Positions 1 through 49,933 of a stretch of DNA of 49,933 nucleotides are shown here, one piece after another. Positions within the stretch are counted from its first letter, which is position 1, and each line of letters begins with the position of its first letter. The DNA is taken from NCBI GenBank assembly GCA_024222475.1, contig JAAEPA010000156.1, forward strand, positions 1-49,933. The letters are read 5' to 3'. Source of the DNA: Gammaproteobacteria bacterium (GTDB lineage: Bacteria; Pseudomonadota; Gammaproteobacteria; JAAEPA01). The position numbers were made by a program, and so were the translations under genes. The notes under the pieces are model-generated. The model was not told where the DNA came from, searched no databases, and saw nothing but the letters and a program-made list of their open reading frames with translations.

Positions 1-56
1 CTGGTGATATTGGTTTATGCAAATTGGGGTCGGTCCCGCAGTGATTTGATTTTATA

Positions 57-219
57 CCTAGATCACTGTAAGTGATCGTGCTTATAGATTGTAATATATT
101 GATTCGTAAAGCGAATTAGAGACCAAGTGTAATCCATATTGGGATTCATGAGGGAGCAAATATCACACTAGGGATCAAAAGGTTGCGCTATGTGAGTGCG
201 ATAACCTGCAGTATCTAGA
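57..219. repeat. MITE/REP-like repeat, copy 1 (~160 bp). Its ends are imperfect inverted repeats: CCTAGATCACTGTAAGTGATCG at the 5' end and CGATAACCTGCAGTATCTAG at the 3' end.
   Basis: The first ~60 nt and last ~40 nt align with the element at 11104-11307 (shared GTGATCGTGCTT, GTAATRTATTGATT, TGCAGKATCTAG). The 5' end is itself a hairpin (GATCACT-GTA-AGTGATC). It lies in non-coding DNA. Confidence 0.55.
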
Positions 220-864
220 TTATTAGAACAAAGCATATCACTTCCGCGCTATGCCGGCGCTTGCGGAGTTTGAAGGGGAATAGGGGAACTTATTTTAGGA
301 GTGATTTAGCAGAGATCTCAATAAAGTCATCCCTGAAAAAGATCATTGGATCCCTTGAACCGGTGTTCACCGGTCAAGCCACCGTTGCTATCCCGGATAT
401 TTCATGAATTTGCGCGATGATCACGTAGAGATTTGTTTTAACAGGGGATTTTACTCCAAGCATCCTGCCTTGAGCCCTTCGGGCCAGCAAAGCTGTTCAA
501 ATCCGCTCCCGGCGGATTTGTGCGAAGGAGCGGCGTACCCACGATTACGTTTGAGTGAGCAAAATTTCGTATGAAAATAAGGATCAAGCAAGGGTAATTT
601 ATGAAACATCCGGGCTATATCCAGGGCGGATAGGTTTTCGGGTGCGCAGAGTACGTAAGGCATAGTTACTCTATGGCTTTCGTATTCTAACGCGGATATG
701 CGGCAAAGGGGGTGTGCTATGGACCCTGAAAACTCATTCACCATGGGTATAAATAGCGATGCGCAGGGCGAAACAATCCTCACCACTGCAACGATTAGGC
801 GAACACTTTTCCCGACTTTAAGCTGGATTTTCGCTCAAGTCTACTTGTATATACGAGGTAGTAC

Positions 865-913
865 TGCCTCTGATTTCCCTTAAGAATAATGAAAAGTAGG
901 AAAATCAGAGGCA
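865..913 (-). terminator. Long hairpin 13 nt downstream of the algR stop; possible terminator
   Basis: TGCCTCTGATTT(CC) at 865-878 pairs with (GG)AAAATCAGAGGCA at 899-913, giving 12-14 bp with one bulge and a ~20-nt loop. No U-tract follows on either strand, so the terminator function is uncertain. Confidence 0.3.
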
Positions 914-926
914 TAGAGAAAGATAC

Positions 927-1658
927 TCAACGGGATTTTAAAAACTTTCTCACTTCGGCGACATGGCGGCGGCTTATCTCCAGTTTGTCATCAATGCTCC
1001 TGAAGTTCACCAGAAAGCGGCCATCTCGGCTTTTTTCCATTCCGGAGACATAGGGGGTGTTGACTAGTGCATTGCGATGAATTCGGATTAGTTTTTCCTT
1101 AAACTCGATCTCTAGATTCTTCAGCGCATCCTCTATGAGCACCTCTCCTTTGGTATGGCGCACGGTGATATATTTCTGGTCGGCCTGGAAATAAACAATT
1201 TTATCCACGGGAATCAGTTCAAGATTACCTCGCACCCTTGCGCAGATATGGCTGCGGCCGGTATTGTGACTTTCACGGCTTAGTTTCCGCAGTTGCGCTT
1301 GAGTCAGTTTTTGAGATTTGCCAAGGGATTGCTGTAGACGCTCCTGACGTATGGGTTTAACAAGATAGCCTACAGCGTGCGAATCAAATGCCTCTAGGGC
1401 ATGTTCGCTGTAGGCGGTGGTAAAAATAATTGCAGGTGGTTCTTCCATTTCGGCCAAATGACGAGAGGCCTCTAATCCATCCATACCGGGCATTCTGATG
1501 TCCATGAGCACTACATCCGGTCGGACGGTCTGTACGAGTTGTACTGCCTCCATTCCGTTAGAAGCCTCTCCAACGGGCTCCATGCCCTGCATGGAAGACA
1601 GCATATGGATTAAACGTTCACGTGCGGGTCGTTCATCATCAACAACGAGTACTTTCAT
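927..1658 (-). CDS. algR: LytTR-family response regulator (AlgR-like)
   Basis: 243 aa. N-terminal receiver domain (VLVVDDE, DVVLMDIRMPGMDG) and C-terminal LytTR DNA-binding domain. ATGA start/stop overlap with the upstream kinase gene. algR-algZ divergent from argH, as in Pseudomonas. Confidence 0.85.
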   Translation of the reverse strand: MKVLVVDDERPARERLIHMLSSMQGMEPVGEASNGMEAVQLVQTVRPDVVLMDIRMPGMDGLEASRHLAEMEEPPAIIFTTAYSEHALEAFDSHAVGYLVKPIRQERLQQSLGKSQKLTQAQLRKLSRESHNTGRSHICARVRGNLELIPVDKIVYFQADQKYITVRHTKGEVLIEDALKNLEIEFKEKLIRIHRNALVNTPYVSGMEKSRDGRFLVNFRSIDDKLEISRRHVAEVRKFLKSR

Positions 1659-2725
1659 GCTAGCTCTTCGATTGGAATGGTGAAAGTTACAATGTACTTG
1701 CCATGATTCTTGCCTATATCTATTTTAGATTTATCTCCATAGGCAAGTTTTAAGCGTTGCCTTATGTTCTCCTGGGCCATTTTGTTTCCCTTGCGCCGGT
1801 AGCTCGGAAGGGATTGTGGTAAGGGATTACTAATGGTAAACAATATTGCATTGTCCTTACGAATGATGGTTAAGTTGACAACGCCGCCGTTGGTCTGTGG
1901 TTCGATGCCATGATAAATTGAATTTTCCACTAATGGCTGAAGTATCAAGGCGGGTACCATTGTATTGGAAGGAATACTATTATCAACCTGCCAGTCGATA
2001 TTTAATCGCTCCCCCAATCGCAGCTGTTCTATGTTGATATAACGGCGTGTAAATTCCAGTTCTTCATCCAACTTTACTGTATCACGCTGACCGAGTGATG
2101 CTCGAAAAAGATCGGCAAGATCCTCTACTGTCTTTTCTGCCAATTCGGGATTGGTACGAGTAAGACTGGCGATGGTATTCATGCTGTTAAAGAGAAAATG
2201 GGGTCGAATTCTAGCTTGTAGGGCTTGAATCCTGAATCTAGCTTCGGTTTCAATTTTTGATTTCCATTGATGTTGCATATAGAAATAACGCAAAGCAACA
2301 GCGGAGACAATAGCACTGATGACCATATTACGCAGTAGAAAAGTGCCATGAGAATAGTTTTCATATGCTAAGGCTGGGTTTTCCGAGGGCGTTAACCAAA
2401 CCGTGATAATAGATACGATCAGGGTAATGAGTAAGCTCAGGCTATAACTCCCAACTGCGATGACACTTGGACTGAGACTTTCTAACCAACGACGAGACAA
2501 ACATAACAGTAGCACATTTCCAAGGGCGATCCATTGTATGAATAGGGAGAGTAATGCTAGATTCTTCCACATGTCTTGAGAGGAGTTGCTGGATGCCAGG
2601 GTGAGGATGAAGGAGAGGAGCTCCGCCATCACTACGACCAGGAAGATGACACGAAGGCTACAAAAGTCGGGGAGAAAGGATGGCCTTTCACCCGCTGATG
2701 TTGTATTTTTTTTTGTTTTCCCCAT
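1655..2725 (-). CDS. algZ: LytS/YehU-type sensor histidine kinase (AlgZ/FimS-like)
   Basis: 356 aa. Hydrophobic N-terminal half with several TM helices. C-terminal His_kinase H-box (RIRPHFLFNSMNTI) and an HATPase-like region (LQPLVENSIYHG). Translationally coupled to algR. Confidence 0.8.
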   Translation of the reverse strand: MGKTKKNTTSAGERPSFLPDFCSLRVIFLVVVMAELLSFILTLASSNSSQDMWKNLALLSLFIQWIALGNVLLLCLSRRWLESLSPSVIAVGSYSLSLLITLIVSIITVWLTPSENPALAYENYSHGTFLLRNMVISAIVSAVALRYFYMQHQWKSKIETEARFRIQALQARIRPHFLFNSMNTIASLTRTNPELAEKTVEDLADLFRASLGQRDTVKLDEELEFTRRYINIEQLRLGERLNIDWQVDNSIPSNTMVPALILQPLVENSIYHGIEPQTNGGVVNLTIIRKDNAILFTISNPLPQSLPSYRRKGNKMAQENIRQRLKLAYGDKSKIDIGKNHGKYIVTFTIPIEELA

Positions 2726-2990
2726 CCTAATCGTAGTGCAATTTTTAGGTCATGAAGATGGTTCTGGCAAGAGCATAGAAATGAAGAAGGGTGTAGTATG
2801 CTATCGCTTTCAAGTAAGGATGGCAGCCCAGATTATTGTATAAAGAGCAATACCGATGCTAGTGTATCAGAGGCAATAAGTTTAAATTAACCGTTGGGCC
2901 GCTTTAAAGGTGCGTTTATCGCTAGCGGCCTATTTCACATTAACTTACTGGTTTTCACCCAGTTACAAAATTATAGACTATTTCAATCTA

Positions 2991-4391
2991 ATGAGTGTAG
3001 ATTCTCATCTCGACAAGCCTTGGGGTGGCCGCTTTGAAGAGCCAACCGATGCCTTCGTTGAAGCCTTTACCGCCTCGATAGATTTCGATAAAAGGCTGTA
3101 TCGTTATGATATCGAAGCCTCCTGCGCGCATGCTCGGATGTTGGTTAAAACCGGTATTATAACTGAAAAAGATGGTGATCATATCCTTGAAGGTCTTCAA
3201 GTCATTCTTCAGGAAATCAAGGAAGGTCGCTTCAAGTGGTCCATTCAATTAGAAGATATTCATATGAATATCGAAGCACGTTTGATCGAGCGTATCGGTG
3301 AGGCGGGGAAGAAGCTTCATACTGGTCGTTCGCGAAATGATCAGGTGGCGACTGATATTCGTCTTTATCTTCGTTCTGAAATCGATCGGATTCATCTTCA
3401 GATTCGTAGCTTGCAAAGCGTTCTATTAGGGCTGGCTGAGCATGAGACAAATACGATTATGCCTGGATTCACCCATCTTCAAGTCGCTCAGCCCATTACC
3501 TTTGGGCATCATATGATGGCTTGGTTTGAGATGTTAGAACGCGATGGAGAAAGACTTAGAGATTGCCGCAGGCGTGTCAATATCATGCCTTTGGGTTCCG
3601 CAGCGTTAGCTGGAACGTCCTATCCCTTAGATAGAGAGTACACGGCGAAATTGCTGGGGTTTCAATGTCCGTCTAACAACTCGTTGGATGCGGTGTCGGA
3701 TAGGGATTTTGCCATCGAGTTCTGTTCCGTGGCAGCATTGCTTATGACCCATCTCTCCAGATTTTCAGAAGAGTTGGTTCTTTGGACTTCGGCTCAGTTC
3801 GATTTTATAGAGTTACCCGATCGCTTCTGTACCGGTTCGTCGATTATGCCGCAAAAGAAAAACCCGGATATCCCGGAACTCGTGCGGGGCAAGACCGGTC
3901 GGGTTAACGGTAATCTCATCTCTCTACTGACCCTTATGAAGGGACAAGTCCTTGCGTATAACAAGGATAATCAAGAAGATAAGGAGCCTCTGTTCGACAC
4001 TGTGGATACCGTCAAGGCAAGCTTGCGTGCGTATACAGACATGATGTCTGCCATTCGTGTAAACCGCAAAGCAATGTACTCCGCGGCTACTCAGGGTTTT
4101 GCTACCGCTACCGATCTTGCTGACTACCTGGTAGGTAAGGGTATTGCATTTCGCGATGCTCATGAGATCGTTGGTAAGGCAGTCAAACGAGCTATCGATG
4201 CCGGCAAGGATCTTGCCGATCTGGATCTAAACGTCTTACAGCAACTATCACCGGCGATACAGAGTGATGTGTACGAGATATTGGGTCTAGCGGGTTCCCT
4301 CGCCTCTAGGGATATGACGGGAGGTACCGCTCCTCGGCAGATTAAATTGCAGATCGCTAGGGCGCGAAAGCGTCTTGGTCTTGAGGATTGA
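2991..4391 (+). CDS. argH: Argininosuccinate lyase
   Basis: Fumarate-lyase signature [13 protein letters not shown]-terminus [15 protein letters not shown] is typical of ArgH. The ORF-track start at 2910 (GTG) adds 27 non-conserved hydrophobic codons, so the ATG at 2991 is preferred. Confidence 0.93.
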
Positions 4392-4445
4392 TGAGTTTTT
4401 TACAGTGAGTCAACTTAATTTCGAGCACATACTTAAACCAAACGC

Positions 4446-4808
4446 TCATTCTTGTTTATGAGCAACCAATAATGCTTCCGGTACACGAATCTTGACCGCG
4501 GCTGCGAGTTCCAGACAAATCCCCGGTACCGGCTTCACTGTGATCCACAGAGTATTGAGTTTTAGATTCATGTCCGCGAAGATCACGACCTGTCGGTAAG
4601 CTGCCAGCACCTGTTCTATTTCATTGAGGGTTTTCTGGATATAGTGGGGTGGCCGAGTGCCGAGTTTCGGCACGATCATCATGAAATCACTTAATGATTT
4701 GCCTTGTTCATCTCGAGTAGGTACGCGTTTCCACAAGGGCTCAACAGGATGTAATTCCCGGCTGCAAGCAAGCTTGGTTTCACTCGACGGCTCGGATATT
4801 TCCATCAT
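4446..4808 (-). CDS. Hypothetical protein (120 aa; an internal start at MMIVPK is possible)
   Basis: Only an open frame, divergent from lptM-lysA. I recognise no motif. It is not frataxin/CyaY, which occupies this position in E. coli. Confidence 0.4.
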   Translation of the reverse strand: MMEISEPSSETKLACSRELHPVEPLWKRVPTRDEQGKSLSDFMMIVPKLGTRPPHYIQKTLNEIEQVLAAYRQVVIFADMNLKLNTLWITVKPVPGICLELAAAVKIRVPEALLVAHKQE

Positions 4809-4941
4809 TCATAGCTCTGAGAACGTATTCGCCAGATCGTTGCTGCTCTCCTTGGAGAGTATAGCATCGCTCATGGAAAATGCTGTTGAATGCCGATGAA
4901 CGAGATATAATTTGTGAATTCTCAATATTCCAGGAGGCAAT

Positions 4942-5090
4942 ATGCGCAACTTATTTTTGATTAAAGGGGTTTTTTTTTGATTTTTGTATCAAGCGCAGCT
5001 ATTCAATTGACGGCCTGTGGACAGATGGGCGATCTTTATCTTCCAGAGACAGAGCAACAGGAAAAAAAGAGATTAGACAGTGGTGACTGA
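4942..5090 (+). CDS. lptM: LptM (YifL/LppL)-like small lipoprotein; reading frame broken at a T9 tract
   Basis: AGGAGG sits 4 nt upstream of ATG 4942. That frame (MRNLFLIKGVFF) stops at 4978-4980, right after T9 (4970-4978). The frame ending at TGA 5088-5090 encodes (L)IFVSSAAIQLTAC-GQMGDLYLPETEQQEKKRLDSGD, which has a lipobox LTAC and the LptM signature CGxxGxLYLP. The TGATG overlap with lysA is as expected for lptM-lysA. Confidence 0.6.
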
Positions 5091-6340
5091 TGGATTATTT
5101 TAATTATCAACAAGGTGGATTATGTGCTGAAGGGGCCTCGGTTTCCGAGATTGTACAGGCCTATGGTACACCTTGTTATATCTATACAAGGGCAACCATC
5201 GAACGGCATTGGCATGCCTTTGACGGCGCTCTCGGTGCCCATCCCCATTTAATATGCTATGCGGTCAAGGCCAATTCCAATCTGGCGGTATTGGATGTTA
5301 TGGCGCAAATGGGGTCGGGTTTCGATATTGTTTCGATTGGGGAATTGGAGCGTGTTCTGAGGGCCAAGGGAGATCCCGCCAAGATTGTATTCTCGGGTGT
5401 GGGTAAGCGGGAGGATGAAATGAGGCGGGCCCTAGAGGTGGGTATTCGATGTTTTAACATAGAATCAGAGGCTGAACTGGAACGATTAAATCGCGTTGCG
5501 ACGGAGTTAGACCGCCAAGCACCGGTTTCCCTGCGGGTCAATCCAGATGTGGACGCCAATACCCATCCGTATATTTCTACAGGTTTAAAAAATAATAAAT
5601 TTGGTATTGCTATCGAACAAGCCCATGAGGTTTATAGTCGTGCGGCGCAGTTACCGGGACTCAAGATCGTAGGGATAGATTGCCACATCGGCTCTCAACT
5701 AACTGAAGTTTCACCATTTATTGATGCCTTGAGACGAATATTTGGATTGGCTAAACAGCTGGTTTTAGATGGAATAATGATAGAACACCTTGATCTTGGC
5801 GGTGGCCTCGGCATCCGCTATCGAGACGAGAATCCTCCTTTGCCTGGTGAGTATGCCAGCGCTATTTTCGAGATTCTCGAAGATTGTCCTTACGAGGTTT
5901 TACTCGAACCTGGACGGGCGATCATGGGTAATGCCGGTATCATGGTCACTCGGATTGAGTATCTAAAGCATTCCTCGGAGAAGCACTTCACTATAGTAGA
6001 TGCGGCAATGAACGATCTTCTGCGTCCCTCACTTTACGCAGCATGGCAAGAGATCATCCCCGTAATACCCCGTTCCGGGAACCAGCCGCAAGTCTATGAT
6101 GTGGTGGGTCCCGTGTGTGAGACGGGTGACTTTCTGGGTAAGGATCGGGTACTCGATGTGGCAGTAGGTGATTTGATCGCGGTTCGCTCTGCTGGGGCAT
6201 ATGGGTTCTCAATGTCCAGCAATTACAATACTCGCCCACGGGCAGCTGAAATCATGGTCGATGGTAAAGATGTGCATTTGGTTCGTGAGCGTGAAACCTT
6301 GGAGCAGCTCATGCGTTCTGAGAGAATGCTTCCATCCTAA
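5090..6340 (+). CDS. lysA: Diaminopimelate decarboxylase
   Basis: 416 aa. PLP-lysine motif YAVKAN, plus GGGLGI and EPGR, and CETGD near the C-terminus. Confidence 0.93.
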   Translation: MDYFNYQQGGLCAEGASVSEIVQAYGTPCYIYTRATIERHWHAFDGALGAHPHLICYAVKANSNLAVLDVMAQMGSGFDIVSIGELERVLRAKGDPAKIVFSGVGKREDEMRRALEVGIRCFNIESEAELERLNRVATELDRQAPVSLRVNPDVDANTHPYISTGLKNNKFGIAIEQAHEVYSRAAQLPGLKIVGIDCHIGSQLTEVSPFIDALRRIFGLAKQLVLDGIMIEHLDLGGGLGIRYRDENPPLPGEYASAIFEILEDCPYEVLLEPGRAIMGNAGIMVTRIEYLKHSSEKHFTIVDAAMNDLLRPSLYAAWQEIIPVIPRSGNQPQVYDVVGPVCETGDFLGKDRVLDVAVGDLIAVRSAGAYGFSMSSNYNTRPRAAEIMVDGKDVHLVRERETLEQLMRSERMLPS

Positions 6341-6514
6341 GTCCGACAGTCTCCTATCCCTGAGGGCATCAATAGCCTTTAAGGCGCCGTTCTCGGAGTC
6401 TGTCTATCAGCATGGTTTGTCTAAAAAATATGGCCGAAAGGGGGAAATTACTCATTGCGAATCAGCGACACGAATTACTGAAAGAAAATCTTACTACACG
6501 GGGTCTGTATAGGC

Positions 6515-7030
6515 ATGGATGATCTCCGCCAGGCCAGGTTTGAAGCCTTGGCGGATGAGTTTTCTACAGATTTGTATCGTTATGCAATGTGGTTGTGTGG
6601 GGATAGGGTCGTTGCCGAAGACTTGGTGCAGGAATGTTTCCTACGGGCTTGGCGCTCATTGGATAGTTTAAAAGATGAGCGTTCGGCTAAGAGCTGGTTG
6701 TTTACTATTCTGAGAAGGGAGAATGCTCGATTGCACGAGCGACAAAGACCGGAAACGGGTCAAATAGACACCAGTCAGTTAGAAGATTCAGACCGCTACG
6801 ATACCACGACGGAGGCCTTTGTGCTCAGGCGGGCCTTAGCTGCCTTGCCACAAAACTATAGGGAGCCTCTGATTCTTCAAGTCCTCGGTGGTTTTAGTAC
6901 TGAACAGATTGGGGAAATGCTCGGCATGAGCAAAAGCGCGGTAATGACGCGAGTATTTCGGGCTCGTAAACGGTTACGAGGTGTTTTGTCCGGAAACTCT
7001 AAGGATGTGCCTAGTAAGGTAAAAATATGA
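6515..7030 (+). CDS. ECF-type RNA polymerase sigma factor
   Basis: 171 aa. Region 2 (DLVQECFLRAWR) and a region 4 HTH (FSTEQIGEMLGMSKSAVMTRVFRARKRL). ATGA overlap with the next ORF. Confidence 0.85.
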   Translation: MDDLRQARFEALADEFSTDLYRYAMWLCGDRVVAEDLVQECFLRAWRSLDSLKDERSAKSWLFTILRRENARLHERQRPETGQIDTSQLEDSDRYDTTTEAFVLRRALAALPQNYREPLILQVLGGFSTEQIGEMLGMSKSAVMTRVFRARKRLRGVLSGNSKDVPSKVKI

Positions 7031-7743
7031 ACTGTTTAGAGTTTAGACGTCAGCTCTTGACCGAACCCGAAGCGGTTGATCCCGCTTTCGTGGCCCATGA
7101 ACATGACTGTGAGCAATGTGGGTTGTTTGCGCAAAACGAGGCACGCTTAGAGCGAAGTCTCAAAGAGGCCCTATCAATTGATGTTCCGAAAGGGCTGGCC
7201 GAAAGGATCAAGATGCGTCAGGGCATCGTGGAAGAGGTGCACCGTAAACGTGTACGGCCATGGAAGTATGCCCTGGCCGCGAGCCTGTTGCTGGTGACGG
7301 TGATTGTAGTATTTATCGGTTACCAGACCCAGAGGCTCAGCGAAACCGAGGCCTTGTTACAACAAGCTGTTTTCAATCATATCCGAGGTGAATTGCAAAG
7401 CCTGGTAGCTCAACAAGACATAGAATTGGAACAACTGAACCTTCTCTTGAAACCTTTGGGAGGGCGTGCGTCTTCAAAGATTGGAAAAGTTAATTATGCA
7501 AGCCGGTGTGAGATCAACGAACATCTTGGTGTACATTTTATTGTTGATGGTCGCAGTGGCCCGGTAACGGTAATTTTTATCTCTAACGAACAGGTAAAGC
7601 GTGACTCACGAATGAAGAATGCTCGCTTTGATGGTATGCTTATCCCTGCAGGAAAAGGTTCTCTGGCAATTGTTGGTGAACGGGGTGAGGTCCTGAACGA
7701 ACTGACCGAACGCCTGAAAAATAATATCAAATGGAATATTTAA
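7027..7743 (+). CDS. Putative anti-sigma factor (N-terminal zinc-finger-like anti-sigma domain, one TM helix; DUF3379-like)
   Basis: 238 aa. N-terminus MNCLEFRRQLLTEP followed by H-x3-C-x2-C. One TM segment (YALAASLLLVTVIVVFIGY). Translationally coupled to the ECF sigma gene. Confidence 0.65.
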   Translation: MNCLEFRRQLLTEPEAVDPAFVAHEHDCEQCGLFAQNEARLERSLKEALSIDVPKGLAERIKMRQGIVEEVHRKRVRPWKYALAASLLLVTVIVVFIGYQTQRLSETEALLQQAVFNHIRGELQSLVAQQDIELEQLNLLLKPLGGRASSKIGKVNYASRCEINEHLGVHFIVDGRSGPVTVIFISNEQVKRDSRMKNARFDGMLIPAGKGSLAIVGERGEVLNELTERLKNNIKWNI

Positions 7744-7878
7744 CTCAAGACTTTTATCTCTAGTTGGGGGATCATAATCTTCCAGCTAAACTGCACTTTC
7801 CTCCCTTGAAATTTTCACTTCTATTGCCCATTTCCTGAAATGTGCTAAAGCAGCTTATAAAAATAAATATTTACGACA

Positions 7879-8709
7879 ATGAAATTGCGCTTCACAAAAA
7901 TGCATGGATTGGGGAACGATTTTGTGGTCATTGATGCTATTGATCAAATTGTATCACTGGGCCCAGAGCAAGTCCGTATGCTGGCAAATCGGCGTATTGG
8001 TATAGGTTGTGATCAAGTTTTGTTAGTAGAAAGTCCAAACCTCAAGGAAACGGACTTCCGTTATAGAATCTTTAATGCGGATGGGAACGAAGTTGAGCAG
8101 TGCGGTAACGGAGCACGTTGCTTCGCACGTTATGTAAGGGATAAAGGCTTAATCGATACCAATCAGATTGTGGTAGAGACTAAAGCCGGGGTTATAAGAC
8201 TCGAGATCGAGTCTGACGGACAGATTTCGGTCAATATGGGGATCCCTATACTCAATCCTGACGAGATTCCATTCGAAGCACCAACTCGTGCACTGACCTA
8301 CATGCTTTCAGTCGCAGAAGAGCAGGTAGAAATCGGTGCTGTCTCCATGGGAAATCCCCATGCTGTCATCCGTGTTGATGATATCGATACGGCACCGGTT
8401 TCGGTGCTTGGTCCTCGTATCGAGTCACATCATAGGTTTCCTAATCAGGTCAATGTGGGGTTTATGCAGGTGAAGGGCCAAGACAATATACGGTTGCGTG
8501 TCTATGAACGGGGTACCGGGGAGACGCTGGCATGCGGTACTGGAGCTTGTGCCGCTGTAGTAGCTGGTCGCTTACAGGGGTTTTTGGGTGAATGTGTCGC
8601 AGTGGATCTACCGGGAGGGCAGCTCATGATTAGTTGGTCTGGGGGACAAGCACCAGTAATGATGAAAGGTCCGGCAAGTTACGTGTTTGAAGGTTCGATT
8701 AACTTATGA
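7879..8709 (+). CDS. dapF: Diaminopimelate epimerase
   Basis: 276 aa. MHGLGNDF N-terminus. Both catalytic Cys motifs are present (EQCGNGARC and LACGTGACA). Confidence 0.93.
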
Positions 8710-9404
8710 GTCGGGGTAGAAAAACTGGAGTGGTAGACCGGGATTTGACTGATGATACCGTTGAGCGATTTTTAGAAAAACGTCTGGATTTTTTTGAGCA
8801 CCGTCCCGAATTGCTTGCTCAACTGAGGATTCCCCACCATATCAAAGGGGCCGTGTCTTTGGTAGAGCGTCAAGTGGGTCTATTACGTAATAAAAACGGT
8901 CTGTTAAAAGGAAAGTTGGTAGAGCTTGTGCAGCTGGCTTGGGAGAATGAAGGACTAAGTAATTGCCATCATCAGCTGGCCTTGAAATTATTGGAGGCCA
9001 AGGGATTAGCTGATGTGTTGGTAGCGACGAAGGGCTTGTTGGCCAGGGAATTTCCATCTACATATGTAGCTATACATTTGCTAGGCAATGGGACTTGGAA
9101 TTGTGATAGTCATGCCTTGGGATGTGAAAAGCTCGACCTGAAGGATGCCGAGTTGTTTGACGAACTGTTCAAGAATCGTAGACCAGTGTGTGGGGTTTTC
9201 AGCGAACAACAAATGACCCTGATGTTCAGTAAATGTGAGGTAACCGTCGCTTCAGCGGTTTTGATCCCATTGCAAAACGGCCAGCGTTTTGGCGTTATGG
9301 CACTTGGTACAGAACAAATAGGGCATTTTCACGAAGACATGGATACCTTGTTTCTACACTATTTAGGTGACTTGTTGAGTCGTGCACTGAAGGTTCACCA
9401 GTAA
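8706..9404 (+). CDS. DUF484 (YigA-like) protein
   Basis: 232 aa. ATGA overlap with dapF. Conserved dapF-yigA-xerC order. GAF-like C-terminal half. Confidence 0.7.
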
Positions 9405-9407
9405 ATC

Positions 9408-10328
9408 GTGAGTGAGAAGCTCAACCCGAAGATCGAAATGCAAGCTTGGATGGATCGCTTTGTTTGTTTCCTGCGAGAGCAAAGACGCTATTCTCCACAT
9501 ACCCTGTCTAGTTACGGTCGGGATCTGAGACGGTTTATAAAATATTTGGCCACTCAGGATGTTGAGCAGTGGCACGATGTGGATACCCCGACCATTCGAT
9601 GTTATCTTTCCTTGCGCCACAGGTCGGGTATAGCAGGGCGTAGTCTACAAAGGGAGATCTCCACGCTACGTTCCTTCTACCGATTTTTATTGAAAGAACT
9701 GCAGGTATCGCGAAATCCTGTGGATGGTGTTAAGGCACCTAAAACCAAAAAAAAATTACCCGCTACTCTGAATGTCGATCAATTAGAGCGACTGCTCGCA
9801 AGCGATCCGAATACACCTCTGCAAATACGTGATCTGGCGATGTTGGAACTGACTTATTCCAGCGGTTTAAGGCTATCGGAACTCGTGACATTGAATCTGT
9901 CGGATATAGATCTTAACGAAGGGCAGGTGAGGGTGATGGGTAAAGGAAATAAGACACGAGTGATACCTGTGGGTCGAATGGCATGCCGAGCGATTCATGA
10001 TTGGCTGGTGGTAAGGCAGCGGCAAATTGTCCAGGGCGAGCAGGCCCTGTTCGTTAGCAAGCGAGGAACACGCTTAAGCCCACGTGCCGTGCAAAAGAGA
10101 ATGAGTTTATGGTCCCGAATACAAGGGTTTGATCAACGACTTCATCCTCATATGCTACGTCATTCTTTTGCAACTCATTTGTTAGAGTCCAGTGGAGATT
10201 TGCGAGCGGTGCAAGAACTGCTTGGCCATGCCGATATCAGCACCACCCAGGTGTATACTCATCTTGATTTTCAACACCTTGCTCAGGTATATGATCGGGC
10301 GCACCCTCGCGCCAGAAAGCAAAAATAG
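9408..10328 (+). CDS. xerC: Tyrosine site-specific recombinase XerC
   Basis: 306 aa. RLSEL box, HMLRHSFATHLL, GHADISTTQVYTH containing the catalytic Tyr. Synteny with dapF and DUF484. Confidence 0.9.
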   Translation: MSEKLNPKIEMQAWMDRFVCFLREQRRYSPHTLSSYGRDLRRFIKYLATQDVEQWHDVDTPTIRCYLSLRHRSGIAGRSLQREISTLRSFYRFLLKELQVSRNPVDGVKAPKTKKKLPATLNVDQLERLLASDPNTPLQIRDLAMLELTYSSGLRLSELVTLNLSDIDLNEGQVRVMGKGNKTRVIPVGRMACRAIHDWLVVRQRQIVQGEQALFVSKRGTRLSPRAVQKRMSLWSRIQGFDQRLHPHMLRHSFATHLLESSGDLRAVQELLGHADISTTQVYTHLDFQHLAQVYDRAHPRARKQK

Positions 10329-10498
10329 GCTGCAGGGCCTATACCCATGATGGATGGGTCTAGCATTCATCCGATCCTTTCGGCTCATTTTCAATTGAAA
10401 AAAACCTGCATTCTGATCGGTCCCGATTTTACTACGACATAAACGAACATTTGCGCATCGTGTACAATGCTCTATTTTCTGAATAATGGAGAATAGAT

Positions 10499-11041
10499 TT
10501 GGAACAGATCAGAGGTACGACTATTCTGTCTGTGCGTCGGCAAGGTATGGTGGTCTTAGGAGGAGATGGGCAGGTTACTCTCGGCAATACGGTGGTGAAA
10601 GGTAATGCCAGAAAGGTACGCCGATTGTACCAGGATAAAGTGTTGGCCGGTTTTGCCGGCGGCACGGCGGATGCTTTTACTTTATTTGAGCGTTTTGAGG
10701 GCAAACTGGAGAAACACAGCGGTCATTTAGTACGTGCCGCGGTAGAATTGGCCAAGGATTGGCGCACCGATCGAATGCTCAGACGTCTTGAGGCCATGTT
10801 GGCAGTGGCCGACGCCAAGGCTTCATTGCTCATATCAGGTACTGGCGATGTAATTGAACCCGAGCAAGGCCTCATTGCGCTCGGATCAGGAGGGCCTTAT
10901 GCCCAGGCCGCTGCTCGAGCATTGGTTGAGAATACCGAACTGCCTACCCGAGAAATTGTCGAGAAGGCCTTGAATATTGCTGCCGACATCTGCATCTATA
11001 CCAATCGTAATCTCTCTATTGAGGAACTGAAGTTCGATTGA
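10499..11041 (+). CDS. hslV: ATP-dependent protease subunit HslV
   Basis: TTILSVRR...[23 protein letters not shown]...[17 protein letters not shown]. The only in-frame start is TTG 10499, 6 nt after GGAGA. This places 6 residues (MEQIRG) ahead of the catalytic Thr. Confidence 0.9.
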
Positions 11042-11103
11042 GCGCAGTGTCCCAAGCTGCGGCGTCAAGAAACTTTCTTCATGTCCGCCCAAATCACAGA
11101 ATA

Positions 11104-11307
11104 CCTAAATCCTGCAAGTGATCGTGCTTGCAGAGTGCAATGTATTGATTTGTAGAGTAAATTTTAGGCTGAGCGGAGCAGTGGCACATGGAGGTGCCGT
11201 TAACGGACCTAAGGATGGAATCCTTATTGTAATTCCCGAAGAAGAAAATATTGCTGTACGGATCAAGAGCTTGTGCTATTTACGTGCAATCACTTGCAGG
11301 ATCTAGG
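11104..11307. mobile_element. MITE-like non-autonomous element, copy 2 (~204 bp, ~20-nt terminal inverted repeats), inserted between hslV and hslU
   Basis: CCTAAATCCTGCAAGTGAT at 11104-11122 is the near-perfect reverse complement of ATCACTTGCAGGATCTAGG at 11289-11307. Both ends are homologous to the element at 57-219. It fills an otherwise unusual 300-bp hslV-hslU spacer. Confidence 0.55.
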
Positions 11308-11341
11308 GTATAAATAAATAGCAAGACACATAGGCAATGCA

Positions 11342-12676
11342 ATGTCTGAAATGACACCAAGACAAATCGTCCAGGAACTCGATAAACATATCATAGGCCA
11401 AGACAATGCAAAAAGGGCTGTGGCCATTGCTTTGCGTAACCGTTGGCGAAGGCTTCAGCTTTCCGAGGAACTGCGTGGTGAAGTAACACCAAAAAATATA
11501 TTGATGATTGGCCCTACCGGTGTGGGTAAGACCGAGATTGCGCGAAGATTAGCTAAACTCGCTAATGCGCCATTCATCAAGATTGAGGCTACCAAGTTTA
11601 CCGAAGTTGGGTACGTGGGAAGAGATGTGGAATCCATCGTCCGTGACTTGGTTGATGCGTCGATTAAAATGACGCGGGAGGTGGAGGTCAATAAGGTACG
11701 CCACCGTGCAGAAGATGCAGCCGAGGAGCGTATATTGGATGTCCTTTTACCCCGCCCGCGATCGGTTAGCTTAGGCGTGGATACCGCAAACTCGGAAGAT
11801 TCGGCGACACGGCAAAAATTTCGTAAAAAGCTACGTGAAGGCCGATTGGATGATACCGAGATCGAAATCGAGGTATCGGCTTCACCGGTAGGTATTGAGA
11901 TCATGACACCGCCGGGTATGGAGGAAATGGCAAGTCAACTGCAGGGGATGTTTCAAAATCTCGGCAGTGGGCGAACCCGCCAGCGCAAGCTGCGTATTAA
12001 AGATGCCATGAAGGTGCTGACCGATGAGGAGGCGTACAAGATGATCAATGAGGAGGATTTGAAGGCCAAGGCGGTACGCAATGTAGAACAAAACGGCATC
12101 GTGTTCCTCGACGAAATTGATAAGGTAGCCAAAAGGGGGGAATATAGTGGCAGCGATGTCTCACGCGAAGGCGTTCAGCGAGATCTACTGCCACTGGTGG
12201 AAGGATGTACCGTGAGCACCAAGCATGGCATGGTAAAAACTGATCATATCCTGTTTATTGCCTCAGGAGCTTTTCATCAGTCCAAACCCTCCGACCTCAT
12301 CCCGGAGCTGCAGGGAAGATTGCCGATTCGGGTTGAATTAAAGGCGTTGTCTACCGCGGATTTTATCCGCATACTGACCGAGCCGGATGCCTCCTTAACT
12401 GAACAATATACGGCCTTACTGGATACTGAGGATCTTGGACTCTCTTTTACCGAGGATGGGGTGAGGCGAATCGCCGAGGTGGCCTTCGATGTCAACGAAC
12501 GGACTGAAAACATTGGCGCGCGGCGTCTGCATACCGTAATGGAACGGTTGTTAGATGAGATTTCCTATACTGCTCCCGACCAACAGGATCGGCAGGTCAC
12601 CGTTGATGAGACCTACGTGCAGGACCACTTAGGGGAACTGATTAAAGACGAGGATCTGAGTCGATACATACTGTAG
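11342..12676 (+). CDS. hslU: ATP-dependent protease ATPase subunit HslU
   Basis: 444 aa. Walker [16 protein letters not shown], Walker [11 protein letters not shown]-terminal DLSRYIL. Confidence 0.95.
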
Positions 12677-12762
12677 CATCCAGGACCGATTCATTTGCAA
12701 AAGAAAGATAAAATTTCGCATTCTGATCGGCCCCGCCGGGTCTAATTCGAAATTTCGCATAA

Positions 12763-12784
12763 CCTAGATCACTGTAAGTGATCG
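12763..12784. repeat. Solo copy of the repeat-family terminal hairpin (CCTAGATCACTGTAAGTGATCG)
   Basis: Identical 22-mer to positions 57-78. Lies in the hslU/DUF971 spacer. Confidence 0.6.
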
Positions 12785-12815
12785 TAGGAACTAAGTACAA
12801 AGGTGAGGAGTGGTT

Positions 12816-13178
12816 ATGGCCAACGCTAAACCGGTAGAGATTCAACTCCACAAACAGTCTAGGGTTTTGGAGCTTAGCTATGATGATGGAGCACATTTCG
12901 AGTTGCCCTGCGAATACCTGCGGGTGTATTCCCCTTCTGCCGAAGTACAGGGGCATGGACCTGGGCAGGAGGTGCTGCAAATCGGCAAAGAAGATGTAAA
13001 TATTACCGGTATCGAACCCGTGGGGCACTATGCGGTCAAGTTGACATTCGATGATGGTCACGACACCGGAATTTTCGTGTGGGATTATCTCTATGATCTT
13101 GGAGCCAATCAGTCCCAACAATGGCAGCAATACTTGGATCGTCTCAAGGAAGCGGGTTACCAGCGCAAGGTAATATGA
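12816..13178 (+). CDS. DUF971 (gamma-butyrobetaine hydroxylase-like N-terminal domain) protein
   Basis: ~120 aa. Pattern LELSYDDG..FELPCEYLRVYSPSAE...V.L.FDDGHDTGIF is typical of DUF971. The ORF opens at GTG 12810; the ATG is at 12816. Confidence 0.7.
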   Translation: MANAKPVEIQLHKQSRVLELSYDDGAHFELPCEYLRVYSPSAEVQGHGPGQEVLQIGKEDVNITGIEPVGHYAVKLTFDDGHDTGIFVWDYLYDLGANQSQQWQQYLDRLKEAGYQRKVI

Positions 13179-13241
13179 GTAGGGACCGTTCAGAGTTATC
13201 GGCATTGTGAGTATAACCATCCACTCAGGAGGATAGATACT

Positions 13242-13985
13242 GTGGCAAATCAGACGACCCATTTTGGCTTTGAGCGAGTATCCATAGAGGATAAGGCGAA
13301 GCGCGTGGCGGGTGTGTTCGATTCAGTGGCCACAAGATATGATCTGATGAATGATTTGATGTCATTCGGGATCCATAGGCTTTGGAAACGTTATGCGTTA
13401 ACGTTAAGCGGTGTTAAACGTACTCAGAACGTGCTTGACCTGGCCGGCGGCACCGGGGATCTGGCAGCACGGTTGAGCCATAGGGTCGGCAGGGATGGGG
13501 AAGTGGTGCTCTGTGATATCAACAGCGCAATGTTGGAATGCGGACGTGATCGTCTCATAGATGGGGGGCATGCGGGCAATCTGTACTATGTACAGGCGGA
13601 TGCCGAGAGATTGCCTTTCGATAGCGATCATTTCGACTGTGTTATGATAGCCTTCGGGTTGCGCAATGTTACCGATAAACAAGCGGCTCTGAAATCGATA
13701 TACCGCATTCTTAAACCGGGGGGACGTCTGTTGGTGCTCGAGTTTTCCAAGCCCCATGATTGGGTTGCGCCGATATATGATACGTATTCCTTCAAGATAC
13801 TGCCCTTGTTCGGAAAGCTAGTGGCTGGTGATTCCGATAGTTATCGGTATCTCGCAGAATCTATTCGTATGCATCCGAACCAAGAAGAGCTTAAAGAGAT
13901 GATGGCTGTGGCTGGTTTTGAACGCTGTGAGTATTTTAATTTAACCGCCGGTATCGTTGCTTTGCACCGGGGTTATAAGCTCTAA
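13242..13985 (+). CDS. ubiE: Ubiquinone/menaquinone biosynthesis C-methyltransferase UbiE
   Basis: 247 aa. THFGF N-terminus, [20 protein letters not shown] motif [10 protein letters not shown]. Confidence 0.92.
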
Positions 13986-14062
13986 GTTGCATCTACCCCC
14001 ATTCTCGGACAGCCTCACTACAATTTCAATTTATTCACAAGCACTGAGCAACGGGATACGGC

Positions 14063-14716
14063 GTGAATAATAGCGATTTCCTTGCGTTTTCAATCGAATC
14101 TGCCCTCAACGCCTATCTCGGCTTAGATCCGGATGTGGTCGCCGTGATGAAGGAAATCGATGGGCGGTTGATTGAGTTTAAAATTGTCGGTGCGGATATA
14201 TCGCTTTTCTTTATTCCGCTGGATGGGCGGGTTCTGGTTAGTAGTGAGTCTGATGATAAACCCGATGCTATAGTGAGTGGCTCGCTCTTGACCCTAACCC
14301 GTGTTGGACTCAGTGGCAATTCCAGTAAGGTGCTCTCGGGAACAGAGATAGAATTCAGTGGTGATCTAGATGTGGGTCGCACCTTCTATGAGGCCCTGCT
14401 CAGTGTGGATATCGAGTGGGAGGAGCTGCTTGCCGGTAGGATCGGAGACGTAGCGGCGCATCAATTCGGTAATGTAGTGAGGGATATCAGGGCATGGATC
14501 GGTCGTAGTCGGGATTCATTGCGCATGGACTTATCTGAGTACCTACAAGAAGAATCGAAAATCGTTCCGACCCCAGTAGAGATCGAGGTATTTATGGACG
14601 GAGTCGATACCCTGCGCAGCGATGTAGATCGGTTGCAAGCCAGGGTGGATCGAATGACGGTAAATTCGGTAGAGGGGCTGCCGGCAGAACCGGCTCGAGA
14701 TCAGCACGGTAAGTGA
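14063..14716 (+). CDS. ubiJ: Ubiquinone biosynthesis accessory factor UbiJ (SCP2 domain)
   Basis: 217 aa. Position between ubiE and ubiB. SCP2-like N-terminal half. GTG start. Confidence 0.7.
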   Translation: MNNSDFLAFSIESALNAYLGLDPDVVAVMKEIDGRLIEFKIVGADISLFFIPLDGRVLVSSESDDKPDAIVSGSLLTLTRVGLSGNSSKVLSGTEIEFSGDLDVGRTFYEALLSVDIEWEELLAGRIGDVAAHQFGNVVRDIRAWIGRSRDSLRMDLSEYLQEESKIVPTPVEIEVFMDGVDTLRSDVDRLQARVDRMTVNSVEGLPAEPARDQHGK

Positions 14717-14728
14717 TCTTATTGCTCG

Positions 14729-16294
14729 ATGTTAACCCCATCCCAGATTTTACGTTTGATATACATCAATATCGTGTTGGTGCGTCATGGTCTGGATGAG
14801 GTCGTTTTTACAATCCACTTATTTCGGCCCATCCGTTTTGTACTCTATCTTTTCCCATGGCATTGGTTCCGCCGCAATGGTGTACCTCATGGGGTGCGTA
14901 TTCGTCGCGCATTGGAAGATCTCGGGCCCATTTTTATCAAGTTCGGCCAGATGTTATCTACTCGTCGAGATATTTTGCCGGATGATATCGCTGATGAACT
15001 GGCCAAACTTCAGGACAGTGTGCCGCCATTCCCCGGTAAGCAATCAATCCTAGCCATTGAAAAATCCTTTGGTAAACCCGTAGACCAGGTCTTCAAGTTC
15101 TTCGACGAAATCCCGATGGCCTCAGCCTCGATAGCCCAGGTTCACCGGGCCCTGCTTGATGATGATTCCGATGTTGTCGTCAAGATCCTGCGTCCAGGCA
15201 TCGAGCGAGTGATCCGGCGTGATCTCGGTCTGTTGCATGTCATCGCTGGGCTGGCGCACCGTTATTGGCGAGATGGTCGCCGTCTGCGACCTAAAGAGGT
15301 GGTTCTCGAATACGAGAAAATTATCTTGGACGAGCTAGATCTCATGCGTGAGGCGGCCAATGCGAGTCAACTGCGGCGCAATTTCGAAAACTCCCCTGAT
15401 CTTTATATTCCTAAGATATTCTGGCCGTACACACGTCGTGATGTGTTGGTCATGGAACGAATTAAAGGTATACCTATCAGCGATATCGAGCAGCTACGAG
15501 TCCATGGAATAGACTTGAAAAAATTGTCGGCACAGGGCGTCGAAATATTTTTTACCCAGGTATTCCGGCATAATTTCTTTCATGCGGATATGCATCCCGG
15601 CAATATTTTCGTCTCTTATGATCACCCGCAGGATCCTCAGTATCTAGCGGTTGATTTTGGCATTGTCGGTACCTTATCCTCAACTGATCAACGTTATCTT
15701 GCGGAAAACTTCGTGGCGTTTTTCAACCGCAATTACCTACGGGTAGCCGAGCTTCATCTCGAATCCGGTTGGGTGCCGGCGAGCACACGTGTGGATGAGT
15801 TCGAATCTGCGATACGCACGGTATGTGAACCCATATTTCAACGTCCTCTGAATGAGATTTCACTCGGGTACTTGCTATTGAGGTTGTTTCAAACGGCCCG
15901 GCGCTTCAACATGGAGGTACAACCTCAGCTTGTATTACTGCAGAAGACCCTGCTCAATATCGAAGGGCTTGGCCGTCAGTTGGACCCCCAGCTTGATCTT
16001 TGGGATACCGCTAAACCTTTTTTAGAGCATTGGATGGACGAACAGATTGGGGTTCGGGCGATGCTGGCGGGATTCAAAAAAAGCTTCCCAGCGATGGCTG
16101 AAAAGCTGCCACAAATGCCGGAGCTGATTTATTCGGTCATCAAACAGGCCGAGCGAGGACAAGCTAATGTGGAATGGTACAGCGAGGAACTGAAGGTGAT
16201 TCGGAACGAGCTAAACCAAGCCCACCGACGCACTGTCACGGCGATTATTTTTGCCGTGATGCTGCTGTTAACGGGAATGTTCATTTTTCAGTAG
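14729..16294 (+). CDS. ubiB: Ubiquinone biosynthesis regulatory kinase-like protein UbiB (ABC1 family)
   Basis: 521 aa. LGPIFIKFGQMLSTRRD, ASASIAQVH, HADMHPGNIF, C-terminal TM helix. Confidence 0.92.
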   Translation: MLTPSQILRLIYINIVLVRHGLDEVVFTIHLFRPIRFVLYLFPWHWFRRNGVPHGVRIRRALEDLGPIFIKFGQMLSTRRDILPDDIADELAKLQDSVPPFPGKQSILAIEKSFGKPVDQVFKFFDEIPMASASIAQVHRALLDDDSDVVVKILRPGIERVIRRDLGLLHVIAGLAHRYWRDGRRLRPKEVVLEYEKIILDELDLMREAANASQLRRNFENSPDLYIPKIFWPYTRRDVLVMERIKGIPISDIEQLRVHGIDLKKLSAQGVEIFFTQVFRHNFFHADMHPGNIFVSYDHPQDPQYLAVDFGIVGTLSSTDQRYLAENFVAFFNRNYLRVAELHLESGWVPASTRVDEFESAIRTVCEPIFQRPLNEISLGYLLLRLFQTARRFNMEVQPQLVLLQKTLLNIEGLGRQLDPQLDLWDTAKPFLEHWMDEQIGVRAMLAGFKKSFPAMAEKLPQMPELIYSVIKQAERGQANVEWYSEELKVIRNELNQAHRRTVTAIIFAVMLLLTGMFIFQ

Positions 16295-16337
16295 CCCTCC
16301 TAACACCTATATCCTCCAAGAGATAGCTTGAAGAGCT

Positions 16338-18503
16338 ATGGATTTTTCCCCAATATTAGACTCATTGAATGATGCGCAGCGGGCGGCGGTGACCGCATCG
16401 GCAAAACACGTCTTGGTGCTGGCCGGTGCCGGCAGTGGCAAGACGCGGGTGCTGGTGCATCGCATCGCATGGTTGTGTCGGGATAAAGGGATCATACCCT
16501 ATGGCATTCTTGCGGTAACCTTTACCAATAAGGCCGCCGCCGAGATGCGTGCCCGGGTTGAGGCTCTGTTAGGGATGTCATCCACAGGGATGTGGATGGG
16601 TACATTTCACGGTTTGTCTCATCGGTTGTTGCGCTCCCACTGGCAACAAACAGGGCTACCTCAGAACTTTCAAATCTTGGATTCCGAGGATCAGTTTCGG
16701 GTGATTCGCCGAGTGACCAAAGGCTTAGGTCTTGACGAAGCCAAGTGGCCACCACGGCAATCTCAATGGTTCATCAACGCCAACAAGGATGAAGCGCGTC
16801 GTGCCAAGGATCTAGATTCGAAGGACGGTTCAGTCGATCAGCAACTTATTCGTATTTATTTTGCTTATGAAGAGATTTGTGAACGTACGGGGGTAGTGGA
16901 TTTTGCCGAGTTGCTGCTGCGTTCAGTCGATCTATTCAAGCGGAATTCAGATCTGTTGGCTGATTATCGCAATCGTTTTCGACATATCTTGGTTGATGAA
17001 TTTCAGGATACCAATGCTATTCAATACACTTGGCTCAAGTTGTTGGCTGGGACTCAGGTGCCGATGTTTGCGGTGGGTGATGATGATCAGTCGATCTATG
17101 GCTGGCGGGGTGCGAGAGTAGAAAATATTCACAGTTTTAACTCGGATTTCGACCCTGTTGACACCGTTCTTCTGGAACAAAATTATCGATCGACAGGGAC
17201 GATTCTGGCGGCTGCGAATCATCTGATCCAACATAATACAGGGCGGCTGGGGAAAAACCTCTGGACCCATGACAGTGTGGGTGATCCTATCCATCTATTT
17301 GCCGCCTACAATGAGCAGGATGAGGCCCGCTTCGTGGCGGATCAACTGAAGCAGTGGTTAGACCAAGGCCGCAAACTTAGTGAAACCGCGGTGCTCTATC
17401 GCTCCAACGCCCAATCTCGGGTATTCGAGGAGGTATTCTTTGCCCAACAGATCCCATACCGAGTATATGGTGGATTGCGGTTTTTTGAACGGGCAGAAGT
17501 CAAAAATGCCCTGGCCTATTTGCGCTTGGCGGCCCATCATAGTAACGATGCTTCTTTCGAAAGGATCGTAAATTTGCCGACTCGGGGGATTGGTCAGCGC
17601 ACCTTAGCGGCGCTACGCGAATATTCCAGAGACTATGCTATCCCTTTGTCGGAGGCGACCAGCGTTCTGTCGCAAAGTGGTGAGTTGAATGTACGCGCCA
17701 GCAATGCGCTCAAGCGATTTCTGGCGTTATTACAGACCATGGCGGCGTCCCTAGAGGGACTGTCCTTGCAGGAACAGGTGGAGAATATTATTAAGCTCAG
17801 TGGTCTGAAGGCATATTACGAGCGGGAACCAGGTGCCAAGGCCGTGGACCGAATAGAGAACCTGGGCGAATTGGTCAATGCCGCACGGGAGTTCAATTTC
17901 GATCCGAATCAGTTTGGAGACATGACTCGCTTAGATGCCTTTTTATCCAATGCAGCGCTGGAAGCAGGCGAAGGACAAGGAGAGGCCTGGCAGGATTGTA
18001 CTCGACTCATGACCTTACATTCCGCAAAAGGGCTGGAGTTTCCGCTGGTCATCATGGTAGGGATGGAGGAGGGTTTGTTTCCGCACAGCATGTCTACTCA
18101 AGAATCCGGGCGACTGGAGGAAGAGCGCCGACTATGCTATGTAGGTATAACTCGGGCGAGGGAAAAACTGATTCTGAGTTATGCTGAAAACCGTCGTCAC
18201 TATGGATCGGTAAAATACTACCCTCCCTCTAGGTTTTTGCGGGAAATTCCCGAGCAGCTGTTGGTGGAACTCAGGGCTGGTGTAACCATAAGTCCCACCT
18301 TGATACCAAGACAAAAAACGGTTTTGAAACCCGGTAATGAATCTCCTTTTAAGATTGGTCAACGGGTTGAACATGCAGGGTTTGGCGAAGGATTGGTCAC
18401 CGAGTGCGAAGGAGTAGGTTTGCATGCACGCGTGCAGGTGCGGTTCGAGCGTGGAGGAAGTAAATGGCTGGTGCTGGAGTATGCTAAGCTTCAGCCCTTG
18501 TAA
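16338..18503 (+). CDS. uvrD: DNA helicase II (UvrD)
   Basis: 721 aa. Walker A AGAGSGKT, DEFQDTN, LEQNYRS, TLHSAKGLEF, and the UvrD-type C-terminal motif GQRVEHAGFGEG...KWLVLEYAKL. Confidence 0.92.
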   Translation: MDFSPILDSLNDAQRAAVTASAKHVLVLAGAGSGKTRVLVHRIAWLCRDKGIIPYGILAVTFTNKAAAEMRARVEALLGMSSTGMWMGTFHGLSHRLLRSHWQQTGLPQNFQILDSEDQFRVIRRVTKGLGLDEAKWPPRQSQWFINANKDEARRAKDLDSKDGSVDQQLIRIYFAYEEICERTGVVDFAELLLRSVDLFKRNSDLLADYRNRFRHILVDEFQDTNAIQYTWLKLLAGTQVPMFAVGDDDQSIYGWRGARVENIHSFNSDFDPVDTVLLEQNYRSTGTILAAANHLIQHNTGRLGKNLWTHDSVGDPIHLFAAYNEQDEARFVADQLKQWLDQGRKLSETAVLYRSNAQSRVFEEVFFAQQIPYRVYGGLRFFERAEVKNALAYLRLAAHHSNDASFERIVNLPTRGIGQRTLAALREYSRDYAIPLSEATSVLSQSGELNVRASNALKRFLALLQTMAASLEGLSLQEQVENIIKLSGLKAYYEREPGAKAVDRIENLGELVNAAREFNFDPNQFGDMTRLDAFLSNAALEAGEGQGEAWQDCTRLMTLHSAKGLEFPLVIMVGMEEGLFPHSMSTQESGRLEEERRLCYVGITRAREKLILSYAENRRHYGSVKYYPPSRFLREIPEQLLVELRAGVTISPTLIPRQKTVLKPGNESPFKIGQRVEHAGFGEGLVTECEGVGLHARVQVRFERGGSKWLVLEYAKLQPL

Positions 18504-18568
18504 TATACCGCTCTGTATTGGGAATCAAGGTTCTTCATGGAAATCCTTAGAATCCGAATCATAACAAC

Positions 18569-19678
18569 ATGAAAAGACGTGATTTTATAAAAACAGCAGG
18601 CTCTGGTTCCCTGATCATGGGTACTGTACTGGCCGGTTGTAGTAATAGCGAGCAGGGGGGGGTGACAAAGGCCCAACAAACCCGTGAGCGACATGAATGG
18701 AAAATGGTGACCACCTGGCCTAAGAACTTTCCTGGCTTGGGTACGGGGGCCGAGTTTCTTGCGGATTTGATAGGAAAGATGTCTGACGGACGCATCAAGG
18801 TCAAGGTGTACGGCGCGGGTGAACTTGTGCCGGCGTTTGAAATCTTCGATGCCGTGTCTCAGGGGGTGGCCGAAATGGGGCATGGAGCAGCTTACTATTG
18901 GAAAGGAAAAAATGCAGCACTGCAATTTTTCGCTTCTGTTCCTTTCGGATTGACAGGCATGGAAATGAATGCCTGGTTGTACCATGGTGGTGGTATGGCG
19001 CTATGGCGTGAGGCCTATGAACCCTTTGGTTTGGTGCCTGCTGCTGCAGGAAATACCGGTGTACAGATGGGGGGCTGGTTTAATAAAGAAATCAATTCCG
19101 TGGATGATCTCAAGGGACTGAAAATGCGTATCCCGGGTATTGGGGGCGAAGTTTTGAACAGGGCAGGGGGTACGCCGGTAAATCTACCCGGTGGTGAGCT
19201 GTTTACCGCACTGCAGACGGGAGCCATAGATGCAACTGAGTGGGTAGGACCATACAATGATCTGGCATTTGGTCTCTATCAGGCCGCTAAATACTACTAT
19301 TATCCAGGTTGGCATGAGCCAGGTACGACGCTGGAATGCATGGTAAACAAAAAGGCATTCGATGATCTTGCAGATGATCTTAAGAGCATCGTCCTCAATG
19401 CCTGTCGAGTAGCAAACCAAGATATGCTGGCGGAATATACTGCCCGCAATAATGACGCTTTGCAAACCTTACTCCATAAGCATAACGTGGATATGCGAAG
19501 GTTTCCGGTTGAAGTGCTTGAAAAGCTGCGTAGTTTATCGGAGGAGATTGTTTCACAGTTGGCTGAACAAGATCCTTTGGCCAAACGTATCCATGATTCA
19601 TACCATAAATTTGGACTAAAAGTTAGTAAATGGCATGATATTTCAGAACGGGCCTACCTCAATGCCCGATCATCTTGA
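18569..19678 (+). CDS. TRAP transporter substrate-binding protein (DctP family, COG4663-like) with a Tat/lipoprotein signal
   Basis: 369 aa. Twin-arginine motif KRRDFIK and lipobox LAGC. Conserved GNTGVQMGGWF, GLKMRIPG, AIDATEWVGPYND, KYYYYPGW. Confidence 0.85.
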   Translation: MKRRDFIKTAGSGSLIMGTVLAGCSNSEQGGVTKAQQTRERHEWKMVTTWPKNFPGLGTGAEFLADLIGKMSDGRIKVKVYGAGELVPAFEIFDAVSQGVAEMGHGAAYYWKGKNAALQFFASVPFGLTGMEMNAWLYHGGGMALWREAYEPFGLVPAAAGNTGVQMGGWFNKEINSVDDLKGLKMRIPGIGGEVLNRAGGTPVNLPGGELFTALQTGAIDATEWVGPYNDLAFGLYQAAKYYYYPGWHEPGTTLECMVNKKAFDDLADDLKSIVLNACRVANQDMLAEYTARNNDALQTLLHKHNVDMRRFPVEVLEKLRSLSEEIVSQLAEQDPLAKRIHDSYHKFGLKVSKWHDISERAYLNARSS

Positions 19679-19729
19679 TGGCTGTGTTTCAACCCGTTTA
19701 GAACGGAGTAAGCGGCCCGTTCCTTCGTT

Positions 19730-20842
19730 ATGATTCTTCGTAAAAATCCTGGTGCTGGGTTGGAAGGGTTTAAGTCGATGATAGACGAACAGCGCAGACC
19801 GATTGTACTGATCGTTGATGATCAATTTACAGGTCGTAAAATTCTGCAACAATTGATACATAGTATCGATAAAAAACTGCAGATTAAATGTTTTTCAGAT
19901 CCCTTCGAGGCCTTGGGGAGCGCCGCTCAACAGGTTCCCGATTTAGTTCTTACCGACTATAAGATGCCGGATCTCGATGGCGTTGATTTTATACGCAGAT
20001 TTCGAACGACTCTGAACTGTTCCGATGTTCCGCTGGTAATGGTGACCGTGGTCGATGACCCAGAGGTACGTTATCAAGCGCTAGATGCGGGGGCAACTGA
20101 TTTTTTAGTCAGACCTATCGATCAGCACGAATGTCGAGCAAGATGTAAAAACCTGCTGATTCTGCGACGGCAACAGAAAATTATAAAAAACCGCGCAAGC
20201 TGGTTAGAAGAACAGGTCTCCGCGGCTACCTTGCAAATACGTAATAGAGAGAGGGAGACCTTGCTGAGATTGGCCAGGGCTGTTGAATATCGAGATGCAG
20301 GTACGGGTAATCACGTATTACGCATGGCAAAGTACTCTCGTCTGATCGCTGAGCAGCTTGGCCTATCTGCGCTGGAATGCGAAGAAATTGAATTAGCGGC
20401 GCCAATGCATGATATAGGTAAGATCGGAATACCTGATAATATCCTCCTCAAACCTGCTCGCTTGAATCCGGCTGAGCGAAGGGTAATGAATACGCACACC
20501 CTTATTGGGCATGAAATCCTCAAAGATAGTCCCTCTAGATATCTGCAATTAGGGGCTGTGATTGCCTTGGCTCACCATGAGAAATTCGATGGCAGTGGTT
20601 ATCCTAAGGGGTTGCAAGACAATGCGATTCCGCTCTACGCAAGAATCGTGGCTGTCGCCGACGTCTATGATGCTTTAACTACCGCCAGGCCCTATAAATC
20701 GCTCTGGAGTTCTGAGGATTCTATTGAATTCATATGCCAACAGATGGGCCGGCACTTTGATCCTCAATGCACAAAGGCCTTTATTTCTCAAATAGATGCA
20801 GTTCGCGAAATTGAGACGAGTTTGCAGGATGAGCCAAGCTAA
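19730..20842 (+). CDS. rpfG: Response regulator with an HD-GYP c-di-GMP phosphodiesterase domain (RpfG-like)
   Basis: Receiver domain (IVLIVDD...LVLTDYKMPDLDG) followed by HD-GYP (APMHDIGKIGIP, HHEKFDGSGYPKGL, VADVYDALTTARPYK). The start may be the internal ATG at 19778 (MIDEQRRP). Confidence 0.85.
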   Translation: MILRKNPGAGLEGFKSMIDEQRRPIVLIVDDQFTGRKILQQLIHSIDKKLQIKCFSDPFEALGSAAQQVPDLVLTDYKMPDLDGVDFIRRFRTTLNCSDVPLVMVTVVDDPEVRYQALDAGATDFLVRPIDQHECRARCKNLLILRRQQKIIKNRASWLEEQVSAATLQIRNRERETLLRLARAVEYRDAGTGNHVLRMAKYSRLIAEQLGLSALECEEIELAAPMHDIGKIGIPDNILLKPARLNPAERRVMNTHTLIGHEILKDSPSRYLQLGAVIALAHHEKFDGSGYPKGLQDNAIPLYARIVAVADVYDALTTARPYKSLWSSEDSIEFICQQMGRHFDPQCTKAFISQIDAVREIETSLQDEPS

Positions 20843-20962
20843 ACGCAGGCTATACGGCCACTATGAGGTTTTCCGAGAATGGGTCAAGCTATTGCTGACA
20901 AGTGTAGTTTTTTGTTAAAAATACGAAAAACTACAAAATAAAACCAGTAATAATAAGGAACT

Positions 20963-23509
20963 GTGGTGATAAAGGTATTCAAAACCATAACACAGCGCCT
21001 GAAAAATCGCCCTGACAGTGAACACGAACAGGCCATTCTGCGAGTGGTCATTGTGTTTTTGGTGCTGATGTATTTTTTTTCCCCTACCTATATCAGTGGA
21101 ATCGCTGAAATCAATCGTCTGCTACACACTCAAATCGTCATCGTATTGTTATGGGTGTTTTCCTTATTATTATTGTTCAGTGTTTTTCTCAGTCCCGGTA
21201 AGTCACCCATGCGGCGCTTGATCGGGATGGCTGCGGATATCAGTGCCACTTCCTACTTTTTAGCGGTTAGCGGTGTTGTAGCGACCCCTTTGATCGCCGT
21301 CTATTTGTGGGTGACTATGGGCAATGGCTTCAGGTACGGGGTCAAATATCTGGTGGTTTCATCATTTCTAAGTATCGTTGGATTTTCCTTTGCTTTTTAC
21401 TATAGTCACTTCTGGTCTTCCCAGCCCGTATTGGGTGTCAGTATGTTAATCATTCTCGCCGTATTACCGTTGTATATGGCGACCTTATTACGCAAGCTCA
21501 ACCGAGCTTTGGAGCAAGCTAGGCAGGCGAGTGTGGCCAAGTCACAATTTGTCGCCAACATGAGCCATGAACTTCGAACCCCTTTAAACGGTGTCATCGG
21601 TATGAGTGACTTGTTAATGGATACCCATCTGGATGCTGAGCAAAAAGAAATTTCCAGCACTATCCAGGCATCCGCTCATACCTTATTGGGGCTGATCGAA
21701 AAAATTCTGGATATTTCCAAGATCGAAGCCGGTAAGGTCTCTATCGATAAGATGGATTTTGACCTTTATCGTCTGGTGAACAAGATTGCCATGATGTTCA
21801 TTCCGCAGGCTGCAAAGAAGGGGCTGAAACTTACTTCCCACATGGCACCCGAAACACCGTTTCTGATTCATGGTGATGCCAGACACCTGCGACAAGTACT
21901 CATTAACCTAGTTGGAAACGCGATAAAGTTTACCCAGCAGGGTCGAGTGGAGATTCGCGTGCAGCTTGTAGAGGGCCTTTCATCGACGATTCGGATCCGT
22001 TTTGAAATTATCGATACCGGCATCGGTATTCCCGAGCAGGTGCAGGGTCGCATTTTCGACAGTTTTACCCAAGTTGACGAATCGACAACGAGGTGTTTTG
22101 GAGGCACGGGGTTAGGGACTACCATTGCCAAACAACTGATCACGCAGATGGGGGGGGTGATTGGTGTTGATAGTCGTGAAGGTAGAGGTACTACTTTTTG
22201 GTTTGAATTACCTTTCGACCTACAACAAGGCCAGGAAAAGGAGCCTGTCTCGGTGGTTAAGTCATCCGATATTCGTGTGTGGGTACTCGCTGGTAAAAGG
22301 CTCAGGGGTATCCTGGATGTCGGACTCAAGAATTGGGGCATCAGTGCTGAGTTTCCGACCGATGCCGCTGACGCTATCTCTGATTTAATCGAAACGTTTG
22401 GGGAGCACCGGTCCTTTAATGTTGCTATTGTAGAACGCCAGTATCTGAATCATGATCCTGAAGAGTTCATTGGCATATTGTATAGCAAGGGGGTATTGAC
22501 GCAAATGTCAGTGGTACTTATTGAGAACGACCCACAGGCTATTCGGGGTGAGGTCTTGCTGCGCGCGGGGTTCTCTTCAATCTTGCATCTACCTTTAAAT
22601 AAGACGCTGTTGTTTAATGCGATTCACGCCGCCCAAACAGAGCATTTAGATCCAAAGAATGTGGTATCCCTTGCCAAGCATTATCAGCAAAGAGCCGGTA
22701 TAAAACGACTCAATATCTTGGTTGCAGAGGACAATGAGACCAATCAGAAAGTGATTAAAGGAATTCTGGAGCGAGCCGAACATCGTGTGTCTCTGGTCGG
22801 TGATGGTGAACAAGCCCTAGATGCACTCGAGAACGAAGATTGTCTTTTCGATCTGATCATACTGGACATGAATATGCCATCGATGACCGGTTTGGAGGTC
22901 TTTAAGGCCTATCGTTTTATAGATACGAGTGCCGATGTTCCCGTAGTGATCCTCTCAGCAGATGCAACATGTGAGACGAAGCAGGCCTGTCAAGATGCCG
23001 GCGTTAGTTCATTTCTCACCAAACCGGTGGATGCCAGAAAATTGCTAGAAATACTTGCTGATCTGACCCAAGATGCTAAACCACATGAAGGTGAGGGCAA
23101 AGCCGTTGTTCAACTACTCAATAGTAAGTTCTCATCGGAAAAAGGATTAAAGTTAGATGAATATAAGCTCGATACTCTAACTCAACTGGGCTCTGGACCT
23201 GAATTTATAAAGCAACTGGTGGAAGGTTTTCAGCGCGATGGTGAACGACTCATGGAAAATCTACAACATGCTGACGATCAACGTGATTACCTCGAAATGC
23301 GTGATGCAGTACACGCCTTAAAAGGTACTGCTTCCGAGCTTGGTGCGATACAGTTAATAAAACTGTGTAAGGATGTTGAAGGGCTCAAACCATATGATAT
23401 GGTCTCCGATAAGCCAGGGTTGCTAATAGAAGAAATCAATGAAATATTTGTTAATACTTGTTTAACACTAAATAACTATGTCCGGCGAAAATGTAGAAAA
23501 GCCCGCTAA
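20963..23509 (+). CDS. rpfC: Hybrid sensor histidine kinase (RpfC-like): multi-TM input, HisKA/HATPase, degenerate REC, REC, Hpt
   Basis: 848 aa. N-terminus [12 protein letters not shown], ~5 TM helices with GNGFRYG. H-box [11 protein letters not shown]-box [25 protein letters not shown] (ILVAEDN...LIILDMNMP). Hpt ([12 protein letters not shown]). GTG start. Confidence 0.85.
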
Positions 23510-23646
23510 TGTGCTTCATATGTGGCTATCTAAACACTGCATATACAAGGAAGGAATTACCATATTGGATTCCAGCCTTTTCAGTAAATATGAAGATGCT
23601 CTATAGGGTCGTTCGAGGCTGAATGACTAATAATCCTGACAGTGTT

Positions 23647-24537
23647 TTATAATTGTTCAACACTGCGTAGATTAGTCTTTTGACAGGCAAGTTTGTGTTG
23701 CTTAGCGACAAGCCTCTCCATCATGCGTAAATCGCGTTTTTCCAATCGAAGAGCAGCGTCGACCCAAATGCCGGTTATTGCCATTAATTCATCATAGGTC
23801 ACTGGATTAACGCAATTTTTCGCGGCCCGAAAGGCCCGGTATCCGTTAGTGGATTTGCCCTCTTTTCTAATGTAATCGTACACCGCCATTTCCCCTTGTT
23901 GATCCTCGGCGAGGATATCAACTACTCCCATGTCGTATAGTTCTTCCGCGGAATAGAGTTTCCCGCTCAAAATCATCTTTTCAGCCCTAACGCTGTCGAG
24001 CTTACGTGATAGTAAGCTGTATGCTCCCATTCCGGGAAAGAGGTTAAAGAGAATTTCAGGAAATCCCATTTTGGTTCCGCGCTCGGCGATCAAGACATCA
24101 CTGGCCAAGGCACATTCGAAACCTCCTCCTAAGGCATCGCCCTGTACTAAAGTAATATGAGTAATGTCCCGGTGAAAGTTTTTCATCTTGATGTACAAGG
24201 TATCGATACAGGTCTTGGCGTAGCTAAAAAGGCCGGCACGGTCCTTCGTCAAAATGAGGTTTCTGAATAGATCTAAATCTCCTCCAAGATTGTATACGCC
24301 GGGGGTATCAGAGGCCAAAATAGCAAACCTGATATTTTGCTCGTGTTGCACGGAAAGTTTCGTAAACCAATCTTGTAACTCACTGAGTAATTTTGTGTTA
24401 AAGCACGGGCGAGGATTGGCATGCATGTAACCCCACGCAAGATCATATTTTTCGTCGTAGTAAGTACTCAATTCAGAATAACGGGGGGGGGTGGAGCTAA
24501 CGGTTGAAAGGGTGGTACTGAGTACACTGTTCATCAT
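23647..24537 (-). CDS. rpfF: Crotonase-family DSF synthase (RpfF-like enoyl-CoA hydratase/thioesterase)
   Basis: 296 aa. Long collinear similarity to my recollection of Xanthomonas RpfF: NLGGDL.LF, LVQG.ALGGGFE.AL, G.PE.LF.LFPGMGAYS, MIL.G.LYSAE.L, I.WVD.A..L. Both catalytic Glu positions are conserved (GGGFE, FPE). Convergent with rpfC. Confidence 0.85.
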   Translation of the reverse strand: MMNSVLSTTLSTVSSTPPRYSELSTYYDEKYDLAWGYMHANPRPCFNTKLLSELQDWFTKLSVQHEQNIRFAILASDTPGVYNLGGDLDLFRNLILTKDRAGLFSYAKTCIDTLYIKMKNFHRDITHITLVQGDALGGGFECALASDVLIAERGTKMGFPEILFNLFPGMGAYSLLSRKLDSVRAEKMILSGKLYSAEELYDMGVVDILAEDQQGEMAVYDYIRKEGKSTNGYRAFRAAKNCVNPVTYDELMAITGIWVDAALRLEKRDLRMMERLVAKQHKLACQKTNLRSVEQL

Positions 24538-24915
24538 TGGATTAACTCCTTACTGATATATTCGGTATAAGGTCAACCGATGGTCAATAGCTGAATTATA
24601 TTTGACACATTTCTAACCGCTCAATATGTTTCCGAGGAATGCTTCTTCCACTTCGGTTAAGTAAGGGGGGATTAGCTTGTTACGTCAAGTGTGATTGGTG
24701 ATGAACGGGGTTGTTTTGGGGGTAAGAGGCGGGCAAATTCTTACGGATGTTATTTCTAACATGTGATCTTTAGTCACAACTTTATCCTTCACATCCGGTT
24801 TTCATTTGGTTTCGTATGCTAAGAACTTGACAAATGGCCAGATCAGACTCGCGATTTTAAGTACAATCTGGTGATTTAGGGTATCCCAACAGCTTAAGTA
24901 TCGGCGCTAAGAAAA

Positions 24916-26298
24916 TCAGCCACGATATACGATTGTAGGCAACCAGGTTGCCAGTTGTGGCCATATAGATAATAAAATAAGGGCAAAAACCTGAATGATG
25001 ACGAATGGTATGACACCACGGTAAATATGCTGGGTACTGATTTCTGGAGGCGCCACACCGCGTAGATAAAATAGAGCGAAACCAAACGGTGGAGTCAGAA
25101 AGGAGGTTTGCAGGTTGATTGCTATCATTATGCCAAGCCAGACGGGATCTATTCCCATACCCAGTAAAATTGGACCGATGATCGGAACGACTACGAAAGT
25201 AATTTCGATAAAGTCCAGGACAAATCCCAGTATAAACATGACTATCATGACCATGAGCATTGCACCGAATACTCCACCAGGTAATTGAGTCAACAGGGTA
25301 TGCACCGCTTCATCCCCACCAAGACCACGAAATACCAAGGAAAAAATCGAGGCGCCGATCAGGATTAAGAACACCATGCTGGTGATTCTCACTGTCGATT
25401 GCATAACATCGCGGAGTTGCTGAAGATTTAGTTTTCTATTGATGCTGGCCAATAAAATAGCGCCCATCGCTCCCACGGAAGCTGCTTCCGTGGGTGTTGC
25501 AAGTCCCCCCATAATTGAGCCGAGCACCGCAACGATCAATAAAAGGGGTGGTATCATGGCCTTGAAAATTCGGGCTGCCAATTGAGTTGCATTTAGGGTG
25601 CGCTCATTGATTGGAATGGCAGGCATATTATTGGGCCTTAGCAAGGCTTCGGCCAAAAGATATGCAAGATAGAGCAGCACTAGCATTGCTCCCGGAATGA
25701 CCGCACCAGCAAACAAATCGCCCACTGAAATGGTTTCCGGCGAGAAAACTCCTTGATCTAGTTGGGCTTGTTGATAGGCGGATGACAACACATCTCCGAG
25801 CAGGACCAATACGATAGAAGGGGGTATGATTTGACCTAAGGTGCCGGAAGCGCAGATCGTGCCACAGGCGATCTGCGGAGCGTATCCCCGTTTGAGCATA
25901 GTGGGCAGCGATAACAAACCCATGGTCACCACTGTCGCGCCGACGATTCCGGTACTGGCTGCCAGTAATATGCCAACGATCAACACCGAGTACCCTAAGC
26001 CGCCCCGCAAACATCCGAACAACAATGCCATCGATTCGAGCAGCTTCTCAGCGACTTTAGATCGTTCAAGCATGATTCCCATGAATATAAACAGCGGCAC
26101 GGCGATGAGGATCTCATTGGTCATGATACCGTACAGCCGATTTGGAAGAGCCAGCAGAAATGAGGGATCAAAATGGCCTACCAGTGTGCCCACCCAGGCA
26201 AACAGCAGAGAGGTTCCCGCTAGCGTGAAAGCTACCGGATACCCGGCCAGCAGAGCTAAGACCACCGATAGGAACAATACCATCGCTGCCCAGCCCAT
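24916..26298 (-). CDS. TRAP transporter large permease (DctM family)
   Basis: About 460 aa of polytopic membrane protein. The ORF track extends to 26388, but the ATG at 26298 forms a TGATG overlap with the dctQ stop and begins the hydrophobic N-terminus MGWAAMVLFL. Confidence 0.85.
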   Translation of the reverse strand: MGWAAMVLFLSVVLALLAGYPVAFTLAGTSLLFAWVGTLVGHFDPSFLLALPNRLYGIMTNEILIAVPLFIFMGIMLERSKVAEKLLESMALLFGCLRGGLGYSVLIVGILLAASTGIVGATVVTMGLLSLPTMLKRGYAPQIACGTICASGTLGQIIPPSIVLVLLGDVLSSAYQQAQLDQGVFSPETISVGDLFAGAVIPGAMLVLLYLAYLLAEALLRPNNMPAIPINERTLNATQLAARIFKAMIPPLLLIVAVLGSIMGGLATPTEAASVGAMGAILLASINRKLNLQQLRDVMQSTVRITSMVFLILIGASIFSLVFRGLGGDEAVHTLLTQLPGGVFGAMLMVMIVMFILGFVLDFIEITFVVVPIIGPILLGMGIDPVWLGIMIAINLQTSFLTPPFGFALFYLRGVAPPEISTQHIYRGVIPFVIIQVFALILLSIWPQLATWLPTIVYRG

Positions 26299-26831
26299 CA
26301 GCTTTTGACCGTTGGGTCTAGGGTATGATCGATAATGATGAGTAGACTGTTGCTGGCCTGCGACAGTCCCTGCAACGTGAGTAGGCATGCCATTAGGGGA
26401 ATGCTGGATTTAAGAGCGAATACCAAAGGTAGGCCACCGGCCTCGCGGGAACCTTCAAGCAGAAGCCAAGAGCTAACTACGTAGCTTGCGCTGGTCCACA
26501 ATATGTATAAACAAGTTGGTATGAGCAGTAACAGAGCGCCGAGTAGATTGACCCATGCCTGTGCGCTCGGTGCCATGTTACGGTAGAAGATATCGACTCT
26601 TACATGAGCGTCGTGCTTCAGGGTGTAAGCGGCCCCGGCCATAAAGGCCAAGGCATGCATGTAGGTGACAGACTCCTGCATTGCGATCCAACCGGTATCG
26701 AACCCGTAGCGAAGTACGACCACTAAGAAGGTGATGCAGACCATGCCCAAGGTTAACCAAGAAATGATCAATCCTACTCGTTCATTTAGGCTGTCTATTA
26801 CAGTGACTAATTTTGGCAGTATGTTAGTCAT
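26298..26831 (-). CDS. TRAP transporter small permease (DctQ family)
   Basis: 177 aa with four predicted TM helices. Translationally coupled to the large permease gene. Confidence 0.8.
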   Translation of the reverse strand: MTNILPKLVTVIDSLNERVGLIISWLTLGMVCITFLVVVLRYGFDTGWIAMQESVTYMHALAFMAGAAYTLKHDAHVRVDIFYRNMAPSAQAWVNLLGALLLLIPTCLYILWTSASYVVSSWLLLEGSREAGGLPLVFALKSSIPLMACLLTLQGLSQASNSLLIIIDHTLDPTVKS

Positions 26832-26973
26832 TTGATGGCGTGATGGTACTGTGCTGGGGTTGGTGATCGAGGCACAGTACCAGAAGAAGCTATTATGCCT
26901 GTAGTCGCAACAAGGTTATCATCTCATCAGACTTCGTACCCCTTAACATCCATCATAACTTCGCACTCTATTG

Positions 26974-29676
26974 ATGTCTGACAGTAAATCATCCGCTAAA
27001 CCGTTCATTATCGTAGACGGTTCGTCCTATCTTTATCGGGCCTATCATGCCATGCCGGCATTATCCAATTCTCATGGCGAGTCGACCGGTGCTATCTACG
27101 GTGTTGTTAACATGTTAGGAAAGCTAGTCAAGGAATATGAGCCGAAATATTTTGCTGTGGTATTTGATGCTAAAGGAAAAACCTTCAGAAACGAGCTTTA
27201 TCCTGATTACAAGGCCAATCGCCCTCCCATGCCCGCAGACTTACGGTCTCAGGTCAAACCTCTAAAAGACTTGATTCATGCCCTGGGATTCCCGTTATTA
27301 GAGGTCCAAGGTGTAGAGGCCGACGATGTTATCGGGACCCTGGTGAGCCAAGCGGTGAAGCTCGGCTGGTCAGTGTTGATATCTACGGGCGATAAAGATA
27401 TGGCCCAATTGGTCAATGATCAGGTAAGTTTGGTGAACACCATGGATAACACTCGACTTGACCGGTCAGGGGTAGTGAATAAATTCAAAGTTCTTCCGGA
27501 ACGGATTGTTGACTATCTTGCCCTTGTTGGCGACAAGGTGGATAACATTCCTGGAGTGCCAGGTGTAGGTCCGAAGACTGCGGTTAAGTGGTTGGCTGAA
27601 CATGGATCAATGCAAGAGATTATCGATCAAGCGGATAAGGTGAGGGGTAAAATTGGTGAGAAGCTGAGGGCTACAGTTGATCAGTTGCCCTTATCGCATC
27701 AACTGGCAACCATTAAATGTGACGTGGAACTTGAGCTCACCCCCTCGGATCTACGAAGAGGGAGCGCTGATCCGGTAGCGCTTCGTGAAATTTACGGAAA
27801 TCTAGAATTCAGAACGTGGTTGGCTGCACTCGGGGGAGAGCAGACCAATAATGATCCAAAAAAGAGCCAAGGAGACTATCGGATAATCCTTTCCTTGGCT
27901 GATCTAGAGGCTTGGTTGTCACTTTTGGAACAGGCGCCGGTGTTTGCATTTGATACCGAAACGACCAGCCTCAATTATATGTCGGCCAGGGTCGTGGGTG
28001 TATCCTTTGCTGTAAAAGAGGGTGAGGCGGCCTACCTGCCTATTGGACACGATTATCCGGGGGTGCCTGAACAATTGGATGAGACAGAGGTGTTCGGCAG
28101 GCTTAAGCGCCTGTTGGAAGATCCTGCTATCAAAAAACTGGGGCATAACCTTAAGTACGATAGGAATGTCTTGGCCAATCACGGTATTGCCCTAACCGGC
28201 ATCGCCTATGACACCATGTTGGAGTCCTATGTGATCAACTCCACTGCCAATCGGCATGATCTGGACACGCTTTGTCAGAAGCATTTGCAGCACAGCAACA
28301 TCCATTTCGAGGACGTGGCGGGCAAGGGTTCGAAGCAGATTACCTTTGACAAGGTGGATCTGGACAAGGCTACGGCATATGCTGCGGAAGATGCGGATAT
28401 GACGCTGAGGCTGCATCAGCATTTCTGGCCTCAACTGAGGTCCCTGGAGAATCAATGCAGACTCTACGAGTCCATCGAAATACCCCTAATCGAAGTGCTA
28501 TCAAGAGTAGAACGAAATGGTGTACTGGTGGATGCGCAACGTCTGCAAGGCCAGAGTCGGGAACTGGCCGCGGTCATGGACAGGCTTGTTTCCGAGGCCA
28601 CGGAGCTGGCGGGAGAAAGCTTTAACCTCTCATCGCCCAAACAAATACAGAAGATTCTTTTCGAGCGTCAGGGGTTACCCATCATACGCAAAACTCCAAA
28701 GGGTCAACCCTCAACGGCGGAGGATGTACTGCAGGAACTTGCCCATGACTATCCATTACCGCGATTGATCCTCGAACACCGTTCTTTGAGCAAACTCAAG
28801 TCAACCTATACTGATAAGTTACCAAAACAGATAAATCCACGGACCGGACGGGTACATACCTCATATCAACAGGCGGTGGCCTCTACCGGTCGACTTTCAT
28901 CCACAGATCCGAATCTGCAGAATATTCCCATCCGAAGCATGGAGGGTCGGCGCATTCGTCAGGCCTTTATAGCTTCACCAGGGCACAAGATATTGGCCGC
29001 TGACTATTCACAAATCGAATTGCGTATCATGGCCCATCTATCCGGTGATGAAGGTCTGTGTCAGGCCTTCAGTCGCGGACTGGATATCCATTGCGCAACC
29101 GCATCAGAGGTATTTGCCGTTTCAGTAGAGGACGTCGATGCAGCTCAGCGACGTGCGGCCAAGGCGATAAATTTCGGGCTAATCTACGGCATGTCGGCGT
29201 TTGGGTTGGCCCGACAGCTAGGTATCACACGCCCTGCGGCTCAGGAATATGTGAATTCGTATTTTTCCCGTTATCCGGGAGTCAAGAAGTATATGGATCA
29301 AACCCGTGAGAAGGCCCGGGAAATAGGGTATGTGCAGACTTTATTTGGTCGACGTTTGTATCTGCCGGAAATTAACTCCCGAAATGCTCAGCGGCGCCAG
29401 TATGCGGAGCGAACCGCGATCAATGCCCCGATGCAGGGAAGCGCTGCTGATATTATCAAGCGGGCCATGATCGATGTCGATGCTTGGATAAGAGCCTGCG
29501 TCCCGGATGCTCTAATGATCATGCAAGTACATGATGAATTAGTTTTTGAGGTTGCTGAACAGGACGTAGAACGCGTTCTTTCAGCGGTTAAAGAGCGGAT
29601 GGTCTCCGCGGCGGAACTGACGGTGCCTTTGGAAGTGGATGCAGCAATCGGCCTTAACTGGGATGAAGCCCACTGA
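26974..29676 (+). CDS. polA: DNA polymerase I
   Basis: ~900 aa. 5'-nuclease N-terminus, 3'-5' exonuclease motif FAFDTETTSL, polymerase motifs DYSQIELR, RRAAKAINFGLIYG, QVHDELVFE. The ORF opens at TTG 26971; the ATG is at 26974. Confidence 0.95.
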   Translation: MSDSKSSAKPFIIVDGSSYLYRAYHAMPALSNSHGESTGAIYGVVNMLGKLVKEYEPKYFAVVFDAKGKTFRNELYPDYKANRPPMPADLRSQVKPLKDLIHALGFPLLEVQGVEADDVIGTLVSQAVKLGWSVLISTGDKDMAQLVNDQVSLVNTMDNTRLDRSGVVNKFKVLPERIVDYLALVGDKVDNIPGVPGVGPKTAVKWLAEHGSMQEIIDQADKVRGKIGEKLRATVDQLPLSHQLATIKCDVELELTPSDLRRGSADPVALREIYGNLEFRTWLAALGGEQTNNDPKKSQGDYRIILSLADLEAWLSLLEQAPVFAFDTETTSLNYMSARVVGVSFAVKEGEAAYLPIGHDYPGVPEQLDETEVFGRLKRLLEDPAIKKLGHNLKYDRNVLANHGIALTGIAYDTMLESYVINSTANRHDLDTLCQKHLQHSNIHFEDVAGKGSKQITFDKVDLDKATAYAAEDADMTLRLHQHFWPQLRSLENQCRLYESIEIPLIEVLSRVERNGVLVDAQRLQGQSRELAAVMDRLVSEATELAGESFNLSSPKQIQKILFERQGLPIIRKTPKGQPSTAEDVLQELAHDYPLPRLILEHRSLSKLKSTYTDKLPKQINPRTGRVHTSYQQAVASTGRLSSTDPNLQNIPIRSMEGRRIRQAFIASPGHKILAADYSQIELRIMAHLSGDEGLCQAFSRGLDIHCATASEVFAVSVEDVDAAQRRAAKAINFGLIYGMSAFGLARQLGITRPAAQEYVNSYFSRYPGVKKYMDQTREKAREIGYVQTLFGRRLYLPEINSRNAQRRQYAERTAINAPMQGSAADIIKRAMIDVDAWIRACVPDALMIMQVHDELVFEVAEQDVERVLSAVKERMVSAAELTVPLEVDAAIGLNWDEAH

Positions 29677-29883
29677 GCGGGGACCGCCCCGATCATTCTA
29701 CCGTACATTTTAATTTCAACCCCAGAAGGACCGCTTATCGATAATATCAAGCCTCCTATCATTAACCAGGCAACGCGTTGAGTGAATTGGTTTATAACTA
29801 ACACACGCCAGTCGCCCATGAAGAAAAAAGCATCTGAGGGCTAATGTTGCATCATGGCTTTATGAAAATGACTTGGTTTGAAA

Positions 29884-29910
29884 GAACTTTCTTGGTAGAC
29901 GATTGTCATA
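29884..29910 (+). promoter_or_regulatory. SigmaE/AlgU-type promoter candidate (GAACTT-N16-TCATA)
   Basis: GAACTT at 29884-29889, a 16-nt spacer, then TCATA at 29906-29910. Compare the envelope-stress sigma consensus GAACTT-N16/17-TCnnA. It lies just upstream of the structured RNA candidate. Confidence 0.35.
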
Positions 29911-29916
29911 GATTTT

Positions 29917-30039
29917 AGCGCTGTAGCCCGGCGCTTCCCGCTTCCCTCCCTGAGCGGGTAAATGGCTCGGCCCCCCCAAGCCGAGCCTTTTCGGCCCCGG
30001 TGTTTTTCTCCCCATTTTCACCGGGGCTTTTTCTTTTTA
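29917..30039 (+). ncRNA. Candidate sRNA in the polA-engB spacer (positional analogue of Spot 42/ErsA)
   Basis: Four consecutive hairpins: AGCGC/GCGCT (29917-29935); CCCGCT/AGCGGG with loop TCCCTCCCTG (29937-29958); GGCTCGGC/GCCGAGCC with loop CCCCCCAA (29964-29987); GCCCCGGTG/CACCGGGGC (29994-30027) followed by TTTTTCTTTTT. No ORF is present. Confidence 0.45.
29994..30039 (+). terminator. Rho-independent terminator
   Basis: 9-bp GC-rich stem GCCCCGGTG/CACCGGGGC with a 16-nt loop, followed by a T-rich tract (30028-30039). The T-tract is present only on the + strand. Confidence 0.6.
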
Positions 30040-30146
30040 CTGGTTTTCACTGTCGCCAATTCCCTTTCGACCGCGTATTCAAAGTGTAAAGCTGATTGAG
30101 CGGTCCTCGGACAGGCTCCTAGGGCTACCGAGATTTAATCCCAGAA

Positions 30147-30755
30147 TCAACGGTCTATTAACCATAAGTCTAATACCTCATAAGCCTCTTCTAGCCCCTT
30201 GCGTTTGGTTGCAGAAAAGGTTTGAATGCTTATGTTTTTTCCTTTAATAGTGTTTTGAACTCGTTGGAGGATGTTGAGCGCGGGTCCTCGTCTGAATTTG
30301 TCGGCTTTATTCAGCAAAATGTGTATTTCGTAGTTATAATATTGGCACCACTCAATCATCTGCCAATCATAAGGCGTCAGAGGGTGACGGATATCCATTA
30401 TCAGTAGGATTCCACGAAGAGATTCCCGGTGCTCAAAGTAACATTCCATTAAGTTGCGCCATCGTAGGCGTGTCGATTCAGGTACCTTGGCATAACCGTA
30501 ACCGGGTAAATCCACCAAACGATGCAGAGGGTCGATTTGAAAGAAGTTGATCATTTGGGTGCGCCCAGGGGTTTTACTGATACGGGCTAGAGCCTTTTGT
30601 CTACTCAGGGTATTCAAGGCGCTTGATTTGCCAGAATTAGATCGGCCCGCAAAGGCTACCTCCGCGCCAAGATCCTCCACGAGCTGGTTGCCGCGAGTGG
30701 CACTGGTAAGAAATTTGGCTTGTTCATAGTTAATCTTTATTGCCATACGGGTCAA
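30147..30755 (-). CDS. engB: Ribosome biogenesis GTP-binding protein EngB/YihA
   Basis: 202 aa. G1 GRSNSGKSS, G3 DLPGYGYA, G4 NKADK. Conserved polA-engB neighbourhood. Confidence 0.9.
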   Translation of the reverse strand: MTRMAIKINYEQAKFLTSATRGNQLVEDLGAEVAFAGRSNSGKSSALNTLSRQKALARISKTPGRTQMINFFQIDPLHRLVDLPGYGYAKVPESTRLRWRNLMECYFEHRESLRGILLIMDIRHPLTPYDWQMIEWCQYYNYEIHILLNKADKFRRGPALNILQRVQNTIKGKNISIQTFSATKRKGLEEAYEVLDLWLIDR

Positions 30756-31002
30756 TAGTGTTGTGTTATGTGTATGCGATTAGATTGCTGGATCTAGGCA
30801 ATAGCTTATGCCTTCTCTATATGTTGTCACTACAGAGAATATCGAAATCCTGCTCAACGCACCAGCTCTTGGGTGGCTGCCGAAGCCACTAGGATTTTGC
30901 GAGCAAGGCGCTATTATGGTATACAGATCGTTTAGTGAGGTTTTCGCGTTCATCGTGTGCATAAAGAATACGTTTGGGGTACTGAATATGGGGATTTTTA
31001 AC

Positions 31003-31602
31003 ATGAAATTAATCTTTTCGTTATTTATAACATTCATACTGTCTTCGCCTTTAATCGCGGCGGGTGATGCCGGGGCAGGAAAACAGAAATCAGCAGCCTG
31101 CGCTGCTTGTCACGGGGCAGATGGCAATAGCGTCAATCTGGAATGGCCGAAGCTAGCAGGTCAGAGCGAGGCGTATTTGTTAAAGCAATTGAAAGATTTT
31201 AAGGGGCAAAAACGCGTCAATCCGTTGATGAGCGGACCTGTGGCTGCTCTTGAAGATCAGGATATGATGGATCTTGCGGCTTATTTCGCCACTCAAACTG
31301 GTTCACCCAGCAGTGCAGATGGTGCTCAGTTAGAGTTAGGGGAATTAATATATCGTGGGGGAAATCTTGAAACAGGTGTGGCGGCATGCACTGGCTGTCA
31401 TTCGCCCACCGGTGCGGGTAATGCCGCAGCCGTTTTTCCAAGGTTATCCGGTCAGCATAGTAAATACATATCAACTCAGTTGCGAAGTTTTCGTGATAAT
31501 CTGCGGGGTAATGATCAAGCGAGCATGATGCGCTCCGTGGCCAAGAGGATGACGATAGAAGAAATCGAGGCCGTGTCACAGTACGTTGCTGGTTTGCATT
31601 AA
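31003..31602 (+). CDS. cc4: Dihaem cytochrome c4
   Basis: ~199 aa from ATG 31003 (signal peptide MKLIFSLFITFILSSPLIAAG). Two CxxCH haem sites (CAACH, CTGCH). The ORF-track start at 30808 adds a non-secretory extension and is unlikely. Confidence 0.85.
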   Translation: MKLIFSLFITFILSSPLIAAGDAGAGKQKSAACAACHGADGNSVNLEWPKLAGQSEAYLLKQLKDFKGQKRVNPLMSGPVAALEDQDMMDLAAYFATQTGSPSSADGAQLELGELIYRGGNLETGVAACTGCHSPTGAGNAAAVFPRLSGQHSKYISTQLRSFRDNLRGNDQASMMRSVAKRMTIEEIEAVSQYVAGLH

Positions 31603-31671
31603 ATACCACCGTTCGATAGAACACAGCCTTCTAGGCGCTAGGGGTGGGCGCGGGATGCACTTTACCCCTGC

Positions 31672-31693
31672 CTAGATCACTACAGTGATCTAG
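31672..31693. repeat. Solo palindromic repeat unit (CTAGATCACT-AC-AGTGATCTAG)
   Basis: A 22-nt perfect palindrome sharing the CTAGATCACT core of the repeat family. It lies between cytochrome c4 and dsbA and could also act as a transcript-end hairpin. Confidence 0.55.
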
Positions 31694-31726
31694 CTTAAAA
31701 GATAAACAGCATCGAATAGTCCAATT

Positions 31727-32356
31727 ATGAAGCATATTGCATGGCTGCTGGGTTTGTTATTCATTACAGTGGGTCCCCTAGCCGCACAACAAGAGCCGTT
31801 TACAGAAGGGATACATTATCAAGCCCTGTTCCCGCAAGTTCCTACTGATGCGGCGCAAGGTAAGGTCGAAGTCGTAGCACTATTCTGGTATGGCTGCCCA
31901 CATTGTTACCAATTAGAGCCCTATGTGAGTAATTGGTTGAAGGATAAGCCGGGTTCCATTGATTTTAAGCGGATGCCGGCGACCATGAACCCTGGTTGGG
32001 TAACCCATGCTAGAGTTTATTTGGCGCTGGAATTGATTGGAGAGCTGGAAAGAATTCATCCGCTGATATTTTTAGCTATTCACGAACAGGGCAGGCGGTT
32101 GCAGGATTTGAAATCTATTAATCGATTCTTAGCTCAGCAAGGTGTTGATGTAAATAAATTTCTCGAGGCCTACCAGTCACCGGAGGCCCAGACCAAGCTG
32201 CGGCGGGTAATGTGGCTTAACCAGCAGTATGGTGCTCCCGGCGTTCCAGCAATAGTTGTCAATGGTAAATATCTGAGCTCAGCTAGTACCGCTGGAGGCT
32301 ATGTAAAGTTACTTGAACTTATTGAGTTTATAATAAAAAAAGAATCGAATAGTTAA
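31727..32356 (+). CDS. dsbA: Thiol:disulfide interchange protein DsbA
   Basis: 209 aa. Signal peptide, active site FWYGCPHCY, cis-Pro region GVPAIVVNGKY. Confidence 0.9.
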   Translation: MKHIAWLLGLLFITVGPLAAQQEPFTEGIHYQALFPQVPTDAAQGKVEVVALFWYGCPHCYQLEPYVSNWLKDKPGSIDFKRMPATMNPGWVTHARVYLALELIGELERIHPLIFLAIHEQGRRLQDLKSINRFLAQQGVDVNKFLEAYQSPEAQTKLRRVMWLNQQYGAPGVPAIVVNGKYLSSASTAGGYVKLLELIEFIIKKESNS

Positions 32357-32490
32357 AAAGTGCCTGAAGCTTCTAGGTCAGATTAGCGCAGCGTAACCCG
32401 ACAGATTAACTGATCCCATCTATCCTGATATTTTTATCTTTGGTCAGCAAATTCTGGTTTAGAACCGAACTTTGCCGATAGTACCTCATC

Positions 32491-33354
32491 GTGGTTATCA
32501 ATATTTCACCGTACAAGCTTCATCAAAGGGAGCATCCAAGTCAGCGGCTCAGAATCCTTACTTACAACATCCAGGTTGGGATTTCCTACAGTCGATACCG
32601 CCATTATCTAACCCGAAGCTGGAGACATGTATTACCCTTTCCTGGCCGCCAGGAGAATCTTGATAGCATTGCCCGTTTTATATCCGGATTCGACATTGTA
32701 GGATTACAAGAGGTCGATGCGGGTAGTTTGCGTAGTAGCTATATCAATCAGGCTAAGTACTTAGCGCATCGAGCTGGTTTTTCGAACTGGTATGTGCAAA
32801 CCAATCGCAATCTAGGCAGGATAGCGCAACATAGTCTAGGCATGTTAAGCGATCTGCGGCCCATAAGGATCATGGAGTGTAAGCTTCCAGGCAGAATTCC
32901 GGGGCGTGGGGTGTTATTCGCATTGTTTGGTGAGGGCTCACAGCAACTATTACTCGGTATTTTACACTTATCACTAGGGCGTAAAGCGCGCATTCACCAA
33001 TTTGAGTATCTTTCCCGGCTGGTTACTCGATATGAGCATGTGGTGCTTATGGGGGACTTTAACAGCTGTATAGATCAACCCGAGTTTCAAGTTTTTTTAA
33101 ACAATACTCACCTGTGTTCGCCGGAGAAAGAACTTTATACCTATCCAAGCTGGCGTCCCAGTCGGGGTTTAGATCACATCTTGGTTACCCCCGAGTTGAA
33201 GGTCGAGAGAACACATGTTTGCGATGCAGGTTATTCTGACCATCTACCCATCGCACTTGATCTTAGCCTGCCGAAATCTTTACGACTTACCCCGAGATAC
33301 GGTCATCCTATGCCGTCTGAAGTCTATGCGAAATCGGTGGTTTTGGGTGGCTGA
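32491..33354 (+). CDS. Endonuclease/exonuclease/phosphatase (EEP) family protein
   Basis: 287 aa. LRILTYNIQ, GLQEVD, VLMGDFN, SDHLPI are the EEP catalytic motifs. The start codon is uncertain (GTG 32491). Confidence 0.75.
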   Translation: MVINISPYKLHQREHPSQRLRILTYNIQVGISYSRYRHYLTRSWRHVLPFPGRQENLDSIARFISGFDIVGLQEVDAGSLRSSYINQAKYLAHRAGFSNWYVQTNRNLGRIAQHSLGMLSDLRPIRIMECKLPGRIPGRGVLFALFGEGSQQLLLGILHLSLGRKARIHQFEYLSRLVTRYEHVVLMGDFNSCIDQPEFQVFLNNTHLCSPEKELYTYPSWRPSRGLDHILVTPELKVERTHVCDAGYSDHLPIALDLSLPKSLRLTPRYGHPMPSEVYAKSVVLGG

Positions 33355-33879
33355 CACACGCCAACCATTCGTGATCGCAACAGCGAAGCGAGCTGATCGA
33401 GCGCAATTTTGAAGCCATTGAGCTTGGTACGACTCGACCAAGCATCAGACCTGTTATCTAAGCACAGGGAGGCTCTGGAAATGCATCTCTATAGCTACAT
33501 GAACAGTTCCTGTTCGCTGTAGTGGAAACCGTCACGCTCTATGGCCTGACAAATACCTTCTTCGAGGGTACGCCAGCCTCCAATCCAATAGCAACGTTCG
33601 GTCAATCAAAGAAAAGTATACAGACAGCCCGCTGGTCACTCTAGGGATTGATTCAAAAAAACTGTATTTCAATAATATGTAATATATTGATTTGTAAAAA
33701 ATATATTTTATATCCTAAAGCTTGGCTAGTTTTATTGAAGTCTGAAATTGTGTTGATCATAAACCGACTAGATCTGATATTTTACCGATAATCCAGTCGT
33801 AAGCCGTTCATCGGACAATTGGATCGGCTTGAGTGTTATACGTGCTTACCTATCTGTTTTTGTTGCTATAAAAATAGGT

Positions 33880-34407
33880 ATGAACGGCGAGCGCGGAGTT
33901 TCATTGATAGAGTTGATGATAGCCCTTTCCATAATGGCGATCCTGGCTTCTATCGCAATACCCTCATATCAATATTTAACTACCAATAACCGAATTACTA
34001 CTCACACCAATCGCCTACTTGGATCCTTACTTCTTGCACGTAGTGAGGCTGCAAAAAGAGGGGTAACGGTCTCGGTATGTCGTTCTAATAATCCAGTAGC
34101 CGCCTCGCCTACCTGCGGGACTGGTGTTGGTTGGAGTGACGGATGGGTCGTTTTTGAGGATTTGGGGGCTGATGGCAGTTTTACGGGTGGTACCGATACC
34201 GTGCTGCGTACTGAGGCCGCCATAAAAAGCGGCAACACAATAAAGTCTTCTTTTACAAACTTTATTCGTTACAGCCCAGAGGGTCGTAGTAATACCTTTG
34301 GTAGTTTTACGATATGTTCTAAAGACAATGATTCGAAATATACACGTGAGGTTGATGTGTCAGCCACAGGCAGGCCGCGTGTAACCACTTCGGGGACTTG
34401 TCCATGA
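33880..34407 (+). CDS. fimU: Type IV pilus minor pilin FimU/FimT (GspH-like)
   Basis: Prepilin leader and cleavage motif MNGERG/VSLIELMIAL. GspH-like body (LLLARSEAAKRG, GW.DGWVVF). The ATG at 33880 is preferred over the ORF-track start at 33829 because it gives the usual short leader. Confidence 0.8.
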   Translation: MNGERGVSLIELMIALSIMAILASIAIPSYQYLTTNNRITTHTNRLLGSLLLARSEAAKRGVTVSVCRSNNPVAASPTCGTGVGWSDGWVVFEDLGADGSFTGGTDTVLRTEAAIKSGNTIKSSFTNFIRYSPEGRSNTFGSFTICSKDNDSKYTREVDVSATGRPRVTTSGTCP

Positions 34408-34874
34408 CTGAGTATGGTAAAAATGCAGGTTTTAGTTTGATCGAGGTGTTAATCGCCGTTCTAGTTTTGAGTATCGGTCTATTGGGAATGGCTGCATTGC
34501 AGTCTTTAGGGATACGCTTCACTCACGACGCATACTTGTTGACGGTTGCCACTCAACAGGCCGAGGACATGGCCGAGAGGATGCGAACCAATCCAAGTGA
34601 AACCATAAAATTAGCTGGTACAGGTGGCTATGACAGCCTTTCAGGATTAGGGGTATCCACCGTAGATTGTGAAACAGCAACTTGCATATCTACCGATAGG
34701 GCGTTATTCGATCATGCCCAATGGAGTGCCTTTAACCAGTCTCTGTTTGGGGTTGGAAAAGAGGGGAGTGTTACCCGCAATGGTGACGTATTTAATATTT
34801 CGCTGAATTGGAGTGAGATTAATAATTCAGGTGGGGCAGATACTAAAAAATACATAATGGTGTTCAAGCCATGA
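34404..34874 (+). CDS. pilV: Type IV pilus minor pilin PilV
   Basis: Leader MTEYGKNAG/FSLIEVLIAVLVLSIGLLGMAALQ is typical of PilV. ATGA overlap with fimU. Confidence 0.8.
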   Translation: MTEYGKNAGFSLIEVLIAVLVLSIGLLGMAALQSLGIRFTHDAYLLTVATQQAEDMAERMRTNPSETIKLAGTGGYDSLSGLGVSTVDCETATCISTDRALFDHAQWSAFNQSLFGVGKEGSVTRNGDVFNISLNWSEINNSGGADTKKYIMVFKP

Positions 34875-35953
34875 AGGTAAAAATCGACACTATAAGTCTA
34901 ATTCAAGGTGCGCCGGGTAAGGTTTGTGCCTGTGGGTTGAGCATGCGTTGCGCGGGTGTGTCGTTAATCGAGCTGATGATAGCGATGACCATTAGTCTCG
35001 TTTTACTACTAGGGATTGCGCAGATCTATTCGGGCAGTAAAGAAACCTACCGTATTAATGAAGATTTAAGCATGATGCAGGAGACTACTCGCTTCGGATT
35101 CGAGTCTCTGACCGGTGCCATCATCATGGCCGATCATTGGGGAGGAGTGCCTTCTGCGGATATCAGTGTAACTGCAACCGGTATTACCGGAGGAACTGGA
35201 GATTGTAATGCGGCTTGGGTGACAAATATTGGCCAAGCGGTATTCGGGGCTGAAGGTGCGGCCAACATCAGCAGTGTTACCGGGTTCCAAAGCTGCTTGA
35301 GTACCGATCGTTATGTGCCTAACAGTGATGTATTAATTGTGCGTTATGCAGCGGGTCAGCCCATTGGTGATAGCGATGTGCAAAGTACGTCGAATCCAGA
35401 TAGGTCCAACGATTTATATGTTAGAACGGCTACCGGAGAAAAGGGAACCTTGTTTTGGGGCGGTGTAAGTCCAGTGTCGGCTACCGGTCTAAGTACGGAG
35501 AATGGTACGAATAACTATGTATATAGGGTTGAGGCTTTTTTTCTGCGCCCTTGTAGCACGCTTGATGCAAGTAGCAATTGTACTGATGGTATACCTACAT
35601 TAGCCAAGCTCACTTTTGATGACAGCGGTAGCGTGGTACAAGAGGCACAAGTAGACGGTGTCGAACAGATTCAATATCAATACGGAATCGATACTAACGC
35701 CGATGGCCAAGTGGAGCAATTTGCTTCGGCTACGAATGTGGCGAATTGGAATCAAGTGGTTGCCGTGCGCATAGATATGTTGGTGCGCACCGTGTCTGAA
35801 GACAGCGACTATATCGATACTAATACTACTTATACCTTGGCGGGAGGAACGGCCGACAATGGTCTTGTATACACCGTACCGACCGCAGATCGTGGCTTCC
35901 ATCGTAAACAACTGGCCAAGGTTGTGCAGATACGCAACCGGACTAGGTTTTAG
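34871..35953 (+). CDS. pilW: Type IV pilus minor pilin PilW
   Basis: CAG/VSLIELMIAMTISLVLLLGIAQIY N-terminal pilin helix. ATGA overlap with pilV. The alternative ATG at 34943 would give a short 5-aa leader. Confidence 0.8.
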   Translation: MKVKIDTISLIQGAPGKVCACGLSMRCAGVSLIELMIAMTISLVLLLGIAQIYSGSKETYRINEDLSMMQETTRFGFESLTGAIIMADHWGGVPSADISVTATGITGGTGDCNAAWVTNIGQAVFGAEGAANISSVTGFQSCLSTDRYVPNSDVLIVRYAAGQPIGDSDVQSTSNPDRSNDLYVRTATGEKGTLFWGGVSPVSATGLSTENGTNNYVYRVEAFFLRPCSTLDASSNCTDGIPTLAKLTFDDSGSVVQEAQVDGVEQIQYQYGIDTNADGQVEQFASATNVANWNQVVAVRIDMLVRTVSEDSDYIDTNTTYTLAGGTADNGLVYTVPTADRGFHRKQLAKVVQIRNRTRF

Positions 35954-35968
35954 ACAAGGAGTCATCAA

Positions 35969-36559
35969 ATGCAGCAGTCTCACCAACAGGGCTATGTGTT
36001 GTTCACGGGTTTGATATTTATGTTAATCCTGGCGGTGATCGGAGTCAGTGCCATGCAGGCCACGAATATCGAATATCGTATGAGTTCCAATACGGCGTTT
36101 AAGAAACAGGCCTTTGCTCGAGGCGAGAGTGGCCGTTCTGCTTTATCCGATGTGTTGAGCGACCACCTCGTCGCGGCAGGCACTTGGCCGGCATCGTTTA
36201 CCCTGCCATCGGGTCTTACTATCAAGGACAAAGACTCCAATGGTGTGGCTGATGACCTCTCTCAAAACGGAGGAGGCGAGACCCCAAATGCTCCCCTTGC
36301 GGATGCCGATTACCAGATTGATTACAATGTTGATGGTGATCTAACAGACTCAGAAGATATCGATGTCGAAGTTTCCACCTTTTGGCTGAAATCTAAAAAG
36401 GCCGTTGGGGCCGGTCTTGGGGACAGCTCTGGGACCTTGGGGGCAGGCAAGGGTATCTCGGGTGGTGGATTTCATATGTTTTTTCAGGTAAGGGCTGACG
36501 GAACAGCCCCTTCACAAGCTCGTTCAAATGTGCTCGTTGACTATCGGCACATTCCTTAA
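35969..36559 (+). CDS. pilX: Type IV pilus minor pilin PilX
   Basis: 196 aa. PilX_N-type N-terminus QQGYVLFTGLIFMLILAVIGVSAMQ. AAGGAG lies upstream of the ATG. Position between pilW and pilY1. Confidence 0.75.
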   Translation: MQQSHQQGYVLFTGLIFMLILAVIGVSAMQATNIEYRMSSNTAFKKQAFARGESGRSALSDVLSDHLVAAGTWPASFTLPSGLTIKDKDSNGVADDLSQNGGGETPNAPLADADYQIDYNVDGDLTDSEDIDVEVSTFWLKSKKAVGAGLGDSSGTLGAGKGISGGGFHMFFQVRADGTAPSQARSNVLVDYRHIP

Positions 36560-36577
36560 GGCTTCTAGGTGACTGTC

Positions 36578-39500
36578 ATGGAAAAGAATATATCGCATAC
36601 CCCTTTATGCAAAGGATTGTTTCATCGATTAATCACGCTAATCGGTGGTTTCATCCTCGGTCTTGCGGCCGCGGTTCCCTTCCAAGTGTATGCCGCCGGT
36701 GAAACATCGGCCGATTATATCGCCATACCTCCATTCATCGCCCAGACCACAGACCGGCCCAATGTCATCATATCGCTAGATACCTCTGGAAGCATGAAGA
36801 TTCCAGCATACGGACAAATCGGTAAAAGCTGGAGTAGCGATGTTCATGACAATTTTGATCCGTCCACGGTATATTATGGCTATTTCGATCCTACCAAATA
36901 TTACGTCTATGATGATGATCCTGCCAAACTATTCTTTATAGAGGATCCCGTAAGCCCTTCTGCAAAGACTACGGACAACTGGGACGGTAATTTCTTGAAT
37001 TGGTTGAGCATGCGTCGTTTTGATATCGTGCGCAAGGTGCTGATTGGTGGCAAGGTGAGAGACCGAAACACCGAGAGCATTGGGGGTGACGACTGGTATG
37101 TGCTGCTGGGTCAGGATGAACCCCAGGATCGACAATTCTATAAGTCCTACACTTCGAGCAGTGCCCATACGCCCACCCAATATGCCGATGGCACTGTTTT
37201 TGAAATGGCTAATGGGAAGATTATTCCTACCACAGGGGGAGCGGGGAGTAACGTGCAGGTCATTAACGTGCAGGATACTCCTAGTGAATCCGTGGAAATG
37301 GGCCAAGTCACTATGGATTGGCAAATCGGTGATCCATGGGTCGATGTCAGCTTTATCAATACCTATGCGACTCCACCCGTGGTCGTGGCCAAATCACTGG
37401 CATTCAATGGTGGCGATCCCACCTTGATTCGGGTTCAAAACATCACCACTACGGGATTTCAGATTCGCATGCAGGAATGGGATTACAAAGATGGTAATCA
37501 CACCACAGAAGAATTGTTCTATATTGCTGCAAACTCCGGAAATTACAATATTACACTTGATAGCGGGAGCAGTTTGAGGGTAGAGGCAGGAACGATTAGC
37601 GGTGTGAGCACCCTATGTGATAGTTCCACTCAACATCAGGCCCTGTCCCCCTTCTTATCGACACCTGTGTTATTCACCGGTATCAGCACCTTCAACGAGG
37701 CCGATGCGGTGGTGACTCGAAATGAGAATGTGGCCACCAATGGTTTTGATGTCTGTCTACAGGAACAGGAATCCAAAACAGTAGCTTCGGAATCGCACGC
37801 CGCTGAAGATATCCACTATATCGCGATTGCTCCAGGCAGCGCAGTGGGCACTCTTCCCAGCTCGGGGGTAACGAGTACTGCCGGTGCTCAGATCGAGATT
37901 GGTGACAGTGGTGGCACCAATATTGATGACAGCTGGGATCTCATCACCTTCGCAACAACCTTTAGGGAACCTCCCACGGTGGTAATGGACATGCAGACCC
38001 TACAAGGGGACAATACCGCCACGCTGAGGGTGGCGGATGATACCTGGACGACTACTCAGATGGATGTGAAAGTCGAGGAGGAAAAATCTGACGACTCCGA
38101 AACAACCCATGTTGATGAGAGAATCGGGTATGTCGCCGTGAGTGGTTCCGGCACTTTTAACATTCATCTGGCAATAAAAGAAACCGACACCGTTAATAGA
38201 CCCAAGGAACCCAAAGGCCTGCTTCAGGCCCTTGAAGGAGGGATGCGCCTGGGGCTGGCGGTATTTAATTATAATCATGACCGGAATCCGACTTCTGTTT
38301 ATTCCACGTCTGGAAAGGATTTTGATGGCGGTACATTTTTTCCTTGCTATCCGGATGTGTTAAAACCGACTTCACAGCGCACCAACTGGGATATCTGTAA
38401 GGAAACCTATGCCGGCGCCCCGTTGGATGATCTGATCGAGGTTATTGAAGATCACCCGCTGATCTGGGCGACCACTCCTATCGCTGAAACCCTATACAAT
38501 ATCGGTCAGTATGCAGTCCAGGGTAATCATCCTACCGGAACAGATTTGAACTCCAATCCATGGCCTCATGATGAGATACGCCAGGGATATCCAACGGCCC
38601 CTTCACCCAACCATACCCCGCTTTTTGCCAACAACGATGGCTCTACTGCTCACCCCAATGTCGGCACCCACCCGCCGTATAAGGTCAATAACACTTGGGA
38701 TCCTTATTATTATTCCGATGTCAATGCAACACTGCCCTGCGCTAAGACCTTTGTATTGAATTTCAATGATGGAGCACCGTATACGGATTGGGATACCTCA
38801 AATGGTTTTACCGTACCTACCGACTTTGTGGGCGATGGAGATGGTGACTATGGTGAGAATGAGGCACTAGACGATGTTGCCTTAATGTTCCGTAATCAAG
38901 ACATACGAGATGATTTGGCAGGGCATCAGGAAATTGTTTCATACTATGTGCTTGCGGCCTTAGGAGCTGACCCGAGCGAAGTCGGTGCAACCTCACGCAG
39001 ACGCCTGATGGAAGCGGCCGTCAATGGAGGTTTCAATGATCTTGACGGCGATCATCTTCCGGATGTGGCTCATCCGGCAGATATAGTCAACTATATCTCT
39101 ACCCATGATGATAATGGCGATCTATCCGATGGCGGGGATTGCAGTGCTTTAATCAATGAGTGGGACCAAGATGGTGACTGTGTTCCCGATACATTCTTCT
39201 TTGCTAACGATGGATTTAAACTAGAGCAGGAACTGCTGGCGGCTTTTCAGTCCATATTGAAACGTGTAGCCTCAGGTGCAGCGGCCTCGGTATTAGCGGG
39301 TTCAACGAGTGGCGAGGGCGCGATCTATCAAGCACGATTTGAACAAGAGCGCACTGAAGGTGCTACTACCGTCCATTGGATCGGCGACATCACTGCAACG
39401 TTTATCGATAGCGCAGGTCGTCTGCGCGAAGATGGGGATGGAGATCAGGTATTGGATGGAGACATCACTGTCGATGAGATTATCGACATGTGCTACAACA

Positions 39501-41821
39501 CCAGTGATCAAGAGGTCCGGGTAAAAACCTCTGACGATCCAGCTGACCGGCCAACATCAGCCCAATTTACGGCCTGTAACCAATCGACCTTCAGTCAAAA
39601 TCTATTTACCGTTGATTATTTATGGAGTGCCGGTAAATGGCTCTATGATCTTAGTAATACAGAGGTGTTAACACAAGGTGCGTATTCCGCCATCAACAAC
39701 AGGTACATCGTCACTGCAATTGATGGTTCGGACGGAAGTTCTCGAAATGGAATAATCGAGAGGGATGAACAACAGGATTTTGAAGATGCGAGTTTCAGCG
39801 GTAGGGAAGGTTTGCTGTCTGCCACAACGAATTCGGAAGCGGCAGATATCGTCAACTTTACCCGTGGCAGCAATGCGGTCGCTAGTTACCGTAGTCGGCA
39901 GATTGAGATAGGCGCAAGCGAAAAGACATGGCGTCTGGGTGATGTCATTCATTCATCGCCTATCGCCTTGGCGATGCCGGCGGAGGATTACCACTTTATC
40001 TATGCAGGAACGACATTTGGTAATAGTTATAAGAACTTTGTGGTTGAGTACTTGAATCGCAGAACCATGGTATTCACAGGTGCCAATGATGGTATGGTGC
40101 ACGCATTCAACGGTGGATATTATGACCAGTCAATAAAAACCTATCAGAATGGTTTCTCTAGCACCACACAATATCCGTTAGGAAAGGAGTTGTGGGCCTA
40201 TCTACCCTATAATGTATTGCCTCATCTAAAGTATCTGGCCGATGCCACCTATGGGAGTCAGGATGGCGACCATCTTTATATGATAGATGCGGAGCCGCGC
40301 ATCTTTGACGCCAGGATATTCAATGACGCTGCCAGCTCAACTACCGGTGGTGTCGATGGTCAGAGCGGCAGTGCTCACCCCAACGGTTGGGGTACGATCC
40401 TGGTGGGATCCATGCGATTTGGCGGCGGCCCTGTGCAGATAGACGTCGATAATGACGGCTCGTTAGACGAGACGCTGAGTTCCTCCTTTTTTATCCTGGA
40501 CATCACGGATCCCGAATCACCGCCACAGGTACTGTTCGAGTACACAATGGCCGATCTTGGTTTTACTATGTCGATACCTACACCAATCAGGAAAAATGAT
40601 GTCAATGGTATCGACCAATGGTACTTGTTGCTGGGTTCCGGGCCAATTGATGCAACATCCCCCCCCTTGGGCGTACGGGATGCCACCAGCTCACAACATG
40701 CCAGACTGCTGCTGCTTGATCTCAAGTCTATGAGCTTGGAGAGTGCCTTTGATAGTGACGGTATCGTGGTGCTGAATGGCGCAGATGATGCCACAAATGC
40801 CTTTGTGACGGGCATGTTACCGGTGGACTATAATCTGGACACGCAAACAGATGCCGTTTATATCAGCACGGTGAGCGGTACGACAGGAAACTTCGCTGGG
40901 AAACTATACCGACTGACCTTGCGCAGCAGCGACGGCACGGGTGTTCCAAACAGCGGTAGTTATAAAGATATCGCTTCATGGTCGACAGAGATCATGCTCG
41001 ATGATGTCGGACCCATTTCAGCGCTCCCAAATGCTGCGGTAGATTCGTTTGGTAATCGGTGGATATTCATAGGAACCGGCCGTTTTCTAGTACGCAATGA
41101 TGCCATCGACAGTAGTCAGCAGGCCTACTATGGTATCAAGGAACCCAGAGATAGCACTGCAGGTGGTTTTATTTGGGGGGCAGTAGATAAAAATAAACTC
41201 GTGAATGTGACGACTACCGGTGTGAATACGGATGATACACTGTCATCTAGTGTTGATACCCTGAGCAGCGCTAATTCTGTGAGTACCTATTCCGCACTCA
41301 ACACCGCCATGGTCAAACCTCCAACCAGTACCTTTAATGCCAACCATGGCTGGTATCGCAGCTTTGGTCAGTCACCGCAAACGGCATATGAGCGCAACGT
41401 CGGGCAGGCTGCGGTATTGGGTGGCATCTTGGCTTTTACTACCTTCGAACCGTCGGGCGATATATGTGCGTACGAAGGCTCATCTAATCTCTATGCCTTG
41501 AGTTTTACCACCGGCACGGCAAATCCGGGTGCAGCAGCCTTCGGCACTCCTGATACCTCTGGTGGGGCTGTACCAGTGGTTGATTTGGTCGATCTGGGCG
41601 AAGGCCTGGTGACGACTGTCAGTTTCCACACCAGCCCAGGTTACAAGAAGACCAGCCACTCCAACAACGGAGATCCTACTGGGGATGATTCTACCAGTAG
41701 CCATGGTACAGATACCCTGGGGGCCATTGCCGTATCATCAACAGGTGAAAATAGTCAAACCGAGATGCAGACTTCTGGAGCGGTAACCAGTGGCGAGTCA
41801 AATTGGCGTTTCGAGTATTAA
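36578..41821 (+). CDS. pilY1: PilY1-family type IV pilus tip adhesin, unusually large (~1747 aa), with an interrupted vWA domain
   Basis: Signal peptide. vWA MIDAS DTSGS, WDGNFLNWLSMRR, TTPIAETLYN, FVLNFNDGAP. C-terminal PilY1 propeller motifs WRLGDVIHSSP, GANDGMVHAFN, ELWAYLP, VDYNLDTQTDAVYIS. AGGTGA lies 5 nt before ATG 36578; the ORF opens at GTG 36569. Confidence 0.85.
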   Translation: MEKNISHTPLCKGLFHRLITLIGGFILGLAAAVPFQVYAAGETSADYIAIPPFIAQTTDRPNVIISLDTSGSMKIPAYGQIGKSWSSDVHDNFDPSTVYYGYFDPTKYYVYDDDPAKLFFIEDPVSPSAKTTDNWDGNFLNWLSMRRFDIVRKVLIGGKVRDRNTESIGGDDWYVLLGQDEPQDRQFYKSYTSSSAHTPTQYADGTVFEMANGKIIPTTGGAGSNVQVINVQDTPSESVEMGQVTMDWQIGDPWVDVSFINTYATPPVVVAKSLAFNGGDPTLIRVQNITTTGFQIRMQEWDYKDGNHTTEELFYIAANSGNYNITLDSGSSLRVEAGTISGVSTLCDSSTQHQALSPFLSTPVLFTGISTFNEADAVVTRNENVATNGFDVCLQEQESKTVASESHAAEDIHYIAIAPGSAVGTLPSSGVTSTAGAQIEIGDSGGTNIDDSWDLITFATTFREPPTVVMDMQTLQGDNTATLRVADDTWTTTQMDVKVEEEKSDDSETTHVDERIGYVAVSGSGTFNIHLAIKETDTVNRPKEPKGLLQALEGGMRLGLAVFNYNHDRNPTSVYSTSGKDFDGGTFFPCYPDVLKPTSQRTNWDICKETYAGAPLDDLIEVIEDHPLIWATTPIAETLYNIGQYAVQGNHPTGTDLNSNPWPHDEIRQGYPTAPSPNHTPLFANNDGSTAHPNVGTHPPYKVNNTWDPYYYSDVNATLPCAKTFVLNFNDGAPYTDWDTSNGFTVPTDFVGDGDGDYGENEALDDVALMFRNQDIRDDLAGHQEIVSYYVLAALGADPSEVGATSRRRLMEAAVNGGFNDLDGDHLPDVAHPADIVNYISTHDDNGDLSDGGDCSALINEWDQDGDCVPDTFFFANDGFKLEQELLAAFQSILKRVASGAAASVLAGSTSGEGAIYQARFEQERTEGATTVHWIGDITATFIDSAGRLREDGDGDQVLDGDITVDEIIDMCYNTSDQEVRVKTSDDPADRPTSAQFTACNQSTFSQNLFTVDYLWSAGKWLYDLSNTEVLTQGAYSAINNRYIVTAIDGSDGSSRNGIIERDEQQDFEDASFSGREGLLSATTNSEAADIVNFTRGSNAVASYRSRQIEIGASEKTWRLGDVIHSSPIALAMPAEDYHFIYAGTTFGNSYKNFVVEYLNRRTMVFTGANDGMVHAFNGGYYDQSIKTYQNGFSSTTQYPLGKELWAYLPYNVLPHLKYLADATYGSQDGDHLYMIDAEPRIFDARIFNDAASSTTGGVDGQSGSAHPNGWGTILVGSMRFGGGPVQIDVDNDGSLDETLSSSFFILDITDPESPPQVLFEYTMADLGFTMSIPTPIRKNDVNGIDQWYLLLGSGPIDATSPPLGVRDATSSQHARLLLLDLKSMSLESAFDSDGIVVLNGADDATNAFVTGMLPVDYNLDTQTDAVYISTVSGTTGNFAGKLYRLTLRSSDGTGVPNSGSYKDIASWSTEIMLDDVGPISALPNAAVDSFGNRWIFIGTGRFLVRNDAIDSSQQAYYGIKEPRDSTAGGFIWGAVDKNKLVNVTTTGVNTDDTLSSSVDTLSSANSVSTYSALNTAMVKPPTSTFNANHGWYRSFGQSPQTAYERNVGQAAVLGGILAFTTFEPSGDICAYEGSSNLYALSFTTGTANPGAAAFGTPDTSGGAVPVVDLVDLGEGLVTTVSFHTSPGYKKTSHSNNGDPTGDDSTSSHGTDTLGAIAVSSTGENSQTEMQTSGAVTSGESNWRFEY

Positions 41822-41923
41822 CCTACCTATACAGGGGGCCTTGGATTCTCAAAATTTCTTGCCGAAAGCGTTGCATAGAAGTACAAGGCATCGTTCTAAG
41901 GTCCTCAGTATTTAGGAGTAAAA

Positions 41924-42337
41924 ATGTCCTATAAACGCTATGAACTTGGATTTAATTTAATCGAACTCATGATAGTAGTAGCGATATCCTCCATCATTGC
42001 TATGGTGGCGATACCTGCATATCAAGATTCGGTGATAAAGGGTAAACGTACTGAGGGGCAAGCCGCTTTAGTGAATATGGCGAATCGTATAGAAAAGTAT
42101 TTCTATGATAACAACAGCTATGTAGGCGCTACAGCTACCGGTTTGATGGGCAGTAGCGCAACCGAAAGTGGTTATTATCAGTTGCAAATTTCCGTAGCTA
42201 CTGCGACGGCTTATACTCTGCAGGCTCAGCCAGCCGGCAACTTCGATGATGCTTATTGCCAGACCCTTACCTTAGATCACTCTGGCACCAAAGGCGTTGC
42301 GGGCGGTGCAACCAAACCGGCATCTGAGTGCTGGTGA
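41924..42337 (+). CDS. pilE: Type IV pilus minor pilin PilE
   Basis: 137 aa. Leader MSYKRYELG/FNLIELMIVVAI, then AIPAYQDSVIKGKRTEGQAAL and a C-terminal Cys pair. AGGAG lies upstream. Confidence 0.8.
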   Translation: MSYKRYELGFNLIELMIVVAISSIIAMVAIPAYQDSVIKGKRTEGQAALVNMANRIEKYFYDNNSYVGATATGLMGSSATESGYYQLQISVATATAYTLQAQPAGNFDDAYCQTLTLDHSGTKGVAGGATKPASECW

Positions 42338-42350
42338 GACCACAGCTATC

Positions 42351-43307
42351 CTAGTCTGGATGGGGTTGTGGTTTCGTCCTTAGTTCTTGCGGCAGGCTGA
42401 AAACTACCTCTTCACGAACGCCATCAATTTCCCGAATAACTGCTGTGCCGTAACGTCCGAGCTTCTTAATAACACGCTGAACCAGTATTTCGGGTGCTGA
42501 TGCTCCTGCTGTAACACCAACGCATCGTTTATCTTTCAGCCAACGATCATCAATTTCCTCTGGACCGTCAATCAAATAAGCTTCTACCGGCTTGTTGGCG
42601 GCGATCTCCTGTAAGCGGTTGGAGTTGGAGCTGTTGGGAGAGCCGACGACCAGGATCAGGTCGCACTTGGCGACTAGTTGCTTCACTGCGTCTTGCCGGT
42701 TTTGCGTTGCATAGCATATATCGCTCTTGCGTGGACCGTAGATCTTTGGAAAGCGTTTTTGCAGGGCCTGGATAATCACGGCTGTATCGTCTATAGACAG
42801 TGTCGTCTGGGTGACGATCGCCAGAATATCAGGGTTCTTAACTCGCAGTTTTTCAACATCTTGAGGGTTCTCTACGAGATAGATGGCGCCCCCTTTTGAG
42901 CAGTCATATTGACCCATGGTCCCCTCGACCTCTGGATGGCCAGCATGTCCGATAAGAATAGTCTCGCGACCTTCCATGCAATATCTAGCGACCTCAAGAT
43001 GGACCTTGGTGACCAATGGACAGGTTGCATCAAAGACCTTGAGCTCGCGCTTACTCGCCTCCTGTTTTACCGCCCGAGAAACCCCATGCGCACTGAAGAT
43101 AACCGTGGCGTCATCGGGTACTTCACTGAGCTCCTCAACGAAAATTGCGCCTTTTCGTTTTAGATCATCGACTACAAACTTGTTATGAACCACTTCATGA
43201 CGCACATAGATCGGCGCCCCGAATAGCTCAAGGGCGCGTTTCACGATTTCGATAGCCCGGTCTACACCGGCACAGAAACCGCGAGGAGTTGCGAGTAGTA
43301 CTTCCAT
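42351..43307 (-). CDS. ispH: 4-hydroxy-3-methylbut-2-enyl diphosphate reductase (IspH/LytB)
   Basis: 318 aa. [22 protein letters not shown], and [12 protein letters not shown]. Conserved ribF-ileS-lspA-fkpB-ispH order. Confidence 0.93.
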
Positions 43308-43417
43308 TCTATATACCTACCTATGGCTATTCGGAACTTGCTGGGAGGATTTGGGTTGATGGACGATTATAAATAAACTGACCTGCCAAGGGGGGAAAGC
43401 AGAGCGCATTTGGTGTC

Positions 43418-43870
43418 TCATGGGTTTGACACCTCCAAGATCTCCACAATATAGGTCAGCTCATGACCGGCCAGAGGATGATTAAAATCCACTCTTACAT
43501 GATCTTCAGTCATATCGAGGACAATCCCTGGAATTTGATCACCACCGGGGGTGGTGAATTCTACAATTACACCTGGTTCTAAGGGAATTTCCTGGGGAAA
43601 CTCGCCTCTGGCGAGTGCATGAACGGCCTGCGGATCACGAAAACCAAAACTTTGTTCTGGGGAGATATTAAATCGTCCTTTGTCTCCACGGCCAAGGCCA
43701 TAGAGGACCTGTTCTAGGCCCTGATGAAGTTCCCCCGTACCGATGACCAGTTCCACCGGTTCTTGCCCAAAGCTGCTTTCAGCAATCATGCCGTCTTCCA
43801 GGGCGATGGAGAAATGCAGTTTGACCTTACTTCCCATAGCAATAGATTTGGATCTGCCGTTCATTTTCAT
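43418..43870 (-). CDS. fkpB: FKBP-type peptidyl-prolyl cis-trans isomerase (FkpB/SlpA-like)
   Basis: ~140-150 aa. VKLHFSIALEDG, the HPLAGHEL motif of SlyD/FkpB-type PPIases, and synteny. The start may be ATG 43837. Confidence 0.8.
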   Translation of the reverse strand: MKMNGRSKSIAMGSKVKLHFSIALEDGMIAESSFGQEPVELVIGTGELHQGLEQVLYGLGRGDKGRFNISPEQSFGFRDPQAVHALARGEFPQEIPLEPGVIVEFTTPGGDQIPGIVLDMTEDHVRVDFNHPLAGHELTYIVEILEVSNP

Positions 43871-43883
43871 ACCATCGAGTTGA

Positions 43884-44393
43884 TTATCCTTGGTTTCCGG
43901 CTTCGGAGGATCGAGGCCTATTGAAAAAAAGACCGTGGATCATCAATACACTGGCACCCACAGTGATGGCCGAATCGGCAATATTGAAGGTCGGCCAGTA
44001 GTAGTCCTGGTAATACCACTGGATAAAGTCGATGACATGACCATAAAGCAGACGGTCGATCAGGTTACCCAATGCCCCGCCAAGCACCAAAGATAGTCCT
44101 ATGGCGGTCCATTTCTCGGAACTGTCTAACCGGGCTAGCCATGTCAGCAGGAATATGCAAACCGCCAGGGCCAACAGACTGAAGAACCAGCGTTGCCAGC
44201 CTCCGGCATCGCTCAAGAAGCTGAAGGCTGCGCCGGTATTGTAGACTAGGGTGAGATTGAATGAAGGAATTACAGATACCGGGATATGTAGGTCCAGGGC
44301 GCGTTCCGCCTGCCATTTGGTCAGCTGATCGATCAGAATTACCAATCCGGATAGCCCTGTCCACTTAAGCATATCGGCGTTGCTCGCCTTCAC
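43884..44393 (-). CDS. lspA: Lipoprotein signal peptidase (signal peptidase II)
   Basis: 169 aa. NTGAAFSF and FNIADS motifs, four TM helices. Overlaps the 3' end of ileS. Confidence 0.9.
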
Positions 44394-47202
44394 CGTCTAC
44401 ATTCGATACACATCGGCCGCAGAGTTGAGGGTGATTCTGATTCTTGCCGACGTCTTTTCGGTGATGCCAGCAGCGGATGCATTTGTCGTGGGAGCTGGGT
44501 GTGGCTCTGATCCCGATCTCACCGCTACTCAGCGTATAGTTCACCGTATCCGTCGGGGGGGTAACGCCGTTGTAGATTCTGGCATATGAGGTAATGAGCA
44601 CAAAGCGTAGTTCATCCTCCAATTTTTCGAGTGTTGCGTATAGCTTTTCGTCGCAATAAAGATCGACTTCGGCATCCAGCGATGATCCTATCCGATTATT
44701 GACCCGCAATTTTTCTAACTCCTTACTAACCGCATCACGCACCTCGATGACTTCGTCCCAGAACGATGTCATGGTCATGCCCTTTGCTCTTTCCTCGTCT
44801 GGATACGTTATCGCTGGGATGTCATGCCAGGTGCTCAGGAACACGGATTCCTCCCGGCTGCCGGGGATGAGTCCCCAGATTTCTTCCGCCGTGAAACTTA
44901 GCACCGGAGCCAGCCAGTGCGCCATGGCTTGGATAATATGATACATGGCGGACTGGGCCGAGCGCCGGGCGCTGCTGTCCGCTTGGGTGGTGTAGAGCCG
45001 GTCTTTGAGGATATCGAGATAGAAGTTACCCATCTTCACCGTACAGAAGTTGTGCAGTTCCTGATAGATCCGATGGAACTCGTAGGTCTTGTAGGCAATC
45101 TTGATGTTAGTTTGCAGCTGGGTGGCTTGGTCCACGGCCCATCTGTCCAGAGACAGCATGTGCGTGGGTGCAAGTGCAAACATATCTTGTTGCGGATCGA
45201 AGCCATGCAAATTTCCGAGCAGAAAACGTGCCGTATTACGGATGCGCCGATAGGCATCGGCCGTGCGTTTGATAATTTCGTCGGACACCGCCATCTCGCC
45301 GCTATAATCTGCGGAGGCGACCCATAGACGTAGGATATCGGCGCCCAGGGCCTTGATCACTTTTTGTGGGGCAACCACGTTCCCGCGAGACTTTGACATC
45401 TTCTGCCCCTTGGCATCGACGGTGAACCCATGGGTGAGCACCTGTTTATAAGGCGCAGTGCCATGCATGGCCACCGCAGTAAGTAGCGAGGACTGAAACC
45501 AACCACGATGCTGATCGGAACCCTCCAGATAAAGATCAGCCGGATATTCGAGTTCATCACGCACATCCAATACACAGGCATGGGTCACACCGGAGTCGAA
45601 CCAGACATCCAGGGTGTCGGTGACCATTTCGTAATCCTCGGCCTCTTCGCCCAGGAGTTCTGCGGGCTGGAGTTCGAACCAAGCATCGATGCCTTTGGTT
45701 TCCATTTTGACAGCTACTGATTCCATAAGCCTTGTTGTATCGGGGTGAAGTTCGCCGCTGTGTCGGTTAACAAACAGGGCGATGGGTACACCCCAGGTTC
45801 GTTGTCGGGAGATACACCAATCAGGTCGAGTTTCAATCATGCCGCGGATCCTGGCCATGCCCCAATCGGGTATCCAACGTACTTCTTTGATGGCATCGAG
45901 GGCCTGTTCGCGCAATCCGGCCTGATCCATGCCTATGAACCATTGAGGGGTAGAGCGAAAGATGATCGGCGTCTTGTGCCGCCAGCAGTGCGGATAGCTG
46001 TGCCGTAGCGGCTCCTGATGTACCAGTGTTTGGTGTTGTTCCAACACCTCGATGACATGGGTGTTGGCCTCGAACACCGATTCACCTGAAAAAAGCTCGG
46101 TATCGGGCAAAAACCGACCGTCTGGACCTACCGGATTGGTCACGGGTAATTGGTAGGGTAAACCCACAGCATAGTCATCCTGACCATGCCCGGGGGCCGT
46201 GTGTACTGCGCCTGTTCCGGCCTCTATGGTCACGTGTTCACCCAGGATGATCGGGACCTCGCGCGCGTAAAAGGGGTGTTTGAGGCGTTGATGCTCTAAG
46301 GCCCGGCCTAGGCAGTGACCTAAGATCCGTGGACTTTCCAGTCCATAACGTCGGCAGGCGGAATCCATGAGATCTTGTGCCAGCAGCAGGCGTTCATCAT
46401 CGGTCTGTATCAGGACATAGGTCAGGGTAGGGTGTAGGGCAACGGCCTGATTTGCAGGTAATGTCCATGGTGTAGTCGTCCAGATGATCACTGACACAGG
46501 ACCCTGACCCTGTTCGGCGAACGAGCCTTTTGCTAGGAATTCGGCGATATCTGCGACCGGGAAGCGCGCATCGATCGATGGCGATGTCTTGTCCTCATAT
46601 TCAACCTCCGCTTCTGCCAATGCAGAACCGCACTCCACGCACCAATGTACCGGTTTGGCGCCCCGATGCAGATGGCCTCGATCAATGATTTTTCCCAGCG
46701 CGCGCAAGATATTGGCCTCGAAGCCGAAGTCCATGGTCTGATAAGGCCGATCCCAAGCACCTAAGATCCCCAAGCGCTTGAAGTCGTGCCGTTGGGTATT
46801 GATCTGAGTTGCCGCATAGTCGCGACAGGCCTGACGAAAGGCCATGTGATCAACTTTGTGTCCAGCGCGACCAAGCCTTTTTTCAACCTGCAATTCTATG
46901 GGTAGACCATGGCAATCCCAACCGGGTATATAAGGGGCATCAAAACCGCTCAGCGTCTTGCTCTTGACGATGATGTCCTTGAGCACCTTGTTGACTGCAT
47001 GGCCGATATGGATTTCCCCATTGGCATAGGGAGGGCCATCATGGAGGATAAATTTTGGTCTTCCGCTAGATGCTTGGCGAATTTTCCGGTACAGCCCGTC
47101 TGTTTCCCAGCGCCTGAGCATCTCTGGCTCACGTTTGGCTAGATTGCCACGCATGGGGAATTGAGTCTTGGGTAGGTTTAGGGTGTTTTTATAGTCGCTC
47201 AC
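44365..47202 (-). CDS. ileS: Isoleucine--tRNA ligase
   Basis: 945 aa. HIGH motif ([14 protein letters not shown]), KMSKS, C-terminal zinc-binding CIRCWH...CGRC. Confidence 0.96.
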
Positions 47203-47241
47203 GATAAAAAAGAGTCTTGTTGTTTGGTGCTAAGTAATGGT

Positions 47242-48162
47242 TCAAAGTACATTGCGGGCCATGGTCACATCGTGCCGGATTTGTATCTTCAGGGCGTCAA
47301 GTGAATCAAACCGGGTTTCCTCCCGAAGCTTATAGAGTAGATCTACATGCAGATGCCGGCCATAGATTTCATCGGTGAAATCCAGTAAATGGACCTCTAT
47401 TCGTTTATCGGTACCGTTCACGGTAGGCCGAGTCCCGATATTAACAACGGCATTGAGTGGGTAGTTGTTCAGGCCGTGGACCTTTGCTGCAAAGACGCCG
47501 TTTACCGGAGAAACTTGACGGCCGAGACGCACATTGGCTGTAGGAAATCCCAGTTTTCTGCCCAGTCTTTCCCCCTGGACGACTCTGCCGCTGATTCGAT
47601 AAGGACGCCCTAAAAATCTTTGTGCCGTTTCCAGATCGCCACGTTGCAGGGCATGACGAATAAGGGTGCTGCTGGCCCTCTTACCGTCGATGATAAATGA
47701 TGGCATGTGAGTGACTTCAAATCCGAACTCTCGACCGGCCTCTTGTAGCATGGCGTAGTTACCTTTTCGGTCGCTACCGAACTGGAAGTCGTCTCCCACG
47801 ACCAGGTAGCGTACTCCAAGACCATCCACCAGGGTCTGCTTAATGAAGATCTCGGGCAGCATATCAGCCAAGCCCTGATTAAACCGCAGGCAAAGTAGCC
47901 GGTCTATGGCAAAATTTTGAATAACCTGGAGCTTCTCCCGAAATCGGGTCAGGCGCGCCGGGGCCTTAGAGCCAGTAAAAAATTCCCGGGGAAGGGGTTC
48001 GAATATGATCACTTGGGAGGGCAGCCGCAATTCCTTCGCCTTGTTGGTAACTTGCCGAAGTACTGCCTGGTGACCACAATGCACACCATCGAAATTACCG
48101 ATAGTGGTGACACATCCTCGATGCCTGGGCGACAGATTATAGCTGCCTCGAATCAGCTCCAT
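47242..48162 (-). CDS. ribF: Bifunctional riboflavin kinase/FMN adenylyltransferase
   Basis: 306 aa. GNFDGVHCGHQ, and a riboflavin kinase C-terminal half (GFPTAN, EVHLLDF). Confidence 0.92.
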   Translation of the reverse strand: MELIRGSYNLSPRHRGCVTTIGNFDGVHCGHQAVLRQVTNKAKELRLPSQVIIFEPLPREFFTGSKAPARLTRFREKLQVIQNFAIDRLLCLRFNQGLADMLPEIFIKQTLVDGLGVRYLVVGDDFQFGSDRKGNYAMLQEAGREFGFEVTHMPSFIIDGKRASSTLIRHALQRGDLETAQRFLGRPYRISGRVVQGERLGRKLGFPTANVRLGRQVSPVNGVFAAKVHGLNNYPLNAVVNIGTRPTVNGTDKRIEVHLLDFTDEIYGRHLHVDLLYKLREETRFDSLDALKIQIRHDVTMARNVL

Positions 48163-48276
48163 AAGGTTTCCATAAATCCACCATTATAGAGGCTGTCTGG
48201 TAAAAGATGAATCAATCCTAATGCTGATTTCCACCATTTCCGAATATCGATAAGGAATGCGAATGAAATAACTTCC

Positions 48277-49791
48277 CTATCTGATCAGGAATTGCCTCGG
48301 TCTAATACCCTGAATGAATAGGGTTAATAGGTACCCAAATGCGGCTAGGCAGATCAGTCCCGCCAATGAGGATCCTCGCTGCATCATGCCCCATTGATTC
48401 CAAGCGCTTAATGCGGGTGTCAGCAATACCAGGATGAGCGTTAACAATACCGTTGCTAAAAATATTTGGCGGATGAATTTCGACCAACCCGGTTGCAGTG
48501 TATAAATATTTATTCTTAACAAATGTCGAAACAACAGGCCGGCGTTGATAAAGGCGGAGGCGGCGGTGGCGAGGGCCAACCCCGTGTGTGGTCCTGGAAG
48601 CTCAAAATAGACCCAGGGCACGACAAAGATGACGTTCAATGCCATGTTGGCCAGCATCGCTATGATACCGATGCGTACCGGAGTTTTGGTATCCTGGCGG
48701 GAATAAAAACCGGGGGCCAGGACCTTGATCAGAATAAATGCCGGTAGTCCGCAGGCATAGGCCATTAGACTCATCGAGGCCATTTGGGAGTCGGCATAAC
48801 TGAATTCACGGTACTGGATCAGTGAGACCAAGATGGGGCCAGCCAGTAGAATAAGCCCCATCATCGCCGGGACGGTGACCAGCAGCGCCAGTCGCATTGC
48901 CCAGTCGAGAGTATGACTGAATTCCTCGGCGTGGTTGCGGGCATGTTGCCGAGACAGCCGCGGTAGAATTACCGTGGCGATGGCGATGCCAAACAATGCC
49001 AGGGGTAATTCAACAAACCGGTCCGAAAAATAGAGCCAGGAGATACTGCCCGTGGTTAAAAATGAGGCGATCAAGGTGTCGAATAATAGATTGATCTGCA
49101 CCACCGAGGTACCGAACAGTGCGGGGATCATCAAGCGCATAACGCGACGTACACCCTTATGAGCTGTCCTGAATCGTGGGCGGGGCAATAGCCCCAGGCG
49201 GTAAAGAAACGGCAACTGAAAGCCCAGTTGCACTACCCCCGCGATGAATACCCCTACCGCCAAGGCCGTGATGGGTGGATCCATATGGGGTGCCAGCCAG
49301 AGGGTTGCGCCGATCAGGGAAAAATTGAGCAGTACCGGGGTGACCGCCGGTACAGCAAACTTTCCCATGGCATTCAGGATTCCACCGGCCATTGCAGTCA
49401 GGGAGATGAACAGCAAGTACGGAAAGGTGAGGCGCAGCATGTACACAGTAAGATCGAAACGTGAATTCTCACCGATAAAACCGGGCGCAAAAATCGTGAT
49501 GAGCAATGGAGCGGCAAGGATTCCAAGTGCCGTAAGGGCCACCAAGACCAATCCCAGGGAGCCGGTGACATGGTCTACCAGATCCTTTAAATCGGTTTTC
49601 CCCTGCTGTTCCTTAATTTCAGAGAATATGGGCACGAAGGCTTGGGAAAATGCACCTTCGGCAAATAGACGGCGTAGAAAATTGGGTATCCGGAAGGCGA
49701 CAAAAAAAGCATCTGTTGCGCCGCTGGCGCCGAAGAATATGGCAATAACCACATCTCGCAGATACCCAAAGATTCTGGAGATTAGGGTCAT
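48277..49791 (-). CDS. murJ: Lipid II flippase MurJ (MviN)
   Basis: 504 aa. SRIFGYLRDVV...ATDAFFVAFRIPNFLRRLFAEGAFSQAFVPIF matches the conserved MurJ N-terminal region. Polytopic membrane protein. The true start may lie upstream (see findings). Confidence 0.9.
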   Translation of the reverse strand: MTLISRIFGYLRDVVIAIFFGASGATDAFFVAFRIPNFLRRLFAEGAFSQAFVPIFSEIKEQQGKTDLKDLVDHVTGSLGLVLVALTALGILAAPLLITIFAPGFIGENSRFDLTVYMLRLTFPYLLFISLTAMAGGILNAMGKFAVPAVTPVLLNFSLIGATLWLAPHMDPPITALAVGVFIAGVVQLGFQLPFLYRLGLLPRPRFRTAHKGVRRVMRLMIPALFGTSVVQINLLFDTLIASFLTTGSISWLYFSDRFVELPLALFGIAIATVILPRLSRQHARNHAEEFSHTLDWAMRLALLVTVPAMMGLILLAGPILVSLIQYREFSYADSQMASMSLMAYACGLPAFILIKVLAPGFYSRQDTKTPVRIGIIAMLANMALNVIFVVPWVYFELPGPHTGLALATAASAFINAGLLFRHLLRINIYTLQPGWSKFIRQIFLATVLLTLILVLLTPALSAWNQWGMMQRGSSLAGLICLAAFGYLLTLFIQGIRPRQFLIR

Positions 49792-49933
49792 ACCACCTAC
49801 TGTGGTCGTGGATTTAAGGACTTTACTCAGAGTGGTTTCTCGGAAGGATCAAGTTTGGCTGGAGCGAAGATACAGGTTTGCTGTTGGGTACGCAATGATT
49901 ATACGCGCGACAAATATCTTTTTAAGATGAATA

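Follow-up and report, generated by a model that had tools for sequence, protein, structure and literature searches.

A probable DSF-family (Rpf-type) signalling gene cluster in an uncultured gammaproteobacterium

Three adjacent genes form a probable Rpf-type module

Three adjacent open reading frames (ORFs) of an uncultured gammaproteobacterium, at positions 19730-24537, encode RpfG-like, RpfC-like and RpfF-like proteins. They very probably constitute a DSF-family (Rpf-type) signalling module in which each part has its homologue in Xanthomonas campestris (Xcc), namely RpfF, RpfC or RpfG. A genuine relationship to the Xanthomonas Rpf system of fatty-acid cell-cell signalling is well supported. 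The presence of the genes, their domain order, the catalytic and sensor residues, the phylogenetic placement and the triad's conservation across other lineages are direct observations. The cluster type is already known outside the xanthomonads, making this a well-supported but ordinary find. The source genome is a MAG with an estimated contamination of 6%, and the whole cluster lies on one 49.9-kb contig, the stretch that we analysed (the window).

An earlier sequence-only reading had proposed a DSF-type cluster at this site, placing the ORFs at exactly the coordinates listed here. Its proposal is borne out by an RpfF-clade crotonase, by RpfC-type input and sensor residues and by the collinearity of RpfG. 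The ORF layout also has the Xanthomonas-like orientation that it described, with the rpfG-rpfC pair convergent with rpfF and a stop-to-stop gap of 137 bp.

19730..20842, + strand: rpfG-like response regulator, 370 aa (Pfam, structure match, collinearity)
20963..23509, + strand: rpfC-like hybrid sensor kinase, 848 aa, GTG start (Pfam, full-length alignment, AlphaFold)
23647..24537, - strand: rpfF-like crotonase, putative DSF-family signal synthase, 296 aa (Pfam ECH_1, NCBIfam, PDB phmmer, tree)

The crotonase falls within the RpfF clade

Comparison with characterised RpfF, which the sequence-only reading had suggested, gave 188-194 bits against solved structures: with phmmer, the crotonase matched 7zq7 (194 bits), the RpfF structures 3m6m (190.5 bits) and 6dgn (188.8 bits), and 5fus (187.9 bits). 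The best non-RpfF crotonase reached 56.6 bits, and ordinary enoyl-CoA hydratases scored at most 57 bits. The NCBIfam model PRK08788 gave 377.5 bits (cut-off 177), compared with 422.7 for Xanthomonas RpfF and 396.7 for the 6dgn RpfF. The NCBIfam RpfF equivalog missed the crotonase (227 against a cut-off of 550); since it gives the 6dgn RpfF only 184, this model is xanthomonad-specific.

The motifs GGGFE, with E141, and GFPE, with E161, are read from the sequence.

24115-24117, - strand: E141 codon
24055-24057, - strand: E161 codon

Both glutamates are kept in an alignment with Xanthomonas RpfF, with which the protein is collinear, as the sequence-only reading had proposed. All nine Xcc RpfF residues listed in PMC9864630 (G85, L136, G137, G138, E141, E161, M170, W258 and L276) recur at the same positions: the two glutamates and seven residues of the pocket.

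A phylogeny was run as a test of grouping with beta-oxidation enzymes. The crotonase fell inside the RpfF clade, and a 100/100 branch split it off from FadB/ECH, including two crotonases of its own genome. The generic Pfam match, ECH_1, would fit an ordinary beta-oxidation enoyl-CoA hydratase that happens to lie beside a hybrid kinase and an HD-GYP regulator to which it has no relation, but such an enzyme is highly improbable here and already contradicted by the evidence. In addition to the 100/100 branch, the score of 190 bits versus RpfF against at most 57 versus other crotonases, the RpfC-specific input and sensor motif of the kinase, and the retention of the triad in many lineages all speak against it.

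Within the RpfF clade, the crotonase belongs to a subclade (99/98) with homologues from Thiobacillus, Acidithiobacillus, Thiocystis and Thiodiazotropha; the xanthomonad and RpfF/RpfR-type clades are separate from it. We found no biochemically characterised member of this subclade. PDB 5wyb, which we take to be the cis-2-decenoic acid synthase DspI of Pseudomonas aeruginosa, is likewise of the crotonase superfamily. As its match of only 46 bits is no better than ordinary hydratases give, the crotonase here is not of the DspI type.

Upstream of rpfF, a consensus scan weakly indicates a candidate promoter; such sites are no more numerous in the region than in shuffles.

24595..24624, - strand: candidate sigma-70-type promoter of rpfF (TTGAGC-18-TATAAT, 10/12, ~60-90 nt 5' of the start)

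The kinase has an RpfC-type input and sensor peptide

The hybrid kinase aligns over its full length with RpfC of Xanthomonas, Stenotrophomonas and Thiobacillus.

20963..21031, + strand: N-terminal sensor peptide, residues 1-23 (R16-P-D18-S19-E20-H-E-Q23)
21032..21484, + strand: membrane input, residues 24-174, ~five transmembrane helices (hydropathy, collinearity)

No Pfam model covers the input region, in which a hydropathy scan finds about five membrane segments within residues 24-174. The region is collinear with that of Xanthomonas RpfC without large indels, with the blocks RRxIGM, PLxxVYLWVTxGNGxRYG and PLY common to both, and it also matches Xanthomonas RpfH (29%). We found no second RpfC-type input domain in the genome. 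As a refutation test of the RpfC assignment, the input was compared with Xanthomonas RpfC: identity is ~45% from residue ~4-9 through 431, membrane input included, and five sensor residues are kept.

The sensor motif RPDSEHEQ aligns with R15-A-D17-S18-E19-H-A-Q22 (RADSEHAQ) of Xcc; the Xanthomonas locus read for comparison has RADTEHAQ. DSF sensing by Xcc RpfC requires R15, D17, S18, E19 and Q22 (PMC5391125), and all five are kept here (R-x-D-S-E-x-x-Q). D18, E20 and Q23 do not vary across 20 RpfC sequences, and R16 is nearly invariant. Relative to Xcc, the peptide carries two changes, A16P and A21E. The second puts Glu at position 22, equivalent to Ala21 of Xcc, where the substitution A21D lowered reporter activity by half (PMC5391125).

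These two changes would be in keeping with a system that senses exogenous fatty acids (from neighbours, host or environment) instead of a self-made quorum signal, with the crotonase serving mainly as an acyl-ACP thioesterase or dehydratase that affects lipid metabolism or making a chemically different product. The lack of a characterised member in the crotonase subclade points the same way, as do transcriptional effects of added DSF/BDSF in Leptospirillum that could not be tied to RpfC/RpfG (PMC8357829). We nevertheless consider exogenous sensing unlikely. Position 16 of the sensor is also Pro in RpfC of X. translucens and Lysobacter, RpfF retains all its catalytic and pocket residues, and across Beta- and Gammaproteobacteria the genes for synthase, sensor and regulator are closely linked and conserved together.

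The kinase carries an extra receiver-like domain

The multi-TM hybrid kinase with REC and Hpt that had been read from the letters agrees with the hydropathy scan and with Pfam, which places HisKA at 192-257, HATPase_c at 304-419, Response_reg at 585-698 and Hpt at 751-807.

21536..22219, + strand: HisKA (H202) and HATPase_c catalytic core (Pfam)
22274..22648, + strand: extra pseudo-receiver, residues 438-562, ~125 aa (alignment gap, model, Foldseek)
22715..23056, + strand: canonical receiver, D635 (Pfam; 3m6m chain D match)
23213..23383, + strand: Hpt, H784 (Pfam Hpt, 30.6 bits; cut-off 24.6)

The relay residues are H202, D635 and H784, of which H202 and H784 are invariant in the alignment of 20 sequences. 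The canonical receiver scores 101.8 bits against the RpfC REC domain in PDB 3m6m chain D. The AlphaFold model of the whole protein has a mean pLDDT of 76.

The receiver-like domain, which the sequence-only reading did not mention in its finding, lacks a Pfam match and is absent from Xanthomonadaceae RpfC: the aligned sequences of Xanthomonas, Stenotrophomonas and X. translucens show a gap there. It is modelled as a (beta-alpha)5 fold (fragment pLDDT 81, pTM 0.79), and all 50 of the top 50 Foldseek matches in the PDB are receiver domains (TM 0.61-0.85). The acidic pocket is missing, with Glu at the phospho-Asp position and Leu at the Lys position, and a motif of Pro and 12 further residues is near-invariant. 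At E<=1e-10, 323 representative clusters match; near-full-length matches are ~840-860 aa long with the domain at ~430-585, and many of the listed matches are shorter fragments. Hundreds of RpfC homologues of ~850 aa share the domain. By sequence and model, the kinase is assigned to a long (~850-aa) RpfC subtype in which a receiver-like domain, predicted to be non-phosphorylatable, separates the ATPase from the true receiver.

The regulator and a proposed signalling route

In the RpfG-like protein, Pfam and motif reading agree with the REC plus HD-GYP architecture and the intact HD and GYP motifs described earlier: Response_reg spans 26-138, with phospho-acceptor D76, and HD_5/HD spans 183-346, a predicted HD-GYP c-di-GMP phosphodiesterase domain with HD at 228-229 and GYP at 290-292. 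The best solved structure is the HD-GYP protein 4mcw (200 bits). The protein is collinear with RpfG of Xanthomonas and Stenotrophomonas (45-46% identity) and of Thiobacillus (55-56%).

From homology, we infer the chemical nature of the signal, a phosphorelay, phosphodiesterase activity and the outputs. RpfF would use Glu141 and Glu161 to convert a 3-hydroxyacyl carrier-bound intermediate to a cis-2-unsaturated fatty acid. The signal would leave the cell, and RpfC would sense it through its N-terminal peptide of 23 residues and its membrane region of five helices. Autophosphorylation at H202 would then send phosphate to D635 (REC), H784 (Hpt) and finally D76 of RpfG, whose HD-GYP domain may degrade c-di-GMP and so switch surface attachment, biofilm, motility and other traits under c-di-GMP control.

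Related clusters in other lineages

A triad with this convergent layout is also found in Thiobacillus thioparus DSM 505, in T. denitrificans and in MAGs of Hydrogenophilales and Nitrosomonadales. Three further contigs from Gammaproteobacteria carry it at the uvrD/polA position that it occupies here. JGI annotates homologues as 'DSF synthase' and 'sensor histidine kinase RpfC'. Clusters of rpfF-rpfG-rpfC are on record for Methylophaga, Leptospirillum, Thiobacillus and Methylobacillus (PMC4504480). Of these four genera, our sequence comparison covered Thiobacillus; the other three are cited from the literature. Leptospirillum cultures contained DSF-family compounds; the cluster there is unidirectional, with rpfC split in one species (PMC8357829).

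All three proteins are collinear with those of Xanthomonas (RpfF 40% identical, RpfC ~45% over input and kinase core, RpfG 45-46%), and the convergent layout, Glu141, Glu161, the pocket, R-D-S-E-Q, the H-D-H relay and HD-GYP are kept. Unlike in Xanthomonas, there is no rpfB beside rpfF and no rpfH, TRAP genes bracket the cluster, RpfC is ~120 aa longer through the pseudo-receiver, and RpfF lies in a separate subclade, under the NCBIfam xanthomonad RpfF cut-off. T. thioparus and T. denitrificans share the convergent triad and the long RpfC with pseudo-receiver (44-45% over residues 4-845), and their RpfF and RpfG are 54-56% and 56% identical; however, they are Betaproteobacteria with other flanking genes and no TRAP bracket. 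The Burkholderia/Cronobacter RpfF that works with RpfR (BDSF; 6dgn, 5fus) belongs to the same crotonase family (188-189 bits, 39% identity) and has the same catalytic residues, but the sensor there is the cytoplasmic PAS-GGDEF-EAL protein RpfR, whereas here it is a membrane RpfC with an HD-GYP regulator. In our tree, the 6dgn-type RpfF form their own clade with Trinickia.

Flanking genes

As noted from the sequence alone, TRAP transporter genes flank the cluster, with dctP on the rpfG side and dctQ-dctM on the rpfF side.

18569..19678, + strand: dctP, TRAP solute-binding protein, TakP/keto-acid type (Pfam DctP)
24916..26831, - strand: dctQ-dctM TRAP permease genes (Pfam DctM, DctQ; NCBIfam TIGR00786)
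24916-26388, - strand: dctM, TRAP permease (Pfam)
26298-26831, - strand: dctQ, TRAP permease (Pfam)

In the PDB, DctP matches 4pet (327 bits), 7ug8, a 'Ketoacid-binding protein' (291 bits), and 2hzk (283 bits). It is doubtful that the rpf and TRAP genes form one functional unit, for example through co-regulation with keto-acid uptake or transport of a signal-related carboxylate. For such a unit, 51 bp separate the end of dctP from the co-oriented rpfG, no terminator was detected in this gap, and the bracket is kept in a 91%-identical relative (L001) and in a further locus (L124; RpfF 73% and DctP 75% identical). Two other loci (L122, L123), however, have the triad at the uvrD/polA position without any TRAP gene, and the Thiobacillus loci lack the TRAP genes too. 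Moreover, 378 bp separate rpfF from dctM, upstream on the same strand, and the binding protein is nearest to TakP/keto-acid binders rather than to a known fatty-acid binder.

The window contains neither an acyl-CoA ligase gene (rpfB) nor rpfH. The description of the cluster as lacking rpfB holds for the cluster itself but not for the genome, in which another contig (C364) encodes a FadD/RpfB homologue with 62% identity to RpfB of Xanthomonas. The AlgZR and type IV pilus genes reported to share the window are indeed present, 9-17 kb away; the link to the cluster that was suggested from the shared 50-kb window is at most a possibility.

927-2725, - strand: AlgZ/AlgR-like pair
33829-41821, + strand: fimU-pilVWXY1 type IV pilus genes

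A Convergent rpf Triad between uvrD and polA

The three ORFs of the signaling cluster were found exactly where the sequence-only reading had placed them, and the Xanthomonas-type orientation that it had described, with rpfG-rpfC convergent with rpfF, was borne out. TRAP transporter genes flank the cluster on both sides:

18569-19678, + strand: dctP, TRAP solute-binding gene
19730-20842, + strand: rpfG-like ORF, 370 aa; Pfam Response_reg and HD_5/HD
20963-23509, + strand: rpfC-like ORF, 848 aa, GTG start; Pfam HisKA, HATPase_c, Response_reg, and Hpt
23647-24537, - strand: rpfF-like ORF, 296 aa; Pfam ECH_1
26831-24916, - strand: dctQ-dctM, TRAP genes

The rpfC and rpfF stop codons are 137 bp apart. 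Outside the TRAP genes, the region is bordered by uvrD and ubiEJB at one end and by polA at the other, and the entire cluster with its flanks is on a single contig of the MAG, which consists of 1032 contigs with an estimated contamination of ~6%. Promoter and terminator scans of positions 18400-27100 yielded no excess over shuffled controls. When we searched the convergent rpfC/rpfF gap for a terminator, we found none; the scan picked up just a weak inverted repeat of 16 nt, which overlaps the stop codon of rpfF. The 120-bp spacer between rpfG and rpfC contains a 13-nt inverted repeat at 20903-20935 (92% complementary, 7-nt loop; TGTAGTTTTTTGT / ACGAAAAACTACA). In L001, a contig of the relative 'Pseudomonadota bacterium MAG064', this spacer is ~270 bp.

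The Crotonase Belongs to the RpfF Clade

The RpfF-like protein has the crotonase/ECH fold (Pfam ECH_1, 78 bits; ECH_2, 38 bits). Among all solved structures, its top four matches were 7zq7, 3m6m, 6dgn, and 5fus (188-194 bits), entries that we identified by their depositors' names (3m6m and 6dgn are named RpfF). Other crotonase structures scored 57 bits at most. We also constructed a maximum-likelihood tree of 39 sequences, consisting of 31 RpfF-like and 8 FadB/ECH proteins, with the genome's two other crotonases among the latter. RpfF-like and FadB/ECH proteins were split by a branch of length 3.4 with 100/100 support, placing the window protein apart from beta-oxidation hydratases, as had been predicted. 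Within the RpfF clade, it falls in an 11-member subclade (support 99/98) with proteins from Thiocystis, Thioalkalivibrio, Acidithiobacillus, Candidatus Thiodiazotropha, Arenicellales, and Thiobacillus. The Lysobacteraceae (Xanthomonas, Stenotrophomonas, Lysobacter) and 6dgn/Trinickia clades lie apart from this subclade.

Two NCBIfam models gave different outcomes. The window protein scored 377.5 bits against PRK08788 (cut-off 177) and 227 bits against NF053515, the RpfF equivalog (cut-off 550). In scans of reference proteins, Xanthomonas RpfF scored 422.7 bits with PRK08788 and 598 bits with NF053515. The 6dgn RpfF (396.7 and 184 bits) and the Thiobacillus thioparus homologue (379.7 and 237 bits) were both below the NF053515 cut-off, such that this model passed the xanthomonad type alone among the proteins scanned. 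Based on these scores, PRK08788 covers RpfF-like proteins broadly and NF053515 is specific to xanthomonads, and a score below the NF053515 cut-off need not argue against DSF-synthase function.

In the alignment, the window RpfF is 40% identical to Xanthomonas RpfF. Both catalytic glutamates that the sequence-only reading had picked out, Glu141 and Glu161, are identical in the two proteins. They are among nine catalytic or pocket residues given for X. campestris (Xcc) RpfF in PMC9864630, and all nine are identical with the same numbering (G85, L136, G137, G138, E141, E161, M170, W258, and L276).

RpfC Retains the Sensor Peptide and Phosphorelay Residues

For comparison, reference rpf loci of Xanthomonas, Stenotrophomonas, and Lysobacter were retrieved with an RpfF fragment from the PDB search. 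The input of the window kinase proved to be related to RpfC-type sensors, as had been proposed. Residues 9 to 431 align with Xanthomonas RpfC at 42-46% identity (45% by tblastn), and alignments with Stenotrophomonas and X. translucens RpfC begin at residue 4; therefore, the match spans the whole membrane input. Xanthomonas RpfH, in which a copy of the RpfC input stands alone, is also matched by residues 12-183 at 29% (tblastn). The input region is collinear in a multiple alignment, with common blocks RRxIGM, PLxxVYLWVTxGNGxRYG, and PLY. The N-terminal 180 residues of the kinase are hydrophobic, and the hydropathy profile contains ~5 membrane segments.

In Xcc, DSF binds a 22-residue N-terminal peptide of RpfC, in which Arg15, Asp17, Ser18 (Thr tolerated), Glu19, and Gln22 are essential (Cai et al., PMC5391125). 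Directly ahead of its first membrane helix, the window RpfC carries R16-P-D18-S19-E20-H-E-Q23, which contains all five essential residues at equal spacing. D18, E20, and Q23 do not vary across 20 RpfC sequences, and R16 hardly varies. At the position of Xcc Ala16, the window protein has Pro, a residue shared with X. translucens and Lysobacter, and at that of Ala21 it has Glu. The A21D mutation decreases reporter output to 52% in Xcc (PMC5391125). These two differences may reflect a different ligand preference.

The HisKA, HATPase, REC, and Hpt domains are all present (Pfam), and H202, D635, and H784 are invariant in the 20 RpfC sequences. The REC domain resembles the REC domain of 3m6m_D, which was crystallized with RpfF, at 101.8 bits, a similarity of sequence only.

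The RpfG-like protein is collinear end to end with RpfG of Xanthomonas and Stenotrophomonas, at 45-46% identity, as well as with its Thiobacillus homologue, at 56%. The HD (228-229) and GYP (290-292) motifs are intact, in agreement with the earlier reading. In the alignment, D76, the HD pair, and the HHExxDGxGYP stretch (282-292) are invariant, as are many other positions. Among solved structures, the HD-GYP phosphodiesterase 4mcw matched best (200 bits).

From these parts, their residues, and their relationships, we infer the signal chemistry, phosphotransfer, enzyme activity, and outputs of the pathway. By homology with Xanthomonas, RpfF would make a cis-2-unsaturated fatty acid, which RpfC would sense via its N-terminal peptide and membrane helices. 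RpfC would pass phosphate from H202 to D635 to H784, RpfG would be phosphorylated on D76, and the RpfG HD-GYP domain would lower c-di-GMP. With this cluster, a deep-branching lineage of uncultured gammaproteobacteria has a complete and apparently intact pathway of the Rpf type for fatty-acid signaling. The residues mapped by experiment in RpfC and RpfF from Xanthomonas are retained well outside the plant pathogens, which supports their use as markers for calling DSF systems in metagenomes.

An Additional Receiver-Like Domain in RpfC

The domain count of Xcc RpfC was not matched, as the window protein has one extra receiver-fold domain. At 848 aa, compared to 724-734 aa in Xanthomonadaceae, it is longer by ~120 residues, all accounted for by a single block that follows the ATPase and precedes the receiver (residues 438-562). 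RpfC proteins of Thiobacillus, Hydrogenophilales, and Nitrosomonadales contain the same block in the alignment. Pfam scans of the input region and the extra domain at E<=10 returned only noise.

We examined structural models of this block. In a full-length AlphaFold model (mean pLDDT 76), it forms a (beta-alpha)5 arrangement similar to that of the true receiver (residues 584-703). When a separate fragment model (pLDDT 81, pTM 0.79) was compared with the PDB using Foldseek, all 50 of the 50 best matches were receiver domains (TM 0.61-0.85), including the atypical or pseudo-receivers HP1043, the CikA pseudo-receiver, and CpaE. The models support a receiver fold for residues 438-562, in the form of a pseudo-receiver. 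The acidic pair after beta-1 is missing, the conserved receiver Lys is replaced by Leu, and the phospho-Asp position is occupied by Glu, with Gln, Ala, or Asp also found in homologues. Judged by these residues, phosphorylation chemistry is missing from the domain. Conservation is highest in a near-invariant stretch at helix 5 that starts with P.

A word-indexed homologue search limited to the extra domain found only nine proteins, and the spread became visible by profile search, which recovered 323 representative clusters at E<=1e-10. Near-full-length cluster members are ~840-860 aa, with the extra domain at ~430-585; many of the matches listed are shorter fragments. Given the 323 clusters, this "long RpfC" architecture is widespread and not peculiar to the genome. 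A full-text literature search found no paper that pairs RpfC with a pseudo-receiver.

One explanation, which we consider unlikely, is that long RpfC proteins split the jobs of the single Xanthomonas receiver between a docking module (residues 438-562) and a phosphorelay (the true receiver). The pseudo-receiver would, for example, hold RpfF in check, with its near-invariant helix as the docking surface. If true, DSF signaling outside xanthomonads would have a previously undescribed layer of regulation. The pseudo-receiver, which is unstudied and typical of non-xanthomonad RpfC, may deserve follow-up.

Comparison with Known Rpf Loci

The window shares the convergent rpfG-rpfC/rpfF arrangement with Xanthomonas-type loci and differs from them in rpfB and rpfH. 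In the Xanthomonas type, rpfB is directly upstream of rpfF, whereas in the window this place is taken by dctM. The sequence-only reading had described the cluster as lacking rpfB. This is correct for the cluster but does not extend to the genome, in which a FadD-type acyl-CoA ligase that is 62% identical to Xanthomonas RpfB is encoded, unlinked to the rpf cluster, on another contig (C364:122-1771, - strand). C364 is short, and the ligase locus has a G+C content of 49%, similar to the window. Xanthomonas-type loci also carry rpfH between rpfG and rpfC. We searched the genome for a second RpfC-type input domain and found none; thus, rpfH is absent, as had been claimed. In the Burkholderia type, a PAS-GGDEF-EAL rpfR gene is beside rpfF, whereas the neighbors of the window rpfF are rpfC and dctM.

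Methylophaga, Leptospirillum, Thiobacillus, and Methylobacillus already appear in reviews as carriers of rpfF-rpfG-rpfC clusters (PMC4504480), and cultures of Leptospirillum were found to contain DSF-family compounds (PMC8357829). Counting rpfF, rpfC, and rpfG in MAGs is routine in metagenome surveys (PMC12781772), and JGI annotates homologues as 'DSF synthase' and 'RpfC'. The window cluster is a further instance of this known type, in a lineage without a close named relative. PolA of this lineage is 60-64% identical to that of named relatives from several gammaproteobacterial orders and at most 64% identical to Thiotrichales, Thiohalobacter, Methylomonas, Sedimenticola, and Woeseiaceae records. 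The practical gain is modest, since such clusters have been recognized previously in Thiobacillus, Methylophaga, Leptospirillum, and environmental MAG surveys.

Distribution and Genomic Context of the Triad

We identified the convergent triad in Thiobacillus thioparus DSM 505, T. denitrificans, several Thiobacillus MAGs, and Hydrogenophilales and Nitrosomonadales MAGs. Around the window's lineage, 7 of the 41 genomes sampled encode a PRK08788-level protein, and the sister genus of the same family, as represented in this sample, has none; thus, the distribution is patchy.

Further contigs carry the triad at the same site, between ubiE-ubiJ-ubiB-uvrD and polA-engB-cytochrome c4-dsbA. In L001 and L124, whose RpfF proteins are 91% and 73% identical to that of the window, TRAP genes lie on both sides. 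L122 and L123 (RpfF 72%, PolA 64% identical) are without TRAP genes and contain a hydrolase, a kinase-like gene, and a LOG-like gene between rpfF and polA. In L001, rpfF and rpfC are separated by 3.4 kb (L001:8889-12296) compared to 137 bp in the window, and this additional DNA contains three ORFs, two of them glycosyltransferase-like (380 and 348 aa) and one methyltransferase-like (301 aa).

The TRAP genes form a single TakP-type transporter that is split, with dctP (+) before rpfG and dctQM (-) before rpfF. This split is kept in L001 and L124 and absent from L122 and L123, despite the triad being at the same uvrD/polA site. The binding protein is nearest to the TakP/keto-acid group (4pet, 327 bits; 7ug8, 'Ketoacid-binding protein', 291 bits; 2hzk, 283 bits). 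Because of this pattern and the keto-acid-type binder, we treated the TRAP bracket as lineage-specific context; a functional link between it and the rpf genes is unlikely.

The gene orders ubiE-ubiJ-ubiB-uvrD (13242-18503) and polA-engB-cytochrome c4-dsbA (26971-32356) are kept in gammaproteobacteria with a PolA identity of only 64% (L122 and L210). The uvrD-polA interval itself varies, containing rpf and TRAP genes, rpf and other genes, or, in the sister genus G002, arsR-like and transporter genes. In G002, where we searched for rpfF and an orthologous dctP and found neither, the ubiE-ubiJ-ubiB-uvrD synteny is kept, and the contig stops 1.9 kb past uvrD, before the polA junction. We also considered recent horizontal transfer of the cluster and saw no sign of it, as G+C is 45.4% compared to 48.4% for the window and the uvrD-polA position is kept in distant relatives.

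The AlgZ/AlgR-like pair and the fimU-pilVWXY1 genes do share the window, as noted earlier, at 9-17 kb from the rpf cluster; nothing in this analysis ties them to the rpf genes. In the polA-engB spacer, positions 29935-30035 (+) match Rfam RF02837 (anti-hemB, Burkholderia RNA 7) at 50.3 bits (gathering threshold 49.5, E 7e-9). At 36569-41821 (+), the window encodes a 1750-aa PilY1-like protein that has a Pfam H_lectin hit near residues 258-305 alongside the PilY1 propeller.

Follow-up and report, generated by a model that had tools for sequence, protein, structure and literature searches.

The pilY1 locus and its product

The window, which is the whole stretch of 49,933 nucleotides that was analysed, comes from a marine gammaproteobacterium and carries a minor-pilin operon whose pilY1 gene includes a block resembling H-type lectins. 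All features given below lie on the + strand. The operon starts with a fimU/fimT-like minor pilin (33829..34407; Pfam GspH and N_methyl), followed by a pilV-like minor pilin (34398..34874; Tt1218-like is among the Pfam matches to the flanking ORFs), pilW (34871..35953; Pfam PilW), pilX (35969..36559; Pfam PilX_N), pilY1 (36569..41821) and a pilE-like minor pilin (41924..42337; Pfam N_methyl and the ComP_DUS family). No extra ORF lies between pilX, pilY1 and pilE, the latter starting at 41924 after the end of pilY1 at 41821, and downstream come ispH-fkpB-lspA-ileS-ribF-murJ. The pilY1 operon of Amphritea balenae (locus L003) has an identical layout, and the order in P. aeruginosa PAO1 is the same for both groups, namely fimU-pilV-pilW-pilX-pilY1-pilE and ispH-fkpB-lspA-ileS-ribF-murJ. 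A difference from P. aeruginosa is that the locus studied here has no pilY2 gene.

The pilY1 ORF encodes 1750 aa when read from the GTG at 36569, the numbering used throughout. NCBI record GY807_04005 starts instead at the ATG at 36578, which gives 1747 aa; the database copy of the protein (P0038, 100% identical) is annotated 'hypothetical protein'. The ORF is a PilY1, as it both contains the PilY1 propeller and belongs to the minor-pilin operon. The T4P_PilY1 family (Pfam PF05567/IPR008707) matches the whole protein with 32.4 bits and its C-terminal fragment with 35.9 bits, both above the cut-off of 28.1, and a profile of the homologue family matches 3hx6, the solved C-terminal part of P. aeruginosa PilY1 (PA4554), with an E-value of 2.5e-61. 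A PDB search with the single ORF sequence gave no match, and no NCBIfam family was matched by the protein or by the insert. The propeller, delimited by PF05567 and by the family profile against 3hx6, covers aa 1123-1526 (39935..41146). Motif search located in it NDGMVHAFN (aa 1173-1181) and a D-x-D-x-D-G-x-x-D loop, DVDNDGSLD (aa 1292-1300; 40442..40468), which is a candidate counterpart of the calcium site of P. aeruginosa PilY1. At the other end, a putative signal peptide (36578..36694), read by eye from the translation as MEKNISHT...VPFQVYA followed by AGE, looks ordinary, and Pfam finds no N_methyl or pilin match in this ORF; pLDDT stays below 50 over aa 41-61 of the AF2 model. The earlier note, made from the sequence of this stretch, had presented the protein as a giant PilY1. 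Its length of about 1750 aa stands, compared with about 1160 aa in P. aeruginosa; it is not exceptional, since many of the PilY1 homologues retrieved by the search reach 1500-1900 aa with or without an H-lectin insert.

The N-terminal domain and its insertion loop

As in the PilC/PilY1 family at large, the N-terminal domain carries a DxSxS motif and the conserved WDGNFLNW (aa 138-145). The MIDAS-like motif DTSGS (aa 71-75; 36779..36793) directly follows strand 1, NVIISL (aa 65-70; strand E25-30 of the model). A beta-hairpin comes next, whose entry strand VFEMANGKI (aa 210-218; 37196..37222) was recognised by alignment with insert-less PilY1s and is underlain by model strands E170-174 and E177-181, and whose exit strand is FNIHLAIK (aa 530-537; 38156..38179; model strand E493-497). 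Then follows PKGLLQALEGGMRLGLAVFN (aa 548-567; 38210..38269), a segment conserved across every PilY1 homologue aligned, which contains PKGLLQ (aa 548-553) and RLGLAVFN (aa 560-567) and corresponds in the model to helix 1 and strand 2 of a vWA-like alpha/beta domain (H511-515 and E520-527). Strands and helices alternate afterwards, and the domain runs on to about aa 930.

Alignment of homologues and the AF2 model together place a cassette of about 310 aa (aa 218-529; 37220..38155), made of three domains of predicted H-type lectin fold, in the loop of this hairpin, downstream of strand 1 with its DTSGS motif and upstream of helix 1 and strand 2. The loop measures 15-33 aa in insert-less, minimal PilY1s versus 283-339 aa in the cassette-bearing proteins; the vWA-like domain of the present protein has other insertions specific to its clade, in which it also differs from the P. 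aeruginosa protein. In other PilY1 lineages, unrelated inserts occupy the same hairpin loop. Pfam reports nothing significant for four of them (P0099, P0102, P0083 and P0097), and only the propeller for five other long PilY1s.

We call the host domain vWA-like on the basis of its DxSxS motif, of the modelled alternation of strands and helices, and of published work on P. aeruginosa PilY1. In the model of aa 41-960 (pLDDT 84, pTM 0.83), this alternation appears downstream of the insert. Pfam models of the VWA type match neither the whole protein, nor N-terminal fragments, nor a spliced core lacking aa 79-543, and the vWA-containing chains that Foldseek matches to the aa 41-960 model all have low probabilities, 0.12 for ITIH1 (6fpy) and 0.01 for integrin (4nen). 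The precomputed annotation of the database gives PF28373 for all these PilY1s. With regard to the earlier note, its insertion point between the first vWA strand and the rest of the fold agrees with the alignment and the model, and WDGNFLNW, PKGLLQ, RLGLAVFN and the propeller motifs were all recovered by motif search. DTSGS is likewise present, one residue beyond the aa 70-74 given there. Among the Pfam families that it had named, H_lectin and PilY1 (PF05567) match the protein, and the VWA models do not.

Three repeats with an H-type lectin fold

The cassette consists of three repeats, R1 (aa 241-325; 37289..37543), R2 (aa 334-425; 37568..37843) and R3 (aa 439-528; 37883..38152), sharing 23-27% identity (BLASTP). 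Smith-Waterman scores were 92 for R1/R2, 86 for R1/R3 and 51 for R2/R3, values never reached in 2000 shuffles (means 23-27; z = 16.4, 12.0 and 5.1, respectively), and the maximum score of R1 against other 95-aa segments of the ORF was 36. Chance repeats or an assembly artefact are excluded by these shuffles together with independent assemblies, in which the same architecture recurs at 75%, 63% and 55% identity.

Among Pfam families, H_lectin (PF09458; cut-off 24) ranks first both with the whole protein (44.1 bits) and with every single repeat, and it matches the insert alone with 50.3 bits. R1 passes the cut-off (26.8 bits), R3 falls just under it (22.8 bits, E 1e-4), and R2 matches weakly (13.1 bits, E 0.1). 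The AF2 model of aa 225-535 (pLDDT 92.9, pTM 0.92) has six strands per repeat, and Foldseek relates it to H-type lectins with probabilities of 0.92-0.98, among them HPA (2ce6, 0.98, target TM-score 0.62), coral SLL-2 (3wmp, 0.97, 0.60) and HAA (4q56, 0.95, 0.65). The aa 41-960 model retrieves the same lectins, and with both models the high-probability PDB matches comprise only H-type lectins and related phage or pyocin fibre tips; E-values for the whole model are weak (>0.08) because the query is multi-domain. At the sequence level, phmmer with the insert yields only matches of E~1 in the PDB, to HPA and HAA, and profiles of the triple and of the single repeat find no H-type lectin among PDB sequences, so that it is the Pfam model and the similarity of fold that connect the cassette with HPA. 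Judging from these searches, the cassette subfamily has diverged so far that its sequence does not tie it directly to H-lectins of known structure. Taken together, the Pfam matches and the predicted structures support the assignment of R1-R3 as H-type-lectin-fold domains.

These results bear out the core of the earlier note, which had seen three divergent repeats of about 90 aa at 37289-38143 (aa 241-525) and had compared them with H-type lectins. Its repeat pattern (PP-V-V, R-V, GF, E, H-x2-E, Y-I-A) coincides with the conserved columns of a 45-repeat alignment, and its suggestion of H-type-lectin-like modules is supported by Foldseek on the models of the insert and of aa 41-960.

Candidate ligand pockets

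In the 45-repeat alignment, the near-invariant columns are P34, R52, E67, H75 and E78. Over 376 cassettes, conservation amounts to 95-97% for Arg51, 75-99% for Glu66, 90-97% for His74 and 97-99% for Glu77. The PilY1 studied here has all twelve Arg/Glu/His/Glu residues intact; residue mapping gives R285, E300, H308 and E311 as candidate site residues in R1, R381, E396, H407 and E410 in R2, and R484, E501, H511 and E514 in R3. Mean-field direct coupling analysis (DCA) of these 376 cassettes from 215 proteins, a modest sample with an effective number of 349, couples Arg51 of one domain with His74 of the next at 0.85, 0.54 and 1.01. Joint loss of Arg and His is strongest for the ring-closing pair, yet the signal is diffuse across domains and not interface-specific. 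Indirectly, the conservation and the couplings support three candidate ligand pockets at the domain interfaces, each combining the Arg of one domain with a Glu/His/Glu cluster.

Which ligand would fit such pockets can be approached from HPA, whose GalNAc-contacting residues are Asp26, Arg63, His84 of the neighbouring chain and Tyr89. Aligned by hhalign with the HPA sequence (probability 51%, E 1.5e-4), the repeat profile puts the invariant Arg opposite R67, or opposite R63 in an ungapped alignment from PPVV, and no clear counterpart of Asp26, His84 or Tyr89 appears. The sugar contacts of HPA are not clearly conserved in the cassette, which instead has a different invariant cluster, and overall identity to eukaryotic H-type lectins is 14-18%. 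The cassette shares with HPA, HAA, discoidin I/II and SLL-2 the Pfam family, the six-stranded beta-sandwich and a three-fold assembly, here predicted. Every H-type lectin characterised so far is a trimer that binds GalNAc where its protomers meet (PMC6048534), and the cassette would resemble its eukaryotic relatives in this placement. Those relatives build homotrimers from single-domain chains, whereas in the cassette three positions that have diverged from one another appear to be fused into a pseudo-trimer. By this analogy, we infer that the cassette binds glycan.

The closest functional parallel is found in type IVb pili, where CofB of the ETEC CFA/III pilus and TcpB of Vibrio cholerae are minor pilins with a C-terminal domain of H-type lectin fold (PMC6048534, PMC9565799), and where the CofB trimer sets its H-lectin head at the pilus tip (PMC6048534). 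A trimeric H-type-lectin-like head on a type IV pilus tip would be common to these systems and, with its predicted ring, to the present PilY1. CofB is nonetheless a pilin whose head is assembled from three chains, whereas here three domains belong to one non-pilin chain. CofB, the one H-lectin head of a type IV pilus that has been characterised, also opens the leading alternative, namely that the ring captures a peptide or a protein. Its inter-domain grooves would then take up a flexible peptide belonging to a secreted or host protein, and adhesion would depend on this partner, or the pilus would deliver it. In the CofB lectin trimer, the pocket where a sugar would be expected is filled by the N-terminal CofJ peptide, and no GalNAc binding is seen (PMC6048534), TcpB and TcpF behave similarly (PMC9565799), and the sugar-contacting residues of HPA have no recognisable conservation in the cassette. 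We nevertheless regard capture of a partner as rather unlikely. The pilY1 operon contains no CofJ-like gene and no additional secreted protein, either here or in Amphritea balenae, although a partner could be encoded elsewhere. The CofB domain is visible by structure only (PMC8179133), whereas Pfam H_lectin recognises the cassette from its sequence. Finally, surface proteins that are otherwise unrelated share the invariant Arg/Glu/His/Glu cluster in their thousands, a pattern that a common small ligand fits better than lineage-specific protein partners. Binding of a glycan remains the reading that we favour for the pockets.

The triple as a probable single unit

All PilY1s that carry the cassette have three repeats, no more and no fewer, and other proteins have 3, 6 or 9. 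From a set with about 4,000 cassettes at E <= 1e-30, the best 150 proteins were covered. Of the 149 best representatives, 137 have 6, 9, 12 or 18 domains, and 202 of the 233 tandem runs are 3, 6, 9 or 12 domains long. Repeats are also specific to their position, with 34-40% identity between same-position repeats of different proteins versus 24-26% between different positions, even inside one protein. In the DCA, position 34 of each domain couples with position 80 of the next, with scores of 1.10 for D1-D2, 1.88 for D2-D3 and 1.26 for D3-D1 (z = 4.7-8.1). In the null, the lowest of the three scores reaches 0.55 at most, and the reversed orientation gives 0.41-0.72. Positions 67-69 of all three domains are mutually coupled as well. 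Since D3-D1 coupling involves the same positions as D1-D2 and D2-D3, the ring would be closed. Copy numbers, this cyclic coevolution and the pTM of the insert model thus indicate that the three domains form a closed single-chain pseudo-trimer.

These data weigh on a second alternative, in which the three H-lectin domains would be independent beads on a string, with no ring. Linear tandem lectin or Ig-like repeats are indeed frequent in bacterial adhesins. Against such an arrangement stand not only the multiples of three, the position-specific conservation and the matching third coupling, but also the confidence of the insert model, in which pLDDT reaches 91-98 in the linkers between repeats at a pTM of 0.92, and the fact that characterised H-type lectins are all trimeric with interface sites. 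We therefore consider independent beads quite improbable. The same observations support, indirectly, the triple as the unit of this H-lectin subfamily in bacteria.

Distribution and origin of the cassette

About 38 PilY1 clusters carry the cassette, with cultured Amphritea species such as A. balenae and A. japonica among them, and the cassette alone is found in more than 8,000 protein clusters. In the pilin-like proteins P0009 and P0105 it is fused at the C-terminus. A genome scan with a narrower alignment returned only 5 loci, which leaves a thin view of its taxonomic spread. A recent horizontal origin of the insert is ruled out by its GC content (0.507, similar to the 0.493 of the rest of pilY1) together with the clade-wide shared architecture.

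PilC/PilY1 proteins and pilins of modular design, combining a pilus-tip carrier module with a ligand-binding effector module, have been described (PMC8179133, PMC11046646, PMC9934059); other lectin modules include PA14, ricin B, F5/8C and ConA-like domains (InterPro architectures), DUF4114 in M. xanthus PilY1.1, and those of S. sanguinis PilC. What differs here is that the module lies inside the N-terminal domain, whereas the modular PilC/PilY1s are end fusions, and that it is an obligate triple. H-type lectin is absent from the published catalogue of 68 PilC/PilY1 architectures, and our literature search found no publication connecting PilY1 with an H-type lectin. The suggestion of the earlier note that the insert falls outside the described PilY1 architecture is borne out to this extent; with about 38 clusters sharing it, the insert is not unique to this gene. 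The new element is three H-lectin domains that most likely act as one unit, previously undescribed equipment of the type IVa pilus tip.

In a third alternative, the cassette would have no ligand and would serve either as a stiff spacer or as a changeable decoy surface, behind which the vWA/MIDAS face is protected from antibodies, phages or proteases. This would suit its faster evolution compared with the host domain (against P0040, for instance, R2 is 38% identical, versus 77% for the rest of the vWA-like domain) and the unrelated inserts carried at the same loop by other PilY1 lineages. It is very improbable all the same, as the 376 cassettes, from 215 proteins of many architectures, retain their polar Arg/Glu/His/Glu residues at 90-99% in each of the three domains, which is hard to explain otherwise than by a conserved functional or assembly role.

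A proposed lectin ring at the type IVa pilus tip

The reading that we prefer is that of a type IVa tip adhesin, PilY1, bearing a closed ring of three H-lectin domains that most likely binds glycan, to which we assign a probability of about 0.6. The hairpin loop of the vWA-like domain carries the cassette, and the ring would reproduce in a single polypeptide the homotrimer of characterised H-type lectins. The C-terminal propeller presumably docks on the minor pilins, so that the N-terminal domain would face outward, with the ring at or near the distal pilus tip. There the ring would most likely bind a glycan exposed on a surface, the GalNAc/Gal/GlcNAc type being the probable one, and attachment directed by this glycan would give pilus retraction something to pull against. 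A broader proposal, for which we see the balance as about even, is that the cassette is a so far unrecognised single-chain, pseudo-trimeric ligand-binding supermodule, employed by bacteria as a fixed unit of 3, 6 or 9 domains in thousands of large surface proteins. In one gammaproteobacterial clade it would have provided PilY1, a monomeric adhesin, convergently with a trimeric H-lectin head like those that type IVb pili obtain when CofB or TcpB homotrimerises.

PilY1 is the main adhesin and a proposed mechanosensor of type IVa pili, and few ligands of its variable N-terminal part have been described. In this respect, the cassette supplies a recognisable binding module with predicted pockets (R285, R381 and R484, each with a Glu/His/Glu cluster), for which cultured carriers exist. 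It also points to a parallel in design, an H-lectin trimer at the pilus tip that three chains make up in type IVb pili and that one chain would make up here, and to the PilY1 hairpin loop as a site of module display where inserts differ by lineage. When H-lectin domains of this subfamily are annotated or modelled in bacteria, they would have to be treated as obligate triples, a rule that concerns the more than 8,000 protein clusters mentioned above. If true, the supermodule reading makes glycan-directed, retraction-coupled attachment testable in cultured Amphritea.

Three H-Type Lectin Repeats in PilY1

PilY1, encoded in the minor-pilin operon of the window, bears a confidently folded triple H-type lectin cassette (aa 218-529), carried by a loop on the surface of the N-terminal domain. 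The earlier note had located three divergent repeats at aa 241-525, and their relatedness is confirmed by significant pairwise alignments of R1 (aa 241-325), R2 (aa 334-425) and R3 (aa 439-528). Local Smith-Waterman scores were 92 for R1/R2, 86 for R1/R3 and 51 for R2/R3, compared with shuffle means of 23-27 (z = 16.4, 12.0 and 5.1, respectively), and 0 of 2000 shuffles reached the observed scores. Against other parts of the same protein R1 scored at most 36, and identity from repeat to repeat was 23-27% (BLASTP).

The likeness to H-type lectins, first proposed in the earlier note, is borne out by two independent tests. The whole protein (44.1 bits), the isolated insert (50.3 bits) and each single repeat (R1 26.8, R3 22.8 and R2 13.1 bits) all had H_lectin (PF09458; InterPro IPR019019) as their best Pfam family; of the repeats, R1 lies above the cut-off of 24 bits and R3 and R2 below it. 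Further, an AlphaFold2 model of aa 225-535, for which 44 cassettes were aligned, was very confident (mean pLDDT 92.9, pTM 0.92) and displays six strands in each repeat together with short linker strands. In a Foldseek search of the PDB, all high-probability matches were to H-type lectins or to trimeric fibre tips related to them. The matches comprised HPA (2ce6 and 2cgy; probabilities 0.98 and 0.92, target TM-score 0.62 for both), SLL-2 (3wmp; 0.97 and TM-score 0.60), HAA (4q56; 0.95 and 0.65), the phage AP22 fibre gp53 (4mtm; 0.95 and 0.47) and R-type pyocin fibres (6cl6 and 6cxb; probabilities 0.84 and 0.57, TM-scores 0.20 and 0.43). Whole-query E-values were weak, as they should be when a query of three domains is compared with targets that have one, and a model of aa 41-960 gave the same H-type lectin picture. 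The cassette sequence profiles did not reach HPA among PDB sequences; the cassette represents a diverged bacterial H-type lectin subfamily.

A Recurrent Insertion Site in the N-Terminal Domain

In alignments with PilY1 homologues that have no repeats, the cassette stands in for the tip of a small beta-meander and is flanked by the strands VFEMANGKI (aa 210-218) and FNIHLAIK (aa 530-537). These anchors are 15-33 aa apart in minimal PilY1s, which lack the cassette, whereas 283-339 aa separate them in cassette-bearing PilY1s; several other PilY1 lineages carry 53-205 aa of unrelated sequence at the same place, and Pfam gave no assignment for these inserts. Since the anchor-to-anchor segment varies across lineages (homologues P0076, P0078, P0083, P0088, P0097, P0099 and P0102), the hairpin loop (aa 210-537, 37196-38179) is a site of repeated insertion among PilY1 homologues. 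The inserts of about 200 aa in P0099 and P0102 look mutually related by eye.

The proposal that the repeats are inserted in a vWA domain agrees with the order of elements in the aa 41-960 model (pLDDT 84, pTM 0.83), where strand 1 (aa 65-70), DTSGS, a PilY1-specific subdomain with WDGNFLNW and the cassette hairpin are followed by helix 1 (aa 551-555), strand 2 (aa 560-567) and alternating strands and helices up to about aa 930. However, the Pfam VWA models gave 0 matches to the protein, even with the inserts spliced out, and Foldseek found no convincing vWA match to this model. Grounds for the vWA label are the DxSxS motif, the alpha/beta pattern and work on P. aeruginosa cited in PMC8179133 and PMC9210963. 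As for the landmarks, WDGNFLNW (aa 138-145) and PKGLLQ..RLGLAVFN (aa 548-567) were recovered, and DTSGS occupies aa 71-75, a shift of one residue from the numbering in the earlier note. A Pro/His/Asn-rich stretch of the vWA-like domain (aa 654-698, 38528-38662; …NHPTGTDLNSNPWPHDEIRQGYPTAPSPNHTPLFANNDGSTAHPNVGTHPP…), with pLDDT <50, is probably a disordered, clade-specific loop and forms part of PilY1's extra length.

The pilY1 Gene and Its Surroundings

The pilY1 ORF (36569..41821, + strand) encodes 1750 aa when read from a GTG start, the reading on which residue numbers are based throughout. An identical NCBI protein, labelled 'hypothetical protein GY807_04005' (Gammaproteobacteria MAG), comprises 1747 aa; the start codon is ambiguous (36569-36580), being the GTG at 36569 according to the ORF finder and the ATG at 36578 according to NCBI. 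The beta-propeller was recognised by Pfam at aa 1123-1526 (32.4 bits in the whole protein and 35.9 bits in the C-terminal fragment, for a cut-off of 28.1 bits), and a profile of the homologue family matches 3hx6, the structure of the P. aeruginosa PilY1 C-terminal domain, with an E-value of 2.5e-61. PF28373 is a precomputed annotation on all these PilY1s. The C-terminal tail (aa ~1685-1750, 41620-41818; …HSNNGDPTGDDSTSSHGTDTLGAIAVSSTGENSQTEMQTSGAVTSGESNWRFEY) is rich in Ser, Thr and Gly, and closes with SGExSWR, a motif shared with the consensus of the family.

Genes for fimU/GspH-like, pilV-like, pilW and pilX products lie 5' of pilY1, and a pilE-like gene lies 3' of it, followed on the opposite strand by ispH, an FKBP isomerase gene, lspA, ileS, ribF and murJ (42351-49791, - strand). 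Minus pilY2, this is the order surrounding PA4550-PA4562 in P. aeruginosa PAO1, so that the ORF is the positional counterpart of P. aeruginosa pilY1; no pilY2 gene is present between pilY1 and pilE (41822-41923). Set against the PAO1 order, this arrangement indicates that the synteny of the pilin operon with its ispH-murJ neighbours has been kept across distant gammaproteobacteria. A di-haem cytochrome c gene (30808-31602) lies directly upstream of the operon, where a DsbA-like thioredoxin (31727-32356) and an endonuclease/exonuclease/phosphatase-family protein (32491-33354) are also encoded; in Myxococcus, a noncanonical cytochrome c reportedly aids calcium binding by PilY1.

Distribution of the Cassette and Its Threefold Unit

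The combination of PilY1 and cassette was found in about 38 protein clusters (90% identity), 36-75% identical to the window protein. Carriers include Amphritea balenae, whose operon has the same layout as that of the window, and A. japonica, both annotated only as 'PilC/PilY family', and a narrow genome scan yielded further MAGs, one of Methylococcales and one of Desulfobacteria among them. Outside PilY1, the cassette is widespread, mostly in large surface proteins that are 570-6,200 aa long and hold 2-3 complete cassettes (P0124-P0272, among the best matches, and P0103), and occurs singly, in terminal position, in the pilin-like P0009 (525 aa) and P0105 (2420 aa). Evolution of the cassette outpaces that of its host domain: compared with the cassette-bearing PilY1 P0040, for example, R2 is 38% identical and the rest of the vWA-like domain 77%. 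The base composition of the cassette gave no hint of recent transfer.

Both the concept of modular PilY1 adhesins with lectin modules and an H-lectin trimer at a type IVb pilus tip have precedents. The view that an H-lectin array falls outside the described PilY1 architecture holds for the sources covered: the 68 PilC/PilY1 modular architectures of a published InterPro survey include PA14, ricin B, F5/8C and ConA-like modules and no H-type lectin, and no paper combining the latter with PilY1 was found in the literature searched.

With a repeat HMM run over all retrieved proteins, each cassette-bearing PilY1 (P0038-P0074 and P0084) was found to hold exactly three repeats at one and the same location; most other proteins likewise have three, and an RTX-like protein has nine (3 x 3). 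When 1.84 billion representative proteins were searched with a profile of the entire triple (284 positions), 8,317 matched at E <= 1e-3, of which 4,250 reached E <= 1e-30, typically over nearly all 284 positions. Among the best 149 of these 8,317, 137 harbour 6, 9, 12 or 18 domains, and 202 of their 233 tandem runs are 3, 6, 9 or 12 domains long, the exceptions mostly having one domain undetected or truncated. Furthermore, repeats at the same position in different proteins share 34-40% identity (32-36% between PilY1 and non-PilY1 proteins), whereas those at different positions share 24-26%, even inside one protein; the triplication is therefore old, and its three positions have remained distinct. 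We add, as a new and more general result, that the H-lectin subfamily of the cassette works as an obligate fused triple.

A Predicted Closed Ring with Candidate Binding Sites

Characterised H-type lectins are homotrimers with sugar sites at protomer interfaces (PMC6048534). Mean-field DCA was applied to 376 complete cassettes taken from 215 proteins (an effective number of 349, over 282 columns), a modest sequence set, and its signal is validated by the same within-domain couplings being found independently in all three domains (e.g. columns 51-67, 143-159 and 233-249). Between domains, position 34 in the numbering common to the repeats (the second Val of PVVV) couples in domain n with position 80 of domain n+1, with values of 1.10, 1.88 and 1.26 in the pairs D1-D2, D2-D3 and D3-D1, respectively (z = 4.7-8.1; inter-domain SD 0.234). 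In 200,000 random draws, the minimum of three values never exceeded 0.55, and the pair in reversed orientation gave 0.41-0.72. Positions 67-69 couple mutually among all three domains, as expected near a threefold axis. A D3-D1 contact like those of D1-D2 and D2-D3 is predicted by a closed pseudo-threefold ring, and not by a linear array. Together with the multiples of three, the high pTM and the confident inter-repeat linkers of the AlphaFold2 model (pLDDT 91-98), these cyclic couplings indirectly support a single-chain pseudo-trimer.

Four polar residues are nearly invariant in each domain of the 376 cassettes, namely, Arg51 (95-97%), Glu66 (75-99%), His74 (90-97%) and Glu77 (97-99%), and all twelve are present in the window protein (R285/R381/R484, E300/E396/E501, H308/H407/H511 and E311/E410/E514). 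At all three interfaces, coupling links Arg51 of domain n to His74 of domain n+1 (0.85, 0.54 and 1.01). The co-loss of Arg and His, strongest for D3 Arg and D1 His (odds ratio 70, p 3.5e-11), is diffuse and hence counted as weak evidence. These features lend indirect support to three conserved candidate pockets at the interfaces. In HPA, GalNAc is contacted by an Arg on one protomer and a His on the next; the pairing in the cassette resembles this, and comparison with HPA yielded no clear residue-level equivalence.

Proposed Function at the Pilus Tip

The main rival to glycan binding, by analogy with CofB, is that the cassette might capture a peptide; against it, a partner gene is absent from the operon, and the same polar cluster is kept across thousands of unrelated proteins. 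With regard to display of the predicted binding ring, type IVa tip-complex models, as outlined in PMC11046646 and PMC8179133, dock the propeller onto the minor pilins and make the N-terminal domain the ultimate tip, which would place the ring distally. The fusion of the cassette to the C-terminus of the two pilin-like proteins P0009, starting with ...GFSLIEM..., and P0105, starting with ...GFTLIEL..., supports its putative role as a pilus-displayed binding head. Shown at the distal end, the ring would bind a ligand, most likely a glycan, and pilus retraction would then pull against it.
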